Part shown: positions 1 through 64,000 of the stretch, one piece after another
Position numbering within the stretch: the first letter of the stretch is position 1
How the letters are laid out: each line of letters begins with the position of its first letter
Virus record (IMG/VR): IMGVR_UViG_3300036835_000437
Direction: 5' to 3' (one strand)
Source: an uncultured virus (IMG/VR IMGVR_UViG_3300036835_000437)
Lineage: Duplodnaviria > Heunggongvirae > Uroviricota > Caudoviricetes
DNA length: 64,000 nt
Made by a program: the position numbers and the translations under genes
The notes under the pieces: generated by a model
Seen by the model: the letters and a program-made list of their open reading frames with translations, nothing else
The model's database searches: none
What the model was told of the DNA's origin: nothing

Positions 1-605
1 ACTGATTGACTGACCCCACGAATCACCTGACGCTCGCGCGCGGCATCACGGCATCGGGCCGAAAGCGGGCTGTCCGAGGGGTGCAATGGCTCAAGCCAAG
101 CCCAAGCCGAAGAACACAGCGAGCTTCGCTCATACCCATGGGTGTTGCCTGGGTGAGCTTGAGGGGCCGGACGCTGAAGCGGTCTACGGGGTGTCCCCGG
201 TTGCGGTGGTGCAGTATGGGCGATGGTCCTGGCCGAGCGCTTGCTGGCTGATGGTACCGGGTGCTGACGCCTTATAGTATGTCACTATGGCACGCATCGA
301 GTGATTGTGGCGCAACTCATGAGTTGTAGGAATGGAGGTAACAATCACCACTTGAAACGGCCGTACAGCGGGTTTGAGCGCTTCCAGGTACCGAGACAGC
401 CCCCCTGTAGTCAAACCCGCCAGCGGGCTTCTCTGGGCGATTGAGAGGGGGTCCATGTAGTCACGTATTGCGATGGTTTACGATGGTTGACGTGTATTAT
501 TCTGTCTTGCAACCTACTAAGTGATTGATATTATTGGTAGTCGGGAAACTACGTGTGGACACGACATTGCTACACATAGCTACACAGTGATGGAGGTGCC
601 CTGAT

Positions 606-803
606 ATGGACTATGCGGTTGCCCCCAGCCTGGGCCCAGGGCCGGTCGAGCGCCTCGTGCTGCACAAGGCCGACTGCCCGACGGTGCGGCTGCAGGCTGC
701 CAGCGGCGACCCTGTCATGACCCTCTTCGGCTGCGAGGGCGACCCAGACCCTCGCATGACCCGCTGCTCGTGCCTCGCCCAGGTCGCGGAGCCCAGGCGA
801 TGA
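606..803 (+). CDS. Small hypothetical phage protein (His/Cys motifs)
   Basis: ORF with GGAGG RBS; HxxxC and CxC motifs; stop overlaps the next ATG (ATGA). Confidence 0.6.
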   Translation: MDYAVAPSLGPGPVERLVLHKADCPTVRLQAASGDPVMTLFGCEGDPDPRMTRCSCLAQVAEPRR

Positions 804-982
804 CCCAGCCCAATGCCAAGGCCGAGATGCAGGCCTTTGACCGGCTGCCAAAGACGCTGCGGCAGGCGCTGAGTGAGAGCGGCGAACAGTTCAGCGCCAC
901 CCAGATATTCAAGCTGTGGCGCAAGGGCGAGGGTTGTGTGGAGTTGATCAAGCTGATCAAGGCAGAGGACCGCGCCAGATGA
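800..982 (+). CDS. Small hypothetical protein
   Basis: ATGA-coupled to both neighbours; MTQPNAKAEMQAFDRLPK. Confidence 0.55.
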   Translation: MTQPNAKAEMQAFDRLPKTLRQALSESGEQFSATQIFKLWRKGEGCVELIKLIKAEDRAR

Positions 983-1230
983 TCGAGCCGACCTACCTGA
1001 TCGAGCATGAGGACGGCAAGGGCGGCGACCTCGCGGGCTGGTACGTGCGCCGGGTCATGCCGAGCCCAGTGAAGGCGCCCCCAGGCGGCGCCATCTCCAT
1101 CGCCGGCCCCTTCCCAGACAAGCCAAGGGCAGAGCGCTGGTACCGGCTGCGCAGCCCCGATAGCCTGCGCCGCATGCTGCCGATCCCACCAGCCACGCTC
1201 TACCACAAGCTCGCGGAGCCCAGGCCATGA
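979..1230 (+). CDS. Hypothetical protein
   Basis: ATGA-coupled ORF, MIEPTYLIEH. Confidence 0.5.
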   Translation: MIEPTYLIEHEDGKGGDLAGWYVRRVMPSPVKAPPGGAISIAGPFPDKPRAERWYRLRSPDSLRRMLPIPPATLYHKLAEPRP

Positions 1231-1513
1231 GCACCGGAACCATCGCCTGGGCCGCGATCACCATCTCGGTCCTCTCCCTGGCTATCAACCTGCTAACGAA
1301 ATGCCCATGAGCAACCTGCCAGACCGCACCAACGCCCCCAAAGTCCAGCCACCCCGGTGGCGCTGCGCCCAGTGCGGCCTCATCGCGCCAAACCCGCTGG
1401 ACCTCTGCCTGCCAGAGCCAGCGCCATCAAGCAGCGCAGCCCACACAGAGGTTGCGCGAGCGCCGAGGCCTGGGACATAGTCGGAAGGTCGCGGTCCCGT
1501 AAACGAGCCTGTA

Positions 1514-1960
1514 ATGCCTGGGAAACGATCCCCCAGAGCTAAGAAGAAACAAGCCCTGTTGGCGGCCACCGAGCCAGCCCCAGCCCAGGCCGCATACCGG
1601 AAAGCGAACGGCCAGTTCCAGAAGGGGTTCTCAGGCGCGATCACGTCCGACGCGGCACGCGCACGGCGTACGCTCAACGCCAGCACCATCGCTGGCATGC
1701 AGTGGGCGTTCGACAAGTGGGGTCGCGGAGCCATCGAGAAGGTCGCCAAGCAGCAGCCCGCGATATTCCTGAAGATGTTGGTGCTGTTGGTCCCGCGCGA
1801 GCTTGAGATCACCCAGGCGCGCGGCCCAGGCGGCATGTCCGACGAGGCGCTGGAGGCCGCAGTATCAGCGATTGAGGGCTTTCTGGCGCGTCGCGCGGGG
1901 GATGACGCCAAGCTGATCCAGGGCAGCGTGGCGGAGACACCGTCCGCCGACAAGCCCTGA
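1514..1960 (+). CDS. Putative terminase small subunit-like DNA-binding protein
   Basis: RKANGQFQKGFSG motif (G-x-F-x-K-G type seen in TerS/DUF5681-like proteins) followed by helical AIEKVAKQQPAIFLKMLVLLVPREL; G-tract just downstream. Confidence 0.55.
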   Translation: MPGKRSPRAKKKQALLAATEPAPAQAAYRKANGQFQKGFSGAITSDAARARRTLNASTIAGMQWAFDKWGRGAIEKVAKQQPAIFLKMLVLLVPRELEITQARGPGGMSDEALEAAVSAIEGFLARRAGDDAKLIQGSVAETPSADKP

Positions 1961-2181
1961 TCCATAAGGGCTATTCGGCGCCGGCCGCGTCCTGCCCACA
2001 TCCCTACCCACATCCCAGGTCGCGACCCCACCCCACGGCGGTTACCGTAAGCCGTTGCGATTACGGGGGAAACGGCGCGCCGAGCGCCGCGCGCCAGCCC
2101 CGGGCCAGGGGCCCCAGGCGGGGGGGGTGGGGGGGCGGCAGAGAGAGCGAGCATTGGCTCTGGCCCCTCCCCCGTACGCCG

Positions 2182-2679
2182 CTACTTTCTTCGTTCCGAC
2201 CCCTTAAGTACCTGATCCAGTTCGGCTTTCTTCTGGGCACGACGTTTGCGGGCGCGTTCTGTGGAGGACAGGGCCTTTCCGGTGGGGGGTCGACCTCCAC
2301 GACGGGGTGGCTTCTTTAGCGTTGCACCTCCTGCAACGGAAACTGGCGGCGGCGTTGCGGGGGTTTCCGTTGCATCTGGAGTTATCGTTGCAGTAGTTTC
2401 CGTTGCATATGGTTGGAGTTTGAGGAGGCGTTCGCACAGGGCGATGGTCTTCTCTTCGTGGCGGAAGGCGGCGTGGGCGGCGGCGACCCGGTGCATGGTG
2501 AGTTCCGGGATTACGGTGGCGACTGGGATGCCCTGGCGTTGGCAGTAGTCGGGGTTGAAGGTTGGGAGGGTTTGGTCGAGGAGGTCGCACAGGGTGATGA
2601 CGGAGGGTTCGCGGGTAGCGCGGCGGGCGTCTTCGATCATCTTGAACAGGGAGTAGCGTTGGCGCTGGTCGAGTTTCAT
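2182..2679 (-). CDS. Hypothetical DNA-binding protein
   Basis: C-terminal GGRPPTGKALSSTERARKRRA basic motif typical of small phage DNA-binding proteins; start uncertain. Confidence 0.5.
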   Translation of the reverse strand: MKLDQRQRYSLFKMIEDARRATREPSVITLCDLLDQTLPTFNPDYCQRQGIPVATVIPELTMHRVAAAHAAFRHEEKTIALCERLLKLQPYATETTATITPDATETPATPPPVSVAGGATLKKPPRRGGRPPTGKALSSTERARKRRAQKKAELDQVLKGSERRK

Positions 2680-2778
2680 GGTTGGGGCCTTTCGTTTCCA
2701 GCGTGGTTTGCGGGGGACGTGTTCGGGGGCGATGATCTGGGTGTAGCGGCGGGGCTTCTGCATGAAAGGGAGGTACGG

Positions 2779-3066
2779 ATGCGTGGCCGGATCGAGCGTC
2801 AGGTGATAGCCGAGAGTGAGCGGGTGGATGATCCGTTGTTGGTGAGCGAGGTCAAGACTGGGTTGGCGCGCTCGCCGCAGTTGGAGGGGGTGTTCATTGG
2901 GATGACGTTTACTGGGCGGGTCATGGGTGATGGGGAGGGTGAGTATGCTGGCGATCTGGTGCTGACGGTGGAGTTGGTGGAGGTGATGATCGAGAACCTG
3001 CGCAAGGCGGTGGCCAACGCCAAGCGGGAGCGGGAGCAGGAGCGTGGGGGTGCCGGTCATGGCTAG
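2779..3066 (+). CDS. Hypothetical protein
   Basis: GGGAGG RBS before ATG 2779 (MRGRIERQVIAES); overlaps next start. Confidence 0.55.
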   Translation: MRGRIERQVIAESERVDDPLLVSEVKTGLARSPQLEGVFIGMTFTGRVMGDGEGEYAGDLVLTVELVEVMIENLRKAVANAKREREQERGGAGHG

Positions 3067-3292
3067 GAGCCTGAAGGCGTACCGCGACGAGCTGGCGCCT
3101 GGGGTGTTTGGCTGGCTCGGGGAGGAGGCCTGGATCATTGTCGACGTTGCCACCGATAGCCTGGAGGTCGGCAGCCCCTGGGGTGGGTTCGTGGTGACGC
3201 GCAAGGCGATCGAGGACGGCAGCGCCTGGAAGGTGGAGTTCGGCCGGCAGATGGCGCAGTTACGGGAGAAGCGCGATGCTGCCGAGCACTGA
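3059..3292 (+). CDS. Hypothetical protein
   Basis: Overlapping ORF chain 2779-3829. Confidence 0.5.
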   Translation: MARSLKAYRDELAPGVFGWLGEEAWIIVDVATDSLEVGSPWGGFVVTRKAIEDGSAWKVEFGRQMAQLREKRDAAEH

Positions 3293-3506
3293 GCAGGTAG
3301 CGGAGAACATCCGCACGCATTGCGAGGCCATGGCGCGGGAGATCGCGCGGCGGGTGGAGGCGGCCGGCCGTGCCGGCACTGCCGAGGTGGTCGAGGTCGA
3401 GGCCCTGGCGGTGTTGCTGGACTGGATGCTGGGCGACTGGTTCCCCGGCAAGGAAGAGGGTAAGCTCTCCGAGGGTGATTCTAACATCCAGGCTCAGGGA
3501 GACTGA
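3276..3506 (+). CDS. Hypothetical protein
   Basis: Overlapping ORF chain with GGGAG RBS. Confidence 0.5.
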   Translation: MLPSTEQVAENIRTHCEAMAREIARRVEAAGRAGTAEVVEVEALAVLLDWMLGDWFPGKEEGKLSEGDSNIQAQGD

Positions 3507-3508
3507 TC

Positions 3509-3829
3509 ATGCCCAGAAGCGCCACCCGGCCGACCGTCGGAGACATCGTGTGGTACATGTCGGCATCGCCGCCCAACGTGCTGCCGCAGGCCGCGCTGGT
3601 GGTGAACATCGCCACCGTGGCCGGCTCTGGCTTCGGTATCCCGCTCCCAGGCTCGGGCCCGGTGCTCGATCTGGTGGTGTGGGATGCAACCGGAACCTCG
3701 TCGGTCAAGACCGGAGTGCAGTTCTACTACGGCACCCGGCCAACCAGCGGCCAGTGGTGTACCATGCGGCGCGTCAACATGCCGGCCAGCGCCAGCTCCT
3801 GGCCGTCCGGCTCGGCCGTCGGCGAGTGA
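3509..3829 (+). CDS. Hypothetical protein (PTVGDIVWY...AALV small beta-barrel type)
   Basis: GGGAG RBS; PTVGxIVxY motif is common in small phage proteins. Confidence 0.65.
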   Translation: MPRSATRPTVGDIVWYMSASPPNVLPQAALVVNIATVAGSGFGIPLPGSGPVLDLVVWDATGTSSVKTGVQFYYGTRPTSGQWCTMRRVNMPASASSWPSGSAVGE

Positions 3830-3862
3830 TCCCGTTAACCCCGTTCATTGAAGGAGACCACC

Positions 3863-4186
3863 ATGGCGCCCGCAGCGAAGAGCGAAGGCGGCGAGACCCT
3901 GCACGAACAGCGCAACCTCACCCCCGAGGAGATCGAGGACCGCACCAAGGCCAAGCTCAAGGCCGACCAGGAACGGTCCGAGAAGGTCGCCGAAGAGCTG
4001 GAAGAGGAGAACGAGAAGGCCAAGGAGCAGGCCAAGAAGGAGGCCGCCGAGGCCAAAGCCGACAAGGACAAGAAGGAAGCCGAAGCGAAGAAGTCTTCCG
4101 CTGCGCCTGCGGCGCAACCCCATGCCCCCCAGGCCGCCTCACACGGCGGCGCCTCCTCGCACGCGGCCAGCGGCGCCAAGAAGTAG
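3863..4186 (+). CDS. Charged, coiled-coil, low-complexity protein
   Basis: AAGGAG RBS; E/K/A-rich. Confidence 0.65.
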   Translation: MAPAAKSEGGETLHEQRNLTPEEIEDRTKAKLKADQERSEKVAEELEEENEKAKEQAKKEAAEAKADKDKKEAEAKKSSAAPAAQPHAPQAASHGGASSHAASGAKK

Positions 4187-4188
4187 CC

Positions 4189-4479
4189 CTAGCCGCCACA
4201 GTTGATGCGCAGGCTGATCGGATCGTCCGGTCGGCCTGCGGTGGTCACGGCAGACGTGACCCCACAGCGCCGGCAACGCACGTAGAGCAATCCCAGCCCG
4301 CGCTCGGGCCACAACACATAGGGTAGCTCACCCCGGCAGCTCGGCAGCCCAGGATGGTGGGCGTCGAGATGCTTGCCATGCGGATAATCCGGGTTGGGAG
4401 ATACTCTCGGCGCCCGCCCACCCTCGCGCGGCTCCCAAGTGATCTCCCAATCGGCAAGCTTAGGGGTAAGATCGCTCAA
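4189..4479 (-). CDS. Small Cys-containing (CxxC) hypothetical protein downstream of TIGR array 2
   Basis: ORF track 4189..4503; plausible TTG start (LSDLTPK) at the last degenerate repeat; CRRC and further Cys; start uncertain. Confidence 0.5.
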   Translation of the reverse strand: MSDLTPKLADWEITWEPREGGRAPRVSPNPDYPHGKHLDAHHPGLPSCRGELPYVLWPERGLGLLYVRCRRCGVTSAVTTAGRPDDPISLRINCGG

Positions 4480-5158
4480 CAGGTTTGGTGCCCTCAACCC
4501 CAATGGCTCGCTCTACTACCGTGGCGCTCTTTCTGTGGGTGGCTCGCTCATAACAAGCGGCGCTCTCCTGGCGACTGGCTCGCTCTACAAGTCTGGTGCT
4601 CTCTCCACATCCGGCTCGCTCACTTCATATGGCGCTCTCAGGCCGGATGGCTCACTCGAACCTGCGTGGTGCCCTCATCTGACGTGGCTCGCTCCTCGTG
4701 ATTGGCGCTCTCCGCTTGCGAGGCTCGCTCGGCCTATTCGGTGCCCTCGACCAGAATGGCTCGCTCAGTGTCTTTGATGCCCTCTCCAGTACTGGCTCGC
4801 TCAAGTCGTGTGGCGCTCTTCCATGATATGGCTCGCTCCTGCCTAATGGCGCTCTCGCCGCTTCTGGGCTCGCTCTCTCTGAATGATGCTCTCGTGGTGC
4901 GTGGCTCGCTCACAGAGATTGGTGCTCTCAGGAGATCAGGCTCGCTCAGACACATTGGCGCTCTCCGACATGATGGCTCGCTCCTGGAGCATGGCACTCT
5001 TCGCCCGACTGGCTCGCTCTGAGATGCTGGTACACTCCCAAGATTGGGCTCGCTCGCTGCGGATGGCGCTCTCATGTGACGTGGCTCGCTCGCTTGTTGC
5101 GGCGCTCTCTTCGACGCTGGCTCGCTCATATCATCTGGCACACTTTCGATCCGTGGCT
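4469..5158 (-). ncRNA. TIGR-like dual-repeat guide RNA array 2 (about 19 units of 36 nt), downstream of tasA
   Basis: Plus strand GGCTCGCTC at 4505, 4541, 4577, 4613, 4649 (variant), 4686, 4722, 4758, 4794, 4830, 4867, 4903, 4939, 4975, 5011, 5047, 5083, 5119 alternates with GGYGCYCTC-type repeats at 4487, 4523 ... 5137. Spacers are unique, 9 nt (two are 10 nt). Terminal repeats at 4469 and 5155 are degenerate. Confidence 0.92.
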
Positions 5159-5963
5159 ACTTCCAGTTCGGTGGCCTGATCTCGTGCGCGTGGCCACCCT
5201 CTTTCGTGAGAATGTACGGCTTGGGCGGCTTCTCTCCGGTGTCGATCTCCCACCACACGCTGTGCAAGTGAGAGAGAAACAGCTTGACCGCCCAGCGCCG
5301 CGCCCGCCCGTCGATCTGTGCCGGCGGGAGATGCCCCGCAGACAGATGCTTGAACGCCTCGGTCGACTTGTTGAACTTCATCGACAGGCGCAGCGCAAGC
5401 TCGGTATTGCCGCCGCTGTCGTTGCGGGCAACCTCGAACGCCTTGCGCTCGCGGTAGAGCTTGCCGTAATAGCAGTCCTCGGCATTGGAGAACTTCATGA
5501 AGCTCTGGCCGATCTTCCAGCACAGGGTCTTGAGTTCGGCATTCCACGGGCGCTTCTCGCCCTTCTTCCACTCGCTCGACGGGTCGAGCCCGGCAAAGCG
5601 CCAGATGTGGCCGACGGTGGGGCACTTCTTGATGTCGATGTGCGCGATCAAACCAGCCGAGATCACCGGGCCGATGCCGTAGATGCCCAGCATCCACTTG
5701 CCGACCTCCTTGCTCTGGGCGTAGCGCCCGAGCGCGGTCTTGAGCTGGCTCTCCAAGAGTTCGTTCTGCTCGGCAAACCACGTCAGCAACAAGTGCGGCT
5801 CCCCGCTCTTGTCGAGGGCGCGTACTTGGTTGCTCGACCGTTTGCGGTCCTCCTGGATGATGTAGTACGCCCCGACCAGAAACCTCGCCTCCTCGTCCGA
5901 CAGCGTGGCGGCGGCGATCTTCAGATCGACCGATAGCTTGGCAACGTGTACCTGCTCGTCCAT
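5157..5963 (-). CDS. tasA: TasA-like Nop-domain RNA-binding protein (TIGR-associated, no nuclease domain; IS110/Nop5 superfamily)
   Basis: N-terminal coiled coil, then WMLGIYGIGPVISAGLIAHID...GHIWRFAGLDP...WNAELKTLCWKIG...YYGKLYRERK...RARRWAVKLFLSHL, matching the Nop/IS110 C-terminal fold. No DEDD RuvC or HNH domain. AAAGGAG RBS. Flanked by 36-nt dual-repeat arrays. Confidence 0.88.
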   Translation of the reverse strand: MDEQVHVAKLSVDLKIAAATLSDEEARFLVGAYYIIQEDRKRSSNQVRALDKSGEPHLLLTWFAEQNELLESQLKTALGRYAQSKEVGKWMLGIYGIGPVISAGLIAHIDIKKCPTVGHIWRFAGLDPSSEWKKGEKRPWNAELKTLCWKIGQSFMKFSNAEDCYYGKLYRERKAFEVARNDSGGNTELALRLSMKFNKSTEAFKHLSAGHLPPAQIDGRARRWAVKLFLSHLHSVWWEIDTGEKPPKPYILTKEGGHAHEIRPPNWK

Positions 5964-6423
5964 GGGACGCTCCTTTCACAGTGGTGCTCTCTTGATGTGG
6001 CGCTCTCTTCGAGAGTGGCTCGCTCGCTTGCGGATGGTGCTCTCGGGCTAGATGGCTCGCTCGGCTGCAACGGTGCCCTCGCTTACAATGGCTCGCTCTG
6101 CGCTAGTGGTGCACTCCTGGTCTGTGGCTCGCTCATGGTTTCCGGCGCTCTCTCGCAGTGTGGCTCGCTCTGGCCTTTGGTTGCCCTCTCCGCAGTTGGC
6201 TCGCTCATAGGGTCTGGTGCGCTCTCTTTAGGTGGCTCGCTCGCGCGGTATGGTGCTCTCGGTCCTCTTTGGCTCGCTCCAGGATCGTGGTGCCTTCCGA
6301 TCAGATGGCTCGCTCGTTCTACGTGGTGCTCTCACATCGCACGGCTCGCTCGAATGGGATGGTGCTCTCATCGCTGATGGCCCGCTCGGTGGAGATGGTG
6401 CGCTCATTCTCAATGGCTCGCTC
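5964..6423 (-). ncRNA. TIGR-like dual-repeat guide RNA array 1 (about 12 units of 36 nt), upstream of tasA
   Basis: GGCTCGCTC at 6017, 6054, 6090, 6126, 6162, 6198, 6234, 6271, 6307, 6343, 6379 (variant), 6415 alternates with GGTGCTCTC-type repeats at 5983, 5999, 6036 ... 6397. Spacers mostly 9 nt. Confidence 0.92.
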
Positions 6424-6703
6424 TTATCTTATCCGCCATCGCGCGGCACTCGTCACCGGCGCGGTCGATATCGGGTGCAATGCCGGTATCGTGTGTTGCT
6501 CCAACATCAAGCATTGCATCGAGCCGTGCCGCCATCCGGTCGAGGAAGGCGGCGGCTTCGGTGAGATCGCATTCAAGCCGCGCGATAATCTCCTTGCGGT
6601 CACATGCCGTCTGATTGCGCAGCTCTAGGTCGGCCCGCAGCTGCTCGACCTCGGCCTTCAGGCGCACGAACTCGTCGGCTTCCTCTGGGCTGATGATGCT
6701 CAT
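6410..6703 (-). CDS. Hypothetical coiled-coil protein whose 3' end overlaps the first TIGR repeat
   Basis: MSIISPEE...KIRASH*; ATGA-coupled to the upstream gene. Confidence 0.6.
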   Translation of the reverse strand: MSIISPEEADEFVRLKAEVEQLRADLELRNQTACDRKEIIARLECDLTEAAAFLDRMAARLDAMLDVGATHDTGIAPDIDRAGDECRAMADKIRASH

Positions 6704-6963
6704 GCCCGCCCCACTTGCGTGGGCCGGACGCCGGACAACACCCACGAGACGATCTCGGGACGGGCGATGTACTCCTTCACCTGCTGGGTAAATATCGCAG
6801 CCTGCATCTCACGCTCTTGCGCACTGGTGCTGGTGGAGATGATGCCGGTAACGACGGCCAGGGTCATCGCCGTCTGCGCGTGCGCGATCGGCACGCCGGC
6901 CAGGACGTGATTGATCGCATCAACCAGCGCCAGCACCTGATCTTGCTCGGCTGTCGTGCTCAT
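6700..6963 (-). CDS. Hypothetical protein (likely leaderless first gene of the TIGR-tas operon)
   Basis: ATG lies 7 nt after a TACACT -10 box; no SD sequence. Confidence 0.55.
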   Translation of the reverse strand: MSTTAEQDQVLALVDAINHVLAGVPIAHAQTAMTLAVVTGIISTSTSAQEREMQAAIFTQQVKEYIARPEIVSWVLSGVRPTQVGRA

Positions 6964-6970
6964 GTATAGC

Positions 6971-6999
6971 AGTGTAGTGCAATATATCGCAAAGCGCAA
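6971..6999 (-). promoter_or_regulatory. Sigma70-type promoter TTGCGC-N17-TACACT
   Basis: Minus strand reads cTTGCGCtttgcgatatattgcacTACACTgctatacATG, an AT-rich patch in a GC-rich genome. Confidence 0.6.
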
Positions 7000-7125
7000 G
7001 AAGGAAGGGGCGGCTTGCCGGGCTTCGCGGTGGTTCTGTTACGAAGAGCACCGAGCCCGGCCTTGTTGGGGGTATGAAAGGTAGAACCCCCTCGCGCGCT
7101 GCCGCCACGCCTGCGTGGGGGTACC

Positions 7126-7332
7126 CTAATCGACCGCGTTGTACGCCCGCAACGCCGCATGCAGGCCGCTGGCAAGTGCACGACAATCCGCCGCCGCCCT
7201 CCGAAACTCGGGGGCCGCCGCCTGCAGCGAGCGTGCGCTCAGATTATCGAGCCGGCTCGCCATGCCGCGCAGAAAGCCGGCCGCCAGGGTGAGGTTGGCA
7301 ACGAGATGGTCTTCGCGCTCGCGATCGCTCAT
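7126..7332 (-). CDS. Hypothetical protein, paralogue of 6410..6703
   Basis: AAAGGA RBS; shares LTxAAxFLxxMAxRLD...CRAxA. Confidence 0.6.
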   Translation of the reverse strand: MSDREREDHLVANLTLAAGFLRGMASRLDNLSARSLQAAAPEFRRAAADCRALASGLHAALRAYNAVD

Positions 7333-7373
7333 GGGGGTCCTTTCATGTTGGTCGGAGGTAAACGCGGATCAGT

Positions 7374-7778
7374 TCAAGCCAGTTCGCCCAGCTCCTTGTA
7401 GCCAACGAGAATGTCCGGCGGTGCCGGGAACTCACCCCGCACGTAGCGCCACATGTGCAGCACGACGGAATAGTTGTTCACGTAACGCGAGTGCGGCGGG
7501 TGGAACTGCACGACGGTGTCTTCCGGCTCCCAGCAGCGGTCCTTCACCCAGCTCATCTCAATCCAGTTGGGTATCCGCCTGCGGGTCGAGACGCTCACAT
7601 GCTCCCACCCGGTGTCATCGCCGTCGGCCACCATGACGGTCAGCTTCTCGCCACACGGCCCAGGCACGGCCTCGAAGACGCCATAAGGCGCACCCTCGGG
7701 GCTGGCATAGGCACCGACGGCGATACGGTAATGCTCCAGATGCGGGTCGATCTTCACGGTTCTCTCTATGGCGGCCAT
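7374..7778 (-). CDS. Conserved phage protein (WEHVSVS...P.W.EM..VK...QFHPP..YVN...LHMW family)
   Basis: Motif string recognised from a widespread phage hypothetical family; start may be GTG 7757. Confidence 0.7.
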   Translation of the reverse strand: MAAIERTVKIDPHLEHYRIAVGAYASPEGAPYGVFEAVPGPCGEKLTVMVADGDDTGWEHVSVSTRRRIPNWIEMSWVKDRCWEPEDTVVQFHPPHSRYVNNYSVVLHMWRYVRGEFPAPPDILVGYKELGELA

Positions 7779-7909
7779 CGCTTGCGATTGCGCCGGGCGA
7801 TGTGGACCAGATGATGATGGAACGCAACCGCAACCCAGAAGCCCAGGTTGAACATGATCATGCTCCACAGGAACAGCCACGCCCAATCCATCGCTTGGCC
7901 CCCCTCTCA

Positions 7910-7952
7910 CAAAGAATCCGCCGCCGGGTACGGACTGGGTTCCCGGCGGCGG
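7910..7952 (-). terminator. Possible rho-independent terminator
   Basis: 11-bp inverted repeat CCGCCGCCGGG/CCCGGCGGCGG (7918-7952) followed on the minus strand by ATTCTTTG. Confidence 0.4.
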
Positions 7953-8093
7953 TGGCATGTTCCCCCGGAACCGAGGCGTACGGCACGGGTGGGAACAGTG
8001 CGGCCTGTGTCGTCTAGCATACTCTTGACGTGTGTAAAGTCAGCTAGCCGACACTATACCAAGATATTCCTGTGGATGGAACCCCTAAACAGG

Positions 8094-8438
8094 TCAGTGG
8101 TCGTGCCCAAAGAGCTTCTTCATCGCGTTGTTCCACTTGGCGTGCGCTGCCTTGAGCGCCGCGCTGGGCTCGCGCCCGGCAATGCGCAGATCGGCCATCA
8201 GTTGATCGACAAACACCGTCCCGGTGTTGAGTGCAGTGCTCAATAAGCTGATCCGCTCGACATGCTGCGCCAAGGTCTGGCTCATGAACTTGTAAGCCAT
8301 CTCCCGGCGCTTCAGCTCCTCCTCCAATCCGGCGATCTTGCCGGCGGCAGCATATAGCTCCTGCTCCAGCTGTTTGACCTTGAAAGCGTGCTCCCGCGTC
8401 AGGTCCTCGATGTCCTGGCCGTGATCATCATCGGCCAC
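8094..8438 (-). CDS. Hypothetical coiled-coil protein
   Basis: GGAGG RBS; overlaps 8428..8646. Confidence 0.6.
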   Translation of the reverse strand: MADDDHGQDIEDLTREHAFKVKQLEQELYAAAGKIAGLEEELKRREMAYKFMSQTLAQHVERISLLSTALNTGTVFVDQLMADLRIAGREPSAALKAAHAKWNNAMKKLFGHDH

Positions 8439-8646
8439 GAACAGCCTCCATCGCCCGCTTCCAGGCCTCGTGCGCCGTGCTCAACCCCGGTGACAGCGGC
8501 TGCCCATCCGGTAACCACGCCAGCAGCGCCTCGATCAGCTGGCAGGAACGGTCGAGCGCGTGGATCACCAGCGCCGCATCGCGCCGGCACGACTGTAGCT
8601 CGGCCTCCAGCCGCCTGACCTCACTCCAAGGATCACCGTCGTCCAT
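8428..8646 (-). CDS. Hypothetical protein, probable paralogue of 8094..8438
   Basis: Shared C-terminal AHxxWxxAM pattern. Confidence 0.55.
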   Translation of the reverse strand: MDDGDPWSEVRRLEAELQSCRRDAALVIHALDRSCQLIEALLAWLPDGQPLSPGLSTAHEAWKRAMEAVRGR

Positions 8647-8684
8647 CGAATCACCTAAGCTCAGCCAGGAACGGCGTTAGCATG

Positions 8685-8714
8685 TTGCGCAGCGTTATAC
8701 AAACGATATACACT
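8685..8714 (+). promoter_or_regulatory. Sigma70-type promoter TTGCGC-N18-TACACT upstream of the RHH/acb2-like/terL operon
   Basis: Same hexamers as the 6971-6999 promoter; 14 nt before ATG 8729. Confidence 0.5.
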
Positions 8715-8728
8715 CGCGGGAACGAATC

Positions 8729-8947
8729 ATGAGTGTACAAGTGGCCAAACGCACACTTTCGCGGCCAGAGGGAATGCCACCCCTGCCCGGACGACGCACC
8801 ACCGGGATTATGGTGCGCGTGACCGATGCTGAGCACCGGGCATTCGGTCGCCGAGCCTCGATGTCCGGCCTCTCCACTTCGGCCTGGATCAGAATGGTCG
8901 CTCTGCGGCAGATCGCACGCGACGAGCTGGAGGAGAAAGACAAGTGA
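8729..8947 (+). CDS. Ribbon-helix-helix DNA-binding protein
   Basis: IMVRVTDAEHRAFGRRASMSGLSTSAWIRMVAL matches the RHH (MobC/CopG-like) pattern. Confidence 0.65.
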   Translation: MSVQVAKRTLSRPEGMPPLPGRRTTGIMVRVTDAEHRAFGRRASMSGLSTSAWIRMVALRQIARDELEEKDK

Positions 8948-9240
8948 GCTTGCACGACACTACGTTCGGCTATCTCAATCCGACTGCAGATCAGAAGGAT
9001 CGCATGGTGATCGTACGCAGCGCCGCTGCGGACTACGCCAAGACGCTGGAGCGCGAGCTGCCCGATGGTCCCGACAAGACCTACATCCTGCGCACGCTGC
9101 GCACGGTGGCGATGTGGGCCAATGTGACGATCACGCGCCACCCGGACGGCTCGCCGCGCGACCATGAGCCCGATCCCGTTGTGAAAGAGTATCCGATGGA
9201 CCATCCGGCGCCCGGTGACCTCGGGAGCGTGCCGCTTTGA
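8944..9240 (+). CDS. Acb2/Tad1-like hairpin protein (candidate signalling-nucleotide sponge)
   Basis: TFGYLNPTADQ..RM..VR......A..L...LPDGPDK...LRTLRTVAMWANVTITRH resembles the F.YH.P...Q....R...P..REK.LA.TKLEE..MWAN.AIAR family pattern. Confidence 0.6.
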   Translation: MSLHDTTFGYLNPTADQKDRMVIVRSAAADYAKTLERELPDGPDKTYILRTLRTVAMWANVTITRHPDGSPRDHEPDPVVKEYPMDHPAPGDLGSVPL

Positions 9241-10940
9241 CCAAGGCTGCCAACAGCTTTCCGATTACTGAGGCGCAGGCGCTTGAGACGCTCAAGTCGC
9301 TCAAGGCTGAGATCGCCAAACGCGCTAACCGCAAAGCCCAGGCCAAAGCCGGTGGGCTGATCGAGTTCGTGCGCTACTTCTGGAGCATCCTGGAGCCGGA
9401 AACCAAGCTGGTCGAAGGCTGGCTGCTGTACGCGATCTGCGACCACCTGGAAGCGGTCACCTTCGGGAAGATCACGCGCCTCCTCATCAACGTGCCCCCA
9501 GGCAGCATGAAGAGTCTCATGGTCAACGTGTTCTGGCCGGCGTGGGAGTGGTCGGCCATGGACATGCCGCACCTGCGCTACGTGAGCTTCTCGTACTCGT
9601 CGGGCCTGACCGAGCGTGACAATACCAAGTTCCGCAAGCTGATCATGAGTGAAAGGTTCAAGGAGCTGTGGGGTGAAAGGTTCAACCTGGAGAAGGAAGG
9701 TGAGATCAAGATCACCAACGACAAGACGGGGTCGAAGTTCGCGTCGTCGGTCAAAGGTATCGGAACCGGAGAGCGTGGAGATCGCGTGGTCATCGATGAC
9801 CCTCACGATGTTCATAAGAGTGAATCAGACGTGGTTCGAACTGACACGGTGCGATGGTTTAGAGAGACAATCACGGACAGACTTAACAACCTTGACGAGT
9901 CTGCCATCATCATCATCATGCAGCGCGTTCATCAGAGCGATATCTCTGGATTCATTCTTGAGCAGGGCTGGCTCTACTGCCACCTCATGGTGCCGATGGA
10001 GTTCGAAGCCGGACGGGAGCCCTACAACCCCCTCGGTTGGAAGGACCCGCGCACCGAGGACGGCGACCTCGCGTGGCCAGAGCGCTTCTCGCCCGAAGCC
10101 GTCGCCAACATCGAGCGCGAGAAAGGAAGCTTCGCCTACGCCGGGCAGTACCAGCAGCGCCCCTCCCCCCGAGGCGGAGGGATAATCCAGCGCAACTGGT
10201 GGCGGCCCTACACCGAAGCCGAATGCGGCAAGTTCGGCGTGCCCTGGCCCAAGTTTCCCATCATGTCCTACACGGTGCTCTCTTTGGACACCGCGCAGAC
10301 CGAGAAGAAGCAGAACGACCCTACGGCGGGCGTGGTGCTCGGGGTTTGCCGCGACATCTGGGAGAACCGACGACTAATCCTTATGTGGGCCTGGGCCGAG
10401 CGCCTGGAGCTGTACGAGCTGGTCAAGAAGATCGAGGAGACCGCCAAGAAGTTCAAGATCGACCGGGTGCTGATCGAGGACAAGGCCTCTGGCCACCCGG
10501 TGGCGCAGGAGCTGCGCCGTCGCGGGCGGGTGATCAGCGACACGCTCAGCCACAACCCAAAGACCGCCGACCGCGCTGACTTCGGCGTGACGCTCGTTAC
10601 ACCGGAAGGCGACCACGTCGCGCGCGCCTACGCCCAGCAGAACCTGTTTGAGTGTGGAATGATCTACGCCCCGGCCGAAGCAACGGGGATGGGCGACTTC
10701 CTGTTCAAGGACTGGGCCGATCGCGTGATCAACGAACTCGCCGATATGCCCAAGGGCACCCACGATGATCTTGCGGATGCCATGACCCAGGCGCTCGCCC
10801 ACATGCGCGCGCTCGGGCTCGCGACCCTCCCCGATGAGGACGAGCTGGATGACATCGAGGAGAAGAAGTATCGGCCGGCACCGGCCCCCATGTACCCCGC
10901 CTTCGGCGGCGGATTGACCATACCAACAGGGTTGCGTTGA
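9237..10940 (+). CDS. terL: Terminase large subunit
   Basis: Walker A-like LLINVPPGSMKS, Walker B VVIDDPH, MQRVH, RNase H-like LSLDTA, IEDKASG and HDDLADA. Confidence 0.95.
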   Translation: MTKAANSFPITEAQALETLKSLKAEIAKRANRKAQAKAGGLIEFVRYFWSILEPETKLVEGWLLYAICDHLEAVTFGKITRLLINVPPGSMKSLMVNVFWPAWEWSAMDMPHLRYVSFSYSSGLTERDNTKFRKLIMSERFKELWGERFNLEKEGEIKITNDKTGSKFASSVKGIGTGERGDRVVIDDPHDVHKSESDVVRTDTVRWFRETITDRLNNLDESAIIIIMQRVHQSDISGFILEQGWLYCHLMVPMEFEAGREPYNPLGWKDPRTEDGDLAWPERFSPEAVANIEREKGSFAYAGQYQQRPSPRGGGIIQRNWWRPYTEAECGKFGVPWPKFPIMSYTVLSLDTAQTEKKQNDPTAGVVLGVCRDIWENRRLILMWAWAERLELYELVKKIEETAKKFKIDRVLIEDKASGHPVAQELRRRGRVISDTLSHNPKTADRADFGVTLVTPEGDHVARAYAQQNLFECGMIYAPAEATGMGDFLFKDWADRVINELADMPKGTHDDLADAMTQALAHMRALGLATLPDEDELDDIEEKKYRPAPAPMYPAFGGGLTIPTGLR

Positions 10941-10947
10941 GGAACGA

Positions 10948-11271
10948 GTGATGATTGCCGATATTCGTGATACTGATGAAGCTGACTTTCTGCTGCACTG
11001 GTCGGAACGGGTCTGGGATCACTTGCAGCTCACCCACATCAAGGAACTGCAATCCAAGTTGGAGGAATACGCCCTCACGGCGTGGCGGCCGATGAACATC
11101 CCGCCGCCAACCGACATCCTGCTGATCACGACCTGCGATGAGGGCGTCGTGCTGATGGTGCAGAACCAGTTCCACGAGTGGCGTAGCTCGGACGGCAAGC
11201 CGCACAAGCCGCCGCGCGCCTGGATGCCCTGCCCGCCACCCTCGCCACGCAACGGCAAAGCACGCTCCTAG
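10948..11271 (+). CDS. Hypothetical protein (WRPM...WMPCPPP, DUF551-like ending)
   Basis: GAGGA RBS; terminal W-M-P-x-P-x-P motif. Confidence 0.55.
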   Translation: MMIADIRDTDEADFLLHWSERVWDHLQLTHIKELQSKLEEYALTAWRPMNIPPPTDILLITTCDEGVVLMVQNQFHEWRSSDGKPHKPPRAWMPCPPPSPRNGKARS

Positions 11272-11330
11272 CGAATCGCTGCGATTACGCTAGACTGCCG
11301 GCCTCCTGGGGTAGCAACCGGGGCTGGCCG

Positions 11331-11693
11331 ATGCTGATTCTTTCCTCCACCACCGACGCTCTGCAGGTGTTCACCGGCAATGCCGGCTCCATCGATGTGC
11401 ACGCTAGCTGGATGGACAACGTCTCGGGCGCAGTGCAGCCCGGAAGGACCAATACCCCGACGATTACGACTGCCACCACCACGACGGTGGTCCCCTCGCC
11501 CGCCGCCAGCATCCAGCGCAACCTCAAGACGCTGCATATCCGTAATCGCGGCACTGGCCCGAGCGATGTCGGGGTGATCCACACCGATGGCACCACCCCG
11601 GTGTTCCTGAACCGGGTCTCGCTGCCCGCCGGTTACACCCTGGAATATGTCGATGAAGTCGGCTTCCTCCCGGTCATGGCGGGATTGATATGA
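11331..11693 (+). CDS. Virion beta-rich protein, paralogous to the N-terminus of the next gene
   Basis: MLILSSTTDALQV...PGRTNT...QRNLKTLHI...HTDGTT...LEY repeats in 11690..12613. Confidence 0.7.
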   Translation: MLILSSTTDALQVFTGNAGSIDVHASWMDNVSGAVQPGRTNTPTITTATTTTVVPSPAASIQRNLKTLHIRNRGTGPSDVGVIHTDGTTPVFLNRVSLPAGYTLEYVDEVGFLPVMAGLI

Positions 11694-12613
11694 TCCTCCT
11701 TACCTCGGTCAACGATCGGCTCCAGGTCGTCGCCAGCGCGGCCGGTGCCCTCCACTGCCACACCACCTGGGTTGATACCGCCGCAGCGGTGATCACGCCC
11801 GGCCGTGCCAACACCGTGATCAGTGCGGCGGCCACCGTCAGCGTCGCCGGCACACCCCCGGCGTCGACCCAGCGCAACATCAAGACGCTCCATATCCACA
11901 ACGTCACCGGCACGGGAGTGCCCACCAACGTCACGGTGCAGCACACCGACGGTACCACCACCGTCCAGCTCTATAAGTGCTCGCTACTGCCCGGAGATTC
12001 ACTCGAATACACCGACCAGGGCGGGTTCTCGCTCGGCGGCTCGGCCGCCACCGGCTGGACGACCGGCGACATCCGCGTGACCTTAAACAACTTCGTCCCC
12101 GCCGGCTGGATTCTCATGACCATCGACGGGTCGATTGGTGATGCTACGTCTGGCGCCACCAATCGAGCCAACGCCGACACCAGGGCGCTGTTCAAGCTGC
12201 TCTATGGCGCCATCGTCCCCGCTCTGGTGTTGCAGGACAGCGCGGGCGTTACCGTCACGCGTGGCGCTTCGGCGGATGCCGACTTTGATGCCCACCGCCG
12301 GCTGATGACGCCGAAGCTGGCTGGCCGTGCCCTAGCTGGTGCGGGGAACGGCACCGGGCTGACCAGTCGCGCCCTTGGCGCTGTGGTCGGCGGCGAGACC
12401 GTGAGCCAGGACTACAACACCATGGCGCAACACACCCATCTCCCCTCTGGTGTGGTCAGCAACTTTATTGGGCTAGCCACCGTTGCCGAGAATAACTGGG
12501 AGCCATCCGGCAGTTCGCACTTCGCCTCGTGCGGTGTGGAATATGCTGGCCTCTCTCAGCCGATGAACAACATGCAGCCGACGACCTTCGTGGCCCTGAT
12601 GATGAAGCTCTAG
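11690..12613 (+). CDS. Tail-collar-domain fibre protein
   Basis: TGDIR...PAGWI...ALF..LY...GRALAGAG...GGET...HTH...NNMQPT...MMKL tail-collar signature. Confidence 0.75.
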   Translation: MILLTSVNDRLQVVASAAGALHCHTTWVDTAAAVITPGRANTVISAAATVSVAGTPPASTQRNIKTLHIHNVTGTGVPTNVTVQHTDGTTTVQLYKCSLLPGDSLEYTDQGGFSLGGSAATGWTTGDIRVTLNNFVPAGWILMTIDGSIGDATSGATNRANADTRALFKLLYGAIVPALVLQDSAGVTVTRGASADADFDAHRRLMTPKLAGRALAGAGNGTGLTSRALGAVVGGETVSQDYNTMAQHTHLPSGVVSNFIGLATVAENNWEPSGSSHFASCGVEYAGLSQPMNNMQPTTFVALMMKL

Positions 12614-12621
12614 AGGCACCC

Positions 12622-12936
12622 ATGGGCGAGTTCCACCACCATCCCGACGGCTATATCTACGTCCGCCCCGACAATCCTACCAAAGACAACACCTACGGCG
12701 ATACGCTCGCCAACTTCGCCACCGATTACGGGCAGCCGGCGCCGGCTCTGCCCGCTGGGGTGACCGAGCAGATATACACCCAAGGGGTGAGACACGCTTA
12801 CAACAACGGTGGCAACACCGTCGGCGGCGGCCCGATGCCATGGGCCTGGGCCGATACCGCCATCACTGCCGTGGCCACCATATTGGCGAACCAACAGGCG
12901 CGGCGCGCAGCCACGCCACCACCACCCATTCCGTAG
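12622..12936 (+). CDS. Hypothetical protein (possible fibre assembly partner)
   Basis: GAGG RBS; follows the fibre gene. Confidence 0.55.
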   Translation: MGEFHHHPDGYIYVRPDNPTKDNTYGDTLANFATDYGQPAPALPAGVTEQIYTQGVRHAYNNGGNTVGGGPMPWAWADTAITAVATILANQQARRAATPPPPIP

Positions 12937-12944
12937 GACACAGA

Positions 12945-15221
12945 ATGGCAGACGGTGTCGCCCAGACCGACCACTACATCAACGAGAGCGACTACTACCG
13001 TAATCTCGCCCGCAACCTTGAGGTCGACAGCGGCGGCCAGGAGGGGGCGGAAGATGACCTGACGGTGGTCATCCAGGAGGATGCCGACAAGCCGGTCGAA
13101 CAGGTGGGGATCGAGCGCGCCGACGGCGCACTGATCATCCGTCTGGACGGCAAGCCCTTCGTGCGCGAGCCCAAGGTCGCCGCCAAGGAGCACGACGCCA
13201 ACCTCGCCGAGTTCGTTGACGAGATCGAGCTGGCACGCATATGCGACGAACTGCTCAACGGCATCGACAGCGACCTGCAAACACGCCTTGAGTGGCTGGA
13301 GCGGCGTGCCGCCGGCATCAAGCACCTTGCCCTGAAGATCGAGAACCCGAGATCGCCCTCCGCCGACGCCGATACGGCGGTGGAAGGGCAGGCCACCATA
13401 CGAACCCCGATCATGCTGGACGCGGTGTTGCGCTTCCAGGCCAACGCCAGAGGGGAGCTGCTCCCGGCCGGCGGCCCGGTGAAGATGCGCAACGACAGCA
13501 TGCCGAAGACGCCCCATCGCGACTTCATGGAGCAGCAGATGCAGGTCCCGCGCGAGCAGCGCGGTGACGATCGGGACATCCAGGCCGATGCCCTGGAGAT
13601 GCTCTTCAACAGGTACCTGACCGAGGTGGACAAAGAGTACTACCCCGACACGACCAGAATGTTCTTCATGCAAGGCTATGGCGGCTGCGGCTTCAAGAAG
13701 GTCTACCGCTGTCCCATCCGACGAAGACCGGTGTCACGCTCGGTCGACGCTGCAGATATTATAGTGTCGGACAACGAGGTCTCGCTGCACGAATGCGGGC
13801 GCGTCACGCATCGTATCGAGATGCGACAGAGCGTGATGCGGCGCATGCAGCTCGCCGGCACGTATGTCGATGTCGACCTGACCAATCCGGTCGGCCCGAG
13901 CCCCGACGCCATGGAGCAGGCTGAGCATGACGTGGCGGGGATCGCAGCCTGGAGCCAGCGTCCGCAGGATTACAAGCACATCGTCTACGAGACGTACTGC
14001 GAGCTGGACATCGCCGGCTTCGAGCACACCGAGAAGGGCAAGATCACTGGTCTCCCCCTGCCCTACCGCGTCAGCATCGACAAGGACTCTCAGACCGTTC
14101 TGGAGATACGAAGGAACTGGGCCGAGGACGACGACCGCTACATCAAGCACATGCCGATCGTGAAGTACCCGTTCGTGGACGGGCTCGGCTTCTACGGCAT
14201 CGGGCTCTTACACATTATGGGCAACGCGACCGCCGCGATCACCACTGCGTGGCGGCTTGCCCTGGACAGCGCTGGTTTCGCGTCCTGGCCGGGCTTCCTC
14301 TACTCAGAGACTGTCGGGCGGCAGGACACCATGACGTTCCGGGTCGGTCTCGGGGCTGGCGTAAGAGTGCAGACCGGCGGCCAGCCGATCGGCAACCACA
14401 TCTTGGACCTGCCGTACAAGGACGTGACGGCGGGGCTTGTCCAGGTCACTCAGCACATCGAGGAGGAGGCGCGCCGCGTCGGGGGTACACCCGAGCTGAT
14501 GGTCGGCGAAGGCCGGCAGGACGTGCCCGTTGGCACGACCATCGCGATGCTTGATCAGGCGGTGAAGGTACTCGATAGCGTTCATAAGGGGATGCACATC
14601 TCGCAGTCCGAGGAGTTCGGGCTGCTACGTGAACTCTTCAAAGAGGACCCCGACGCTCTCCTGTGTGCGGACCAGCGCGACGGCGCGATCTGGCAGTGGC
14701 AGCGCGAGGACCTGATACGCGCGCTCAACGACTGTAACCTGACGCCGCAGGCCGACCCGAATACCCCGTCACACACTATAAGAGTGATGAAGGCTGTCGC
14801 CCTCGTCCAGCTGGTGCAGCTCAACCCGAGCATGTTCGATCTTCATGCTGTCGTGCGTAGGGTTTCCACCATGGTCGGCCTGGGCAACATCGATGAGCTG
14901 TTCGCTCCGCCCCAGTCTCAGCAAGACCCCAAGACCGCCGGCAAGATCGCCGAGCTGCAGCAGAAGGCGTCGAAGATGGCGGCCGACGAGCGCGACAGCG
15001 TCAGGAAAGCCGCGCTGCAACAGCTGGAGCTGCAGCTCAAGGCGCTGGTCGAGAGCGCGACCATCCAGGACAACGCGGCGGAGCGGCAGTCGCGCGAGCG
15101 GATCGAGGGCGCCAAGCTAAGTCAGAAGCGCATGGAGCTGGCGCAATCCACCTTGGTTCACCCGACATCCGCTCCCGTCGCTCAAGTCTGGCCAGGAATG
15201 CCCGGTCAGAGGATAATCTAG
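12945..15221 (+). CDS. Portal protein
   Basis: About 758 aa between terL and the capsid genes; FQANARGELLPAGGPVK, GCGFKKVY, GFYGIGL, PVGTTIAML...VHK motifs typical of P22/N4-like portals. Confidence 0.9.
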   Translation: MADGVAQTDHYINESDYYRNLARNLEVDSGGQEGAEDDLTVVIQEDADKPVEQVGIERADGALIIRLDGKPFVREPKVAAKEHDANLAEFVDEIELARICDELLNGIDSDLQTRLEWLERRAAGIKHLALKIENPRSPSADADTAVEGQATIRTPIMLDAVLRFQANARGELLPAGGPVKMRNDSMPKTPHRDFMEQQMQVPREQRGDDRDIQADALEMLFNRYLTEVDKEYYPDTTRMFFMQGYGGCGFKKVYRCPIRRRPVSRSVDAADIIVSDNEVSLHECGRVTHRIEMRQSVMRRMQLAGTYVDVDLTNPVGPSPDAMEQAEHDVAGIAAWSQRPQDYKHIVYETYCELDIAGFEHTEKGKITGLPLPYRVSIDKDSQTVLEIRRNWAEDDDRYIKHMPIVKYPFVDGLGFYGIGLLHIMGNATAAITTAWRLALDSAGFASWPGFLYSETVGRQDTMTFRVGLGAGVRVQTGGQPIGNHILDLPYKDVTAGLVQVTQHIEEEARRVGGTPELMVGEGRQDVPVGTTIAMLDQAVKVLDSVHKGMHISQSEEFGLLRELFKEDPDALLCADQRDGAIWQWQREDLIRALNDCNLTPQADPNTPSHTIRVMKAVALVQLVQLNPSMFDLHAVVRRVSTMVGLGNIDELFAPPQSQQDPKTAGKIAELQQKASKMAADERDSVRKAALQQLELQLKALVESATIQDNAAERQSRERIEGAKLSQKRMELAQSTLVHPTSAPVAQVWPGMPGQRII

Positions 15222-15243
15222 GCGCGAATCACAGGAGGCGCAG

Positions 15244-16323
15244 ATGGCGCACCCGTATGCAGGTCAAGCCAAGTCTTCGCAGAAGGCCCGCCTCTCGCGC
15301 CTCACCGGCAAGGCCGGCAAGAGCCACGGCTCGTCTTCGATGTACCTCAAGACTTCGTACCCCTCGGGGGCTGGCACCCAGAGGGAGTACACGATCTCTG
15401 GCGGCAAGGGGAGGTCGCGCCCCGACCGAATGGCGGCTGGCGGCAGCGTGCGGAAGCGGCGGCCACACTCGACCACCAACATCATTATATCACACGCTGG
15501 CGGCAGAGGTGGCACGGGTGGTGGCGGTGGCGCTGGTGGCCAGCCCAGTGGACCCGTTCCGGTGCCGGTACCCCGTCCCGTCCCGGTGCCGGTGGGAGCC
15601 GGTCCCGGGCCGATGGGGCCTGGAGGACCGGCTCCGGTACGCCCACCGATTGCTGGAGGCCCGATGCCGGCGCCTCCGGTACGCCCGCCGATGCCGATGG
15701 GCCCTCCCCCTGGGCCTCCGGTACGCCCTCCCGGCATGAAAGCCGGCGGTAGCGTGAAGAAGGCGGCCAATGGTGGCTTTCTGAAGGACAGCAAGGGCAA
15801 GGGCTACCCCGGCTACCCGCACTCGCCCACCTCGGAGAGCGGTGACAAGGTTTCCGCGCACAAGGCCGGCGGTGGGGTCAAGAAGCTGCAGTTCGGCGGC
15901 GCTGGCGGCATGGGCTCGGGTGCGAGCCCGGGCACGGCACAGGGCCAGGGGCTCGCGGGGCTCCTCGGCACGGTCGCGCCAGGGCGCGGTCCGATGCCAG
16001 CGCAAAGAGGCACGCCGACGCTGTCCGGTGTCGACCAAGTGCCGGCGCAGCCGCTCACCGTGCCGCAGCCCAAGTTGGCCAGCTCCTTCCTCCAGCGGCC
16101 GGCGCCCGGGACTACCACCACCTTTAACAAGGGCGGAGCGGTGAAGACTCCCGTCACCAACGCCACGGGAGGTGGCGCTGGCGGTAAGGCCCGCAAGGCC
16201 AAGACCAGCGCGGCCAAGGGCGTCAAAGGTGAGGGCGGCTCGCCCAGCCCAGGCTTTAATCCGGCGCCGCGCGGCATGAAGGGCGCGAGCGCTTACCGCC
16301 AGTGGGGCAAAGGAGTGACCTGA
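15244..16323 (+). CDS. Gly/Pro/Lys-rich protein with repeated xxxGGxV motifs (putative head-internal protein)
   Basis: GGAGG RBS; MAAGGSV, MKAGGSVKK, HKAGGGVKK, FNKGGAVK. Confidence 0.7.
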   Translation: MAHPYAGQAKSSQKARLSRLTGKAGKSHGSSSMYLKTSYPSGAGTQREYTISGGKGRSRPDRMAAGGSVRKRRPHSTTNIIISHAGGRGGTGGGGGAGGQPSGPVPVPVPRPVPVPVGAGPGPMGPGGPAPVRPPIAGGPMPAPPVRPPMPMGPPPGPPVRPPGMKAGGSVKKAANGGFLKDSKGKGYPGYPHSPTSESGDKVSAHKAGGGVKKLQFGGAGGMGSGASPGTAQGQGLAGLLGTVAPGRGPMPAQRGTPTLSGVDQVPAQPLTVPQPKLASSFLQRPAPGTTTTFNKGGAVKTPVTNATGGGAGGKARKAKTSAAKGVKGEGGSPSPGFNPAPRGMKGASAYRQWGKGVT

Positions 16324-16569
16324 TTGGAAGGTCTCGACAGCGCGTTCGCGGCGGCGCTCCACCGTTGGCTGGTGCGTGAGATCAACGGCGACAGCGAGTA
16401 TGCGGGCCAGCTGCGCTCGCTCTATAGCGCACCCGATTGGGATACGGTGTGCCGGACCAAGGGCATCATCTATGCTTATGACCAAGTCATAAAGCAGATG
16501 GAGCTGATCGCCCGCGAGATGAACGAGCCGCGCGAGCGGCCACAGTATGTCATGGGGAGGCCAAACTGA
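16324..16569 (+). CDS. Hypothetical head-module protein
   Basis: Short helical ORF between the portal region and the GroES-like gene. Confidence 0.6.
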   Translation: MEGLDSAFAAALHRWLVREINGDSEYAGQLRSLYSAPDWDTVCRTKGIIYAYDQVIKQMELIAREMNEPRERPQYVMGRPN

Positions 16570-16628
16570 CCGCTGTTCCGATCATCGGTGCCACCAGTGC
16601 CGTCCCGAGGCTCTCTTCGCTTGCGACT

Positions 16629-17066
16629 ATGCACCAGGGGCCGATGCCGCCCTGGCGCACCGACGAAGAGAAAGAAGACTACAAGCTCGATCCCAAGGGC
16701 TTCCTCCTCGATCGCTGGGCGCTGCTCGAAGACAATATCGAGGCGTTCCACAACTGGGTGATCACCGCGACCTACTTCCTGCCCGATTACCTGGAGACGG
16801 CAGGCGGCCACAAGCTCTACCTGCCCGACAAGACCCACGACGAGGCGCTCTGGCAGGGGAAGGTCGGTCTGGTGGTCGCCAAGGGGCCTCTCGCCTTCAA
16901 GAACGACGCCCATGTCGACTTCCACGGTCAGGACGTCGAGGTCGGTGACTGGGTGATGTACGACATTATGGAAGGGCGTCAGTTCACCATCGAGCGGTTG
17001 CACTGTCGAAGGTTAAAGGACCTGCAGATCGTCGCTCGCATCAAGGACCCAAGGTTAATCTATTAG
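16629..17066 (+). CDS. GroES/Cpn10-like co-chaperonin
   Basis: GHKLYLPDKT...GKVGLVVAKGPLAF...VEVGDWVMY...G......LKDLQIVA; may start at CTG 16566. Confidence 0.75.
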   Translation: MHQGPMPPWRTDEEKEDYKLDPKGFLLDRWALLEDNIEAFHNWVITATYFLPDYLETAGGHKLYLPDKTHDEALWQGKVGLVVAKGPLAFKNDAHVDFHGQDVEVGDWVMYDIMEGRQFTIERLHCRRLKDLQIVARIKDPRLIY

Positions 17067-17093
17067 CGCCAACGCATTGGCGTGGAGGCATCT

Positions 17094-18089
17094 ATGGCTG
17101 ACGACGTTAATCCCTCCGCCGGGGAGAACGAGAACCTGATCGTTAACCTGGACGAAGAAGACAACCCAGGCACAACCCAGCAGGCTTCGTCGGGAGACCA
17201 CAAGCCGGCACCTGTCCCCAGCCCATCACCCCCACCGGCCGCGCAAGACGGCCTCGCCGAGCTGAACCGGCAGGTGAACGCCGAGCGCGCCGAGCGGGTG
17301 CGGGTCACCCAGATAGCCCAGACCATCGCCCGTGAGCGCGACGAGGCGATCCTGTTTGCACAGGAGGCCGAGCGCAGGGGCGTCTCGACCTACGAGCTGT
17401 ACACCGAGAACCAGATCAAGGCGGTGCAGGACAAGATGGTCGCCCTGTCCAATGGCGCCGAGCAGGCCATGGTGGACGGCGACTTCAAGCGCGCCCAGGC
17501 CCTCAACCTGGAGATCGGCCGGCTGGGCGGCAATCTCGCTGTGCTGGAGCGCGACCAAGTGGTCCTGCAGCAGCAGCGCCAGAACGCCGAGGCGGAGGCG
17601 CGGCAACGACAGCAGCGACCGCCGCAGCAACAGCAGCCGCAGCGCCCGGCGCAGCCCACCGACCCGTTTGAGCGCGCGCTCGCCGGTAAGACCCCGGCGG
17701 CCCAGGAGTTCCTGCGCAAGCACCCGGAACTCGTGCGGAGCGACGGCACCATCAAGCGCAGCGCCTTGGACGCCCACGAGCGTGCCCTGGATGAGGGCCA
17801 CAAGGCGGACAGCCCCGGATACTTCGATTACATCGAGAGGTCGATCATGGCACAGCAACCCGGCGGTGGGGGTAATCCCCAGCGCGGTGCTCCCAATCCC
17901 ACCATGGCAGGCGCGGCGCCCGTGGCGCGCGGAAGCGTAGGCGGTGGAGGCGGCGGCGGTAACGGCAACACCTTCGTGATGACACCCAAGATGCGGCGCC
18001 TTGCGGAGGAGCAGGGCGTCGAGCCCAGGGAGTGGGCCAAGAACTACGTGCGGCTGCTCGGCGAAGGGCGAATCACCCCCATTACCTGA
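17094..18089 (+). CDS. Putative capsid scaffolding protein
   Basis: Acidic N-terminus, long coiled coil, short C-terminal helical motif (MTPKMRRLAEEQGVEPREWAK); located upstream of the MCP. Confidence 0.7.
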   Translation: MADDVNPSAGENENLIVNLDEEDNPGTTQQASSGDHKPAPVPSPSPPPAAQDGLAELNRQVNAERAERVRVTQIAQTIARERDEAILFAQEAERRGVSTYELYTENQIKAVQDKMVALSNGAEQAMVDGDFKRAQALNLEIGRLGGNLAVLERDQVVLQQQRQNAEAEARQRQQRPPQQQQPQRPAQPTDPFERALAGKTPAAQEFLRKHPELVRSDGTIKRSALDAHERALDEGHKADSPGYFDYIERSIMAQQPGGGGNPQRGAPNPTMAGAAPVARGSVGGGGGGGNGNTFVMTPKMRRLAEEQGVEPREWAKNYVRLLGEGRITPIT

Positions 18090-18110
18090 AAGCTATAAGT
18101 GAGAGGCCAT

Positions 18111-18686
18111 ATGATCGAAGTACCCTCCCCCTTCCGAGAGGCGCCGCACGAGGGCGGCCTCGCGGGAGGTCTCGCCGCTGGCGAGCAGATACTGCGCTCC
18201 GAGGTGCATGGCGAGCTGCGCGTCGACCCCGACCGCGAACGCCGTCACCAAGGCAATGCCGCCATCGATCCCTTCGACATCTCCGACATCATGGCGAAGT
18301 ACGCGCCTACGCGCGGCGATCCCACCAAGGGCAATGTCCCCAACGAGATCGACTTCAACTGGAAGAGATTCGAAACATACGGCAAGCCCGACTACGCTGA
18401 GAGCCGGATGTACCAAGACCAGGGTTGGCGCCCGGTGCAGCACCATCACTTCCCCGGGCGGTTCGCGGCGCCCGGCACGCAGGGCCCGGTCGTGGTCAAG
18501 GACATGATCCTGATGGAACGGCCCATGCGCTTGACACTTCAGGCAAGAAGTGAGGAGATACTGGAAGCGACTCGCGCTATGCAGGTGAACCGCGAGAAAC
18601 TGGGGACGACCCCCGAGGGCCACTCCGAGCGAGTCGTTTACGCCGCGCGCACTCGGCGTGAGGCAATCTCGATCCCCGAGGAGTAA
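18111..18686 (+). CDS. Conserved head-module hypothetical protein
   Basis: FNWKR...G...GWRPV...VVVKDMILMERP pattern; synteny. Confidence 0.65.
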   Translation: MIEVPSPFREAPHEGGLAGGLAAGEQILRSEVHGELRVDPDRERRHQGNAAIDPFDISDIMAKYAPTRGDPTKGNVPNEIDFNWKRFETYGKPDYAESRMYQDQGWRPVQHHHFPGRFAAPGTQGPVVVKDMILMERPMRLTLQARSEEILEATRAMQVNREKLGTTPEGHSERVVYAARTRREAISIPEE

Positions 18687-18787
18687 TCTTCGGGTCCGCG
18701 TCCACCGCCTGGACGCTCATCACATCACCGCTCGGGCAGAGGCGAAGCTCGCCAAAGCCGGCAACCCTTGAGGAGGGGAGCCAGCTC

Positions 18788-19378
18788 ATGGCGAACATCA
18801 ATGCTCCGTTCGGATTCCGTCCCGTCCGCCGGCTCGACGGCGCCGCTTGGTCGAGCACCCACACCACTCGCAAGATGCAGAACACGGCGGGCGCCCTGAA
18901 CCGGGGCGACGTCGTGAAGGGGCTTGCCGATGGCACCGTCGCGGTGGCCGCAGCGGGCGGCGCCGGCACCAGCCTCGGTATCTTCGTCGGCTGCCACTAC
19001 CTGCAGGCCGCGCTCGGCTATCCGATCTGGTCAAACTACTGGCCGGGATCGGGTGCGGTCGGGCTAGTCGACGCCTTCATCATCGATGATCCGCTGGTGG
19101 TGTTTGAGGTGATGGCTGCGACAGGGCCGATCACCCTGGCCAATGTCGGTGACAACGCCGACTTCGTCGTCAACCCCTCCACCACCGGGTTCTCGAAGTG
19201 GGCACTGGCCACCCCAGCCGTTGCCGCCGGCAGTGACGTGCTGCCGTTCAAGGTTGTCGCTGTCGGTAATTACGGCGTGCCTGTCGGCGAGAACGGCTAC
19301 GACGCCTCGGCGGCAAACAACATCGTTGAAGTGGCCTGGAACACCCAGGCGTACAAGACCGTCGCGCTCAACGCCTAA
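18788..19378 (+). CDS. Putative capsid decoration/minor head protein
   Basis: MANINAPFGFRP...GDVV...GIFVGC.Y...DDP..VFEV; immediately upstream of the MCP; strong RBS. Confidence 0.7.
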   Translation: MANINAPFGFRPVRRLDGAAWSSTHTTRKMQNTAGALNRGDVVKGLADGTVAVAAAGGAGTSLGIFVGCHYLQAALGYPIWSNYWPGSGAVGLVDAFIIDDPLVVFEVMAATGPITLANVGDNADFVVNPSTTGFSKWALATPAVAAGSDVLPFKVVAVGNYGVPVGENGYDASAANNIVEVAWNTQAYKTVALNA

Positions 19379-19405
19379 CGGCGCGCGAGCTGAAGGAGAA
19401 GGCTC

Positions 19406-20317
19406 ATGGCTATTGATATGGCATCGATCAAGAACGAGCTATTCCCCGGCTTGGCCGCTGTGGAAGGTCGTTACAAGAAGATCGAGACCAAGTGGTCTCG
19501 CCTCTTCGAGAAGCGCACATCCAAGATGGCGCTGGAGCGCCGCACCCAGATGGCGTATCTGCCGCTCGCGCGTGAGAAGGGCGAGGGCGCCAGCACCTAC
19601 TTCGATGAGAGAGCCGGCGAGCGCTGGATGTACAGCGCCGAGATGCGAGAGCTGAGCCTCGGCTATATCATCACGAGGCGCGCCGTGGAGGACAACCAGT
19701 ACAAGGCGGAGTTCAACCCCTCCAACCTTGGCCTCCAGGACGTGTTCGCGACGACGAAGGAGATATACGCCGCGAACATCTTCAACACCGGCACGATATT
19801 CGATCAGACTGTTGGTGGTGACCAGAAGGCGCTCTTCGCGGTTGACCACCCCACCGACTCTGGAAGTGTCGGCAACCGGCCGGCAGCCGACATCGACCTC
19901 AACGAGAGTTCGTTGCTGACGGCGATGACCGTCATCCGCAACAACTGGGTCGATGAGCGCAACATCAAGATCAGTGCACGGGCCGAGCTGGTGGCGGTGC
20001 CGGCGGCGTTGGAGCAGGTGATCGTCCGGCTTCTCCGTACCGAGCTACGGCCGGGCACCAACGACAACGACGTCAATGCCATCCAGCACGTCGGTGGCGG
20101 GCTGCGCGACTATATCGTCAACGAGTTCTTCACTTCGAACTTCGCGTGGTTCATCAAGACCGACAAGCGCGGGCTGATCTATTACGACCGTGTCCCATTC
20201 GAGATGGACATGTACGTCGACTTTGACACCGACAACCTCAAGGTCAAGGGACGCGAGCGCTACGCCTTTAGTTACTTCGATTGGCGCGGAGTGTACGGGT
20301 CCTACCCGACCAGCTGA
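19406..20317 (+). CDS. Major capsid protein (HK97 fold)
   Basis: 303 aa; KNELFPGL, KGEG, LGYIITRRAVEDNQY, TKEIYAANIFN, GDQKALF..DHP, DFDTDNLKVKGRERY.F...DWRG.YGS. Confidence 0.9.
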   Translation: MAIDMASIKNELFPGLAAVEGRYKKIETKWSRLFEKRTSKMALERRTQMAYLPLAREKGEGASTYFDERAGERWMYSAEMRELSLGYIITRRAVEDNQYKAEFNPSNLGLQDVFATTKEIYAANIFNTGTIFDQTVGGDQKALFAVDHPTDSGSVGNRPAADIDLNESSLLTAMTVIRNNWVDERNIKISARAELVAVPAALEQVIVRLLRTELRPGTNDNDVNAIQHVGGGLRDYIVNEFFTSNFAWFIKTDKRGLIYYDRVPFEMDMYVDFDTDNLKVKGRERYAFSYFDWRGVYGSYPTS

Positions 20318-20370
20318 GCAAACGTCGGCACTTACACGAGAGTGCCGACATTCACTTCGGGGAGGGATTG

Positions 20371-20598
20371 ATGGCGCGTCCGCCCAGTGGTCCGATTGGC
20401 AACTCTCCCCGCGATCTGCGCGATGACTTCGTTGGAGACGCCGCCGACCCGTGCAAGGGCGGCGCGATCCCAACCAAGACGCGCGGTCCTACGCGCGTCA
20501 CCGGTAACTCGTTCCACGCAAAGGTGAGCGGCAAGACGCCCGGCAAGCGCGCCGATCGCGAGCCCCACTTCAGGCGGGGAGGCTTCGTGCGCCGATGA
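20371..20598 (+). CDS. Small basic protein ending in FRRGGFV
   Basis: GGAGG RBS; ATGA-coupled to the next gene. Confidence 0.55.
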   Translation: MARPPSGPIGNSPRDLRDDFVGDAADPCKGGAIPTKTRGPTRVTGNSFHAKVSGKTPGKRADREPHFRRGGFVRR

Positions 20599-21719
20599 AG
20601 AAGGACGATCCCAAGAAGAAGAAGAAACTGCCGTTCTATGGCCGGGCCTACGGCGGCGCCGCGCGTCGGCGTGCCGACCGCAAGGCTTATCGCCGTGGCG
20701 GCTCGGTGAAACCCACGACCGAGCTGCTTTCTCCCAACGAGCCCAAGGCGCCCGCCAGCGGCAAGGTAGAGCAGCACTTCAAGAAAGGTGGCGTGGCCAA
20801 GCGCCAGAGTGGCGGCGTGGCTGACGCCGGTCCAGGTGAGGAGGAGCGCAGCGCCGGCATCAAGAAGCTCGCGCCCGCGATGGCGAGCGAGAGCAGGAGC
20901 GTTCCTGGTCGAGCCCGGCCTTTCGCCAACCCGCGCACGGAAACCGCCAACGTCTCGCGCTATGTGCGCCCTGACCTGAAGGAGGAGCGTGGCGGCTACC
21001 GGCGTGGCGGTGGCGTGAAGAAACGCGCCGACGGCGGGCCCTCGGACAGCGACGCCCCGACCAAGCCGCCGAGAAGCAGCAGCGTGGACGATCTCACGAC
21101 AGCCGGCCTCAAGCCGCTGCTCCCTGCCCTGGGTGCGGGCGATCTGAGCGCCGGTCTCGGCGCTGGAGCCGCTCCTCCCATGGCAGCTGCGGGTACGCCT
21201 GGAGGTGCGCCAGGACCGGTGCCGGCTTCGATTCCCTCTCCACCCACCCCGCCGTTGACCCCCGGGGTTCCCGGGATGCGGCGTGGCGGCGGCGTGAAGA
21301 AACGCCAGAGCGGCGGTGACGTGCGCGAGCCGCGCGGCGGCTTCAAGCCGCCAGACAAGCCGACCAGCTGGCCGTCCGATCTGAAACCGCCGCCTCGGGG
21401 TGGGGCTCAGGTGCCTAACCTCGGTGAGTTGGAGAAGGACGTCAAACAGCCCGGTATTGGCTCGGCCGTCGACTGGGCGAAGAAGAAGCTCGGTTACAAG
21501 GACGGTGGCCGGCTCACAGCTGCCCAGCGCCAGTCTCTCCCCAAGTCCGACTTTGCCCTGCCTGGAAGAGGTTCGGGCCCAAAGGGGGCTGGCTCTGGGT
21601 CCTACCCGATCCCGGATCGCTCGCACGCTGCCAATGCGCTGGCGCGCTCCTCGGGCAAGCCGGTGGCGGCCCAGGTGCGTGCCAAGGTCAAGGCCAAGTA
21701 CCCCGACATGGGGGATTGA
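20595..21719 (+). CDS. Basic low-complexity protein with about 8 xxxGGxV motifs and a C-terminal LPKSDFALP...YPIPD..HA.NALAR domain
   Basis: Motifs visible directly; the C-terminal domain resembles a small conserved phage domain (DUF6582-like). Confidence 0.7.
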   Translation: MKKDDPKKKKKLPFYGRAYGGAARRRADRKAYRRGGSVKPTTELLSPNEPKAPASGKVEQHFKKGGVAKRQSGGVADAGPGEEERSAGIKKLAPAMASESRSVPGRARPFANPRTETANVSRYVRPDLKEERGGYRRGGGVKKRADGGPSDSDAPTKPPRSSSVDDLTTAGLKPLLPALGAGDLSAGLGAGAAPPMAAAGTPGGAPGPVPASIPSPPTPPLTPGVPGMRRGGGVKKRQSGGDVREPRGGFKPPDKPTSWPSDLKPPPRGGAQVPNLGELEKDVKQPGIGSAVDWAKKKLGYKDGGRLTAAQRQSLPKSDFALPGRGSGPKGAGSGSYPIPDRSHAANALARSSGKPVAAQVRAKVKAKYPDMGD

Positions 21720-21839
21720 TACCCGTGTGGCCCGTCCCGCACACGATGCTCCACACGGGATAGGGGAGGCTGGACCCGTTACTAGGCCCTCCCCCTGGCG
21801 TACGGCGAGGTCCAGCCTCTCCGCTAGATGTGAGGGAAC

Positions 21840-22091
21840 ATGGTCGCCCCGACGAATGCACTGCCGATCCAGGATCAGGGCGCTGTTCCCTTTGCGCAGG
21901 TTGCCGCGCTGCCGGTAATCCTGGTCGTCGCAGGGGTGCAGCCGTTAGCGCCGGTCAATATCCAGCCGGTCAGGGTGTTCCCCAACGACGGCTCCTATCC
22001 GATCGCTCCGGTGCAGCCGCAGTACGCCTCGTACGTGGCAGGTGGGCCGCTCGCGCCCGTCATGCCCATTCCCATCGTGGTCGTGGGGTGA
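21840..22091 (+). CDS. Pro/Val-rich small virion protein
   Basis: GAGGG RBS; internal PV/PI repeats. Confidence 0.5.
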   Translation: MVAPTNALPIQDQGAVPFAQVAALPVILVVAGVQPLAPVNIQPVRVFPNDGSYPIAPVQPQYASYVAGGPLAPVMPIPIVVVG

Positions 22092-22093
22092 GC

Positions 22094-22801
22094 ATGACCG
22101 CCGGCACCAACACCAGCAGGACTTACGACTTCGCCCCCTCGCTCGCCGACGTGGTGATGACCGCCTATGGCCGCTGCGGCATTCGTCGCACCGCGCTGAC
22201 GCCCGAGCATCTGCACGATGCGGCGATGGAGGCCAACCTCCTTCAGAGCGAGTGGTCGAACAACCAAGTGAACCTCTGGACCGTCGACCTGCAAAGCATT
22301 CCGCTGGTGCCCGGTAAAGCTAAGTACGACGTCGATCCGACGACGGTGATGATCCTCGGCAGCTATATCGCCACCGGCAATGCGCCCGAGAAAGACCGTC
22401 TGATCACCAGCGTTGACCGCGACACCTACGCTGCGTTTCCCGACAAGACTTCGCCGGGCACGCCGACGCAGTACTGGTACGACGCCCAGATTCTTCCCAC
22501 GATTACGCTCTGGCAGCCGCCCGACGACGGCGGGCCCTATACGCTCAAGTTCTACCGCGCGCGGCAGATACAGGATGCGCTGATCCCCGATGGTCTGGAG
22601 CCCGAGGTGCCCTATCGGTTCCTCGATGCCTATGTCGGCGGTCTGGCGTGGCGGCTGGCGGTGCACTACGCGCCGGCCAAGGCGAACGATCTCAAGGCAC
22701 TGGCGAAGGAGAGCTTCGATACAGCGAAGAACCGCGACGTTGAGAAGAGTTCGCTGCGCATCGTGCCGGCGATGAGCATCTACACCAACGCTGTGTATTG
22801 A
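22094..22801 (+). CDS. Head-tail adaptor/connector protein
   Basis: AYGRCG...NLLQSEWSN.QVNLWT...GTPTQYW...WQPPD...PYRFLDAYVGGLA.RLA; synteny. Confidence 0.7.
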   Translation: MTAGTNTSRTYDFAPSLADVVMTAYGRCGIRRTALTPEHLHDAAMEANLLQSEWSNNQVNLWTVDLQSIPLVPGKAKYDVDPTTVMILGSYIATGNAPEKDRLITSVDRDTYAAFPDKTSPGTPTQYWYDAQILPTITLWQPPDDGGPYTLKFYRARQIQDALIPDGLEPEVPYRFLDAYVGGLAWRLAVHYAPAKANDLKALAKESFDTAKNRDVEKSSLRIVPAMSIYTNAVY

Positions 22802-22802
22802 T

Positions 22803-23108
22803 ATGGGCGGCTTCGCACCCAAAGGCCACGCCAAGCTCGATCCGCAGCACCCGTCTGCGTTCGCGCTCTGTGACACTTGCGGGTTCTTGTACCTGCATCG
22901 CGATCTCAAGTGGAAAGTGGAGTGGACAGGCAACGAGCTGCGGCGCACTGGGCATCTGGCGTGCCCGACCTGCTGGGATCACCCCAACTACACGCTTCGT
23001 TCGAAGACGCTTCCGCCCGACCCGGTGCCGATCCTCAACCCGCGCGGTACGGAGCAGAAGGCGACGCCGCCGGTCAACCCCGACTATGTGCCGCCGAAGA
23101 TACCGTAG
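22803..23108 (+). CDS. CxxC...CxxC hypothetical virion-module protein
   Basis: ALCDTCGF...ACPTCWD.P. Confidence 0.65.
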   Translation: MGGFAPKGHAKLDPQHPSAFALCDTCGFLYLHRDLKWKVEWTGNELRRTGHLACPTCWDHPNYTLRSKTLPPDPVPILNPRGTEQKATPPVNPDYVPPKIP

Positions 23109-23117
23109 GAGACGGAT

Positions 23118-23546
23118 GTGGCGAACGCGATCTACCCACTCTGGAAACAGGCGCTGATGCGGGAGCTGGACACCGATAAGTCGCTCGATGCCGGCGTCAT
23201 CGACAATGCCAAGGCGGTCTATGCCTCGCTGGTTACTATCGAGAGTGGCTATACCTATTCCGACGCCCACCAGTTCTACAGCGATCTCACCAACGTGGTG
23301 GTCGGGCCGGTGCTGGTGAATGGGCCGGCCGTGAACGGGAGAATCTTCTCGGGCCAGACCCTGGTGTTCACCAATGTGACCGGAACCAAGATCGGAGCGG
23401 TCGTGCTGGACCGGCACAACACGGGCGCCGCCAGCACATGGCGGCTGGTGCTCTATGAGGACAGCGGGATCGTTGGCATGCCGCTGATCCCGTCAGGTGG
23501 CAACATCATCGTGAGCTGGAACGTGCAGGGTATCTTCGGGCTATGA
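23118..23546 (+). CDS. Putative tail/virion structural protein
   Basis: MANAIYP..K...GMPLIPSGGNIIVSWN..GIF.L. Confidence 0.65.
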   Translation: MANAIYPLWKQALMRELDTDKSLDAGVIDNAKAVYASLVTIESGYTYSDAHQFYSDLTNVVVGPVLVNGPAVNGRIFSGQTLVFTNVTGTKIGAVVLDRHNTGAASTWRLVLYEDSGIVGMPLIPSGGNIIVSWNVQGIFGL

Positions 23547-23851
23547 ACGAACCGATCCAAGGTCAGCAGTTGTTTGAGCTGGTGGCCAGGGCGCTGGTCA
23601 GCGCAGGCGCCTCGCAGGAGGTGGTGCGCTCGGTAGCGATCAATCTGATCGTGAACTCGATCAGGCAGAGCGTTGGCAGGCGCAGCGAGGCCGAGGCGCG
23701 CATCGATGAGCTGTTCAATGCGGCGAAGACCATCCTGCTGGAAGGGCACTACGACAGCGTGACTGGGAATCGTCGCAGCGTCATACCGTTCACCCAGGTC
23801 GTGCAGATGCCGTTCCACAGTGAGAACAGCGTCATCTTCCATGGAAAGTGA
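23543..23851 (+). CDS. Hypothetical protein
   Basis: ATGA-coupled ORF. Confidence 0.55.
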   Translation: MNEPIQGQQLFELVARALVSAGASQEVVRSVAINLIVNSIRQSVGRRSEAEARIDELFNAAKTILLEGHYDSVTGNRRSVIPFTQVVQMPFHSENSVIFHGK

Positions 23852-23854
23852 TGG

Positions 23855-24208
23855 ATGCAGCCGGCAAACCTTCCGTTGGAGCTATACCGTGGCGATAGCA
23901 TGCGGATGCGGTTCACGCTGCTGGATCAACAGCAGCAGCCGGTGGACCTGACCGGTGTTATTGCCAAGGCCGAGATTCGCGACCGTCCGGCCGGCGACAA
24001 GATCACACCGCTGACCTGCATAATCACGCTTCCCAATCTCATCGATCTGATCCTGGAGGCCATCGACAGCGAGGGGCTGCCCGTTAGTGGGGTGTGGGAC
24101 CTGCAGCTGACCTATAGCTCGGGCGAGGTGAAGACCCCGTTGGCGGGGCAGGTCTCGGTCACCCCGGATGTGACGGACAGCACGCCGCATCCCGCTCTCC
24201 ATCCGTGA
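23855..24208 (+). CDS. BppU-N-like virion adaptor domain protein
   Basis: LELYRGDS...PVDLTG..AKAEIR...[23 protein letters not shown]. Confidence 0.65.
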
Positions 24209-24216
24209 GGCGGCCG

Positions 24217-26166
24217 ATGAGCGAAACTGTCGAGATCGTCAACATCGAGGTCACGGCGCTCCAGGTCACGGCTGACCTTATCTTCTCACCGCTCTCGGAC
24301 ATCGCCGTCGAGATGAACGAGGTGGCAGTGCAGGGGCCGCCTGGGCCGATCGGGCCGATGGGGCCTGTTGGTCCCCAAGGGGCTCAAGGCAACCTGGGCC
24401 CGCCTGGGCCGCCCGGTGCGCAAGGCCCGATTGGCTTGCAGGGGCCGCAGGGTGCCGCCAGCACGGTGCCGGGACCGGCAGGAGATACCGGGCCGCCGGG
24501 GCCGCAGGGCGACCAGGGTGCCGCCAGCACCGTGCCTGGGCCGGCAGGAGCAACAGGGCCGGCCGGTGCCACCGGGGCGACCGGGGCGCCGGGTACGCCA
24601 GGAGCCACCGGGACGGCCGGCAAGAATGCCTTCACCACCATAACGAACTCGTTCACGGTGCCGGCGGTCGGTGCCAGTGCCACCGTCAACGTGGCGGATG
24701 CCAGCTGGGCAGTTATCGGCGAGATGATATGGCTGGAGACCGCGCAGGATGCCAGCAATGCCGGCCCACTGAAGATCACCAACATCGCCGGCAACACGCT
24801 TACCCTGCAGAACGTGGCGACGGGTGGACCGTTCCAGCCCCAAGATGCTGAGCTGTCGGCGATTGCCGCGCTGACCAGCGCTGCCGATCAGCTGCCCTAC
24901 TTCACCGGCAGCGGCGCGGCGGCGCTGACCACACTCACGGCAGCCGCGCGCACGGTGCTGGATGACGCGACTGTCGCGGCGATGCTGGCCACCATGGGCG
25001 GCTATCCGACCACGGGCGGCACGCTGACCGGCGACGTGATCATCAGCAAAGCCACGCCTTCACTGGAGTTGCGTAAGACTGCCGATACGCAGTTCGCCTC
25101 CATCTATGGCCGCAATGGCGCGAACGTCCGCTGGTCAGAGTGGCTGGGAGACAACACCGCTGAGGCTGGTGCAGACGCTGGATCGAACTTCCTGCTCAAC
25201 AGCTACACCGATGCTGGAGCATTCAAGGCCACGGTCTTGCAGTTTCTGCGCTCGACGGGTCTAGGCACCGTACTTGGTGATCCGACTGCCGCGCTCGGTA
25301 TCGCAACGAAACAATACGTTGACGCGCGAACTATCGCTACGCTCGTGCCCGGTTCCGGTCGGTTGGTTTATTCCAGCGCGACACAACTGCTGTTCACGCC
25401 GTTCGCCGGCAACAAGATCAAGACCAACGGTCAGGTCGTCACCATCCCCAATGCAGGGATGAGTTGCCCGAATACCAATGTCTGGGTGAACAACACACCT
25501 AACCAGAACCTCGCTGCCAATACGACCTATTGGTTGTTTGCTTGGTACACCGGCGGCAATCTCATTCCGCACTTCTGGACGACGGCGGCCGGCCTCACCG
25601 CTCCCTATCATGCCCCGAGCACGACGGCGGGCAACGAGGGTGTCGAGACTTGGTACAACGGCACGTTCCTCGACAACTACACCCTGATTGGGCTCGTTCG
25701 CACCAACGCCTCGTCGCAGTTTGTTGATACCAGTGCAGTGCGCGGCGTGCTCAGTTGGTTCAACCGCCGGCCGCGCGTGGCGCAGGGCAAGTTCACTGCC
25801 AACCGCTCGACCTCATCGGCCACTATGGTCGAGATCAACAGCGAGATTGCGGTCGGGTTTCTCACTTGGGCCGATTGTGCGGTTCCGCTGCATACTTCCG
25901 GCTCGGCATCCAATAGCGGCGCCGCCACGGGCTTCACCCAGATTGCCGTCGATGGCTCGCTAGTTGAGGGCATGGCCACAATGACCTCTGCAGCGGGAAA
26001 CTATTCGGGTTCGATCGGCATGACGGCAGCGCTCGGTGGCCTGAATGCCGTGACCGAGGGCTACCATACCGCAACCCTGTACGGCTCCACGAATGGTGGC
26101 ACTCAGACTTGGAGTGGCAATAGCAACACACTTGCCACCACTCTGACTGCGCAGATCATGGGATGA
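24217..26166 (+). CDS. Tail fibre with collagen-like (Gly-X-Y)n segment
   Basis: [19 protein letters not shown]... repeats, [13 protein letters not shown]...LPYFTG, ATKQYVD. Confidence 0.85.
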
Positions 26167-26170
26167 ACCG

Positions 26171-27400
26171 ATGACTTCAACCCCCGGTCAGGTTGTCGGC
26201 TCAGGGGCAAAGGTCTCTCCTGGCGGAGACCAGGGACCGGCTGGCTCGGCCGGGCCGCCCGGCGGCTTGGGCGAAGCGCCGACTGACGGGCAGACCTACG
26301 GGCGGAAGAGTTCGGCGTGGGCTGTGATCGCGGGCGGCGGCAACGTCTCTAACAGCGGCACGCCCGCTGTCGATCAGATCGCGCTCTGGACGAACCCTAC
26401 CACGATCAAGGGCTCGGCGTCATGGAACAACGCGCAGCTGACCGGCGCCCCCAAGATGGGCGACATGTCGCTGGGTTACCTGCAGCTGACGTACTCAGCG
26501 CCATTCATAAACATCAGCGTCGGTGGCAGCGATCCCAATGTTTATGTCCAGCTGACTTCCAAGGGCAGCGGGGGTATCTCGCTCTACACCGGCAACTTCG
26601 GTGCCCAGCAGGTTGGTGTCGAGCCGTTTGCGTCTGGTGGCGTGTATATCGGGCTGCATGGCGGTGTTGGGCAAGCCGCCAACATCCACCTTTCCGATAA
26701 CAGCCCTATAGGTATCTACAACGCTTCGCTCGGCGCCAATGGTAACGCCACCACCCAGACGGCTGGCGACAACTCCACGCTGGTAGCCACCACGGCGTTC
26801 GTGCAGGCGGCGGTGGCCGCTGCGCTGGCAGCGCAGTACTCGACCGGTGACTTGAAGCCGACACACAAGACCGCAGCCGATGCCGGCTGGATACTCTGGC
26901 GCAATGGCACCATCGGCAACGCCGGCTCGGGCTCGACGCTCTATGCCAACGCTGCGGCGCAGGCGTTGTTCACGCTGTACTACAACTCTTATAGCGATGC
27001 GAACTGTCCGTTGCAGACGAGCACGGGCGCAGCGACGACGCGCGCGGTGCAGGGCACTGCTGCAGCGGCGTGGGCTGCGCTCTGTCGCATGACGCTGCCG
27101 CTGAGTGAGGGCCGCGCGCTGGGTATTGCCGGCACGGGAGTGGGTCTGACGACCCGCACGCTCGGCAGCGCAGTCGGTGCTGAGACCGTGACGCAAACCG
27201 CCAGCACGATGGTGTCACATACTCATGGCGCCTCTGGAGCGGTCACTAACTTTATGGGGTTAGCCAACGTCGCCCAGAACAACTGGGACCCTGCTGGTGG
27301 CGCGCACCTCGCGTCGTGCGGTGTGGATTATGCAGGTGGCAGTCAACCGATGAACATCATGAATCCAACGACGTATATCAACGTGATGATCAAGCTCTGA
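26171..27400 (+). CDS. Tail fibre with C-terminal tail-collar domain
   Basis: EAPTDGQTYGRK, DNSTLVATTAFVQ, TGDLK...GW...GRALG...HTH...NIMNPT.YINVMIKL. Confidence 0.8.
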   Translation: MTSTPGQVVGSGAKVSPGGDQGPAGSAGPPGGLGEAPTDGQTYGRKSSAWAVIAGGGNVSNSGTPAVDQIALWTNPTTIKGSASWNNAQLTGAPKMGDMSLGYLQLTYSAPFINISVGGSDPNVYVQLTSKGSGGISLYTGNFGAQQVGVEPFASGGVYIGLHGGVGQAANIHLSDNSPIGIYNASLGANGNATTQTAGDNSTLVATTAFVQAAVAAALAAQYSTGDLKPTHKTAADAGWILWRNGTIGNAGSGSTLYANAAAQALFTLYYNSYSDANCPLQTSTGAATTRAVQGTAAAAWAALCRMTLPLSEGRALGIAGTGVGLTTRTLGSAVGAETVTQTASTMVSHTHGASGAVTNFMGLANVAQNNWDPAGGAHLASCGVDYAGGSQPMNIMNPTTYINVMIKL

Positions 27401-27407
27401 GGATCAG

Positions 27408-27791
27408 ATGGCTCTCACGCAGTTCTACATCTATGAACAGCAGAACCAGATTCCGGTGCCGGTGGAGTACATGCATCAGGGTTGGTTCGATGACCAAGGA
27501 TTGACGTTATCGGGGTGGTTCGATCAGGACATCGCCAACACGGTTGTGCCGCTCAACCAGTTCGAAGCACCGTTCTTCGATGATCCCGACACGTTCTTTG
27601 CCGGTCCCGACGGACCCGTGTCGTTGCCGGGTGGCCGTCCGACGTTGCCGGCCCAGTGGCAGCCGCACGTCACGGTCGAGGTGCTCCCCACCTTCTTCGA
27701 TGACCCAGACCTGTTCTTCATGCCGATGAGCATCAGGGCGCTGTTCGGGCCGGATCAGCTGCTGAGGAACGAGGTCCGCAGAATCAGATAG
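27408..27791 (+). CDS. Acidic/aromatic virion protein with FFDDPD repeats
   Basis: GWFDDQG/GWFDQD and FFDDPDTFF/FFDDPDLFF. Confidence 0.55.
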   Translation: MALTQFYIYEQQNQIPVPVEYMHQGWFDDQGLTLSGWFDQDIANTVVPLNQFEAPFFDDPDTFFAGPDGPVSLPGGRPTLPAQWQPHVTVEVLPTFFDDPDLFFMPMSIRALFGPDQLLRNEVRRIR

Positions 27792-27799
27792 GGTGACGC

Positions 27800-28147
27800 A
27801 TGTACTGTGGAAGAGACTTCTCACCCCAGGAGTACGGCGAGTCCGAGGTCATCGGGCTCGACTTCGTCAATGACCTTGAGCACGACGAGCAGCTGCTGTC
27901 GTCGGTGTGGCGGATCAAGGTTACCCAGGGCGAGGACCCGACGCCACAGGTGCATCTGGAAGGCACCTCGGTGGTGTTCGTGCCGCTCGGCAGCAGCATG
28001 AAGACGGCGACCATGCAGCGCATCGGCGGCTTGTGGCCGGATGTCACCTATGCCGTCGAGGCGATCGTTGTCACCGACCAGGGCAACACCAGGAGCCTGT
28101 GGTCGCACATTCGAGGCGTCGAGATCGCGACCGTCGATGCGGGGTGA
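27800..28147 (+). CDS. Putative tail/fibre adaptor protein
   Basis: ESEVIGLDF..DL...E.L.S..W pattern; synteny. Confidence 0.6.
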   Translation: MYCGRDFSPQEYGESEVIGLDFVNDLEHDEQLLSSVWRIKVTQGEDPTPQVHLEGTSVVFVPLGSSMKTATMQRIGGLWPDVTYAVEAIVVTDQGNTRSLWSHIRGVEIATVDAG

Positions 28148-28153
28148 AGCGCC

Positions 28154-28951
28154 ATGAACTACGACGAGGTCATCACTCACCTCATGACCCTGGGTGCGAT
28201 CCCGCTCAACAGCGAGGATTCGAACTTCACCAAGCTCATCCCCGGGATGTTCCACTACGCCGAGGGCCGGATATACCGCGATCTGGCATTCCTGGCGACC
28301 GACACCACTGAGCTGGTGACGGTGCCGGCGCTGGAGCGCGAGGTCGAGCTGCCGGACAACGTCCTCACGGTGCGCTCGGTCGGGCTGTGCACGCCGTCTG
28401 CTTCCGGGCCGCCGGACCGCAACAAGCGGAGACACTATCCGGTAAGGCTATCTCCCGAAGCGCTGGAGATGTTCTGGCCACAGCCCAACTTCAAACCCGG
28501 CATGCCGAAGTACTATGCGATCAGGGCGATCAGGCTGCCACCCGACATCACCACCAATCCGTTGCCGCCAACGACGCAACCGGAGCCGCCCATCTATATC
28601 CCGGAGCGCTTCCGGCTGGTCTTGCACTTCGCACCATCGCCCGATCGCATCCTCATTGGCGAGGTCTATGGCGGCATCGAGCCGTTGCTGCTGTCGCGGA
28701 CCAACCCGGAGACCTTCCTCTCGCGCTACTATGCCGAGCTGCTGATCGCCTGCTGCATGGTCTACATCACCGGCTACCAGCGCGACTTCGGTGCCCAGGC
28801 CGACGATCCGGCGCGGGCGGTGAGCTGGGAGAGCCAGTATCAAGCCATCAAGAGCGGCATCACACAGGAGTCCGGTCGTCTGCGCGGCGAAGGGCCGGGC
28901 TTCACGGCATTGCCGCCGGCACCGCAGGCGCAGCAGCCGAGGTCGCCCTGA
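28154..28951 (+). CDS. Putative tail tubular/adaptor protein
   Basis: MNYDE...AEGRIYRDL...GMPKYYA...NPETFLS.YY.ELL...WESQY. Confidence 0.7.
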   Translation: MNYDEVITHLMTLGAIPLNSEDSNFTKLIPGMFHYAEGRIYRDLAFLATDTTELVTVPALEREVELPDNVLTVRSVGLCTPSASGPPDRNKRRHYPVRLSPEALEMFWPQPNFKPGMPKYYAIRAIRLPPDITTNPLPPTTQPEPPIYIPERFRLVLHFAPSPDRILIGEVYGGIEPLLLSRTNPETFLSRYYAELLIACCMVYITGYQRDFGAQADDPARAVSWESQYQAIKSGITQESGRLRGEGPGFTALPPAPQAQQPRSP

Positions 28952-31779
28952 TGTCACTGGTCAAGCCGCAGGCGCCGCCAGGATTCCTCTCCCAGGCCAC
29001 CCAGGTCATGGCGCGCAGCGCTTGGTTCGCCGGCAACCTCGTGCGCTGGCGTACCGGCTACCTGGAGAAGATGGGCGGCTGGCGGCGGCTGATCGAGGAG
29101 GCGCTGGCGGCGCCCATCCGCAGGTTCCACGCATGGCTTGATCTCAGCAATCGCAAGAACCTGCTGATCGCGGCCGACGATGGCGTAAGACTTCTCGTGC
29201 AGAGCACGCTCTACAGCATGGGCCACGAGGTCCCGCTGCAGGGTGGTTTCATCCCGGCGATTGGTGTGGTCGGGGATATCACCACCTTCACTGTCGCGCT
29301 GAACGCCACCGAGGTGACGGTCGAGACCGGCGCCAATGTGAACGCTGGCGATATCTTCTTCGTCAAGGTGCCGGTCTCGATCGGTGGTCGCATCCTGCTG
29401 GCGGGTGAGTACTACCCGGTCAAGACGGTCATCCCCGGCACCGGCTTCACCTTCGATATGCCGCTGCCGGCGCTGGCGGCGGAGGCTGACACCTACGGCA
29501 TTCCGTTGATGACCAACGACATCGTCAACGGCTTTACCGTAACGTGGAAGGCGCACGGGCTGGTCGTCGGCTCGCAGATCAGGGTGGCGCAGGGCACCAC
29601 GCTCAAGCTCGGGACGCTGACCGGGACGCCAGCGAAGTACGACAAGATCGACTTTGTGGCGCCGGCCGGGACGCTGGGCACCGTCGCTACCGTTACCGAC
29701 GCCGATCACTTCACCTTCCTGATGGGCGCGTCTGGCACGGGCGATGGCACTGGTGGCACCGACCACCAAGTCTATGTCGGAAGCTCCATTGTGAACTCCG
29801 CGACCGCCGGCATCACAGCCGCCTCCGGGGCGGTGCTGGGCTTTGCTGCGCAGCTGCCGCTGAACAATCCGCAGAAGCAGGCGTGGTTCCTGGGCAACAT
29901 GGGCGAGGATGGGTTGGCGCTGCTCGCGGGTGGCCCGCTGGAGGTCTACACCCCGCCGATCGAGAACGGGCCGTTCCTGACGCCGGTCGGCGCCGGGTCG
30001 CCGGCCACCGCACCGCAGAAGAGCAACGGCTTCATCGTGGCGATGCCGCAGGCCCAGGTGATCTTGTTTGGCTCCGAGGTCGGCAAGGCACTGACGGATG
30101 GGGTGACCAAGGTGTGGGGCGACGGCGTCGTGGACCCGCTGCTGATCACTTGGTCCGATGTCGGCACCTACGACGATTACCAGCTGTCGGTAAGCAAGCA
30201 GGCCGGCAGCTTCCGACTGTCGCGCGGCTCACGCATCGTCGGTGCGATCCAGGCACCGCAGGCAACGCTGATCCTGACTGACACCGATGTCTGGCAGATG
30301 AGCTACATCGGCCCTCCTCTCATCTACGGCTTCACCATCATGGGCTCGGGCTGCGGCTTGGTGGCGCCGCACGCCATCAGCACCGTCGGCCGCACCACCA
30401 TCTGGCAGGGACAGAAGAACTTCTGGTCATTCGAGACCGGCGTGCAGCCAGTGGTCTGCACGGTGTGGGACTACATCTTCGATGACATCGACCCCGTCAA
30501 CATCAACAAGTGCCATGCGGCGCCCAACTCGACCACCAACGAGATGGCGTTCTACTTCCCGTCGCAGCACACGATGATCAACGTGGACGCCAACCTGCTG
30601 CTGTTCTCGCAGGTGTTCAATCGCGGTTGGCTGCAGGTCAACGCGATTGCCGATCAGTTCCTGCTGTTCCATGCGCTCTATCTGTACGAGGCGCAGTACC
30701 TGATCTCGGGTTGGTTCGATGACTCCGGTATGACCGAGGCGAGCTGGTGGGACCAGGACATCGGCGGCGAGGTGGAGAAGTTCATCTTCGCCCCCGACGG
30801 CACAGATACCGTTTATGTGCTGAACGAAACCTCCGTCAATGGTATGCACGCGATCTCGCAAACTATCGACAAGAACGGCGAGCGCACGACCTATACCTTC
30901 TCGGTCTATGTCCATAAGGATTCGACCCGCAATCTAACCCTGCGTGCCGGCAATCCGCTGGGCTATGCCTACGCCACGTTCAATCCTGCGAGCGGCAATC
31001 TCGTTGCTCGTGGTGTGACCTCGCCCAAGTTCGCCGTAATCGATGCCATGTCGCAGAGCGATGGGCTGGGCACCGGCACCTCGCCGGGCGGCAACGGCTG
31101 GCTGCGCTACGTCTTGACGTTCACCAGCGACGATAGCCAGGGGCTGGAGGTGTTCATCAACCTGACCAAGGGCACCGAGCTGAGTTATGCGGGCGAGGGC
31201 AAGGGCTTGCTGCTCTGGGGTGCGCAGCTGGTGCTTGGTTCCGAGCCGCTGACCTATCAGCGCACCAACGGCATACGCCGGCAGAACGAGACCGGCCGCT
31301 ACGTGAAGGTCAACCTCGTTGAGAACATGGCCTGGGACAGCGGCAGGCTGCGCCGCACCGCATGGCTCGATGAGAGCGTCTGGGGGCCGCCATTGGGTGG
31401 TGATCCTGGCAACATGATCCAACAGCACGAGATCGGCTTCGATGCAGATGACAAGCCGATGGAGGGCGTGTTCGCCGAGACCGGCTTCTCCGAGCTTGGC
31501 GATGGCACGGCGGTGATGCTGGTCGATGAGGTGCATCCCGACCTGAAGTGGTTCGGGCGTAATGGCGGGGTCAAGATATCGATCCGGGCAACGAACTACC
31601 CGCAGGGGCCGAAGCACTTGTACGGGCCGTACTCGATGACGCCCGGCACCTCATGGTTCACGCCGCGCGTGCGCGCCCGTTACATGGCGATCCGCTACGA
31701 CTGGGAGCCGCGCCTGGGGTTCTCGGCGCGCATCGGTCTAGTGACTTTCCGTACCAAGCCGGCGGGTAAGCTGCCATGA
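28951..31779 (+). CDS. Tail nozzle / DNA-stabilisation (P22 gp10-like) protein
   Basis: About 942 aa; NLVRWR.G..EKMGGW, DPLLITWSD, AGSFRLSRGSRIV, LILTDT..W.MSYIGPP..YGF; inserted beta-sandwich. Confidence 0.75.
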   Translation: MSLVKPQAPPGFLSQATQVMARSAWFAGNLVRWRTGYLEKMGGWRRLIEEALAAPIRRFHAWLDLSNRKNLLIAADDGVRLLVQSTLYSMGHEVPLQGGFIPAIGVVGDITTFTVALNATEVTVETGANVNAGDIFFVKVPVSIGGRILLAGEYYPVKTVIPGTGFTFDMPLPALAAEADTYGIPLMTNDIVNGFTVTWKAHGLVVGSQIRVAQGTTLKLGTLTGTPAKYDKIDFVAPAGTLGTVATVTDADHFTFLMGASGTGDGTGGTDHQVYVGSSIVNSATAGITAASGAVLGFAAQLPLNNPQKQAWFLGNMGEDGLALLAGGPLEVYTPPIENGPFLTPVGAGSPATAPQKSNGFIVAMPQAQVILFGSEVGKALTDGVTKVWGDGVVDPLLITWSDVGTYDDYQLSVSKQAGSFRLSRGSRIVGAIQAPQATLILTDTDVWQMSYIGPPLIYGFTIMGSGCGLVAPHAISTVGRTTIWQGQKNFWSFETGVQPVVCTVWDYIFDDIDPVNINKCHAAPNSTTNEMAFYFPSQHTMINVDANLLLFSQVFNRGWLQVNAIADQFLLFHALYLYEAQYLISGWFDDSGMTEASWWDQDIGGEVEKFIFAPDGTDTVYVLNETSVNGMHAISQTIDKNGERTTYTFSVYVHKDSTRNLTLRAGNPLGYAYATFNPASGNLVARGVTSPKFAVIDAMSQSDGLGTGTSPGGNGWLRYVLTFTSDDSQGLEVFINLTKGTELSYAGEGKGLLLWGAQLVLGSEPLTYQRTNGIRRQNETGRYVKVNLVENMAWDSGRLRRTAWLDESVWGPPLGGDPGNMIQQHEIGFDADDKPMEGVFAETGFSELGDGTAVMLVDEVHPDLKWFGRNGGVKISIRATNYPQGPKHLYGPYSMTPGTSWFTPRVRARYMAIRYDWEPRLGFSARIGLVTFRTKPAGKLP

Positions 31780-32036
31780 GAGGCGATGCCCTGGTTGAGA
31801 CCCAGCGGCTGATCGCGCAGGCAATCAATGCGCTGGCCGAGCACATCGAGCAATCGAGCGGCTTCTACTTCACGCCGGTCCTCTTTGAGCAACTGCCCAG
31901 CCCGGCGAAGGTCGGGATGGTGGCCTGCATCGAGGACAGCACGACCGATGTCGCTGGCGGCATTGTCGGTGCCGGCGGGCCGCACACCGTGCTGGCGTTC
32001 TACAATGGCACTGTCTGGAAGGCATTCACGGCATGA
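31776..32036 (+). CDS. Small virion protein
   Basis: ATGA-coupled; LPS...G..A.I.D...AFYNGTVWK. Confidence 0.6.
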   Translation: MRGDALVETQRLIAQAINALAEHIEQSSGFYFTPVLFEQLPSPAKVGMVACIEDSTTDVAGGIVGAGGPHTVLAFYNGTVWKAFTA

Positions 32037-32418
32037 GCCCTCCGCAGAACGAGGACAAGCGCATCACCGATGTGGTCGAGCGCGCCACCTTGGCGTGGAT
32101 CGATCAGTACAACCAGATGCTCATCCTGACGGCGCAGGCGCTGCAGCGGCTGCATCTGGCTTTCGATGGGAAGTTCACCCGTGGACCGTAATCTGGAGCT
32201 GGAGCGCTACCTGGACAGCTCGTACCGGCGGGATGTGATGGGCGAATCAGTTAAGGTCGAGGCGCCTGCGGCTACGCCAGAGCTGATCAAGACGGTCAAG
32301 GGCATGATCGCGGGCATTGACGGGCTTCGCCTGGGGGCGAACCTCGCCAATCGGGACTTCGTCACGTACCAGCATCGACGTGCGTTGGAGCGTCTGCTCA
32401 AGCAGCTGGAGGCAAGCC

Positions 32419-35400
32419 GTGCCGCTGACGGCTAAGGGCCAGAAGATACTCTCCAACATGCGGAGCGAGTACGGCGCCGACAAAGGCGAGCGGGTCTTCT
32501 ATGCCTCGCGCAACGCGGGGCGGATCACGGGCGTCGATCCCGGCCACTGGCGCGGCGGCATTGTCGGCTATGCCGAGGGCGGCATCGTCAACCACGATCA
32601 CGATCCTGATCTGCCGCCGATCGAGGATCGCGCCGAGCTGATCCCGCAGACCGAGGGCGCCGGGCCCACCCAAGGTCAGGTGCTGCAAACCATCGAGCTG
32701 TTGAAGCGTAACCGCGACCGCGCCCAGGGCATCGATCAGCTCGATCCAACGCCGCCGCTATTGCGTGGATACTTCCATCGGCCTGACCGCGAGAACCCGC
32801 CTCGGGTTCAGATTCCCAGCCTGCGGCGTCGTCGGTTCGGGCCGTCGCCGGACGGCATCGAGGAGATGTACGACGGCCCAGACAAGGGCTTCGGCCGCTA
32901 CGCGCGCGGCGGGCGCGTCAAGTACTTCGAGGATGGCGGCGGCGGCAGCGACGGCGGCACGGGTGACGCTGGTGGCTGCACCGGTACCGGTGGATGCAGC
33001 GAGGGCAGCTGCTCTGGCATGGGCGGCTGCGGGGGCTGCAGCTGCGCGGGCGCTGGCGGCTGCGCTGGCTGCTCGGGCAGCGCCTGCAGCGGTGGTTGCT
33101 CGTCAGGTGGCGGCTGTAGCGGTTGCTCGGGCGCTGGCGGTGGCGCTGGTGGCTGCAGCGCAGGCGCCGAAGGCGATACCGCAGGCGTCGGTGGCTGTCT
33201 CGGCGGCTGCACGGCTGCGGCTGCTGCGATGGGGGCGCTGGGGGCGGAGGCGACGACCGGGCAGACCGGACAAACGGGGGAAGGAAGGGGCGAGGGAAGA
33301 GGCGGCGGCCCGACTGGGATGGGCCTCGGCTACACGGGCCAGACCGGTCAGACAGGCTTAGGCTGGGGACAGACAGGCGTAGGTTGCGCTTACGCCGCCT
33401 TTGGTCCCGGCGCTGCAGCAGGGTGCCATGCTGTCGGTGGCGGCCCGACGGCGGCAGAGGCATACGCTGGTGGCCCATTCTCGGCGGGCGCGCTTGGCAC
33501 CGCGCACGGTGCGGAGACGGGCGGTCAGTTTGGTGCCAATGCGGGCCTCGGCTATGGCGGCACAGGTCTTGCGGGTACAGGTGCGTTTGGAGCCGAGAGC
33601 ACGGCCGGCGGTGGTGGCACGAACGGCATTGGCGCGGCTGGGGCGTCCTTCGGCGGCTGCGCCAACGCTGGTGCCTGCCTGGGCATGGGAGGAGAGATAT
33701 CGCTCTCACCAGCGGCGGCGGTTAGCCAGGACGTTTCAAGTCGCGGCGGAGATCGCGGCGGCGGCAGCCGAGGCAGCGCTTCGCAGGCGGCGGCTGGTGA
33801 TCGCGGTGGCGCCCCCACTGGCTCTCCTGCCGGGACAGGGGTCGGTGATGTCGGTGATCCTGGGGCTGGCGGTGAGCCATCGGGCGGCCCAAGCGACATC
33901 GGCGGCAACATCGGTGGTGGCCCACAGGGTGGGCCTGCTGCTTCGATCTCCACCGACCAACCCGCCGCCCCAGACCAGCCTGCTGCTCCCGATGATCAGG
34001 GTGGCAAGGGCGGCAAGAGCGGCACGATCGCTGGTTCCGCTCCAGCCGCACCGGCCGCAGGCACCTTCACCGGACAGGTTGGCAACGTCAGCGTCTCGCC
34101 TGCGACTGCCGCGAACACGGGCGGGCTTGCCGGCGGGCTCTACGGCAGCACCGTGGCTGCGGACCCCAGTGTCCCCGGCGGCTTCGCGGAGAAGACCGGC
34201 GACATCGCCCCGGGTTCTTTCGATGTCGGTAATCCCTTCGGCGATCCCAACCAGGGTCTGAGCCCGACCGGCGGGAAGACCGGTGCTGCTCCTGGTGCCG
34301 CTCCCACTGGGCTCGGCAGCGTGGCTGACGTGGGGGAGCACAGCTACTCTCCTGTCGGCAACACTTCGCTCACAGGTCAGAACCCAGGCGGCTGGCAGGG
34401 CAGCGTGTCGCCGGCCGTGTCGCTCAACGACATGACCTTCTCGCCTACTGTTACCGGCGCTCCTCCGGGAGAGTTTACCGGCGGCAGGACCGGCAACATC
34501 GGCATCGGCACCCACGGTAGTGTGGCGCCCGGCGGGGCGACGGACATCAACTCGCTGGCGGCAAGCCCCACTGCTCTGAGCGGCGCTCCCACGGGCTTCT
34601 CTAACCAGACCGGCGGCATGTACGGGCTCAGTGCCGGCTCCGGGGTGACCGGACAGGGTGCCGGTTCGTTCACGGGTGGCCAGAGCGGCGGCGTCGGCAC
34701 GGCAGCCGGTGAAGCGGCGCCGATGGGTGGTGCCAGCCCGGCTGCGTCGATCTCCGATCTCGGTCCAGCTGCGGGAGAGGCGGCCCAGCTCGGCGGTGAG
34801 CCGGCTCCTGGTGGCTCGCGTGGTGGCGGTCGCGGTGGTGAAGCGGCACCGATGGGTGGCGCCTCGCCAGTCGGTGGCGGCTGGACCAGCTCCGGTCGCG
34901 GCGGCGAGGCGGCGGCGCTTGGCGGCGAAGCGCCTGTCGGTGGGACGCCGGCCGGTCTTGCTGCCGGTGAAGCAGCTCCGATGGGTGGTGCTGCGGCCCC
35001 TAGCGGGGGCGGCATTGCTGCCGGCGAGGCTGCGCCGATGGGTGGCGCCACGCCTGCTGGCACCGGCATTGCTGCGGCAGCTGGCGAGGCGGCGCCGCTC
35101 GGTGGTGCCCCTGATCCAGGGCAGGGTCGCGGTGGTGGGCGTGGTGGCGAGGCGGCGCCGATGGGCGGTGCCTTCGGTGGCGTTCCAGCTGGTGGCTGGA
35201 CGAGCAGTGGCCGAGGTGGTGAGGCGGCACCGATGGGTGGTGCTGCGCCAGCGGGCGAAGCGCCGACCGTAGCTGGCGAGGCGGCGCCGATGGGGGGTGC
35301 GCCCGATCCCAGTGGCGGTAGGGCAGGTGCTCAGACGGGCGGTCCTGACTTCAATGCGACGTTTGCTGCAGCCCAGGCGGCGCAAGATCAAGCGATGCAG

Positions 35401-38307
35401 AACAACCTCGACGTCACGATGACGCCGGGATTGGACGAGCGGGCGGCGGCGATACAGGGGAGGGGAGGCTTCCCGGCTCTCGGCACCCAGAGCTTCGCGG
35501 CCACGCCGGTCGGCAACTATGCCGTCGCCAATGCAGAGAACACCCAGGGGCTCTACGGCGGGCAGTACGGCTCGCAGGAACCTGGGGCAGTGGACCTGTC
35601 CTCGGTGGGGATCGCGACCCCCGGTAATATCGGCGGGCTGAGCTTCGGGCCAGGGAACGCCTTCGGCGACCCCAACTACGGCCTGACCAACACCCAGGAC
35701 ATCGGGCAACCCGCTCCAGGCGAGCGAGGTGGTGGCCGCAGTGGTGCGGTTCCGGGCGGCAGCTGGGCCGACCAAACCTTCGGCTCGCTGGCGAACTTCG
35801 GTGGCCTGACTGGCAGCCGTGGCACGACCGGCATTGCCAATATCGGTGCCGCCCAGCAGGGCTATGCCCCCGGCTTCGGCCCGGCGGCGGCGTCCGGCGA
35901 TTGGACCTCGGGTGGCCGTGACGCCACGCTGGGTTGGGGTGCGCCGACCGGGCTGGCTGCGGTTGCGCAGGGCAACCTCGGCGCGCCGATGGAATCGGTT
36001 GCGCCGCAGACGACGCCCGCTGCCGGGCCGGGTGATCGCGGTGGTGGCCGCAGCGGTGGGTTAGACCTCGGCACCACCATTGCATCGGCGCTCGGCATCT
36101 CGCCGGCAGCTGCGCAGGGGCTGTCTGAGGACAGGGCTTCTCTCGGTCCCGCTGCGCAGGTGGGCGCGCCCATGGACCTCGCCCAGGTCGCGCAGCAGAC
36201 CCAGGAGCCCGATGCCAGGAGCCTCGCCAGCGCGATTACCGGATGGTCGGACAAGGACCTCGCGGCTGCGCTCGCTCCTGCCGCCAACACCATCAGCAAC
36301 ATCGGCGGCTGGCTCGGTGCTACGCCGACCGGCGGCTGGTTGGGGCTGGGCACGCCAGCGCAGGCGCAGACGACCGACATGCCGACCTTCGGCTCGACCA
36401 AGGGCTCGTCCGGCTATGGCCCAGGCCAGGGCGGCGCCTGGACGAGTGGCGTGCAGTCAGCAGCCCCTGGCGGTACCCAGAGTGCAGCGCAGGCAGCCGC
36501 TGCGGATCAGGCTCTGTCGCAAGCAGTGGACGAGAGCAAGGCGGCAGCCGGGCCGGGTGGCCCGACCGGTTCGGTCGATCTGGATACGCCAGCGGAGATC
36601 GCCGCGCCGCCGGCCGATCTCGATCCTGCCATGGTGGCGCCGGCCGTGCCTGCGCTTGAGAAGAGCGTCACCGACCCAGAGAAGACGGGCAGTCGCGGTC
36701 TTGGCACGCAGCTCGCGGCAGCGCAGCCGGCGATCGATCCCTATGTCGGCATGCAGCACGACGAGCCTGTCTTCGATCCGACGAAGCCGGTCTCGCCGCC
36801 ACCGCAGCTTGCGCCGCCCCCTGTGACGCCACAGGTGACGCCGCCGCCGGTCAATCCGTTCGACATCACACCCTATCCGTCGCTCACTCCTTTCGGGCCC
36901 AGCCGTGGAGGCGCGACGCTGGCGGCGTATAGCCCCGCTGAAAGGGGCGGCCAGCCCTCGTTCGGCCCGCAGAGCAATCCGTTCTCGGGTCAGCAGACCG
37001 TGCCGGCGGAGCCCGATCCCGGCTTCGAGGCGCCGCAGTCAGAGCGCAGCACGGTCACCAACTCACCGCTCGGCGACCTCGCGCAGACTGCCGAGAACTA
37101 CGCCATGACCACGCAGAGCTTGGCGAACCAGTCGCCCGCGCTGAGCGGCGGTGGCCTCGGTTACGATGTAAGCCCCAGCATCGGCACCCTCAGTCCCGGC
37201 GATGTGACGGTTGATAAGGGCGGTAAGGGTGATCGTGACTCGCAGTCTCCCAACCTTGGTCCTGGTGTCACCGAAGGTGAGCCGTCTGGTCTCGGCGGCA
37301 GGTCGGACCTCGGTCCTAGCGTGCACGCCAGCCCCGGCGTCGACTTTGGCGGGCTGTCTGCCTACTCGTATGGAGACGAACCCATGGGCCTCAATACGCT
37401 CGGCATTGACAGGAGCGGCCAGCAGTGGGGCATCGCCAGCGGCGGCTATGTCAGGCACCGCGCTGGTGGCGGCATCGTCGGCAACTCGATCAAGACGCTG
37501 GTCGACGTCTCGCCCTCGGCAGCGGCCGGGCAGATCGATCAGAACCCTCTCACCGGTTACAACCTCGCGCGCACGTTCCCACCCGACGTGCTCTACGACA
37601 CCTTCGAGGAGGTCGGCCACAACCGGCGCGACCAGAACCCGCCGCAGAACGGCGACGACAGCAACAAGTCTCCGCAGCAGCTGCAGATCACCGTCCCCGG
37701 CGCGAGCGGCGGCGGCACCTTCACCGGCATGGCGCAGGGCGGCTACGTCGATGCGCCGGGTTACTACGCGCCCGGCGGTTTGACCCAGGCCGGCATGCAC
37801 ACGTTCGGCACCCAGGCGCATTACAGCGGCGCCAACGTGCGGCCGGCGATCGGTCGCCAACCCGGCGTGCATCTGATCAGCTCTGACGTTCCTGGGCGTA
37901 CCGATCGTATCCCGCAGCGGGCCAAGCCCGGGAGCTACGTGCTGCCGGCTGACGTCGTCTCGGGCCTGGGCCAGGGCAACACCATGGCCGGCGCCAAGAT
38001 GTGGGGACAGGCGATCATGGCAGCGGCTGGGCCAGCCGGCGCCGGCACCATGGGCGCGATGCGGCGCGGTTCGATGCCGATGGCGCGGCGTCCTGGTGCG
38101 CGCGGCTTTGCCGATGGCGGCCCTGTCGAGGACGAGTACGTGCCGATCGTGACAGCGGGCGGCGAGGTGCTGATCGACCCGGAGTTCGTTGAGGCGCTCG
38201 GGAACGGCAGTGAGATGCTGGGCAAGCGCAAGCTCGCCGAATCCGTTCTCAACGTGCGCAAGCAAACGATCGCACATCTCAAGAGCCTACCGAGGCCGGT
38301 GAAGTAG
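32419..38307 (+). CDS. Giant (about 1960 aa) Gly/Ala-rich putative internal/ejection protein
   Basis: GGAGG RBS before GTG 32419 (MPLTAKGQKILSNMRSEYG); Cys-Gly tract, GEAAPMGG repeats, C-terminal PGRTDRIP...GSYVLPADVVS domain. Confidence 0.75.
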   Translation: MPLTAKGQKILSNMRSEYGADKGERVFYASRNAGRITGVDPGHWRGGIVGYAEGGIVNHDHDPDLPPIEDRAELIPQTEGAGPTQGQVLQTIELLKRNRDRAQGIDQLDPTPPLLRGYFHRPDRENPPRVQIPSLRRRRFGPSPDGIEEMYDGPDKGFGRYARGGRVKYFEDGGGGSDGGTGDAGGCTGTGGCSEGSCSGMGGCGGCSCAGAGGCAGCSGSACSGGCSSGGGCSGCSGAGGGAGGCSAGAEGDTAGVGGCLGGCTAAAAAMGALGAEATTGQTGQTGEGRGEGRGGGPTGMGLGYTGQTGQTGLGWGQTGVGCAYAAFGPGAAAGCHAVGGGPTAAEAYAGGPFSAGALGTAHGAETGGQFGANAGLGYGGTGLAGTGAFGAESTAGGGGTNGIGAAGASFGGCANAGACLGMGGEISLSPAAAVSQDVSSRGGDRGGGSRGSASQAAAGDRGGAPTGSPAGTGVGDVGDPGAGGEPSGGPSDIGGNIGGGPQGGPAASISTDQPAAPDQPAAPDDQGGKGGKSGTIAGSAPAAPAAGTFTGQVGNVSVSPATAANTGGLAGGLYGSTVAADPSVPGGFAEKTGDIAPGSFDVGNPFGDPNQGLSPTGGKTGAAPGAAPTGLGSVADVGEHSYSPVGNTSLTGQNPGGWQGSVSPAVSLNDMTFSPTVTGAPPGEFTGGRTGNIGIGTHGSVAPGGATDINSLAASPTALSGAPTGFSNQTGGMYGLSAGSGVTGQGAGSFTGGQSGGVGTAAGEAAPMGGASPAASISDLGPAAGEAAQLGGEPAPGGSRGGGRGGEAAPMGGASPVGGGWTSSGRGGEAAALGGEAPVGGTPAGLAAGEAAPMGGAAAPSGGGIAAGEAAPMGGATPAGTGIAAAAGEAAPLGGAPDPGQGRGGGRGGEAAPMGGAFGGVPAGGWTSSGRGGEAAPMGGAAPAGEAPTVAGEAAPMGGAPDPSGGRAGAQTGGPDFNATFAAAQAAQDQAMQNNLDVTMTPGLDERAAAIQGRGGFPALGTQSFAATPVGNYAVANAENTQGLYGGQYGSQEPGAVDLSSVGIATPGNIGGLSFGPGNAFGDPNYGLTNTQDIGQPAPGERGGGRSGAVPGGSWADQTFGSLANFGGLTGSRGTTGIANIGAAQQGYAPGFGPAAASGDWTSGGRDATLGWGAPTGLAAVAQGNLGAPMESVAPQTTPAAGPGDRGGGRSGGLDLGTTIASALGISPAAAQGLSEDRASLGPAAQVGAPMDLAQVAQQTQEPDARSLASAITGWSDKDLAAALAPAANTISNIGGWLGATPTGGWLGLGTPAQAQTTDMPTFGSTKGSSGYGPGQGGAWTSGVQSAAPGGTQSAAQAAAADQALSQAVDESKAAAGPGGPTGSVDLDTPAEIAAPPADLDPAMVAPAVPALEKSVTDPEKTGSRGLGTQLAAAQPAIDPYVGMQHDEPVFDPTKPVSPPPQLAPPPVTPQVTPPPVNPFDITPYPSLTPFGPSRGGATLAAYSPAERGGQPSFGPQSNPFSGQQTVPAEPDPGFEAPQSERSTVTNSPLGDLAQTAENYAMTTQSLANQSPALSGGGLGYDVSPSIGTLSPGDVTVDKGGKGDRDSQSPNLGPGVTEGEPSGLGGRSDLGPSVHASPGVDFGGLSAYSYGDEPMGLNTLGIDRSGQQWGIASGGYVRHRAGGGIVGNSIKTLVDVSPSAAAGQIDQNPLTGYNLARTFPPDVLYDTFEEVGHNRRDQNPPQNGDDSNKSPQQLQITVPGASGGGTFTGMAQGGYVDAPGYYAPGGLTQAGMHTFGTQAHYSGANVRPAIGRQPGVHLISSDVPGRTDRIPQRAKPGSYVLPADVVSGLGQGNTMAGAKMWGQAIMAAAGPAGAGTMGAMRRGSMPMARRPGARGFADGGPVEDEYVPIVTAGGEVLIDPEFVEALGNGSEMLGKRKLAESVLNVRKQTIAHLKSLPRPVK

Positions 38308-38940
38308 ATGAGAGTGCTCTACAACATGGACAGCGGTGTGCCCGGCGTGCGTCTCGCCACCAAGAAGGACGAGGGTGAGATATTCGGCCTGCTCATCATG
38401 CTGCATGCCGAGAACGGCTTCTTCACCATGAACCGCGACAAGGTGATTGCCGGCATTCAGCACGCGACCGAGCGGCGCGGCGGCATCATCTACGTCATCG
38501 ACGAGGGGCCGAGAGTCGTTGCGACTCTAGGGATGACGATCTCGGTCGATTGGTACAGCGATGACGAGTACCTGCACGAGCGCTGGAACTTCGTGCACCC
38601 AGACTATCGCAAGAGCGACTATGCCAAGAGGCTATTGAACCAAGCGATGTGGTCGCACGAATGGTTCAAGGCGCACGGCAAGCTGATGCCGTTCTACTGC
38701 GGGATCAACTCGCTGGAGCGCACCGAGGCGAAGATCAGGATGTACGCGCGCCACATGCCACTGATCGGCGCCTACTTCGCCTACGGCATGGCGCCGCGTC
38801 AGCAGGAAGCTACCGCGCAGGAGATGCGCGCGATCGAGGAACGGACGCGCAAGAGCAACGCTGCACACACCAGAGAGGTCCGTCCGGCAGTGGAGACGTT
38901 GATTCGCGTCACTCAGCGCCAGGAGGAAAGCCATGTGTAA
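38308..38940 (+). CDS. GNAT-fold acetyltransferase-like protein
   Basis: VRLAT..D, FVHPDYRKS.YAKRLL acetyl-CoA-binding-like motif. Confidence 0.65.
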   Translation: MRVLYNMDSGVPGVRLATKKDEGEIFGLLIMLHAENGFFTMNRDKVIAGIQHATERRGGIIYVIDEGPRVVATLGMTISVDWYSDDEYLHERWNFVHPDYRKSDYAKRLLNQAMWSHEWFKAHGKLMPFYCGINSLERTEAKIRMYARHMPLIGAYFAYGMAPRQQEATAQEMRAIEERTRKSNAAHTREVRPAVETLIRVTQRQEESHV

Positions 38941-41900
38941 GAGCGGCGGCGGCTCACCTCCTGTCCCGAGCGCGTCTTCGACCACGTTCAACTCTACGGT
39001 CACGCCCAATGCGCCGGCCGGCGCGCTCTACACCGACTTCCTGAACCGCGCCAACGCGCTGTCCAATACGCCGTTCAACCCGGCGATGCTGGGCTCGGTG
39101 GCGCCGATGAACGCGCAGCAGCTGCAGGGCGGCAATCAGCTGTTCACCCTCGGCATGGACATGGGTACCTTCCATCCCGAGCAGGTAAAGGCGCTCGAGT
39201 CGCCCTACACCGAGGACGTGGTTAACGCCACGCAGAACTGGTTCAACAACCAGAATGCGATCCAGGGCAATGACTTGATCAGCCAAGCCATCCGCTCTGG
39301 CAATGCCTTCGGCGGCGACCGAGCCGGCGTTGCCGAGGGCATCCTCGCCGGGCAGCAGCAGCTGGCGCAGGCTCCGGTGATCGCGGGACTGAGACAGGCC
39401 GGCTACACCCAGGCGCTGGACGAGTACAACAAGCTCAAGCAGTTCGGCATCCAGGGCGCTGGCGCGGCGCTGGGTTGGGGCGGCTTGCTGCAGCAGCAAT
39501 CGCAGCGCGAGCTGGATGTCGCGCAGCAGAACGCGATGCTGTCGTCGGCCTATCCGTTCCAGACCATGAACTGGTACGGCTCGATCCTTGGTGGCATCGC
39601 GCCGCTGCTTGGCACGACGGCGTCAGGCGCCAACAATCCGCCCACCGCTGGCGGCACCGGCCTCGGTGCTGCGAGTGCGGCGGTCGGCCTGGGCACCGCA
39701 GCGCTCGGCGCCTTCGGCGGTGGCGGCACTGCTGGTCCCGGTCAGAAGGATGGCGGCATCGTGGGCCGCGCGCGCGGCGGCATCGTCGGCCCCTACCGGT
39801 TTGGCGGTCTCGTCGGTCACTACGACGATGGCGGCGATGTCTTCGGCAGTGAGCCGCTCGGTGGCCCGAGCGACATCGGTTACCGGACAGACGACGACGA
39901 TCGGCCCAGCAGGAGCGAGGAGCCGCCGCCGTCCAGGTCTACGTCCTCGCCCCGTCTGGCGCCGACGACGGCGACCAGCGCGGGCGGCAGCTGGGGGCGC
40001 AACGTCGGGCAGCTGAAGACCTCGGCCCGGCAGCTGCCGCAGCCGGTGTTCCCGAGCACGGGCGGTGGTGGCAGCACGACGCAGCCGAAGAGTGAGGCCG
40101 AGCAATGGATGAACCTGGGTACGTCGGCGATCAAGCTTGGCGCTGCGGCGGCGCCCTACCTTGCGATGCTGTCCGACCCCAAGACCAAGACCGACGTGCA
40201 GCGTGTCGGCAGGACCGATGACGGCGAGCCACTGTATGGCTTCCGCTACAAGGGCGACCCGAAGACCTACCCGAAGGTGGTCGGGCCGATGGCCGTGCCT
40301 CACCACGCCGAAGGCGGGCGTGTTCGCAAGCAGTTCGATCCGGTGGGAGACCCAGGCCCTGGCGGGCTGTGGGGCTGGTCGCTCTCACATCTGCCGCGCG
40401 GCAAAGAGATGTTCGGGATGCGCTCCGAGGCCACGCAGGCCGAGATGGCGCGCAGAGGGATCGCGGCGAACCCGCCGCCTTCCATCCTGGAAAGCATTAT
40501 CAGTCCGCAGTCTTCGAGCGTCAGAGACGCGATACGCCGGGGCCACATCGAGTCATTGCAGCAGACCGGGGAGGACTATCGCCCTGAACGCCGATTCGCG
40601 TGGGGTGGTGGCGTGCCGCATCTGCGACACGGTGGCTTTGGCGGCCACCAAGCGAGTGAAGGTGAGGAGGAGGCTCTTATAGGTACGCGGCTGCGCCAGC
40701 TGGGCTTTGCGCGTGGCGGGCTTGTCAACTACTACGACGACGGCGGTGATGTTGATGAACCGCTCACGATGACTGACCTGGGTGTGCTCAGCCCTGGTGG
40801 ACGTGCCTTACCGGAGAGCATCTCTGGTCCTGTGCGCGGTTCGCCCGGTGGATTACCGGAGCAGGCCGCAGATATGCCTAACCTTGCACGGGTACGCGAG
40901 CGCTTCCGTCCTGTGCTGGAGAACGACCCCAAGCTCGCCCGGCAGTTCGACATCAACACGACGGCCGAGGTTGGTACGGACCCCAATGCGAGGAGAGCCT
41001 ATCAGGCGCTGACGCTGGATCGTGCTGCAGCTCGTGGTGAGAGCCTGCCCTACACCTTGAGCCGGGGGCCGGGCACGCCCGACCGGTACTATCCTGGTAC
41101 GACCACCAACGCGACCCGACCGTCCGGGATGGGCGTGGCGCCCTCGATCTGGATGGGCGCCAATCCGGTGAACTTCGCCACCGGCAACGCTAGTTACGAC
41201 CCCAAGACCGGGCGTTATGTGGGCTTCGCAGGTGGGCCGCAGACCGGCTCGGTCGCGACCGGCAGCGGTACCGAGTATGCCGGCATCGAGGGGCCCGACC
41301 TCGCTGCTGCGCGGCGCTTCGGCTACACGGGTCCATCGAGTACGGGGATTGGCCCACGCGGGCCACAGGGCACACAGGCGATCTCCGCCAAGATGGTCGA
41401 TGAGGGCGGCGACCGGGGCGAGAAGTCTGCTGCCGGTCCTGAGACCCGCAGCAGCGCTGAGCGCACCGGCAGCACGCAGCCAAGCTTGCGGTCTGATCGG
41501 ACGGTGGACGCCCTCGCCAAGCCGGCGCCGACCTTTGCCCAGAGGCTGGCGACCAACCCGTTCTGGCAGTTTGGAACGGCTCTAATGGCACGGCCTGGGA
41601 TCAAGGGTCGTGAGGGGCAAGCCATCGGTTCCGCCCTGGAGAGCATGACCTCGCAGCAGCTCAAGGAGCGCAACCGGGTGCTCGATGAGAAGCCGCAGAT
41701 GATCACCCGCCCCGACGGCAGCGTCCACTTCTTGAACAGCGAGGGTCGGCTGACCCAGGTGTTCGGGCCGGATGCGACCAGGACGGCGGTGGAGAAGCGC
41801 GCACAGGAGAAGTGGGACGTCGAGAAGGCTACGCCCAACACGCTCAAGGTCCAGAAGCGCGGGCCCTTCGGTTCGACTACGACAGAGGAGGTTCCCTACA

Positions 41901-43102
41901 CCATCAGTCCAGACGGCACGGTCAAGCCCTTCGCCATACCCGGACAGGAGCAGCCGCCGGCTCAGCCACCTGCACAGCAGCCGCCGCAACGGCAGCAGCC
42001 GCAGGAGCCTCCAGCTGAGCCGCCGCCGGCCGAGCCGCCCGCGTCACCGCCTCCGCCGGCACAGCCAGCACCCAACGCGCCGGCAGTGCCGTCGGTGAAG
42101 GCGCCGACCATCCGCCAGTCTGAGACGCAGCCACAGCCACAGCCGCAGCAGGCCGCGACCGGCCCCGCCAACATCGAGAGGCGCACACAGCAGGCGTGGG
42201 AGAACGGGCAGGTCGCTCCGATTGGAACCGTCACCAATCCTGGCGCGGGACAGCGCAACGAGAGTGCGCTGCAGGGGCTAACCCCGGATGAGCAGCGCAT
42301 CGTCAAGGGGATTGCCGACTATACCATTGATCCCAACAAGGTGTTCACCGGCAAGAAGGGGGCAGAGCAGCGTCCGGCCGCCATCAACAAGGTGATGGAA
42401 TACGACCCGGGCTACGACGCGAAGAACTTCCCCACCCGCTCGCAGGCGCTGAAGGAGTTCGGGGTCAATGGCCAGTCCAGGAAGAACCTTGAGTCGAACA
42501 GCATGGTGCTTGAGCATGCTGGCGACCTGATGACGGCGATCGAGAAGCTCAACAACTACACCTACGCGCCGGGCATCATGAACCCGATCACCGGCAAGTT
42601 CTCGGAGCAGACCGATCCTAAGTATCAGGCGGCTCTGGCGGAGTTCAGGACCGCAGCTACTGGTGTCGCGACCGAGATGGGTAAGACGTTTCGTGGCGTC
42701 GGCTCGATGAGCGAGCGGGAGGTTAAGCACTGGGAGGGGATCATCGCCGGTCAGTACGACAGCCCGGTTGCATTGCGGGCCGCGATCAAGACTGGTGTCG
42801 GCATGGTGTTGGGACGCACCAACGCAATCGCCAACGCGCACAACATTGCGATGGGCCCGCAGTACGAACGTGACGGCGAGAGCTTCCTCGCTCCCAAGGC
42901 GAGGGAGACGATCGCGCGCGCCAATGCCATGGACCCGGAGAAGCCTTCTCCGCCGTCGCGGTTCGGCGTGACGCCAGATAAGCCGAGCGGCGGCGCTGGA
43001 GAGCCGGTTAGGGTTCAGTCGCCCGCTGAGGCGCTCAAGCTCCCGCCCGGCACCCCCATCATCATGCCTGACGGCAGAACCGGTACGGTGCCGCAGAGGT
43101 AG
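38933..43102 (+). CDS. Large DNA ejection/pilot-type protein
   Basis: MCKSGGGS...T N-terminus, SPYTEDVVNAT, AFGGDRAGV, QQQSQRELD...YP (pilot-protein-like); internal S74-like SD..K motif. Confidence 0.7.
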   Translation: MCKSGGGSPPVPSASSTTFNSTVTPNAPAGALYTDFLNRANALSNTPFNPAMLGSVAPMNAQQLQGGNQLFTLGMDMGTFHPEQVKALESPYTEDVVNATQNWFNNQNAIQGNDLISQAIRSGNAFGGDRAGVAEGILAGQQQLAQAPVIAGLRQAGYTQALDEYNKLKQFGIQGAGAALGWGGLLQQQSQRELDVAQQNAMLSSAYPFQTMNWYGSILGGIAPLLGTTASGANNPPTAGGTGLGAASAAVGLGTAALGAFGGGGTAGPGQKDGGIVGRARGGIVGPYRFGGLVGHYDDGGDVFGSEPLGGPSDIGYRTDDDDRPSRSEEPPPSRSTSSPRLAPTTATSAGGSWGRNVGQLKTSARQLPQPVFPSTGGGGSTTQPKSEAEQWMNLGTSAIKLGAAAAPYLAMLSDPKTKTDVQRVGRTDDGEPLYGFRYKGDPKTYPKVVGPMAVPHHAEGGRVRKQFDPVGDPGPGGLWGWSLSHLPRGKEMFGMRSEATQAEMARRGIAANPPPSILESIISPQSSSVRDAIRRGHIESLQQTGEDYRPERRFAWGGGVPHLRHGGFGGHQASEGEEEALIGTRLRQLGFARGGLVNYYDDGGDVDEPLTMTDLGVLSPGGRALPESISGPVRGSPGGLPEQAADMPNLARVRERFRPVLENDPKLARQFDINTTAEVGTDPNARRAYQALTLDRAAARGESLPYTLSRGPGTPDRYYPGTTTNATRPSGMGVAPSIWMGANPVNFATGNASYDPKTGRYVGFAGGPQTGSVATGSGTEYAGIEGPDLAAARRFGYTGPSSTGIGPRGPQGTQAISAKMVDEGGDRGEKSAAGPETRSSAERTGSTQPSLRSDRTVDALAKPAPTFAQRLATNPFWQFGTALMARPGIKGREGQAIGSALESMTSQQLKERNRVLDEKPQMITRPDGSVHFLNSEGRLTQVFGPDATRTAVEKRAQEKWDVEKATPNTLKVQKRGPFGSTTTEEVPYTISPDGTVKPFAIPGQEQPPAQPPAQQPPQRQQPQEPPAEPPPAEPPASPPPPAQPAPNAPAVPSVKAPTIRQSETQPQPQPQQAATGPANIERRTQQAWENGQVAPIGTVTNPGAGQRNESALQGLTPDEQRIVKGIADYTIDPNKVFTGKKGAEQRPAAINKVMEYDPGYDAKNFPTRSQALKEFGVNGQSRKNLESNSMVLEHAGDLMTAIEKLNNYTYAPGIMNPITGKFSEQTDPKYQAALAEFRTAATGVATEMGKTFRGVGSMSEREVKHWEGIIAGQYDSPVALRAAIKTGVGMVLGRTNAIANAHNIAMGPQYERDGESFLAPKARETIARANAMDPEKPSPPSRFGVTPDKPSGGAGEPVRVQSPAEALKLPPGTPIIMPDGRTGTVPQR

Positions 43103-43104
43103 CG

Positions 43105-46100
43105 ATGGCCGAAGACCCCTGGGCGGCGTTCAATCCGCAGCCGGCGCCCCAGGCGAGGGCCGATGATCCGTGGGCGCAGTTCAATCCGCAACCCGCACCT
43201 AAGCCGGAAGAGCGCAGCGTGTTGCGTCGCGCCTTGGAGGCGCCGATCGAGAGCATCAAGGAGAGCGGGCAGGCGATTGCCAAGCCATTCATTCCGCCGA
43301 AGACCAAGGAGGAGCTGGCGGAGAGGAGAGGTCCCATCGCCGGCCTCGGCGAGACTGGCAGCGCCATTCTCAGCGCGGCCGGCGCGATCCCAGGCGCGAT
43401 CCTCTCGCCGGTCCAGTCCTTGGTCTCGTCCGGTCTGGCGGCGATCACCCCGGGTGAGAAGACCTCCGAGCAGAAGTACCAGGAGTGGATGCCCAAGGTG
43501 GGCACCGCCTTCATGGGGCTCGGTCGCTCGCCGGGTATTGCTGGTGCTGGCAAGTTCCCGATGCCCGACCCGATCCTGGAGCGGGTGAAGAAGGTCCCCG
43601 CCCAGACCAAGGAGGCCGAGGTCGGGCGCTTCCTGGAGAGCCAAGCCACTGATCCCGACAAGCTGCGCGCCGATCTCGCGGCGCCGGGCCAAGAGATCGT
43701 GCCGGGCTCCCAGCCCACCACACACCAGCTCACCGGGCAGCTCGGGCAGCAGGAGCGGGTCGCGGCGCGCACCGACCCGGAGATGGTGGAGAAGTTCAAG
43801 CAGCGGCAGGCCGCCCAGAACCGTGCCCGCCAGGAGGCCTTCGAGGGCGCCGAGGGCACGGGCTCGCCGGCCCAGGTCTCGCAGCACCTGCGCAACGAGC
43901 TGAACCGGGAGAACGCCGCCAACGAGCAGGCGATCCGGGTCGCCGAGCAGCAGGCCTTCGATGCCCAGCAGCGGCTTGGCGCCGAGTACGACCCCACTGT
44001 CATGGGCGAGCGCATGCGCCGCGAGATCGAGATCGCGGAAGCGGCGGCGCGTGAGCGTGAGCGTGGGCTGTGGGAACAGGTCAACCCCGACGGCACATTG
44101 GTTGCTGATCCCGCCGGCATCCAAGCGGTCGAACGGGGCATATACAGCCCCGCAAGGATGACACCCACGGCACGGGCGGGGGTCTCCCAGGCTGAGGGGG
44201 AGATCAGCAACCTTATCCAGAACTACGGGCGCTACATCCCGTTCCAGGAACTCACCGACCTGCGCTCGCTGGTGTCGACCAGGATGCGGGAAGAGCGCAT
44301 GGCGCGCGGCGCCAACTCACCGTCGTTTGCGCGCCTCGTAAGACTTCGTCAGGGCATCGAGGACGCGCTGGTGTCGAGCGTGTCGGACGTGCGGCCAGAG
44401 GGAGTGGCGCGCGGTGCCGGTGCCATCGGTGCCCAGGAGCGGGTGCAGGCGGCGAGTGCAGCGACCAGGGAGCGCGCGCAGCAGTTCAATCCGTTGCGGA
44501 ACATCACCCGCAGCGAGGCGGGCGAGGCCTACAAGATGGGCCCGTCCTCGGTCCCAGGGAAGATCGTGCAGCCTGGGGCCAAGGGCTACGACAGCGTGTC
44601 GAACTACCTGCGCGCTGTCGGTAATGACGCCGGCATGTCCACGGTGCAGGACGCGCTGCTTGCTCGCGTGCGCGCCGAGGTGTTCGACCGCGCCGGCACG
44701 CCGCAGCAGGCACAGAACAGGCTTGAGGGCTTCTTCCGGCGTTACGGGGACACGCTGCGCGCCATTGACGAGCGCGACGGCGGAGCGTTCTCGCAGCAGC
44801 TGCGCAATGCTGGGGGCGCCCAGGGTGCCGTTGAAGCTGCGCAGCTACGGCAACGGACGGCGCAAGCCACACAAGCCACCGACCAGTTCAAGAAGCTGAC
44901 CGGCCTCACCGAGGACGCCGACATCGCCAGCGCGGTTGGCAACATCTTCGGCAAGCAGGACTCCGTGCAGCGCGCGGCCGAGCTGATGCGTCGGCTCGGT
45001 GGCAACCCTGCGGCGCAGGAGGGTGCCCGCCGTGCTGTCATCCAGCACATGCGTAACGTCCTGACCGGCGACGTGCTGGTGGGCGATACGCCCAACGTGC
45101 GGGCGCAGGCGTTCCAGAAGTATGTGCGGCTCAACAAGCCCGCGCTGCAGCAGATACTGCGTCCCGAGCAGATGGAAACCCTGGAGCTGATCGCGCGCGA
45201 TCTGCTGCGTGAGACCCGTACGAACCAGACCAAGGCTGTGGGTGGCGGCTCCGACACCTATCAGATGTTCAAGGCCGGCGAGAAGAAGGAGGGCGTGGTC
45301 AGGGGCATTGCCAAGAAGCTCACGAGCCCGCTGGTGGGCAAGGTCATCACGCACTGGCTAGCTGGCACCTTCGGTGGACCGGCGGCGTCGGTGGCGCTGG
45401 CGGTGGGCGAGGGCGGCATAGAGGCCGCCAGGGCGGCGCGAGCCGGGCGCAGGGCGCAGGAGGCCATCGACATCCAGCGCATGATCGATGAGGCCATGCT
45501 CGATCCTGCTAAGGCGAAAGAGTATCTCGGCAAGACCCACACCTACAAAGCAAGGACCCCAGGTGCAAAGGCAATCCTCGGATATGAAGCGGGTGCAGCC
45601 GAGAAACAGCGGCAGCAGCTACCAACACGCCAGACGGGCGGCGCGGTTCCTGCGCTTGGCGGCACAGGAGGGCGATCCCCAGGAGCGCGCGAGGTTGCTC
45701 GATCTCGCCAAGCACGCCCTGGGTCAACGCAAGCTCTACAGGATGGTGGAGAAGCGGGGAACCAAGAAGCCCGTGCGCAAGGTGGCCGCGAGCGCCTCGG
45801 CGCCGCGCTGAGCAGCGCTGGTCCGTTCGGCGGTTCGCCTGCCGGTGGCGGCGAGATGACCGGCGGCACGTTCAAGACCAGGGCCAAGGGCCCAGAGCCG
45901 CTGACCCGCCAGAAGGTGGTCGATACCCTCAAGCAACACGGCGTCACCGATCCCGAGGTGCTCAAGGGCTGGACCGAAGGCTGGCCCCATACCGCTGAGT
46001 CGCGTGCTGAGGGTGGTGGCGTCAAGCGCAGGCTCCCCGAGGGGCTGTCACAGACAGACGTGGATGCAGCGCTGCATGGCCCGGGCTGGGAGAGGATACC

Positions 46101-48891
46101 CGGCGCGCCAGAGCACAGCGAGGCGCAGAGGTTCTATCCCCGCATGCGGGTCAATCCCGATGCGTGGGATGCGCGCTTCGGGCCACGCGGCGATGCGCCT
46201 GAGAGCACCAACATCGAGGATCGGCGTGCCCGAGGTGGGAGTATCGAGTTCCTGCAGGGCGGCGGTGGTACCGACCCGATACCGACCCCTCCTCCGGTGG
46301 ACCCGACCCCACCGCCGACACCCGAGCCGGCGGCTGACCCGATTGCCGGCAGTGATCTGATCCACCCACCCCTGCCGGATGACCAGAACCAGCAGCGCAA
46401 GCAACAGCTCGGGCTGGTCCCCGGCATGTTCGCTGAGGGGGGCGACGTCGAACGAAGTGAACCGACGTGGCGGGAGATGCTGGACCCGAAGGTCCTTGGC
46501 ATGGCCGCGCAGATGTACCTCGGCATCCCGTACATGGTGCTTGGTGCCGCCGCTGGTGGTCTTGGGAACAGGCTCTATGGCGATCCCGAGCGGTTCTTTC
46601 CGATGACACGCAGCGAGGAAAGCAAGATGCGGCGGCGGGAGCGGGAATCGCCGTCGCCGTATGCCGAAGGTGGCGACGTCGAGGGCTATGACTTCGAGAA
46701 GGATAGGCTTCCGCCTCCGCCCGGCATGGCGGGTGGCGGACTTCTCCGCAGCGGCATCGAGAGCATCCTCATGCCGACCCGGCGGGCGGCAACGCGAGGG
46801 TTGTCTAGGCCGGTGCGTGACCTACCGCAGAAGACCCTCACGGTCGGCGGCGAACCGTTCACCCCGCGCCCGAGCCCCGAGGTGCGGCAGCTGGCGCAGC
46901 AGTACATGGAAGAGAAGGGGCTGCCCTACCGGACGCTGGAGAACTACGTCCCGGTGGACGTGCCGCGCGCGAAGGCGATTGCGCATGAGTACGACATCAT
47001 GCCCCACCTCCCGGAGGACCCCTCGATCCAGCGCGCCTACGACGCGCTCGCGCGTGAGACCCGCGATCAGTACGAGATGCTGCAGCGGGCGGGCAATTAT
47101 AAGTTCGAACCGTTCAAGCCCGGCCCGGTAGGGAGCGACCCCTACGCCGCCAATCCCCGGCTGGCGCAGAAGGACTTCCTTGAGAACAAGCACATGTACT
47201 ACTTCCCGAGCGAGCAGGGCTTCGGGCTGCCCGGCGAGGAGGCCTTTGCCAAGGCCAACCCGATGATGGCCCCATCGGGGGTCAAGATCGAGGGCAAGGA
47301 GGTGCCGTTCAACGATCTGTTCCGGGTCGTGCACGACGTCTTTGGGCACCACAAGGAGGGCTTCGGCTTCCGAGCTGCGGGCGAGGAGAACGCATGGCGC
47401 TCGCACGGGCGCATGTATTCCCCCGAGGCGCTGCCGGCGATGACGGCAGAGACCCGAGGTCAGAACAGCTGGGTCAACTTCGGGCCGCACGCCGAGTTCA
47501 ACAAGACTGCGAGCGGCGCTGACACGATCTACGCTCCGCAGAAGATCGGCAGATTACCGGATTGGATCATCCATTCTGGGAGGCTTACCCCACTAGGCAT
47601 CGCGGGCGCCGCAGCCCTGCCCGAGGGTGAGCCTGAGAGGAAGCAGGAAGGCGGCATTGTCGGGGATGATTCGCGTGCTGCCGAGGAAGCCAGGGAGCAC
47701 GCAGCTGCCCGCTCGGCGCGTGCGGTGCAGCCGCGCTCGGTTACAGGTCAGTCCGAAGGGCGTCCAGGCGAGGACGTGGAGGACCCCTGGGCCCCCGCCA
47801 AGCGGATCGGCAAGGCGATCTTCGATCCAACCTCGCCCATGGAGTGGGCCATGCTGCCGCTGGGGGTTCCTGGGCGCTTCGGTCGTCCGCTTGCCAAGGC
47901 AGGTATCGCGGCTGTGGGTGGGCTCCTGGACACCATGGGCGAGGCTGAGGCGGGTAAGGCAGCGGCGGCGAGGAAGCTGATCACGCGGCCGGCGATCCAC
48001 ACCGAGCCGCAGATGTTCGACTATTCCAGATTACGGGAGGTGCCGGACGTCCCGCAGTTCGATCTGGAGCGCTATGTGCCGCCGCGCGGTGTGCCTGAGA
48101 CGGCGACCAGCCTAGCCAAACCCGAGAACATCGCGCGGATCAACTCTGTGGTGCGCCAGGGCGCCAAGGCTGGCGGCTTGGAGTGGTACAACACCATGCC
48201 GCTGCGCGAGGCTTTCATCGCGGAGCTGGGACCGGAGCAGGGACCGGCCGCGTTTGCCCGTTACATGGACTACGTGGCCTCGACCAGCCCGCATTCAGCT
48301 GTGCCGATCAACGTGCGCAATGCCAGCTACTACTACGGGCTCGGGCAACGCGGTGATCCGATGCCGACGATGCACATCGAGCAGGTGCTCAACAAGCGCG
48401 GCGTGCACCAGCCGAAGTGGAAGCTCGATGAGCCGTTGCCCAGCCCCTACGGCCACGAGGCACAGACGCTGCACGTTCAGAACGCAACCAACGTGCTCAA
48501 CCAAGGCGGCATCCCGCTTGCGAACCAGAAGCCCGCGAGCTTCTCCCAGAACCTGCAAGGGAACTGGCGCCCGGTCACGATCGACACCCACAACGCGCGG
48601 CTCATCGGGCTGCCCAGGGATGCCCCCTCCAAGACCGAGTACGGCTTCCTGGAAGCGATGCAGCAGCGCGAGGCAGAGCGCCTGGGCATGACGCCCGCCC
48701 AGTATCAGGCCTCGGCCTGGATCGGTGGCGGTGCCGAGACCGGGTTGCGCTCCACTGCTGATCCGTTCCTGCGGGTGTTTGAGCAGCGGGTGCGGCTCAC
48801 TGCGGACAAGACAGGCGTGCCGCCCGAGCAGGTCCTGCGAAGGTTCATCCGGGGCGAGATGCCGCTGCTCAAGTTCGGCGGCGGGGTCTAG
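43105..48891 (+). CDS. Giant (1928 aa) multidomain ejection/polyvalent protein
   Basis: DPW.xF N-terminal repeats, long helical body, xxxGG-delimited C-terminal enzyme-like modules. Confidence 0.75.
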   Translation: MAEDPWAAFNPQPAPQARADDPWAQFNPQPAPKPEERSVLRRALEAPIESIKESGQAIAKPFIPPKTKEELAERRGPIAGLGETGSAILSAAGAIPGAILSPVQSLVSSGLAAITPGEKTSEQKYQEWMPKVGTAFMGLGRSPGIAGAGKFPMPDPILERVKKVPAQTKEAEVGRFLESQATDPDKLRADLAAPGQEIVPGSQPTTHQLTGQLGQQERVAARTDPEMVEKFKQRQAAQNRARQEAFEGAEGTGSPAQVSQHLRNELNRENAANEQAIRVAEQQAFDAQQRLGAEYDPTVMGERMRREIEIAEAAARERERGLWEQVNPDGTLVADPAGIQAVERGIYSPARMTPTARAGVSQAEGEISNLIQNYGRYIPFQELTDLRSLVSTRMREERMARGANSPSFARLVRLRQGIEDALVSSVSDVRPEGVARGAGAIGAQERVQAASAATRERAQQFNPLRNITRSEAGEAYKMGPSSVPGKIVQPGAKGYDSVSNYLRAVGNDAGMSTVQDALLARVRAEVFDRAGTPQQAQNRLEGFFRRYGDTLRAIDERDGGAFSQQLRNAGGAQGAVEAAQLRQRTAQATQATDQFKKLTGLTEDADIASAVGNIFGKQDSVQRAAELMRRLGGNPAAQEGARRAVIQHMRNVLTGDVLVGDTPNVRAQAFQKYVRLNKPALQQILRPEQMETLELIARDLLRETRTNQTKAVGGGSDTYQMFKAGEKKEGVVRGIAKKLTSPLVGKVITHWLAGTFGGPAASVALAVGEGGIEAARAARAGRRAQEAIDIQRMIDEAMLDPAKAKEYLGKTHTYKARTPGAKAILGYEAGAAEKQRQQLPTRQTGGAVPALGGTGGRSPGAREVARSRQARPGSTQALQDGGEAGNQEARAQGGRERLGAALSSAGPFGGSPAGGGEMTGGTFKTRAKGPEPLTRQKVVDTLKQHGVTDPEVLKGWTEGWPHTAESRAEGGGVKRRLPEGLSQTDVDAALHGPGWERIPGAPEHSEAQRFYPRMRVNPDAWDARFGPRGDAPESTNIEDRRARGGSIEFLQGGGGTDPIPTPPPVDPTPPPTPEPAADPIAGSDLIHPPLPDDQNQQRKQQLGLVPGMFAEGGDVERSEPTWREMLDPKVLGMAAQMYLGIPYMVLGAAAGGLGNRLYGDPERFFPMTRSEESKMRRRERESPSPYAEGGDVEGYDFEKDRLPPPPGMAGGGLLRSGIESILMPTRRAATRGLSRPVRDLPQKTLTVGGEPFTPRPSPEVRQLAQQYMEEKGLPYRTLENYVPVDVPRAKAIAHEYDIMPHLPEDPSIQRAYDALARETRDQYEMLQRAGNYKFEPFKPGPVGSDPYAANPRLAQKDFLENKHMYYFPSEQGFGLPGEEAFAKANPMMAPSGVKIEGKEVPFNDLFRVVHDVFGHHKEGFGFRAAGEENAWRSHGRMYSPEALPAMTAETRGQNSWVNFGPHAEFNKTASGADTIYAPQKIGRLPDWIIHSGRLTPLGIAGAAALPEGEPERKQEGGIVGDDSRAAEEAREHAAARSARAVQPRSVTGQSEGRPGEDVEDPWAPAKRIGKAIFDPTSPMEWAMLPLGVPGRFGRPLAKAGIAAVGGLLDTMGEAEAGKAAAARKLITRPAIHTEPQMFDYSRLREVPDVPQFDLERYVPPRGVPETATSLAKPENIARINSVVRQGAKAGGLEWYNTMPLREAFIAELGPEQGPAAFARYMDYVASTSPHSAVPINVRNASYYYGLGQRGDPMPTMHIEQVLNKRGVHQPKWKLDEPLPSPYGHEAQTLHVQNATNVLNQGGIPLANQKPASFSQNLQGNWRPVTIDTHNARLIGLPRDAPSKTEYGFLEAMQQREAERLGMTPAQYQASAWIGGGAETGLRSTADPFLRVFEQRVRLTADKTGVPPEQVLRRFIRGEMPLLKFGGGV

Positions 48892-49057
48892 TCCCCCGGG
48901 TTGGTGTCCTCGATCCGGTAACGCGGGATGGGACGTTTCAGATGCTCTGGCCAGATCCGTACCACCTTCTTCTCGGTGTCTTCCTCGGGCTCTGGCGGGA
49001 GCTTTGGCTTGGGTTTGTCTTCGGTCATGAGGGCCTCCTTCTATACATGTATAGCGC

Positions 49058-49447
49058 ATGAAGCTCGACCGAGCAACCTTCCTGTACATGGGGCCGAGCG
49101 GGAGCCGCATCTCCCAGTTCGCGCAGTGCTTGACGTGCCGGGACTGGGTTACGGGGGACCGCAAGTGCGTCATCCACGGGCCTCGCGTGCGCGTACCGGG
49201 CAGCGCAAGCTGCGGGCTCTATGTGCAGGGCGTGCCGCAGCCAGCTGGGACGCCAACGTTGATTCGCGTCACGCCCGAGGAGTCAGGGCTCGTGAACCGT
49301 GATGTCAGGTGCGAGAACTGCATCCACTTTGACAAGGGTAAGTGCGAGTTCTTCGACAAACTCAACAAGGCGCTACCAGAGCTGTTCGATCTCGACACCG
49401 AGGTCGACTCGCACGGCTGCTGCAATGCACAAACGCCGGGAGAATGA
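49058..49447 (+). CDS. Cys-rich protein with two HiPIP-like CxxC...C...C repeats
   Basis: CLTC...C...CGLY and CENC...C...CCN. Confidence 0.55.
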   Translation: MKLDRATFLYMGPSGSRISQFAQCLTCRDWVTGDRKCVIHGPRVRVPGSASCGLYVQGVPQPAGTPTLIRVTPEESGLVNRDVRCENCIHFDKGKCEFFDKLNKALPELFDLDTEVDSHGCCNAQTPGE

Positions 49448-49653
49448 CCATGGTCGAACGGGTGATCTATGCGCTGATCTACATCTGCGGGATCGCGCTG
49501 TGCTACTTTCTCATCATCTGGGTACTGGGAGCTATCGGTCTGCACCTGCCTGCGATGGTGTTGAACATCCTGCTGGTGGTGCTGGTGCTGATCGCGATCC
49601 TCATCCTCTGGAGGATATTCGCAGGTGCTGGCATCCAATGGTGGCCCAGGTAG
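49444..49653 (+). CDS. Small two-TM membrane protein (holin candidate)
   Basis: Two hydrophobic helices; upstream of the endolysin. Confidence 0.55.
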   Translation: MTMVERVIYALIYICGIALCYFLIIWVLGAIGLHLPAMVLNILLVVLVLIAILILWRIFAGAGIQWWPR

Positions 49654-49906
49654 GCATGACATCGGGTGGGCCTTGCTCATCCTTGTGATGACGATCATCC
49701 TCACGCTGTTTGCGATCTGGTTGATGTCTCGTGCGCCAGGGTGAGAGCGCGCCGGCCGCAATGCCGGCCTTACGCAGCAGAGGAGCGGCCAACCGACACC
49801 TTTCTGCTACGTCAATCTAGTCTGAAGCGCACTCTCAGGGGTCCTGGTGTTTCGAACCCACCAGGACCCCGCATGGTATCATCGGAGACCGATTCGGGAG
49901 GCTCCG

Positions 49907-51514
49907 ATGACAGATGCCGTTCCGCCCTGGCTGAGCGTGATGAGAACGCTGACCGGCACCAAAGAGGTCCCTGGTCCCGAGGCCAATCCCGTCATTACCG
50001 GCATGACCACGGAGATCGCTCGCATCTGGGGCGAGGACGTCCCCGGTATGCAGGCCTACTGCGATCAGCCCGCCTGGGACAGCGACGAGACCGCGTGGTG
50101 CGGCGTGGCGTCGGCGTACTGCCTCTCCGAGGCCGGCTACATGCCGCCGTTCAAGAAGGGTAACGACACCGGCTGCTTCGGCTGGGCGGATAGCTTCCGC
50201 ACTTCGCCCAACTTCGTACAGCTCTCCGACTATGTGCCGGGCGCCATCGTGGTGATGACCCGTTCGGGTGGCAACCACGTCACCATGTTCGAAAGCGATG
50301 CCGGCGGCGGCTACATCAACTGCAGGGGCGGGAACCAGAGCAACAGCGTCAACGTCAGCTCGTTCCCGAAGTCCAACGTGACCGGGATCATGTGGCCGGC
50401 GGCGGCACCCCAACCGCAGATACCGCGTAGCACCATACGCCAGGGCTCGCGCGGGCCAGATGTGGTGGCCTGCCAGACTTCTCTCGGGGTGTACCCGGCA
50501 GACGGCGACTTCGGAAGCATCACCGACGGTGCGGTCAAGGGCTTCCAGGCGGCATGCTCCATCAGCCAGGACGGCGTTGTCGGCCCCACCACCTGGGGCA
50601 AGATCGATGAGCTGGATGCCAAGGTCGCTGCCGGCGACGACGGGATCGACCCCGAGCTGATCGGGATCATCCAGGACATCGCCAAGACCTCGCCCATCGC
50701 CAACTACAGCTGGAGGGATCGAGGCCGGGCGCCGGCTGGCCACACCGTCGGTGTCGCGCTGAGCTTTGCCCTGGCCTACATGCGGCTCAACAGCGACGAT
50801 CTTGCAGCGCAGCAGATGGCCAAGGCCAATACCGGAGACGCCAACAAGGACGTGTTCGCATGGTACGCCACCGAGTACCGCAACCTGAACATGGACAACA
50901 GCGCAGCTGCGCCGCCGGTCGACCGGCTGCGGCACCTGTTTGCCCTGATTCTTGGCCTGGGCATGCGCGAGTCTTCGGGACGCTATTCGGAGGGGCGCGA
51001 CCAGTCAGCTACGAACACTTCTGCCGACACGGCAGAGGCGAGTTTCCTCCAAACAAGCTGGAACATCAGGTCGTGTAGCTCGACCATCCAGCCGCTGCTG
51101 CCTGAATACTGGGCCAATCCCTGCGGGTTCCGCGCCCAGTTCAAGGAGGGTGTCACGCTCAAGTCGTCTGACCTGGGCAACTTTGGCTCTGGTGCTGGGG
51201 CTCAGTACCAGTTCCTCAGCAAGTATGCCCCGGTGTTCCACGCCATGGTCAGCGCGGTGGGGCTTAGGAACCTCCGCCAGCACTGGGGGCCGATCAATCG
51301 CAAGGAGGCAGAGCTACGCCAGGATGCCAATACGATGCTGCGTGCGGTGCAAGAGGCGTGTGACACCTATCAGCCCGAGCCTGGGCCTGATCCCGAGCCG
51401 CCCGACACGCACGAGCACCAAGTGGACATCGTCGCGATGGAGGGGTCGATCGATGAGATCACGATTACCGGAGACGTGTACGTGACCGTCAATGGCCAAG
51501 AGTGGGAGCCGTGA
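49907..51514 (+). CDS. Modular endolysin: TIGR02594-type NlpC/P60-like domain, peptidoglycan-binding domain and C-terminal domain
   Basis: PPWL....G.KEVPG...DETAWC...GNHV...GGNQSNSV; IRQGSRGPDV...DGDFG..T..AVK.FQ...DGVVGPTTW; LGMRESSG. Confidence 0.85.
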   Translation: MTDAVPPWLSVMRTLTGTKEVPGPEANPVITGMTTEIARIWGEDVPGMQAYCDQPAWDSDETAWCGVASAYCLSEAGYMPPFKKGNDTGCFGWADSFRTSPNFVQLSDYVPGAIVVMTRSGGNHVTMFESDAGGGYINCRGGNQSNSVNVSSFPKSNVTGIMWPAAAPQPQIPRSTIRQGSRGPDVVACQTSLGVYPADGDFGSITDGAVKGFQAACSISQDGVVGPTTWGKIDELDAKVAAGDDGIDPELIGIIQDIAKTSPIANYSWRDRGRAPAGHTVGVALSFALAYMRLNSDDLAAQQMAKANTGDANKDVFAWYATEYRNLNMDNSAAAPPVDRLRHLFALILGLGMRESSGRYSEGRDQSATNTSADTAEASFLQTSWNIRSCSSTIQPLLPEYWANPCGFRAQFKEGVTLKSSDLGNFGSGAGAQYQFLSKYAPVFHAMVSAVGLRNLRQHWGPINRKEAELRQDANTMLRAVQEACDTYQPEPGPDPEPPDTHEHQVDIVAMEGSIDEITITGDVYVTVNGQEWEP

Positions 51515-51720
51515 ACGCGACCGAGGAGATCGGGAAGACGGCGACCGCCGCCATCGAGGCGCTCAAGACCTCGCCCGGCATGCTCACGCTGGTGATCTTC
51601 ATGGTGATCTACATCGGCTTCGAGAGCTACCTCAGCCTGCAGGAGCGCGAGCGCTGGAAGGAGTTGGTGGTCGAGGCGATGAGGTGGTGCCCGGCGGGTA
51701 CCTACGAGAGGCCGAAGTGA
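51511..51720 (+). CDS. Single-TM lysis-module protein (holin/spanin candidate)
   Basis: One TM helix; paralogue of 52089..52325. Confidence 0.5.
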   Translation: MNATEEIGKTATAAIEALKTSPGMLTLVIFMVIYIGFESYLSLQERERWKELVVEAMRWCPAGTYERPK

Positions 51721-52085
51721 CAGCTGGCGTGCGCTTTGCCTTGACCTTGACGATCGTTCTGGCCGCGCTGCTGGGGCTGAGCCTGTGCGGCTACAACTAC
51801 TGGGAGCCGAGAGAGACGGCACAGATGCCGTTTGAGTTGGCGAGTGCCTCGGCCCAGCCAGTGATCTGCACCGATGCAGCGACCCGAGACAAGATCAAGT
51901 CGGTAATGCTGGAAGCCTTGGACACCGCACTGCAACAGCACGTCGTCCACATGTTCGAGGTCTGGATGAAAGATGACCGTGGCCAGCCCGAGAGGGCCAG
52001 GAACGGCGTGGTCAACGGGGTCAATGCCTACTTAAAGGCTGGTCAAGGCGTAGCAAGTTGGGCACCACCGGACTGTCCAGGGTGA
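51717..52085 (+). CDS. Membrane-anchored/secreted hypothetical protein
   Basis: N-terminal hydrophobic segment. Confidence 0.5.
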   Translation: MTAGVRFALTLTIVLAALLGLSLCGYNYWEPRETAQMPFELASASAQPVICTDAATRDKIKSVMLEALDTALQQHVVHMFEVWMKDDRGQPERARNGVVNGVNAYLKAGQGVASWAPPDCPG

Positions 52086-52088
52086 GCC

Positions 52089-52325
52089 ATGAACCCAGGT
52101 GTCGGCGAGGAAGTTGGTAAGACCACACGCGGCCTGATCGAGTCGATGAAGGACAGCCCAATAACCCTGGCGCTCGTCCTGTTCAATCTATTGTTCGTTG
52201 TCATCGTGTTCTTCTCGGTCAGGGATCAGCGCGCTCACATGGAGAGCTTCCAGACCGAGCTGTTCAAGCAACAGACCAAGACCATGGAGATGCTTTACAA
52301 CTGCACTCCAGGTGCCAAGACATAG
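52089..52325 (+). CDS. Single-TM lysis-module protein
   Basis: EEVGKT...MKDSP + TM + C-terminal Cys, as in 51511..51720. Confidence 0.55.
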   Translation: MNPGVGEEVGKTTRGLIESMKDSPITLALVLFNLLFVVIVFFSVRDQRAHMESFQTELFKQQTKTMEMLYNCTPGAKT

Positions 52326-52327
52326 GG

Positions 52328-52948
52328 TCACCAACCGATGCGGCCACCGACCTTGCCAGCCCACAGCCCGCTGGGGCCGATGGCGAAGCCGGCGTAGCCA
52401 GAGACGTTACCGTAGAGCCGCATGATGCCGGTGGCACCGAAGGCCACCGCGCCGTTGTCCCCGATGCCCAACCCACCGGTCAGGCTGTAGTTCTCGTTGA
52501 CCTGGAGCCATGCCGGCTGCGCGAGCGCCGCGCTCAGAGCAGCGACATTGCCCCAGGCAGGATCGATTGGGATGCCGGGCGGCCCCTGCGGTCCTTGCGG
52601 TCCCTGTGCGCCTGGGGCGCCGGGCTGGCCTGGGGGGCCTTGCGTGCCAGCTGTGCCGGCCACTCCCTGTGCTCCCGTGGCACCCGTTGCGCCAGTCGCT
52701 CCGGTCGCCCCAGTAGCGCCTGTCTGCCCCGGAGGGCCGGGTGGTCCCTGTTTCCCCTGACAATTGCTGTTGTTCAGATTGATTGTGTAGTTGCCGCCAC
52801 CTGGGCTGATCGAGGTGCTGGGACCAAAGGTGCCCTGGTTGCTCTGTGCGGTCCACAAACCGCAGCCCGTGGTGCTCCATGTCGTGACGTTGTCAGCCAG
52901 CGCTGGCGTTGCAGCAAGGATCACGATCGCGGACAGGAGGGCGCGCAT
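52328..52948 (-). CDS. Collagen-like trimeric autotransporter (YadA-anchor) protein
   Basis: Signal peptide [21 protein letters not shown] repeats, VAALSAAL helix plus four beta-strands ending in W. Confidence 0.75.
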
Positions 52949-53121
52949 CGCGATAGGCTAAAGGTGATTCGGGCGTCCTGGCTGTAGCGGCAGGGTCACA
53001 GTTCCAGGGAAAGCCCCGGCGCCGGGATGACAGGAGCGCCGGGGTTAGTTGCGTTGCACGGGGAGGGCGGTTCAGTTCCTTCCCGTGATTGCACCATGCG
53101 GAGCCCACGAGCCAGGGCATT

Positions 53122-53355
53122 ATGCCGGAAGTATGGATCGCGACGTTCTTCTGCCTGAACATGGCCGATCCAACCTGCGCCCGCCTGGAGGGCGCAGTCG
53201 GGAACATGAGCTTCGACCACAGCGAGATGTGCGAGCTGCTCGGCCAGTGGGGGGCAAAGTACTTTCGCGAGAAGCTCCGCATCCCTCTCGCCTACCGCTG
53301 CGATCTGGTCGGTGACGTGTACGTGGCGATGCCACGCCCCAAGCGGTTACGCTAA
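53122..53355 (+). CDS. Small Cys-containing hypothetical protein
   Basis: ORF with C..C..C..C spacing. Confidence 0.4.
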   Translation: MPEVWIATFFCLNMADPTCARLEGAVGNMSFDHSEMCELLGQWGAKYFREKLRIPLAYRCDLVGDVYVAMPRPKRLR

Positions 53356-53600
53356 TCCAGCTGCAGCTTGCTGAAGCGCGCCGCCGCCGGATCAGGCGGC
53401 TCGGCTGGCTTGGGCGGTGCCGGCTCCGGTAATGCGGGCGTCCTGGACAGGCTCATATACTTGTACAGCTCCGTGTACTGGTTGTAGTGCATCTGCTGCC
53501 GGGCGGCTTCTATGGCACGCTCCATCTGATGCTGCATGTAACTGATCTCGGTGGCCGTCTTCGGCGGGCTCGGCATCCCTGCCCCCTTAAGGCACATCAC
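53352..53600 (-). CDS. Hypothetical protein
   Basis: Ends AAARFSKLQLD; coupled to the upstream ORF. Confidence 0.5.
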   Translation of the reverse strand: MMCLKGAGMPSPPKTATEISYMQHQMERAIEAARQQMHYNQYTELYKYMSLSRTPALPEPAPPKPAEPPDPAAARFSKLQLD

Positions 53601-53953
53601 TTGCCATTGTAGCGCTGGAAGCTCTGCAGCAAGTCACTGCTCATGTCCTCCAGGTCTCGCTCCAGCTTCTGGAGGTCATCCCATCGGGCCTTGGCCCTGG
53701 CGCGGGCCTCCTCAGCCTCAGCCTCGATCTGCTTGAGCAGGTTCTCAGCGCGGGTGACCTGACGTTTGCCGGCCTCGATGGCGGCGTCGTAGAGCTTGTC
53801 GGTCAGCTCCACGAAGCGAGGTACCCCCTGGTTGTGGTGCAGCGGGTTGCGCGGCGGCTCGGGTCGCGTCGGCGCCTTGCTGTTCAGGTCCCTCGCCACA
53901 CCCTTGAGCACTGCCTCGATCCGGTTCGTGTCCGTTACCTGCTTCTCGTCCAT
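53597..53953 (-). CDS. Hypothetical coiled-coil protein
   Basis: AAAGGA RBS. Confidence 0.6.
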   Translation of the reverse strand: MDEKQVTDTNRIEAVLKGVARDLNSKAPTRPEPPRNPLHHNQGVPRFVELTDKLYDAAIEAGKRQVTRAENLLKQIEAEAEEARARAKARWDDLQKLERDLEDMSSDLLQSFQRYNGK

Positions 53954-54168
53954 TGTTGTGTCCTTTCACTCGTCTAAGTCTCAAACCATTGAGCGCTTCG
54001 CGACCCTCGTCGGTGATCACCCAGCCATCGGGGACGGCCTGCTTGCGTAGGAAGCCCCGGATCACCAGCGCCCGCCACACCCCATACGGGAAGTTGATCT
54101 GCTCGTGGGCGCGGAACGGTATGTAGTCCACGTCCGCAGCAGCCTGCAGTACAACTGCCTGTCTCCAA

Positions 54169-54621
54169 CTAAGCAGTACGCTCACGCAGCATGGCCTCGA
54201 TCTCTTCGCGCAGGTTGGCGCGCGTGATCCCCGGCAGAATCTCTTCGCAGATCACGGTCGTGATCCTGTCCGTCAGAAGGCGGAGCTGCTCATCGCTGAT
54301 TCGCGTGAGGCTCTTCGCACGGCTCTCGATCTTGCGTGTGTGCGGGTCGTACACACCCTTCGAGAAACCGACCCGCTTCTTCAGGCTGTCCATCGCATCG
54401 TCCTTGTCCAAGAATAAGTCCGTATTGTCCGCAACCTTGTGAACCAAGCACCACAGATACCGTAATGCCTGGATGTTCTTCTCGCGTCTGAGGGACGCCA
54501 TCACCTCAGCATCCAGGCTGATGACCCGCAGGTCCTCGTCCGCCATCTCGCTGCTCGGGAACAGTCCGACCTCGCCCCGGTACTTAGCCTTGCGTTTGGT
54601 CAGGAACGTCTCGATTGTCAT
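54169..54621 (-). CDS. NinB/DUF1367-like recombination accessory protein
   Basis: REKN...RYLW.L...VADN...LK...G...KSL..IS.EQ; next to ERF. Confidence 0.55.
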   Translation of the reverse strand: MTIETFLTKRKAKYRGEVGLFPSSEMADEDLRVISLDAEVMASLRREKNIQALRYLWCLVHKVADNTDLFLDKDDAMDSLKKRVGFSKGVYDPHTRKIESRAKSLTRISDEQLRLLTDRITTVICEEILPGITRANLREEIEAMLRERTA

Positions 54622-55747
54622 CGGACGGGTTCACCCTCTGCTCAGCGCGCTGGAACTCCGCCAGCAGCATGCTCCAATCGCTGTCATCGAACTCCTGCTC
54701 GCGCGGCGATACGTTCTGGTTCCAGAACGCTTCGATGGCTTCCAGGCTCTGTAGCTGACCGAGCTGCCCGGCCACCCAGTTCATGAACTCGCCAGCGTCT
54801 GCCGGCGCTGCGCCCCCACTGACCTCGGAGAGATCGTTCAGCCGGCGCGTGACCGCGACCTGGATCGTATCGTAGGTGCCGGGGAAGTTGTCGCTGATGT
54901 TCTGCAGGATCGGTTCGTTGGCAGCATCCCAGGCCTTCACCTCGTCCACTGTCTGCGCCTTGCCGACAGAGCGTATGAAAGCTGACGCCCACTCGTCTGG
55001 GCCCTTGCCTGGGCCAAGCACGATGCGCTGCGGGGTATCCTCACCGACCTGCTTCAGCTCTGCGTCGCGTTCCATGCGCGATGCGGTCGCAGCGGTCGTC
55101 GCATCAGGCCGCTGCGAAGGCCCCGGCACCGGAGCCTTCTCCTGACGTTGATTCGCGTCGTCGTCCACGTCAGGGAAGTCGCCCGCCGGCACCTGGAACA
55201 GCGCCAGCAGGAAGTACTTCCTGGCGTTGGTGTGGCACTTGGCGACCGCCTTCTCGTCCCAGTTCCCCTTGCGGTCCCTGGAGATGCACAGGCCGGTGTA
55301 GCGCGGCTTCTCTGGCCATATCTCGCCAGACGAGTGGAAGATACTGAACTCGTAGGTCACCGCCAGCCGGTTGCCCTCCAGCACCTCCTTGCCGACCTCG
55401 TTCTGGATCACCGCCAGCCCGACATTGCCCATCAATGGCGTGATCGCATAGAGCAGGTCCTCCATGCGGGCGTAGGCGTAGCCGAAGTACTCGTTCTTGC
55501 CCCGCTTCTCGATGGTGCCAACCTTGGACATGACGGCGGCGATGGCGCCGGCAATGTGGCCGACCGGGGCGGGGGTCAGCGCGACGATGCGCTGGGCCTG
55601 CTCCGTAGACCGAAGGCCGGCAAGCCCGCCATTGGTGGGCTTGGGCTGAGCCTGCTCGCGCACGGCAACGGCGCGGCCGGCGATGCCGCCTGGGGTGGGC
55701 TGGGGTGTCGGGCCTGGAACCAGGGGTCGGCGTGGGGTGGTGGTCAT
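54584..55747 (-). CDS. erf: ERF-family single-strand annealing protein
   Basis: K.GKN.YFGY.YA..EDL...TP.M...GL...HSSGE...KA..K..T.ARKYFL..LF.V...D.D.D. Confidence 0.75.
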   Translation of the reverse strand: MTTTPRRPLVPGPTPQPTPGGIAGRAVAVREQAQPKPTNGGLAGLRSTEQAQRIVALTPAPVGHIAGAIAAVMSKVGTIEKRGKNEYFGYAYARMEDLLYAITPLMGNVGLAVIQNEVGKEVLEGNRLAVTYEFSIFHSSGEIWPEKPRYTGLCISRDRKGNWDEKAVAKCHTNARKYFLLALFQVPAGDFPDVDDDANQRQEKAPVPGPSQRPDATTAATASRMERDAELKQVGEDTPQRIVLGPGKGPDEWASAFIRSVGKAQTVDEVKAWDAANEPILQNISDNFPGTYDTIQVAVTRRLNDLSEVSGGAAPADAGEFMNWVAGQLGQLQSLEAIEAFWNQNVSPREQEFDDSDWSMLLAEFQRAEQRVNPSDDNRDVPDQTQG

Positions 55748-55759
55748 ACGTGACTCCAT

Positions 55760-56665
55760 CTAAACGGCCTTCGATTCTTCTATTACGGTAACGCCCGGAA
55801 CGGTGACCCCCGCCCGCACAGCCCTGTTGGCGAGCATCTGTACGGTGCCGCGCAGGTCCTCGCTGTCCTTGAAGAAGGCTAGAGCCTTCTCGAAGTCATC
55901 GATCCGCGCCTTCTTGGTCGACTTGAGCGTCTGCGCCCGGCCACGGGTGCCGGCACGGGGACGGGGGGCATCAGCTGCAGCTGGCTCGCCCCCCGCCGCC
56001 GCTGCCTCGGCTTCCTGTTTGCGCTTTGCTTCCAGCGCCTGGAGCCAAGGCGTTAGCAGCTTGTACTTGAGGTTCTTGTAGGTCTCGGCGAGGCCGATGA
56101 TCGTCACCCACTTGACCTGAATCCGCTTCAGCTCGTCGTCGTGCGGCTTGCGCTCTTCTTTGCGACCGTCGTCGGCCTTCTTGCACAGCTCGGCGAGGCG
56201 ATCGGCGAGGTTCGCAATACGATCAGCCTCGGCCTGATCGGTGATGGGCGGTCCGTCGAGGCGCCTGGAAGCCTCCTCGGCCAGGGGCTCGATGGCATCC
56301 CGTAGCCCTTCGTAGCTCTCGTCGTCCGGCGGGAGATTGTCCCCCATGGCGACCAGCTCGTGCTCGTCTGGCCAGGGCTTGCCGCGCTGGGCGACGTCGC
56401 GGTAGGCCTCCTCGGTCACCGGGTGCTGGCCGCAGCGGGTCCACAGCTCCAGGGCGCGCTCGGGCGCCACGTCCTCGTCACCGATGCGGCAGTGCAGCTG
56501 ACCATTCTCACCCGGCCAGTAGGCGACGGGCCGGAAGGTTCTCCGCGCGCCGTAGTGCTCCTTGCGCGGCTCGCGATAGAACCCGGCCTGGGGATGGCTG
56601 GGGCTCATCTCGACGGGCCTGCCGCTGAGCCGGTCGTGCCAGTATTGCCATTCCCATTCAGCCAT
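55760..56665 (-). CDS. Recombination-module protein (Gam/Gp157-like C-terminus)
   Basis: Coiled coil, RKEERKPH, C-terminal VPGVTVIEE. Confidence 0.55.
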   Translation of the reverse strand: MAEWEWQYWHDRLSGRPVEMSPSHPQAGFYREPRKEHYGARRTFRPVAYWPGENGQLHCRIGDEDVAPERALELWTRCGQHPVTEEAYRDVAQRGKPWPDEHELVAMGDNLPPDDESYEGLRDAIEPLAEEASRRLDGPPITDQAEADRIANLADRLAELCKKADDGRKEERKPHDDELKRIQVKWVTIIGLAETYKNLKYKLLTPWLQALEAKRKQEAEAAAAGGEPAAADAPRPRAGTRGRAQTLKSTKKARIDDFEKALAFFKDSEDLRGTVQMLANRAVRAGVTVPGVTVIEESKAV

Positions 56666-56921
56666 TGTTCCTCCGCACGATGTTGCGCCAGACCCGCTCC
56701 TTGCCAAGGGCGCGGCCGGCCGCCTCGATAGTCGCGTTCTGCGGGCGCCGGGTGCCGTCCGGCTTGAACCATGAGCGCATGCAGGCGGCAGAGGGACCAC
56801 CGTTCTTCACGATCTGGGAGAGCTTGGTGTCGCCCCGCATCTGCTGCATCTGGTAGATAACCGGGTCCTTGTCGCGGAATGTGTATGCGCCGTAGCCGTG
56901 TCCGTTACGCTTTGCCATCAC
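56658..56921 (-). CDS. Small HTH-like protein
   Basis: LSQIVKNGGPS...MRSWF...TRRPQNATIEAAGRALG. Confidence 0.55.
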   Translation of the reverse strand: MMAKRNGHGYGAYTFRDKDPVIYQMQQMRGDTKLSQIVKNGGPSAACMRSWFKPDGTRRPQNATIEAAGRALGKERVWRNIVRRNNG

Positions 56922-57289
56922 TTGGCTCCTACAACGGTGTAAGTGAACTTGGCTCCCGATCCCTTCCTGCTGCCCTTTGGTCTTCGTCTGGTGATTACCT
57001 TGGCTCGCAGTGCCTTGTTGAGCACGTTCGAATAGGTTCCGCGCGCAAGCCCAACGGTCCTAGTCCAGTCAGCTGCGACCGAGGGGCCAAACTCGGTGAT
57101 CTTGTTGTCGGCAAGATACTTCATGAGCATGTCGACACGGTCTCCCGAGGTCTCCGCGCGAATCTTGCCGTTCTTCACTTGGGCGTTCTGCACGGGTTGC
57201 GGCGGCTTCATCTCGATGACATGCCCGGAGAGCGCCCAGAGCACATAGGAGAGCTTCTTGTCGTCAACGAATATCTCGATGCGGAACAT
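56918..57289 (-). CDS. Hypothetical (winged-helix-like) protein
   Basis: ORF in a tightly coupled minus-strand operon. Confidence 0.55.
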   Translation of the reverse strand: MFRIEIFVDDKKLSYVLWALSGHVIEMKPPQPVQNAQVKNGKIRAETSGDRVDMLMKYLADNKITEFGPSVAADWTRTVGLARGTYSNVLNKALRAKVITRRRPKGSRKGSGAKFTYTVVGAK

Positions 57290-57639
57290 CAGTGCATCCT
57301 TTCATGTGGTTCGTGGGGTGAGATCGTCGGCGACGGGAACTCCGCCCGGATGTGCTCGTGCATCTTCTGCAGGCACTCCTCGGTGATCTTGTCTAGCTCG
57401 GCGCGCATCTCCTCGCGCCACTTCTGGGTGACGCGCGGAGAGATCACCCACATAAAGGCGATGCCGGCGTGTACGCCGGAACCAAAGACCCAGATCAGCT
57501 GCGCGGAACCCTCGTTGTAGCCCCACAGCGCAACACCCATGAAGGCAAGGCACATCACTGTGCCGTACGTGACGTTGAACCAGCGGCTGAAGAGCACCTC
57601 AAGTGCGCGATCTGGTTTCACGGGTTCCCACCTTTGCAA
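57289..57639 (-). CDS. Two-TM membrane protein
   Basis: Two hydrophobic segments; GAAGG RBS. Confidence 0.55.
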   Translation of the reverse strand: MQRWEPVKPDRALEVLFSRWFNVTYGTVMCLAFMGVALWGYNEGSAQLIWVFGSGVHAGIAFMWVISPRVTQKWREEMRAELDKITEECLQKMHEHIRAEFPSPTISPHEPHERMH

Positions 57640-57741
57640 GCGTCACCTTCACCTTCTTGGCTCGCTGTGTGTAGATCGCTTTGCGCACACCCTTGGAGCC
57701 GGCGCCCGGCCATCGCGCGCTGATGTGTTTGGGAGGGCGCT

Positions 57742-58275
57742 TCATCGCTTCACCACCGTGCCGTCCATCTTCTTGCGGAGGCGCTTGTCGAAACCGCGCG
57801 AGAGAATCTTGCGCCAGGGACGCAGGCCGGCGCGTTTGGCTTCTGCGTCGATGGCCTTCAGGACCACCTTGCCAAGGGGCGTGAGCGTGCGGGCCGGGCG
57901 AGGGGCCGCTGCAGCGTGAGCACCATGCCCAGCATGCCGTTTAGACTCGCCCGACCCTGTCCGCAGCGCAGGTGCGTCCGCTGCGGCATCTGAGAACTTC
58001 TTCTCGTTCCATGCCCGGATACGCCGGCCTTTAGCGATTACCGTGGCATCTCGCTTCGTCTTCTCCCGATGTGGCTTGATCAGCATCGGGGTGAGGTTCC
58101 AGAAGCGATCGCGATCAGGGTGATTCGTCTCGTGCAGGATGTTGTGGTCAACAGCGTACAGGCTGATAATCTGGTCTTCCGTCATCGACTTTGCATCGCT
58201 ATACGGGACATCACCGAGCTTCAACAGCGCAGCTGCGTACTTCGTCTTCCAGCTGATGTGCTTGCGTTTGGCCAC
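57742..58275 (-). CDS. HNH-like endonuclease
   Basis: VDHNILH...WNLTPMLIKPHREKTKRD, C-terminal KKMDGTVV; GTG start inferred. Confidence 0.6.
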   Translation of the reverse strand: MAKRKHISWKTKYAAALLKLGDVPYSDAKSMTEDQIISLYAVDHNILHETNHPDRDRFWNLTPMLIKPHREKTKRDATVIAKGRRIRAWNEKKFSDAAADAPALRTGSGESKRHAGHGAHAAAAPRPARTLTPLGKVVLKAIDAEAKRAGLRPWRKILSRGFDKRLRKKMDGTVVKR

Positions 58276-58297
58276 ACCCTGATATACATTGGTAGCC

Positions 58298-58495
58298 ATG
58301 AAAGTCAACAACGACGCCCCGACTATCCAGGTGTCTTTCCGACTGAACGCTGATCTCGTTGCGCGCATGCGCGAGGTCGCAAGTTCCAAGGATTGGCCAC
58401 CGCCTCCGTCACAAACTGAGATCGTCTCGCGCGGCATCGAGATGGTGCTGGCTAAGCTCAAACCCAAGCGGGGCCGGGCGCGTGTTGCGGCATGA
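58298..58495 (+). CDS. RHH/Arc-like regulator
   Basis: IQVSFRLNADLVARMRE...SQTEIV.RGIE; divergent from the minus-strand operon. Confidence 0.6.
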   Translation: MKVNNDAPTIQVSFRLNADLVARMREVASSKDWPPPPSQTEIVSRGIEMVLAKLKPKRGRARVAA

Positions 58496-58716
58496 TGATC
58501 CACATCGTGTTGCTGCAGGGCGTCGCGCCGGTCGAGGCCTGGACCGACAAGCTCTGGGCGATGCGCCGCGCGGCTGAGCTGGGCGGCGGTAATGTGGTGA
58601 CGCTGGAGCTTCGCAGTGAGAATACCCCCGAGACCGCCGCCGACAACGCGACAGCGGATGCGGACAGGGAACCCAGGGCGCGACCCGGTGCACGCAAGGG
58701 GTCCGCAGCTTCATGA
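58492..58716 (+). CDS. Hypothetical protein
   Basis: ATGA-coupled ORF. Confidence 0.45.
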   Translation: MMIHIVLLQGVAPVEAWTDKLWAMRRAAELGGGNVVTLELRSENTPETAADNATADADREPRARPGARKGSAAS

Positions 58717-59251
58717 GACCCCGCCAGAAGCGACCTGGGCACTCCTGAAGGCTGAGCTGCTGCCGCCCCACATCTGGGAGCCGGCGGCCGGGCGCGGCGC
58801 CATCGTGAATGTCCTGCGGGAAGCCGGGCATACCGTCTTCGCCAGCGATCTTATGGATTACGGTATCGCGCAGGACTCCGGCAGGGACTTCCTGAACGAG
58901 CAGCGTGCCCCCTACAGCTGCGCTGCGATCGTTACCAACCCACCCTTTGGCAACCAGATGGCGGAGCGCTTCGTGCGCAAGGCGATCACCCTGGTGCCGC
59001 TGACGGTCATGCTCCTGCGGCTGGCGTTCCTCGAAGGAACAGGGCGCGACGACATCCTCGACCGGTTGACGCGGGTGCACATCTTCAAGAACCGCCTGCC
59101 GATGATGCACCGCGATGGCTGGGCCGGGCCCAAGTCCACCTCCATGGTCGCGTTCGGCTGGTTCGTCTGGCAGCGCGGCCACCGAGGGGCAACCCGGCTG
59201 CATCGCATCAGATGGGAGAGGCTCGATGGCACTGCGGCTCGCGCTGCTTAA
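58658..59251 (+). CDS. Phage DNA amino-methyltransferase
   Basis: HETPP..T, IWEPAAGRGAI (SAM-binding), SD, DFL, IVTNPPF catalytic motif, RLAFLEG..R. Confidence 0.8.
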   Translation: MRTGNPGRDPVHARGPQLHETPPEATWALLKAELLPPHIWEPAAGRGAIVNVLREAGHTVFASDLMDYGIAQDSGRDFLNEQRAPYSCAAIVTNPPFGNQMAERFVRKAITLVPLTVMLLRLAFLEGTGRDDILDRLTRVHIFKNRLPMMHRDGWAGPKSTSMVAFGWFVWQRGHRGATRLHRIRWERLDGTAARAA

Positions 59252-59462
59252 CACGCAGATTGCTCTGCGGGCGCGCCAGATCGCGCACGAGGCGACCAGG
59301 ACCTGCAAGGGCGAGCTGTTGCCCCATGACGACGAGCATCACACGCCGAAGTGCAACAAGCTCAAGCACGAGATCGAGGACCTTGCCCGGCTGGTCAAGC
59401 TGGCCACGCACCAGGGCGAGGTACGTCGCGAGGCGGAGCCGTTTGCGCTGTCGGCGGAGTAA
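59226..59462 (+). CDS. Hypothetical protein
   Basis: GAGAGG RBS; C...HxxxC. Confidence 0.5.
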   Translation: MALRLALLNTQIALRARQIAHEATRTCKGELLPHDDEHHTPKCNKLKHEIEDLARLVKLATHQGEVRREAEPFALSAE

Positions 59463-59473
59463 GAGGGGGCAGG

Positions 59474-60133
59474 ATGGTGACCAGGGAGATGTTTGAGTTG
59501 CGTGACTGGGAGGACGCAGTCAATCGCTGGGGGCACGAGATGTGCCCCAGGTTCAACGAGTACGCCCGCCGGCAAGCGCTCTATGGTGCCGAGAACGACC
59601 CCGTCACCCAGGCGGCCTCGCGCGCGGGGGAGATCGTGGCTTGTCTTGGGCTCGGCCTCGATCCTGATAGGGAGCTGCTCAAAGAGCCCTTGCCTGTCGG
59701 CGAAGACAGGCCGCACTTTGACCTACGGCTCGGTTACCGCCGTGCTGACGTCAAACAGACCATGCTGCATTACCAGTACCTGATCTGGCCACTCACCAAG
59801 GTCCTGGACTACGCCACGCGGCGGTTTGATCTGCTGATCCTGGCGAAGATCGATTACCGGATAAACGACGAAGCGCGGACCATCCACAGCATCAGGGGGC
59901 ACCTCTATGGCTGGATGACCAAGGACAGATTCCAGGAGAAGAAGCGGATCGCCAACGACATGCATCCGCACCTCGATGCCGGCACTTGGTACGTGCAGGA
60001 CCTGGAGTTGGGCATCGACTTCTCGCGCTTTGAGGGCGAGCTTGATCTGCAACGACACCGTGGAGGTTATGATGGACGGCGAATGGCAACAGTACCGCAA
60101 GGTAGCGATCACCGAGATGCGCCCATACGTTGA
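59474..60133 (+). CDS. Putative PD-(D/E)xK nuclease-like protein
   Basis: GE...D...FD......DVKQT...FD..IL...GW. Confidence 0.5.
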   Translation: MVTREMFELRDWEDAVNRWGHEMCPRFNEYARRQALYGAENDPVTQAASRAGEIVACLGLGLDPDRELLKEPLPVGEDRPHFDLRLGYRRADVKQTMLHYQYLIWPLTKVLDYATRRFDLLILAKIDYRINDEARTIHSIRGHLYGWMTKDRFQEKKRIANDMHPHLDAGTWYVQDLELGIDFSRFEGELDLQRHRGGYDGRRMATVPQGSDHRDAPIR

Positions 60134-60295
60134 GGGCGAAGACCTGTCCAAGATCAGCGTGCGGCCCGACTACACACCCAAGCCGGGCGACCTCGTCGCG
60201 CACGCGATCCGGCCAAGCCGGAAGATCAGTGGCTGGTCGCTCAGGAGTTCGCAGAGGCGAACTACGAACAAGTGGAGGAAGACGACGATGCCTAG
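60069..60295 (+). pseudogene. Small phage gene interrupted by a 2-nt frameshift at about 60201
   Basis: Frame 1 reads ...PKPGDLVA; after skipping CA it reads RDPAKPEDQWLVAQEFAEANYEQVEEDDDA*, ending over the RBS/ATG of the next gene. Confidence 0.55.
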
Positions 60296-60587
60296 CGAGT
60301 TGCTCGATTCCGACAAGCTCATCGCATGGCTGCGCCAGCAGCCGGCCGATGAGGAGTATCAGTGGAGCGATCCGGTGAAGTGCCTGATGGGGCGCTACAT
60401 CACCGATGTCGGCACGCCAGCCGATCTCTACGCCTACAGCGAGATGCCGCACTACCACGAGATCGCCGAGACCAAGCCCTGGACGTTCGGCGCTGCGCTC
60501 CAACGTGCCGAGGCGTTCAGAGAGTTGGCGCCGCCGGCACCGGTGCTGCAGATCGAGGACCGCCATGCAGAGGTCGTTCAAGAGTGA
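60288..60587 (+). CDS. Hypothetical protein
   Basis: GGAGG RBS before ATG 60288 (MPSELLDS); C-terminal part of the 203-aa ORF in the track. Confidence 0.6.
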   Translation: MPSELLDSDKLIAWLRQQPADEEYQWSDPVKCLMGRYITDVGTPADLYAYSEMPHYHEIAETKPWTFGAALQRAEAFRELAPPAPVLQIEDRHAEVVQE

Positions 60588-62098
60588 AGGAACTGCGCCC
60601 TTATCAAGAAGAAGCCCTCCAGGCGATCCGGCAGACGGTGGGCCAGGGCGTGAAGCGCCTCGTCTGTCAGGCGCCAACGGGAAGCGGCAAGACGGTCCTG
60701 GCGGCGACGATAGTTGAAGGCGCGCTGCGCAAGGGCAACCGGCTGTGCTTCACGGTGCCGGCGATCGATCTTGTCGATCAGACCGTCGAGATGTTCTACG
60801 CGCAGGGCATCCGCGACATCGGCGTCATCCAGGCCGATCACCAGATGACCAACTGGGCGATGCCGATTCAAGTCGCGTCGATACAGACCATCCGCTCGCG
60901 CAAGGTCTATCCCGAGGCCCAGGTTGTCGTCATTGACGAGTGCCACCAGCTGCACAAGGCACATGTAGCATGGCTACAACACCCTGACTGGCAAGCAGTG
61001 CCGTTCATCGGGCTCAGTGCAACTCCCTGGACGCGCGGCCTCGGGCGCCACTTCGAGACCCTCCTCGTGATGAGCACCACGAAGGAGCTGATCGAACAGG
61101 GCTACCTCTCCAAGTTTCGCGTGTTCGCAGCGGATCATCCCGACCTTTCTCAGGTTAAGGTCGTAGCCGGCGATTACGTCGAGAAGCAGCTGTCCACCGT
61201 GATGAGCGAACAGCAGCTGATGGCGAACATCATCGAGACCTGGAAGGTGCGCCATGGCAAGGACAAGACATTGGTGTTCGGAGTCGACTGCGCGCATGCC
61301 CAGGCGCTTCAGGCGCGCTTCCTCGACGCTGGCGTCTCGTGCGCGTACCAGGACGCCGGCGCGCCAAGCTCGGAGAGAGCCGCGATCAAGCGGGGGTTCC
61401 ACGATGGAACATATCGTGTGGTTTGCAATGTCGGAACACTCACAACGGGAGTGGACTGGGATGTCCGATGCCTCGTCTTGGCCCGCCCAACCCGTAGCGA
61501 GATGCTCTTTGTGCAGATTCTGGGCCGGGCTCTACGCACGGCTCCTGGCAAGGACTATGCGCTTATTCTCGACCACACGAGCACGCACGAGCGGCTAGGG
61601 CTCGTTACCGATATCCACCACGAGCGGCTGAGCCAGGGCAAGCTCGATGACAACAAGAGCGTGAAGCGCGGCCCGCCTCTGCCCAGGCCTTGCCCCCGGT
61701 GCTCGTGCCTGCTGGCAGTCGGCCAGAAGGTCTGCGAGGAGTGCGGCTTCGAGCGCAAGATCGTGAGCAAGATCACCGAGAGAGACGGTCAGCTGGTGGA
61801 GTTCGATGGGACCTTTCGCAAGAAGGGCAAGACCAATCCCGACTTACTGCCCTACACCTACGAGGAGAAGCGGCGGTTCTACGCCCAGCTGCGCGGCCAC
61901 GAGATCATGAAGGGCTACAAGACCGGTTGGGCCAAGATGCAGTACCGGGAGAAGTTCAAAGAGCCTTGGCCGCCTTGGCCCTGGGAGCGCGACGCCCCCA
62001 TGAACCCAGGCCCAGAGGTGGTGAACTATGTCCGATCCCGTGCCATCGCCTGGGCGAACAGTCCCGACAACCCTCGCAACCGCCCGCGTTCAGCTTGA
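60584..62098 (+). CDS. SF2 DEAD/DEAH-box helicase with C-terminal Zn finger (RadD/YejH-like)
   Basis: LRPYQ, APTGSGKT, IDECH, GLSATP, LTTGVD, QILGRALR, CPRC...CEECG. Confidence 0.9.
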   Translation: MKELRPYQEEALQAIRQTVGQGVKRLVCQAPTGSGKTVLAATIVEGALRKGNRLCFTVPAIDLVDQTVEMFYAQGIRDIGVIQADHQMTNWAMPIQVASIQTIRSRKVYPEAQVVVIDECHQLHKAHVAWLQHPDWQAVPFIGLSATPWTRGLGRHFETLLVMSTTKELIEQGYLSKFRVFAADHPDLSQVKVVAGDYVEKQLSTVMSEQQLMANIIETWKVRHGKDKTLVFGVDCAHAQALQARFLDAGVSCAYQDAGAPSSERAAIKRGFHDGTYRVVCNVGTLTTGVDWDVRCLVLARPTRSEMLFVQILGRALRTAPGKDYALILDHTSTHERLGLVTDIHHERLSQGKLDDNKSVKRGPPLPRPCPRCSCLLAVGQKVCEECGFERKIVSKITERDGQLVEFDGTFRKKGKTNPDLLPYTYEEKRRFYAQLRGHEIMKGYKTGWAKMQYREKFKEPWPPWPWERDAPMNPGPEVVNYVRSRAIAWANSPDNPRNRPRSA

Positions 62099-62325
62099 GC
62101 GGCTCCACTACGGGCTGGCGCTGCACGGTCCGACCGAGGACACCCCCGCGCTGTGCAAGGCGCTCGCCCGGTCTCCGCTGTGGCTGGAGGCCCGGTGTCT
62201 GCTCCGGGGGCATGGATTACCGGAATACGAGATCAACCTGCTGATGGGCACGCACCCCCAGGGCTGTGCCTGCTGGGAGTGCGTGCGTCAGTTACGCAAG
62301 GATGTCTTGAAGCACCGTCGCCGGC

Positions 62326-62937
62326 TCAGCGCCCGCGCTGCCGCAGGAAAGCCTCAGCCGCGCGCCCGGTGAGCGGCGCCTTGCGCCTCTGGCCGGTAAG
62401 CTCGGCGTGCTTGTGCTCATCGCGCACCTTGCGCTTCTCTGTCGCTACGAGCTTCTTCTGCTCCTCGGTGGGAATCTTGTTATGAGCGTTGGCGACGGCA
62501 TAGGCGGCAGCGGCGACCTCGGGGTCGAGCACCTCGCTAGCGGGGAACTCACGCTTGAGAACGGCATCGACCGCAGCCTGGGCGGCCATGCCCCGGCGCA
62601 GGAAGGTCGGGACAGGGCCAGGGTCATTCAGATCACCAGCCCGTGGTATTGCGCCGGCATTGTCCTGGACGGTGACCGGGTCATCGCCTTTGCTCCGATC
62701 CTCCGCTACATGCGCTACTGGAACCGGCGGCGCATCCTTGGCTTCTGTAAGACCAGACACTGGACGGCCACAGAGCTTTAGCCGTTGCATGTCCAACCGC
62801 CGAAACCTCTTGAGCAATCCCGGCAGCTCGACCTCAGCCCTGACCAGCATCCTGATCGCCTGCTCGCGCTGGAGTTCAAGGCGCTTGATCTGATTGCGCA
62901 GAAGCCGAAGCTCACGTTGGCGCTTGGTTTCCTTCAT
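62326..62937 (-). CDS. Hypothetical protein
   Basis: AAAGG RBS; strong promoter upstream. Confidence 0.6.
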   Translation of the reverse strand: MKETKRQRELRLLRNQIKRLELQREQAIRMLVRAEVELPGLLKRFRRLDMQRLKLCGRPVSGLTEAKDAPPVPVAHVAEDRSKGDDPVTVQDNAGAIPRAGDLNDPGPVPTFLRRGMAAQAAVDAVLKREFPASEVLDPEVAAAAYAVANAHNKIPTEEQKKLVATEKRKVRDEHKHAELTGQRRKAPLTGRAAEAFLRQRGR

Positions 62938-62972
62938 GACGTGTTACCTTTCATGGTTGACGCTAGATAGGT

Positions 62973-63001
62973 AGTGTAGCACATCTGCAACACTATGTCA
63001 A
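62973..63001 (-). promoter_or_regulatory. Near-consensus sigma70 promoter TTGACA-N17-TACACT
   Basis: Minus strand reads TTGACAtagtgttgcagatgtgcTACACT. Confidence 0.7.
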
Positions 63002-63114
63002 GATAGCATATACCTATCTCAGCGGCACCTGACAATGGGTCAGTAGCGAGATCGCGAAGATGCAGATCGCCACCGCCATAGCGAGGATCACCACCTCGCG
63101 GATGGTGTAGTGCT

Positions 63115-63564
63115 TCATCGCTTGATCCTGCGCTCTACCGGAATGTTCTGCGAGACCGGCATCGCGCGCGGGCGCGGATGATCCGGCGGCCACCCGTTGC
63201 AGTGTCCGATCTCGTGCCGCAGGAGCGTGCCGGTGTTGTAGCCGCGCTCGCGCATCACCTTGTCCTCGACCAGATAGATCACGCAGCTCTCGCTGTTGTG
63301 CCAAGCGCAGCCAAGCATGCCCGGCTTGTCCTGACCGCAGGCTGCCTGCAGCGAGACGAGGTCGGGCACGACCCTGATGGTAAGGTCGCCGTCGTAAGGA
63401 CGGTCGAACTCCTCCGGTGGAAGGATCATCTTGGGCGCAGGGGCCGGTGTCGGCTTGACCGGGAGTATCCTGATTGTCGGATTGAAGTCGCCCTTCTGGG
63501 CAACGGCGAGGCTCACGCTGATGTTGGCTAACACCAGCGCGGCGAACCATGCTCCTCCTCTCAT
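63115..63564 (-). CDS. Secreted zincin-like (HExxH) protein
   Basis: N-terminal signal-like segment; LLRHEIGHCNGW. Confidence 0.6.
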   Translation of the reverse strand: MRGGAWFAALVLANISVSLAVAQKGDFNPTIRILPVKPTPAPAPKMILPPEEFDRPYDGDLTIRVVPDLVSLQAACGQDKPGMLGCAWHNSESCVIYLVEDKVMRERGYNTGTLLRHEIGHCNGWPPDHPRPRAMPVSQNIPVERRIKR

Positions 63565-63746
63565 CGCACCCGCTCCCAGATCAGGAAGCTGGCAACGCCA
63601 CCGATCACCGCCGCTGGCAGCAGCAGAATATCGGTCTGCCACGACCACGGCGGTGGCGGCAGGTAGTCAATGCCGGGAATGGCAACGGCGACGATGGTGC
63701 CGGCGATCAGATAGAGCGCAAGCGGGTGCTTCAGATACTTCTTCAT
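63561..63746 (-). CDS. Small two-TM membrane protein
   Basis: AAAGGA RBS; hydrophobic. Confidence 0.55.
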   Translation of the reverse strand: MKKYLKHPLALYLIAGTIVAVAIPGIDYLPPPPWSWQTDILLLPAAVIGGVASFLIWERVR

Positions 63747-63781
63747 CGGTGGTTCCTTTCATAGGTTGGGGTTAATCCTCA

Positions 63782-63997
63782 TCAGCCCAGCTGGCTGACC
63801 AGGGCCTCGAACTTCCTCTCGCTGGTGGTGAGCCGTATCGTCACCAGGAGCCGCAGCAAGCGCGCTGCGGGCTCGGGGATGGTGTAGCCCTCCGCATAGC
63901 GATAGGGGGATCGGCGCGAGAGGCCCAGGACCTCGGCCATACGCTTGTGCGTCCAGCCCAGGGTTTCTCGTGCATTACGGTATTCGCTCGTAGTCAT
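63782..63997 (-). CDS. XRE-like HTH DNA-binding protein
   Basis: MT..EYRNARETLGWTHKRMAEVLGLSRRS.YRY. Confidence 0.7.
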   Translation of the reverse strand: MTTSEYRNARETLGWTHKRMAEVLGLSRRSPYRYAEGYTIPEPAARLLRLLVTIRLTTSERKFEALVSQLG

Positions 63998-64000
63998 CGT

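Follow-up and report, generated by a model that had tools for sequence, protein, structure and literature searches.

The locus at positions 4469..6423 (minus strand) of the window, the whole 64,000-nt stretch of DNA that was analysed, is very probably a dual-repeat TIGR-TasA system. Array 1, tasA, and array 2 are all on the same strand and form an accessory cassette in an uncultivated soil tailed phage. The protein is a member of the Tas family without a nuclease domain, and the two arrays, encoded on the same strand as the protein, show the dual-repeat structure known from the literature. The tailed phage represented by the window encodes a terminase, portal, major head protein, tail fibre, endolysin, Erf, exonuclease, and helicase. 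The homologues of the terminase are all metagenomic, no match to the locus DNA was found in the phage collection, and the window contains no tRNA genes. The system itself is already known: TIGR-Tas was published in 2025, a curated NCBI model exists, and the protein is part of the founding catalogue. The identical 268-aa sequence is present in rows 744, 747, 748, 769, and 773 of the sheet ProteinInfo in Table S1 of Faure et al. 2025, and one of these rows gives the coordinates and strand found in the window. The arrays of the window locus may already be annotated in TIGRSafari or in the supplements of Xu et al. The discovery value of the locus is small, and its worth is that of a framed example for the targets of phage TasA and for the gain of guides by the arrays. 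The present analysis adds the accessory status of the cassette, the null results of the target searches, and the guide turnover relative to a locus with a 90% identical TasA.

Array 1 (5973..6423, minus strand) is positioned upstream of tasA and comprises 12 units, delineated by sequence reading, 9-mer positions, and per-position conservation. The upstream ORF 6410..6745 has its stop codon within the first unit. The array runs straight into tasA: its terminal edge repeat GAGCGTCCC (5964..5972, minus strand), which is 3'-truncated and degenerate, abuts the tasA ATG. The tasA gene (5157..5963, minus strand) encodes 268 amino acids and was identified from its ORF, the family HMM, and profile and fold searches. 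Array 2 (4478..5127, minus strand), located downstream of tasA and delineated in the same way as array 1, comprises 18 units and also terminates in a 3'-truncated, degenerate edge repeat, GAGCGATCT (4469..4477, minus strand; sequence read). A possible leader half-unit of array 2 (5128..5145, minus strand) can be read between the tasA stop codon and the first edge repeat. The putative half-unit comprises AAGTGTGCC (5145..5137), which resembles a degenerate loop repeat, followed by the 9-nt spacer AGATGATAT (5136..5128). The original prediction of two arrays with a 36-nt period flanking a 268-aa ORF on the minus strand is borne out by the sequence reading and by Tandem Repeats Finder, which detects period-36 arrays at the locus. 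The predicted number of about 12 units is correct for array 1, but array 2 has 18 full units rather than about 19, and the total is 30.

Each unit of the arrays contains an edge repeat GAGCGAGCC(A) and a loop repeat GAGRGCRCC(A), and each repeat is followed by eight fully variable bases. Both types of repeat open with GAG and close with CC plus a subsequent A. The A is present in 20 of the edge and 19 of the loop repeats among the 25 units whose length is exactly 36 nt. Positions 1–9 and 19–27 of these units are conserved, whereas positions 11–18 and 29–36 are nearly information-free. Array 1 is built of nine units of 36 nt, two units of 37 nt (units 5 and 11), and the irregular unit 12 of 53 nt, which has an additional loop-type repeat behind a 7-nt spacer. 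Array 2 has sixteen units of 36 nt and two of 37 nt (units 8 and 13). There are 28 copies of the exact 9-mer GAGCGAGCC across both arrays, compared to a chance expectation of about 0.008 per 2 kb for a given 9-mer (our own arithmetic). The copies are spaced by 36–37 nt apart from a 53-nt step that leads to the degenerate repeat at the end of array 1 and a 73-nt step that spans a copy with one mismatch in array 2. All 60 spacers from the 30 units are distinct, as had been proposed. In 48 of the 60 spacers the CC is followed by A; array 1 contributes 20 of its 24 spacers and array 2 contributes 28 of its 36. The A is replaced in the remaining 12. The count for array 2 corrects the previous value of 30 out of 38. 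The CCA motif had been described as box D-like; however, the TIGR literature assigns CCA to box C and the UG that opens the repeat to box D.

Alternating repeats of 8–12 nt with spacers of about 9 nt in a 36-nt unit, which characterize dual-repeat TIGR arrays, are found in 30 units on both sides of tasA. A CRISPR array was considered and rejected because the locus contains two alternating repeats of 9–10 nt with spacers of 8–9 nt, not one repeat of 25–36 nt alternating with spacers of comparable length. No family in Rfam, CRISPR repeats included, matches the arrays at E-values up to 1. A comparison of half-spacers within the window arrays identified one pair sharing at least 7 of 8 bases, relative to 0.31 expected, a result reached in 531 of 2000 shuffles.

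The TasA protein matches the NCBIfam model NF052498 (TIGR_Tas_endo, "TIGR-Tas") with a score of 201.8 bits and an E-value of 1.3e-59, at a cutoff of 100. All of the TasA motifs quoted in the original prediction are present in the 268-aa ORF. A profile of 34 relatives detected TasR (PDB 9mty_A, E-value 4.2e-22) and TasH (PDB 21kl_A, 6e-13), and sequence searches matched solved chains of TasR and TasH. The AlphaFold model of TasA has a mean pLDDT of 87.6 and a pTM of 0.83. Foldseek against known structures, a check proposed together with the original prediction, returned TasH or TasR chains as every one of the ten best matches. VIA-align superimposed residues 21–268 of the model onto residues 66–309 of TasH with a Z-score of 19.2 and the model onto residues 110–322 of TasR with a Z-score of 18.3. 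ISCro4 had a Z-score of 12.5 and the subsequent match 9.3. No chains of Nop5, Nop56, or Prp31 are among the Foldseek matches listed or the 50 VIA-align wide matches listed; this excludes nothing, since coiled-coil matches fill the list. The family model and solved structures, together with the dual-repeat arrays and the sequence GCGAGCCA, which the edge repeat of the window has in common with the experimentally studied arrays of TaTIGR, ParTIGR, and SpTIGR, support the proposed TIGR-TasA identity.

TasA is composed of a coiled coil (helices 23–52 and 58–83), a Nop domain, and a C-terminal loop with residues Y250 and H258. The matches to TasH and TasR are restricted to the coiled-coil and Nop part, which shows that TasA lacks a nuclease domain, including the RuvC and HNH domains whose absence had been predicted. 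Approximately 20 N-terminal residues remain outside the alignment, and no nuclease family was found in TasA by a Pfam search at E-values up to 10. The stretch KPYILTKEGGH of TasA (Y250/H258) matches the processing stretch RPLYVQEKLGH of SpTasH (Y289/H296). P249 and H258 are nearly invariant across the 34 relatives, and the intact tasA ORF retains each of the 38 columns that are invariant in the family. Y250 and H258 are separated by eight residues, compared to seven in SpTasH and most relatives. The loop has a low pLDDT in the model and is probably flexible. Judging by the sequence, TasA retains the Y/H RNA-processing pair, and its catalysis is predicted.

The systems closest in organization are those of FpTasA from Flavonifractor plautii and MbTasA. 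Like the window protein, FpTasA and MbTasA are solo coiled-coil and Nop proteins with a C-terminal Y/H loop, and at their loci arrays of 36-nt dual-repeat units flank tas on both sides. Such an arrangement has been described, MbTasA carries out RNA-guided repression of transcription, and solo TasA is sufficient for repression in E. coli (Xu et al. 2026 preprint, 10.64898/2026.09.09.750476). The binding of 36-nt RNAs by TasA has been published. The FpTIGR repeats AGTGTACC and AGTAACCC differ from those of the window, and, unlike FpTasA and MbTasA, the window copy is known from sequence alone and sits in a 64-kb phage window.

The best structural match is SpTasH from the SpTIGR-TasH system of Salicola phage CGphi29 (PDB 21kl, 9w03, 9w04), although the two proteins are only about 20–26% identical. 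The edge repeats of SpTIGR and the window are nearly identical (AAGCGAGCCA versus GAGCGAGCCA), and both systems are phage-borne, with 10-nt repeats, eight variable bases, and a Y...GH processing motif. In contrast to the window TasA, SpTasH carries an HNH nuclease at its N-terminus (residues 1 to ~65), and SpTIGR has a single downstream array that ends in a clear hairpin and T-run terminator, whereas the window has arrays on both sides of the gene. The TaTasR (PDB 9mty) and ParTasR system resembles the window TasA over the coiled-coil and Nop part, and its edge repeat UGCG|AGCCA includes GCGAGCCA. TasR differs in bearing a RuvC nuclease (residues 1 to ~110), in having UG as box D where the window has AG preceded by a conserved G, and in its spacers of nine variable bases, compared to eight and one A-biased position in the window. 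According to the literature, Nop5 and Nop56/58 of box C/D snoRNPs share with Tas a Nop domain, a coiled-coil dimer, and RNAs with two guides and boxes C and D. However, they guide RNA methylation via fibrillarin and L7Ae, which have no counterpart at the window locus.

Only two of 68 sibling loci encode TasA, one from the same phage and the other on the contig of locus L002. Two siblings (L149 and L171) have about 1 kb of other DNA in place of window positions 4090–6958. The array-tasA-array unit is a self-contained accessory cassette that is absent from sibling phages. A second contig of the same phage has identical arrays and differs by two mismatches in 11,963 bases. In a comparison of the window with L002, the array-tasA-array unit alone is conserved and the flanking genes differ. 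The TasA proteins are 90% identical and the repeats are kept, yet most guides have been replaced and few retained: 4 of 30 guides are common to both, and 26 of the 30 spacer pairs show no relationship. The guides that persist have diverged in spacer A but are conserved in spacer B. Arrays with this type of repeat are found at 33 related loci, always on the tas strand, and the terminal repeat abutting tasA recurs in L002, L008, and L056. A scan of genome contigs with the single TasA protein found nothing. A scan with the TasA profile identified 50 loci from many phyla, none of which is informative about the host, because the best is only 59% identical and they are spread over many phyla.

The locus would be transcribed leftward, probably together with small upstream genes. 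Scans with E. coli-type consensus sequences, which may not suit the host, detected neither a promoter-like site on the minus strand nor a terminator-like site immediately after array 2. By analogy to characterized systems, TasA may dimerize via its coiled coil and bind both repeat types, edge and loop, at their box C (CC-A) and box D (G-AG) ends. Its own Y250/H258 pair would cut inside each edge repeat, and cutting would produce about 30 RNAs of 36 nt with the predicted form AGCCA-N8-GAGRGCRCCA-N8-GAGCG. Each RNA-protein complex is expected to open a DNA site of 16–18 bp, in which spacers A and B pair with opposite strands. The bound nuclease-free complex would block transcription or replication instead of cutting. 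Contigs from a soil metatranscriptome run cover positions 4631–4781 and 5048–5276 with no mismatches, and the latter bridges the 3' end of tasA into array 2. These are assembled contigs, in which strand, ends, and processing are invisible, and DNA carry-over into the library is possible.

Targets of the guides were searched for as 5'-spacer A followed by the reverse complement of spacer B-3', with mispaired spacers and the wrong order of spacers as controls. The geometry is based on tigRNA1 and the target oligonucleotides in the supplement of Faure et al. 2025 (PMC12045711), and the rule derives from the TaTasR/ParTasR system. In the window with masked arrays, the best self-targets match at 15 of 18 positions (three sites, compared to 3.62 expected from mispaired spacers), and none reaches 16 or more. 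Searches of the guides against their own arrays gave no matches of at least 15 in the correct geometry, relative to 0.28 expected. The wrong geometry gave three relative to 0.97, and all three are a spacer matching itself and part of the adjoining repeat. A search with 337 guides from 28 loci against 801,821 bases gave no matches at 16/16 and 19 at 15/16, relative to about 0.4 and 18 expected according to our own arithmetic. Sibling-phage DNA (65 loci, 852,083 bases) contains no exact matches to the window guides and three at 15/16 (1.93 for mispaired spacers and two for the wrong order); for the L002 guides there are no exact matches and one at 15/16, compared to 1.28.

IMG/VR was scanned with the four guides that are conserved between the window and L002. 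Guide a1_1 had 24 matches, representing about 14 independent sites with a GC content of 29–60%, compared to 25 in the wrong-order control, and guides a1_9, a1_3, and a1_2 had one, one, and four matches, respectively. All four are at chance level in these scans, in which the outer A and T were required, perhaps too strictly. The guides match neither the phage nor the 0.85 Mb of sibling DNA, which argues, for the parts searched, against self-regulation and against exclusion of siblings. The targets are most likely in the DNA of the host or foreign mobile elements, and not in the phage itself or its close siblings.

It is unlikely, but conceivable, that the same TIGR-TasA complex recruits or assists a factor such as an integrase, partition, or replication protein, or blocks the replication of a competing element. 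Faure et al. 2025 raised roles in recruitment and replication and reported occasional ParB-like neighbours (PMC12045711). The position of the cassette in a variable accessory spot, typical of conflict genes, and the fast replacement of guides relative to L002 are consistent with such a role. However, no partner gene travels with the cassette, since the flanking genes differ between the window and L002. In addition, the 30 ORFs scanned with Pfam near the locus do not contain ParB, integrase, or repressor domains, and TasA by itself sufficed for repression in E. coli.

The irregular last unit of array 1, the four 37-nt units, the 12 repeats without the A of CCA, and the absence of targets from the searches could indicate a decaying relic, a once-active cassette from which functional guides are no longer made. 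This is very improbable given the intact tasA ORF with all its invariant columns, the 28 exact copies of the edge repeat, the identical arrays on the second contig of the phage, the identical protein on five catalogued contigs, and the coverage of the locus by contigs from an RNA library.

A remnant of an IS110-family transposase beside unrelated tandem repeats might be suspected from a weak match to Pfam Transposase_20 (E-value 6.7e-4, 20.4 bits), the label "transposase" of PHROG 4285, and the naming of several relatives as IS116/IS110/IS902 transposases by JGI. The RNA-binding domain of IS621 (PDB 8wt6) and ISCro4 (PDB 9t56) does share the fold of TasA (Z-score 12.5; profile E-values 3.2e-4 and 5.5e-3). 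However, the Transposase_20 score is below the cutoff of 21.3, there is no match to DEDD_Tnp, and the NCBIfam IS110 model NF033542 scores 19.2 bits relative to a cutoff of 140, compared to 201.8 for the TIGR-Tas model. IS110 recombinases have a DEDD catalytic domain and a single bridge RNA, whereas the window has no DEDD domain and an array of short guides. The TasA model lacks an N-terminal DEDD/RuvC-like domain, its alignment with ISCro4 starts near residue 20 of the model and at residue 125 of the ISCro4 chain, and the dual-repeat TIGR anatomy recurs beside homologues in 33 loci. The fold alignment and family-model scores refute the transposase reading for practical purposes, and its probability is negligible. 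A period of 36 nt corresponds to 12 codons, and the arrays contain open stretches as long as 134 codons, but translation of the arrays as a protein with 12-residue repeats is just as improbable and for practical purposes refuted by the frame shifts from the four 37-nt units and by stop codons in all six frames (one to five in array 1, three to eight in array 2), and is also contradicted by the lack of a codon-like pattern in the variable blocks, the lack of Pfam matches for five array ORFs, and the conservation of repeats but not spacers in L002.

Within the TIGR-TasA system, the terminal edge repeat of array 1 probably doubles as the ribosome-binding site of tasA, because GAGCGTCCC and the preceding G provide GGAG six nucleotides before the tasA ATG. 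If TasA cuts the terminal repeat like the full edge repeats, maturation of the last guide would sever the ribosome-binding site from tasA. We tentatively propose, as a doubtful possibility, that cutting after GAGCG in GGAGCG separates the site from the tasA frame and that TasA could thereby limit its own synthesis.

A layout compatible with autoregulation, with GGAGCG before the tasA ATG, is also present in L002, L008, and L056.

Two tandem arrays flank an open reading frame that encodes a 268-residue protein (tasA, 5963..5157, minus strand) in the genome of this tailed phage. Read from the sequence on the same strand, array 1 (6423..5973) contains twelve units and array 2 (5127..4478) eighteen. 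Both arrays close with an edge repeat that is 3'-degenerate (GAGCGTCCC, 5972..5964, in array 1; GAGCGATCT, 4477..4469, in array 2). The arrangement of two arrays with a 36-nt period around a 268-residue protein is that of the original prediction, which was also correct in counting twelve units in array 1, but assigned about nineteen instead of eighteen to array 2. In the two arrays together, 25 units are exactly 36 nt long and four are 37 nt long, whereas the final unit of array 1 has 53 nt and contains an additional loop-type repeat. Tandem Repeats Finder calls the period of 36, and the exact 9-mer GAGCGAGCC occurs in 28 copies. Column statistics identify GAGCGAGCC as the edge repeat and GAGRGCRCC as the loop repeat. 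The position following the repeat is biased towards A (20/25 after the edge repeat, 19/25 after the loop repeat), and the eight columns beyond it are nearly devoid of information after either repeat. All 60 spacers are distinct, as had been claimed, and 48 of them start with A. For array 2 alone, 28 of 36 spacers do so (the earlier count was 30 of 38), and the resulting CCA motif, previously tagged as box-D-like, is named box C in the TIGR literature. The arrays do not match any Rfam family. Translation of the repeats into a repeat protein, named at the outset as an outcome that would speak against an RNA-guided system, does not fit the arrays, as stop codons interrupt all six frames of both and the open reading frames within them lack Pfam matches.

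The protein belongs to the Tas family. It scores 201.8 bits against the NCBIfam equivalog NF052498, "TIGR-Tas system RNA-guided endonuclease" (cutoff 100), but only 19.2 bits against the IS110 model (cutoff 140). The sole Pfam match, Transposase_20, is sub-threshold, and PHROG 4285, which TasA matches, is labeled "transposase"; these names are older labels of the common RNA-binding domain. A single-sequence search matched the RuvC-bearing relative TasR (9mty_A, 1.8e-13) and the HNH-bearing TasH (21kl_A, 6.9e-10). With a profile of 34 sequences, the values improved to 4.2e-22 and 6e-13, respectively, and the IS110 recombinases IS621 and ISCro4 were newly matched. The AlphaFold model of TasA is confident (mean pLDDT 87.6, pTM 0.83). 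In the Foldseek comparison proposed in the original prediction, the best ten matches were all cryo-EM chains of TasH or TasR, followed by IS110 recombinases. An independent fold search aligned residues 21–268 of the model to residues 66–309 of TasH (Z 19.2) and also matched TasR (chain residues 110–322, Z 18.3) and ISCro4 (Z 12.5), with generic coiled coils below, from Z 9.3. TasA is therefore the counterpart of what TasH and TasR have C-terminal to their nuclease domains, namely the coiled-coil and Nop part. Because of these matches and alignment ranges, which lie past the nuclease domains, TasA is assigned as a nuclease-free coiled-coil and Nop protein, in agreement with the earlier claim and with the published definition of TasA as a Tas protein without nuclease. 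Automated annotation would name the product of 5157–5963 an RNA-guided endonuclease (NCBIfam) despite the lack of a nuclease domain, and JGI and PHROGs label it or its relatives as transposase.

The TIGR-Tas family was defined by Faure et al. 2025 (PMC12045711). Their Table S1, in the sheet headed "all TIGR systems", contains the identical 268-residue sequence in five rows, one of which has the coordinates and strand of this very gene, as well as the variant from L002, a related locus with 90% identical TasA. Both the family and this particular member were thus on record already; the analysis confirms what was observed and supports its reading as TIGR-TasA. A preprint by Xu et al. 2026 (10.64898/2026.09.09.750476) describes 6,685 arrays, including tas genes flanked by arrays on both sides, and reports RNA-guided transcriptional repression by a TasA. 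The structure of a TasA was solved according to the preprint of Guan et al. 2026 (10.64898/2026.08.11.744272).

The link between protein and arrays is supported by related loci. Of 39 viral loci that encode a relative of TasA, 35 contain at least one 6-mer recurring at a spacing of 34–38 nt. Under a stricter pattern, 33 loci (17 viral and 16 genomic) have arrays with the repeat type described here, and in every one of them the arrays and tas are on the same strand. The edge repeat has GCGAGCCA in common with TaTIGR and ParTIGR (UGCGAGCCA) and with SpTIGR (AAGCGAGCCA), and SpTIGR and the arrays described here alike have repeats of 10 nt and eight variable bases. The synthetic tigRNA1 of TaTasR has the ends 5' AGCCA and 3' UGCG in the oligonucleotide table of Faure et al. 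2025 (PMC12045711). By analogy with these ends, the mature guides are predicted to have the form AGCCA-N8-GAGRGCRCCA-N8-GAGCG. Residues Y289 and H296 of SpTasH mature its own guides (PMC13421893) and are located within the sequence RPLYVQEKLGH. In TasA, the equivalent stretch, KPYILTKEGGH, contains Y250 and H258 and lies in a loop that is conserved at the C-terminus, and such a Y/H pair is described as typical for dual-repeat systems (Xu et al. 2026, 10.64898/2026.09.09.750476). The truncated last edge repeat of array 1 (GAGCG, 5964–5973) provides a GGAG 4–7 nt upstream of the start codon of tas, as in several relatives (L002, L008, L056), and in locus L010 the tas reading frame begins within the array.

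Beyond family membership, every step of the mechanism proposed for TasA is drawn from its relatives. A TasA dimer would bind the array transcripts and itself process them to 36-nt guides, and the complexes would bind DNA at 16–18-bp sites and, rather than cutting it, block transcription there; the targets would most likely be host or foreign-element DNA. The optimized target strand of Faure et al. (oligonucleotide table, PMC12045711) is made up of spacer A and, after it, the reverse-complemented spacer B, which set the geometry of the target searches. The guides had no targets within the window above mispaired controls, and none in the arrays themselves. There were no exact matches of 337 guides from 28 loci in 0.80 Mb of available DNA, or of the guides from the window and L002 in 0.85 Mb of sibling-phage DNA. 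The four guides common to the window and L002 matched IMG/VR at chance level, the most-matched one 24 times versus 25 for its wrong-order control. The GC content of spacer cores is 52.3%, compared to 64.7% for the window, and spacers are GC-poorer than their own locus in 27 of 29 loci (the present one plus 28 others that share its repeat type). Such a deficit is in line with AT-richer targets, promoters for instance, as well as with a compositional constraint on the guides. Spacer cores are about 50% GC irrespective of the genome.

In L001, a contig of the same phage, the arrays are identical, but L002 (5665–7480) has only four of the 30 guides in common, with 15–17 of 18 spacer bases matching; in 200 shuffles, no guides shared at 15/18 or better were expected. 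Spacer B of these guides is identical in 9, 8, 9, and 9 of nine positions, and spacer A in 8, 7, 6, and 6; spacer A has drifted, whereas spacer B is nearly constant. One of the four guides takes first position in both genomes, here in the upstream array and in L002 in the downstream array. Loci L005 (6817–7960) and L007 (6817–7996) have identical tas genes, but L007 is longer by one unit, which duplicates its neighbor in tandem apart from a single point change in spacer B; units close to it have one half-spacer in common. Loci L027 and L028 have 98.2% identical tas genes and zero common units.

One soil RNA-library run yielded two perfect contigs, one within array 2 and one extending from the 3' end of tasA into array 2. 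These contigs, which do not prove strand or processing, hint at transcription of the locus, perhaps with a single RNA that covers tasA and array 2. A soil DNA run (X4) contained variant contigs of 4300–6700, one of which links 6423 to 5154 through 26 other letters, an L002-like arrangement. Two others omit 114 and 188 nt within array 1, weakly supported by short sides of 29 nt.

The terminase relatives (72–96% identity) are all metagenomic, some on contigs of about 70–74 kb, and the phage therefore belongs to an uncultivated soil group. Among 68 loci fetched around terminase and helicase relatives, TasA is encoded only in the same phage and the contig of L002. Sibling loci L149 (6281–7266) and L171 (4908–6032) have about 1 kb of other DNA in place of 4090–6958, and array-tasA-array is the only part common to the window and L002. 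Because it is rare, replaced in siblings, and alone conserved with L002, array-tasA-array is an accessory cassette that is self-contained and sits at a variable genomic spot. Sibling phages carry at this spot several small minus-strand open reading frames with the C-terminal motif AADCRA.A.KLRGE(T/S) and AAFLD inside; 6410–6745 and 7126–7332 belong to this paralogous family, and the stop codon of the former falls within the first unit of array 1. Three very large plus-strand open reading frames (1996, 1389, and 1928 residues, GC up to 71%) at 32317–48891 match PHROGs only faintly (DNA ejection, virion structural) and no Pfam family significantly; they probably encode internal virion or ejection proteins. 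The L001 contig, from a viral collection, terminates exactly at position 1 of the window, a point at which either the genome may end or both assemblies may have broken off.

Follow-up and report, generated by a model that had tools for sequence, protein, structure and literature searches.

Background

The closest described systems to the locus reported here are the dual-repeat TIGR-TasA systems, FpTIGR-TasA of Flavonifractor plautii (PMC12045711) and MbTasA (preprint 10.64898/2026.09.09.750476), and in the latter source TasA is described as an RNA-guided repressor of transcription in E. coli. According to the accounts given in both, the natural targets of TIGR guides cannot yet be determined, since the contigs are metagenomic and the short spacers give many false matches. 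We analysed a stretch of 64,000 nt (hereafter the window) from an uncultured virus of the Caudoviricetes (IMG/VR IMGVR_UViG_3300036835_000437), in which an earlier inspection of the letters had predicted a TIGR array. As in FpTIGR-TasA and MbTasA, the locus consists of two alternating short repeats with 9-nt spacers in a 36-nt unit, the arrays lie on either side of a solo Nop-domain protein with no recognisable nuclease domain, a phage carries the whole, CCA closes both repeats, and the edge repeat contains a covarying extra pair. It differs from these systems in that its repeats start with GAG and not UG, and in that degenerate repeats overlap the start region and the stop codon of tasA; the likeness is drawn from the published descriptions. 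Our reading, which we hold to be likely, is that this is a dual-repeat TIGR-TasA system of an uncultivated soil phage with about 30 guides aimed outside the phage genome. As such it is an ordinary further example of the dual-repeat type published in 2025-2026.

A Tas-type protein between two arrays

In a phmmer search of the PDB, the protein encoded between the arrays matched TasR (9mty, E 1.8e-13) and TasH (21kl, E 6.9e-10), with alignments that cover the Nop parts only (residues 71-186 against TasR 154-272, and 87-175 against TasH 139-226) and an identity of only 20-26%. It also matched Salicola phage CGphi29 by tblastn (E 5e-7) and the family phrog_4285 (E 8.5e-43). The AlphaFold model is all-helical with a pLDDT of 88.3, and Foldseek placed TasH and TasR chains at ranks 1-10 (probability 1.00, TM 0.56-0.71), followed by the IS621 recombinase. 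Pfam returned a single sub-threshold match, to the IS110 C-terminal domain, and no HNH, RuvC or other nuclease family; the chain has 268 aa, compared with 331 aa for TasR and 354 aa for TasH in the solved chains. Judged by its predicted fold and its alignments, TasA is a nuclease-free Tas protein. Near its C-terminus the residues P249, H258 and H260 do not vary among 22 relatives, whose consensus also includes Y250; in the alignment to TasR this segment falls at the C-terminal end. We regard it as a candidate for the Y/H processing loop, a feature which is said to mark dual-repeat systems (preprint 10.64898/2026.09.09.750476).

Tandem Repeats Finder reported period-36 and period-18 arrays across 4722-6423, and direct parsing resolved them into 36-nt units that flank tasA on both sides and run in the same direction as the gene (Table 1). 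There are 30 regular units, of which 11 lie upstream of tasA and 19 downstream of it. Of the 32 edge positions, 28 have the exact edge repeat, GAGCGAGCC, whereas the loop repeat occurs in 13 forms among the 30 units, the commonest being GAGAGCGCC (n = 8). The original prediction, that the locus is a TIGR array with GAGCGAGCC as its edge repeat, is borne out on both counts, and this repeat is far more conserved than the loop and begins and ends both arrays, either intact or as a degenerate copy.

Table 1. Coordinates of tasA and of the array features, as positions in the window.
Feature	Position	Strand	Remarks
Whole upstream TIGR array, including the irregular unit	5964..6423	minus	direct parsing
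Upstream TIGR array, regular part	6423->6017	minus	11 regular units (direct parsing)
Unit up1	6379..6423	minus	spacers ATTGAGAAT / ATCTCCACC; unusual loop form GAGCGCACC
Irregular 12th upstream unit	6025->5964	minus	runs into the tasA ribosome-binding site and ATG
Last degenerate repeat, upstream array	5972-5964	minus	adjoins the tasA ATG; contains the AAAGGAG ribosome-binding site
tasA	5157..5963	minus	268-aa protein, predicted Tas (Nop + coiled-coil) fold, no nuclease domain recognised
Downstream TIGR array	5163->4469	minus	19 units (direct parsing)
First edge repeat, downstream array	5163-5155	minus	degenerate, GAAGTAGCC; tasA stop codon within
Last exact edge repeat, downstream array	4513-4505	minus	
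Terminal degenerate edge repeat, downstream array	4477-4469	minus	GAGCGATCT

The two repeats share the pattern GAG....CC. On the minus strand both end in ..CC, and the spacer that comes next opens with A in 24 of 30 cases, for spacers A and spacers B alike (75-80% family-wide), so that the repeats end in the box C motif CCA. Both start with GAG in place of the published box D motif UG, and the base before it is variable, which we count against our explanation. In the published description box motifs may diverge when edge and loop change together (PMC12045711), and at this locus edge and loop do depart from UG together. A covarying extra pair has been described for the edge repeat (PMC12045711); here edge positions 3 and 8 pair in 20 of 24 distinct locus consensus pairs (G-C 13, A-T 4, T-A 1, G-T 2). 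Since the loop repeat shows a like pairing (G-C 17, T-A 2), the extra pair alone does not tell edge from loop.

Also counted against our explanation is the result that neither a sigma-70-like promoter nor an intrinsic terminator was predicted above shuffle level at the minus-strand array ends; downstream on this strand a single site, a weak one at 4334-4320, resembles a terminator, and the count for the region is 3 compared with a shuffled mean of 2.2. Two assembled contigs from one soil RNA library lie on the locus (4631-4781 and 5048-5276), though DNA may occur in such libraries and neither strand nor ends are given, and we do not take these contigs as a sign that the locus is transcribed.

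By analogy with the published relatives, the arrays would be transcribed with or beside tasA, the transcript would be cut in the middle of the edge repeat to give 36-nt tigRNAs, and a TasA dimer would hold each of these. Spacer A would then pair with one strand of the DNA and spacer B with the opposite strand in the half-site next to it, and each guide would read 16-18 bp of uninterrupted sequence without any flanking motif. As TasA has no recognisable nuclease, binding would be expected to block transcription or another DNA transaction rather than lead to cutting. The guides would in this way address some 30 different sites outside the phage genome, either in the host or in rival mobile elements of its soil community; on this reading the sequences searched below contain none of these sites.

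Spacers and the sites they would read

Spacers of 9 nt make up 28 of the 30 spacers A and 28 of the 30 spacers B (56 of 60 altogether), the others being 10 nt, and 26 of the 30 units have the 9/9 layout. The four 10-nt spacers (4 of 60), and the indels that separate homologous units of this phage and its relative L002, are odd for guides held to fixed targets.

Joining spacer A to the reverse complement of spacer B fits the published 8-nt 3' overhangs and 'C-5' rule (PMC12045711), the derivation being our own, and because this arrangement fits the published rules, 18-bp targets can be written down. The five targets spelled out in the original prediction were reproduced exactly in this form, from units up1, up2, down1, down12 and down15. 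The near-constant A at spacer position 1 reduces the effective target to 16 bp; this A seems to be the final base of the box C motif CCA, and not a target-derived one. SpTasH tolerates a mismatch at spacer position 1 (PMC13421893), which fits this constancy. The list of predicted targets is a valid generator of hypotheses.

The spacers had further been described as AT-rich, and this was confirmed: from position 2 to the end they have 52.7% GC, compared with 64.7% in the window, and when 60 8-mers were drawn at random from the window 10,000 times, no draw reached such a low value. Third-position GC in the called ORFs of the phage is 0.70-0.96. Across 30 loci in genomes of 36-68% GC, spacer GC follows genome GC weakly (slope 0.29 +/- 0.08) and the composition is near uniform. 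By this measure of composition, it appears that the spacers are constrained and not drifting; a weaker reading is that their composition is held near 45-53% GC whatever the GC of the genome, and that the spacers may not be plain copies of targets. Covariation between spacers A and B was not seen (A9 and B9 are complementary in 0.23 and identical in 0.30), and half-spacers are not reused in excess within an array, with one pair each at 7/8 compared with 0.85 expected.

These properties bear on the possibility that most spacers have no present target and form a fast-mutating pool of near-random guides, or of decaying copies, in which a few (e.g. up1) are functional. The near-uniform composition with its weak dependence on genome GC, the independence of spacers A and B, the lack of an excess of similar half-spacers in the window, and the length variants and indels would all be in keeping with such a pool, as would the negative outcome of every target search described below and the published account, in which no adaptation genes are known for TIGR (PMC12045711). 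We nevertheless consider it unlikely. Neutral drift should raise spacer GC toward that of the phage, yet the spacers lie 12 points lower, which implies some constraint; moreover the edge repeats have stayed exact at nearly all positions, tasA is intact, and guides are shared across lineages above the level of shuffles (see below).

Searches for targets in phage DNA

A few spot checks behind the original prediction had found no self-match. The search was now made exhaustive in the 64-kb window, with the arrays masked, in both half-orders and both registers and with up to 4 mismatches allowed, and in the register first assumed there was no match at <=3 mismatches. The other register gave one 2-mismatch match at 22831 and one 3-mismatch match at 61454, which is about the level of chance (~0.15 two-mismatch matches expected for 58 patterns per register, as calculated and not from shuffles). 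The window represents roughly nine tenths of the genome, judged from the nearest virus record, G001 (49.9 kb at 72% completeness), a record that lacks the 3000-8000 region and hence allows no comparison of arrays between close strains. Since the window contains no match at <=3 mismatches in the register first assumed, we read the targets as lying outside the phage. Nor did any guide match array DNA of this phage or of its relatives (26.9 kb) at <=3 mismatches, and the up1 site is absent at the same threshold from five related phage records. It is therefore very improbable that the guides regulate the phage's own genes, as a life-cycle switch might, or attack other TIGR arrays; for the 64 kb and the array DNA searched, both ideas are close to refuted.

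The search for external targets was extended to DNA of related phages. When 212 family units were compared with 723 kb, 2-mismatch matches numbered 7 and 7, compared with shuffled means of 8.8 and 7.9, and there were none at <=1 mismatch. With 351 family units and 1.34 Mb from 70 related loci, the 2-mismatch counts were 20 and 18, compared with 21.9 and 13.3 for shuffles. Matches at <=1 mismatch in this set fell only in 13 loci that had been fetched by the up1 pattern itself; these are circular and were rejected. The second register, for which 304 pairs were run against the same 1.34 Mb without shuffles, gave one 1-mismatch match. A test free of assumptions on orientation and gap, which asked for exact 8-nt cores in any relative orientation 6-20 nt apart, gave 57 native matches for 494 units in 3.94 Mb, compared with a mean of 60.6 (range 41-86) in 20 shuffles.

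Exact matches were also sought throughout IMG/VR for three of the 30 native guides and two swapped 18-mers. Guides down5 and up10 had no match and the swapped-pair controls had 0 and 4, while up1 matched 13 stretches, all of them in unrelated and mostly AT-rich contexts, and within 10 kb of these no other guide had a match. The scans of IMG/VR and of the related phage DNA, where nothing rose above shuffles, weigh against the view that the guides are aimed at rival phages or plasmids of the same host and block their transcription or replication, much as plasmid-borne type IV CRISPR systems do. That view can be entertained tentatively all the same, as it is the option favoured for TasA in the published account (PMC12045711), the TIGR-TasA cassette occurs in otherwise unrelated phages, and an arms race would fit both the fast turnover of guides between close relatives and the variant arrays that are present within one soil sample.

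Turnover is indeed fast. TasA relatives are encoded at 39 IMG/VR loci and 32 genome loci, most of which carry arrays with related repeats, and in L002, whose TasA is 90% identical, none of 22 units is identical to a unit here, homologous units differing by indels. Across lineages some guides are nevertheless shared: three same-orientation pairs differ at <=2 of 16 positions, compared with a shuffled mean of 0.06, and one further pair does so with halves swapped, compared with 0.017.

The host and its chromosome

A search for the host by TasA alone across genome contigs gave no match. The relatives returned by a profile search were spread over many phyla; among their carriers were Acidobacteria-type MAGs, a Halomonas isolate, an alphaproteobacterial MAG and a Latescibacterota MAG, and none of these relatives shares other genes with the phage studied here. 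Among cultured phages the nearest have <=44% identity in terminase and portal, and most of them infect Alphaproteobacteria, which gives a weak hint that the host belongs to that class.

For one relative, the prophage L077, the host is known. Thirty of its 35 units (those with 9/9 spacers) were run against 2.8 of the 4.31 Mb of the host chromosome, G003 (65%, with 18,400 letters N), and there were no matches at <=1 mismatch, while 2-mismatch matches equalled those of shuffles. This argues against prophage guides aimed at the chromosome of their own host, at least in this pair, and it bears on the proposal that the guides silence genes of the host chromosome, such as defence genes, during infection, and that their targets were missed with the host genome outside our data. 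Several points speak for such a role: reprogrammed TasA represses chromosomal genes, and host silencing is listed as one option by the authors of that work (preprint 10.64898/2026.09.09.750476); the window has no self-target; an ORF resembling the anti-defence proteins Acb2/Tad1 lies 2.5 kb from the locus, in what may be a counter-defence neighbourhood; and spacers richer in AT than the genome are what promoter regions of GC-rich hosts would be expected to supply. Besides the L077 result, however, units turn over between this phage and L002 faster than host genes would demand, and the occurrences of the up1 site in bacterial genomes, given in the next section, are in unrelated genes. On balance we find silencing of the host rather doubtful.

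In every data set searched, native spacer pairs matched no more often than shuffled pairs. This is the outcome that had been named beforehand as refuting the original prediction, of which the TIGR array, the edge repeat and the writable targets stand; the hoped-for indication of host defence genes, rival phages or plasmids cannot be drawn where native and shuffled pairs behave alike. The null searches, which covered DNA of related phages, 65% of the host chromosome of one relative and, for a few guides, large collections, do not show that the guides lack targets, and in large collections 18-mers give many chance matches. That the guides bind external DNA is suggested by analogy with the published systems, the searches having given no target.

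A guide shared between lineages

Unit up1 stands out as the best candidate for a guide with a real target, as it recurs across lineages. The copy in L002 agrees at 17 of 18 positions and shares the odd loop form, though it lies in the other array; all other units differ. The locus L062, whose TasA is 56% identical and which shares no other genes with the phage, carries the up1 half-sites with A and B swapped, in two copies that lie at the outer ends of both its arrays; the swapped form reads the same duplex as up1, and its recurrence was equalled by 5 of 300 shuffles.

The site itself is found widely and in no consistent context. In metagenomes there are at least 120 stretches with it, and the 80 that were examined span a GC of 0.20 to 0.68, their flanks and proteins being unrelated. 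At <=1 mismatch it is present in 4 of 401 alphaproteobacterial genomes, compared with 1 for the reversed control, and the genes concerned are unrelated. For the 16-bp core there are five sites, spread over 4 of 251 genomes, and all five encode S-T-I-L-D/E in five unrelated proteins.

One genome, G002, has two perfect matches to the core. We rejected this double match as a target, the core being there a common coding word for S-T-I-L-D/E in unrelated ORFs, which look similar to malate synthase G and FlhA.

The retention of up1 could be due to selection on a genuine target of some 16 bp that the lineages have in common, improbable as we judge this to be. If it were so, the up1 site would become the first natural target of a TIGR system to merit pursuit, and the swapped copy in L062 would be natural evidence for the published symmetry of A and B.

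Comparison with known systems

The locus provides a clean set of about 30 guides, with negative controls that are quantified, and the phage itself turns up in more than one soil data set; at the same time it illustrates the obstacle met in the published systems, and did not overcome it. The first TasR site had been located by sequencing DNA that copurified with the complex (PMC12045711). With a host in hand, the same list could decide between silencing of the host and competition among mobile elements.

The best matches in sequence and fold are SpTIGR-TasH of Salicola phage CGphi29 (PDB 21kl, 9w03, 9w04 and others) and TaTIGR-TasR (PDB 9mty), whose guides follow the same logic of tandem spacers. 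Unlike the TasA described here, TasH and TasR are DNA-cutting proteins with an HNH or RuvC nuclease at the N-terminus; the alignments to them start only at TasR 154 and TasH 139. In function, TIGR-TasA has been likened to nuclease-free CRISPR systems (PMC12045711), of which types IV and V-M likewise use guides encoded in an array, bind without cutting and are carried by mobile elements. The proteins and repeats of CRISPR are unrelated, however, and a single spacer of ~30 nt is used together with a required PAM. For CRISPR, targets are identified as a matter of routine from spacer matches, an approach that failed here because 16-18 bp are too short for large collections.

A different kinship is with box C/D snoRNPs and the bridge RNAs of IS110 elements, which have in common with TIGR a Nop-type RNA-binding domain and two short target-pairing segments with box C/D-like flanks (PMC12045711). 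At this locus it is reflected in IS621 as the next fold match after the Tas proteins in Foldseek and in the sub-threshold Pfam match to the IS110 C-terminal domain. The TIGR-TasA system has neither a methyltransferase partner, as snoRNPs do, nor the DEDD transposase domain of IS110, and while the guides of snoRNPs and IS110 are single, those of TIGR are arrayed by the dozen.

Array anatomy and the Tas protein

On the minus strand, each unit consists, in this order, of the edge repeat GAGCGAGCC, spacer A, a loop repeat that varies in sequence, and spacer B, with 9 nt as the standard spacer length. Exact copies of the edge repeat stand at 28/32 positions, the loop repeat (consensus GAGRGCRCC) takes 13 forms among 30 units, and the spacers measure 9 nt in 56/60 cases and 10 nt in four. 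The arrays are closely joined to tasA: an irregular 12th upstream unit contains the AAAGGAG ribosome-binding site of the gene, its final degenerate repeat ends at 5964, abutting the ATG, and the stop codon lies within the degenerate edge repeat that opens the downstream array.

Features of the TIGR-TasA locus and ORFs elsewhere in the phage
Feature	Coordinates	Strand	Description
TIGR region, two arrays	4469-6423	-	Strict 18/36-nt period (Tandem Repeats Finder and sequence)
Upstream array	6423->6017	-	11 regular units
up1	6379-6423	-	First unit of upstream array
tasA	5963->5157	-	268 aa
Downstream array	to 4469	-	19 units; begins with degenerate edge repeat 5163-5155
104-aa ORF	4189-4503	-	Predicted start inside last downstream-array units; no family match
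194-aa ORF	7374-7958	-	DUF7694 (E 6.8e-21) and phrog_7839 matches; between TIGR locus and packaging genes
98-aa ORF	8944-9240	+	Just upstream of terminase gene, 2.5 kb from TIGR locus
Three giant virion ORFs	32317-48891	+	1,996, 1,389 and 1,928 aa; GNAT acetyltransferase ORF between first two

The 268-aa product is a TasA, the nuclease-free kind of Tas protein, because it resembles TasR and TasH in both sequence and fold and has no match to a nuclease family in Pfam. It aligns with the solved TasR (9mty, E 1.8e-13) and TasH (E 6.9e-10; 21kl plus seven further entries), in each case over their C-terminal Nop part only; phrog_4285 also matches, as does a protein of Salicola phage CGphi29 (tblastn, E 5e-7), and the sole Pfam match is a sub-threshold one to the IS110 C-terminal family. 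The structure that AlphaFold predicts from 22 relatives is all helical (pLDDT 88.3), and its ten best PDB matches are TasH and TasR chains (TM 0.56-0.71), followed by the IS621 recombinase. The C-terminal P-Y...G-H-x-H segment is conserved and could correspond to the Y/H processing loop described in dual-repeat systems.

Relatives and turnover of the arrays

TasA relatives are encoded at 39 loci in IMG/VR and at 32 more found by a profile scan of species genomes, whose assigned titles span many phyla, and most of these loci have arrays of related repeats. Other genes of the window are shared only by two loci, L001 and L002, and the TIGR-TasA module thus moves among unrelated phages. L001 is the same phage, with 28/28 units identical; in L002, where TasA is 90% and the terminase 84% identical, 0/22 units are identical and four are diverged yet recognisably homologous.

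Six soil DNA data sets contain the locus. Over window positions 4300-6600, one of these soil runs, X4, yielded contigs with different unit orders and spacers from a single sample, with joints at 5974->6089, 6117->6306 and 6423->5154 and loose ends that run on into different spacers, one of them bearing a spacer present in L002; this indicates that array variants co-exist in one soil sample. Two tasA relatives, in a Halomonas isolate (G005:C12:220870-221667, array of 6 units) and in Acidobacteriaceae bacterium KBS 96 (G004:C1:136013-136798, array of 5 units; both tool titles), each have one in-frame stop inside the matching stretch, TGA and TAG respectively, and may be decaying prophage copies.

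Spacer composition

The earlier impression that spacers are more AT-rich than the genome was borne out: from position 2 to the end they have 52.7% GC in a phage of 64.7% GC, and none of 10,000 random draws was this low. Across 30 loci (the window and L002-L078) with a locus GC of 36-68%, spacer GC spans about 36-58%. It tracks locus GC with a shallow slope in regression (0.29 +/- 0.08); the spacers are thus neither plain samples of DNA of phage composition nor drifting to the phage mutational equilibrium. In GC-rich phages spacers are 10-17 points AT-richer than their own genomes; of the eight loci with less than 49% GC, six have spacers that exceed the GC of the locus by 2-14 points. A constraint of heteroduplex stability, AT-richer classes of target or a non-copying origin could possibly account for this composition.

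Target searches

The original prediction took GAGCGAGCC as the edge repeat and joined spacer A to the reverse complement of spacer B, and technically it was right: its five example targets are reproduced letter for letter. In published TIGR systems spacers A and B pair with opposite DNA strands (PMC12045711). As the half-order A + rc(B) is our own derivation from the '8-nt 3' overhangs' and the 'C-5 rule' in PMC12045711, both half-orders were tested throughout. Spacer position 1 hardly varies, and SpTasH tolerates a mismatch there (PMC13421893), which leaves an effective site of about 16 bp.

The array-masked window holds no self-target at up to 3 mismatches in this register, in agreement with the earlier spot checks; with edge and loop swapped there is one 2-mismatch and one 3-mismatch match. 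No guide matches array DNA either, so that self-regulation or array warfare is a very improbable use of the guides.

Judged by the refutation criterion set with the original prediction, native pairs behaved like shuffled pairs, the control in which spacers A and B are re-paired, throughout the available data. This held when guides of the whole family were searched for in the surroundings of related loci (723 kb; 1.34 Mb), and exact 8-nt cores in any order, strand or gap co-occurred 57 times in 3.94 Mb against a mean of 60.6 in twenty shuffles. That most guides currently have no target is unlikely in our estimate. Aim at the host chromosome is a doubtful reading as well. One relative, L077, is integrated in the 4.31-Mb chromosome of genome G003, and in the 2.8 Mb of it that were searched thirty of its guides have no match at up to 1 mismatch, and 5 and 6 at 2 mismatches, where shuffling gave means of 5.6 and 4.5. 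The site of up1 is found at up to 1 mismatch in 4/401 alphaproteobacterial genomes, against 1 for the reversed control.

Competing mobile elements are, tentatively, a possible aim. The exact up1 site occurs in 13 stretches in IMG/VR, and at least 120 stretches of the metagenome set contain it; the surroundings of the IMG/VR stretches and of the metagenome matches read are unrelated and cover the full span of GC, and no second guide lies near them. The site is absent from related phage records and from 1.16 Mb of related DNA. Two more native targets gave 0 and 0 exact matches in the whole IMG/VR collection, half-swapped controls 0 and 4. Five exact matches of the up1 core in 251 genomes were rejected as true targets: all encode S-T-I-L-D/E in unrelated proteins, and the matches elsewhere arise because this is a common coding word. 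With all target searches negative, the hoped-for identification of host defence genes, rival phages or plasmids did not emerge, a difficulty stated in general terms in the Discussion of preprint 10.64898/2026.09.09.750476.

The guide up1

The only unit conserved between the window and L002 is up1, which keeps 17/18 positions together with its unusual loop form; its counterpart (L002:10837-10881) lies in the opposite array. In the distant lineage L062, whose TasA is 56% identical, both half-sites recur with A and B exchanged, so that the same duplex is read, and they do so twice, at 5055-5099 and 6357-6401, where they open one array and close the other, at the outer ends. When spacer partners were shuffled, 5/300 shuffles gave a swapped match as close as this. 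It is plausible that this recurrence is a sign of a shared target, because exchanged spacers are published as remaining functional in TIGR guides (PMC12045711), although the searches described above yielded no target for up1.

Phage setting

The window is a phage, encoding a terminase, portal, head and tail proteins as well as a lysis gene, Erf, an exonuclease, a methyltransferase and a helicase; searches among cultured phages revealed none that is closely related. One of the three giant virion ORFs has a DNA-ejection-protein match, and the sequences suggest that the particle is podovirus-like and contains giant internal proteins. The 98-aa ORF has a Pfam hit to the hairpin domain of Acb2/Tad1 (PF24729, E 2.1e-6, 28.2 bits, cut-off 27) and is a possible anti-CBASS/anti-Thoeris sponge; relatives of it are encoded in L002 and L004.

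Comparison with published TIGR systems

Beyond the established array anatomy, transcribed strand (as indicated by box C), Tas fold, absent nuclease domain and conserved C-terminal segment, a mechanism can be proposed by analogy: the arrays would be processed to 36-nt tigRNAs and loaded on a TasA dimer, which would recognise sites of 16-18 bp on both strands, need no motif beside them, and might repress through binding. Should the host ever be identified, the locus is a clean test case worth keeping.

TIGR arrays are defined by exactly this repeat and spacer anatomy, and their tigRNAs have both ends in the middle of the edge repeat (PMC12045711). In the same source, box C 'CCA' closes both repeats; here, on the minus strand, both close with ..CC, followed by A in 24/30 spacers A and 24/30 spacers B, and therefore the transcribed strand is that of tasA. 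The extra covarying pair of the edge repeat (PMC12045711) has its counterpart at positions 3 and 8, which pair as G-C, A-T, T-A or G-T in 20/24 distinct repeat sets of relatives. Published repeats begin UG, whereas both repeats here begin GAG, a divergence that is allowed when edge and loop repeats change together (PMC12045711). The locus is a well-formed member of the known, recently published TIGR-Tas family.
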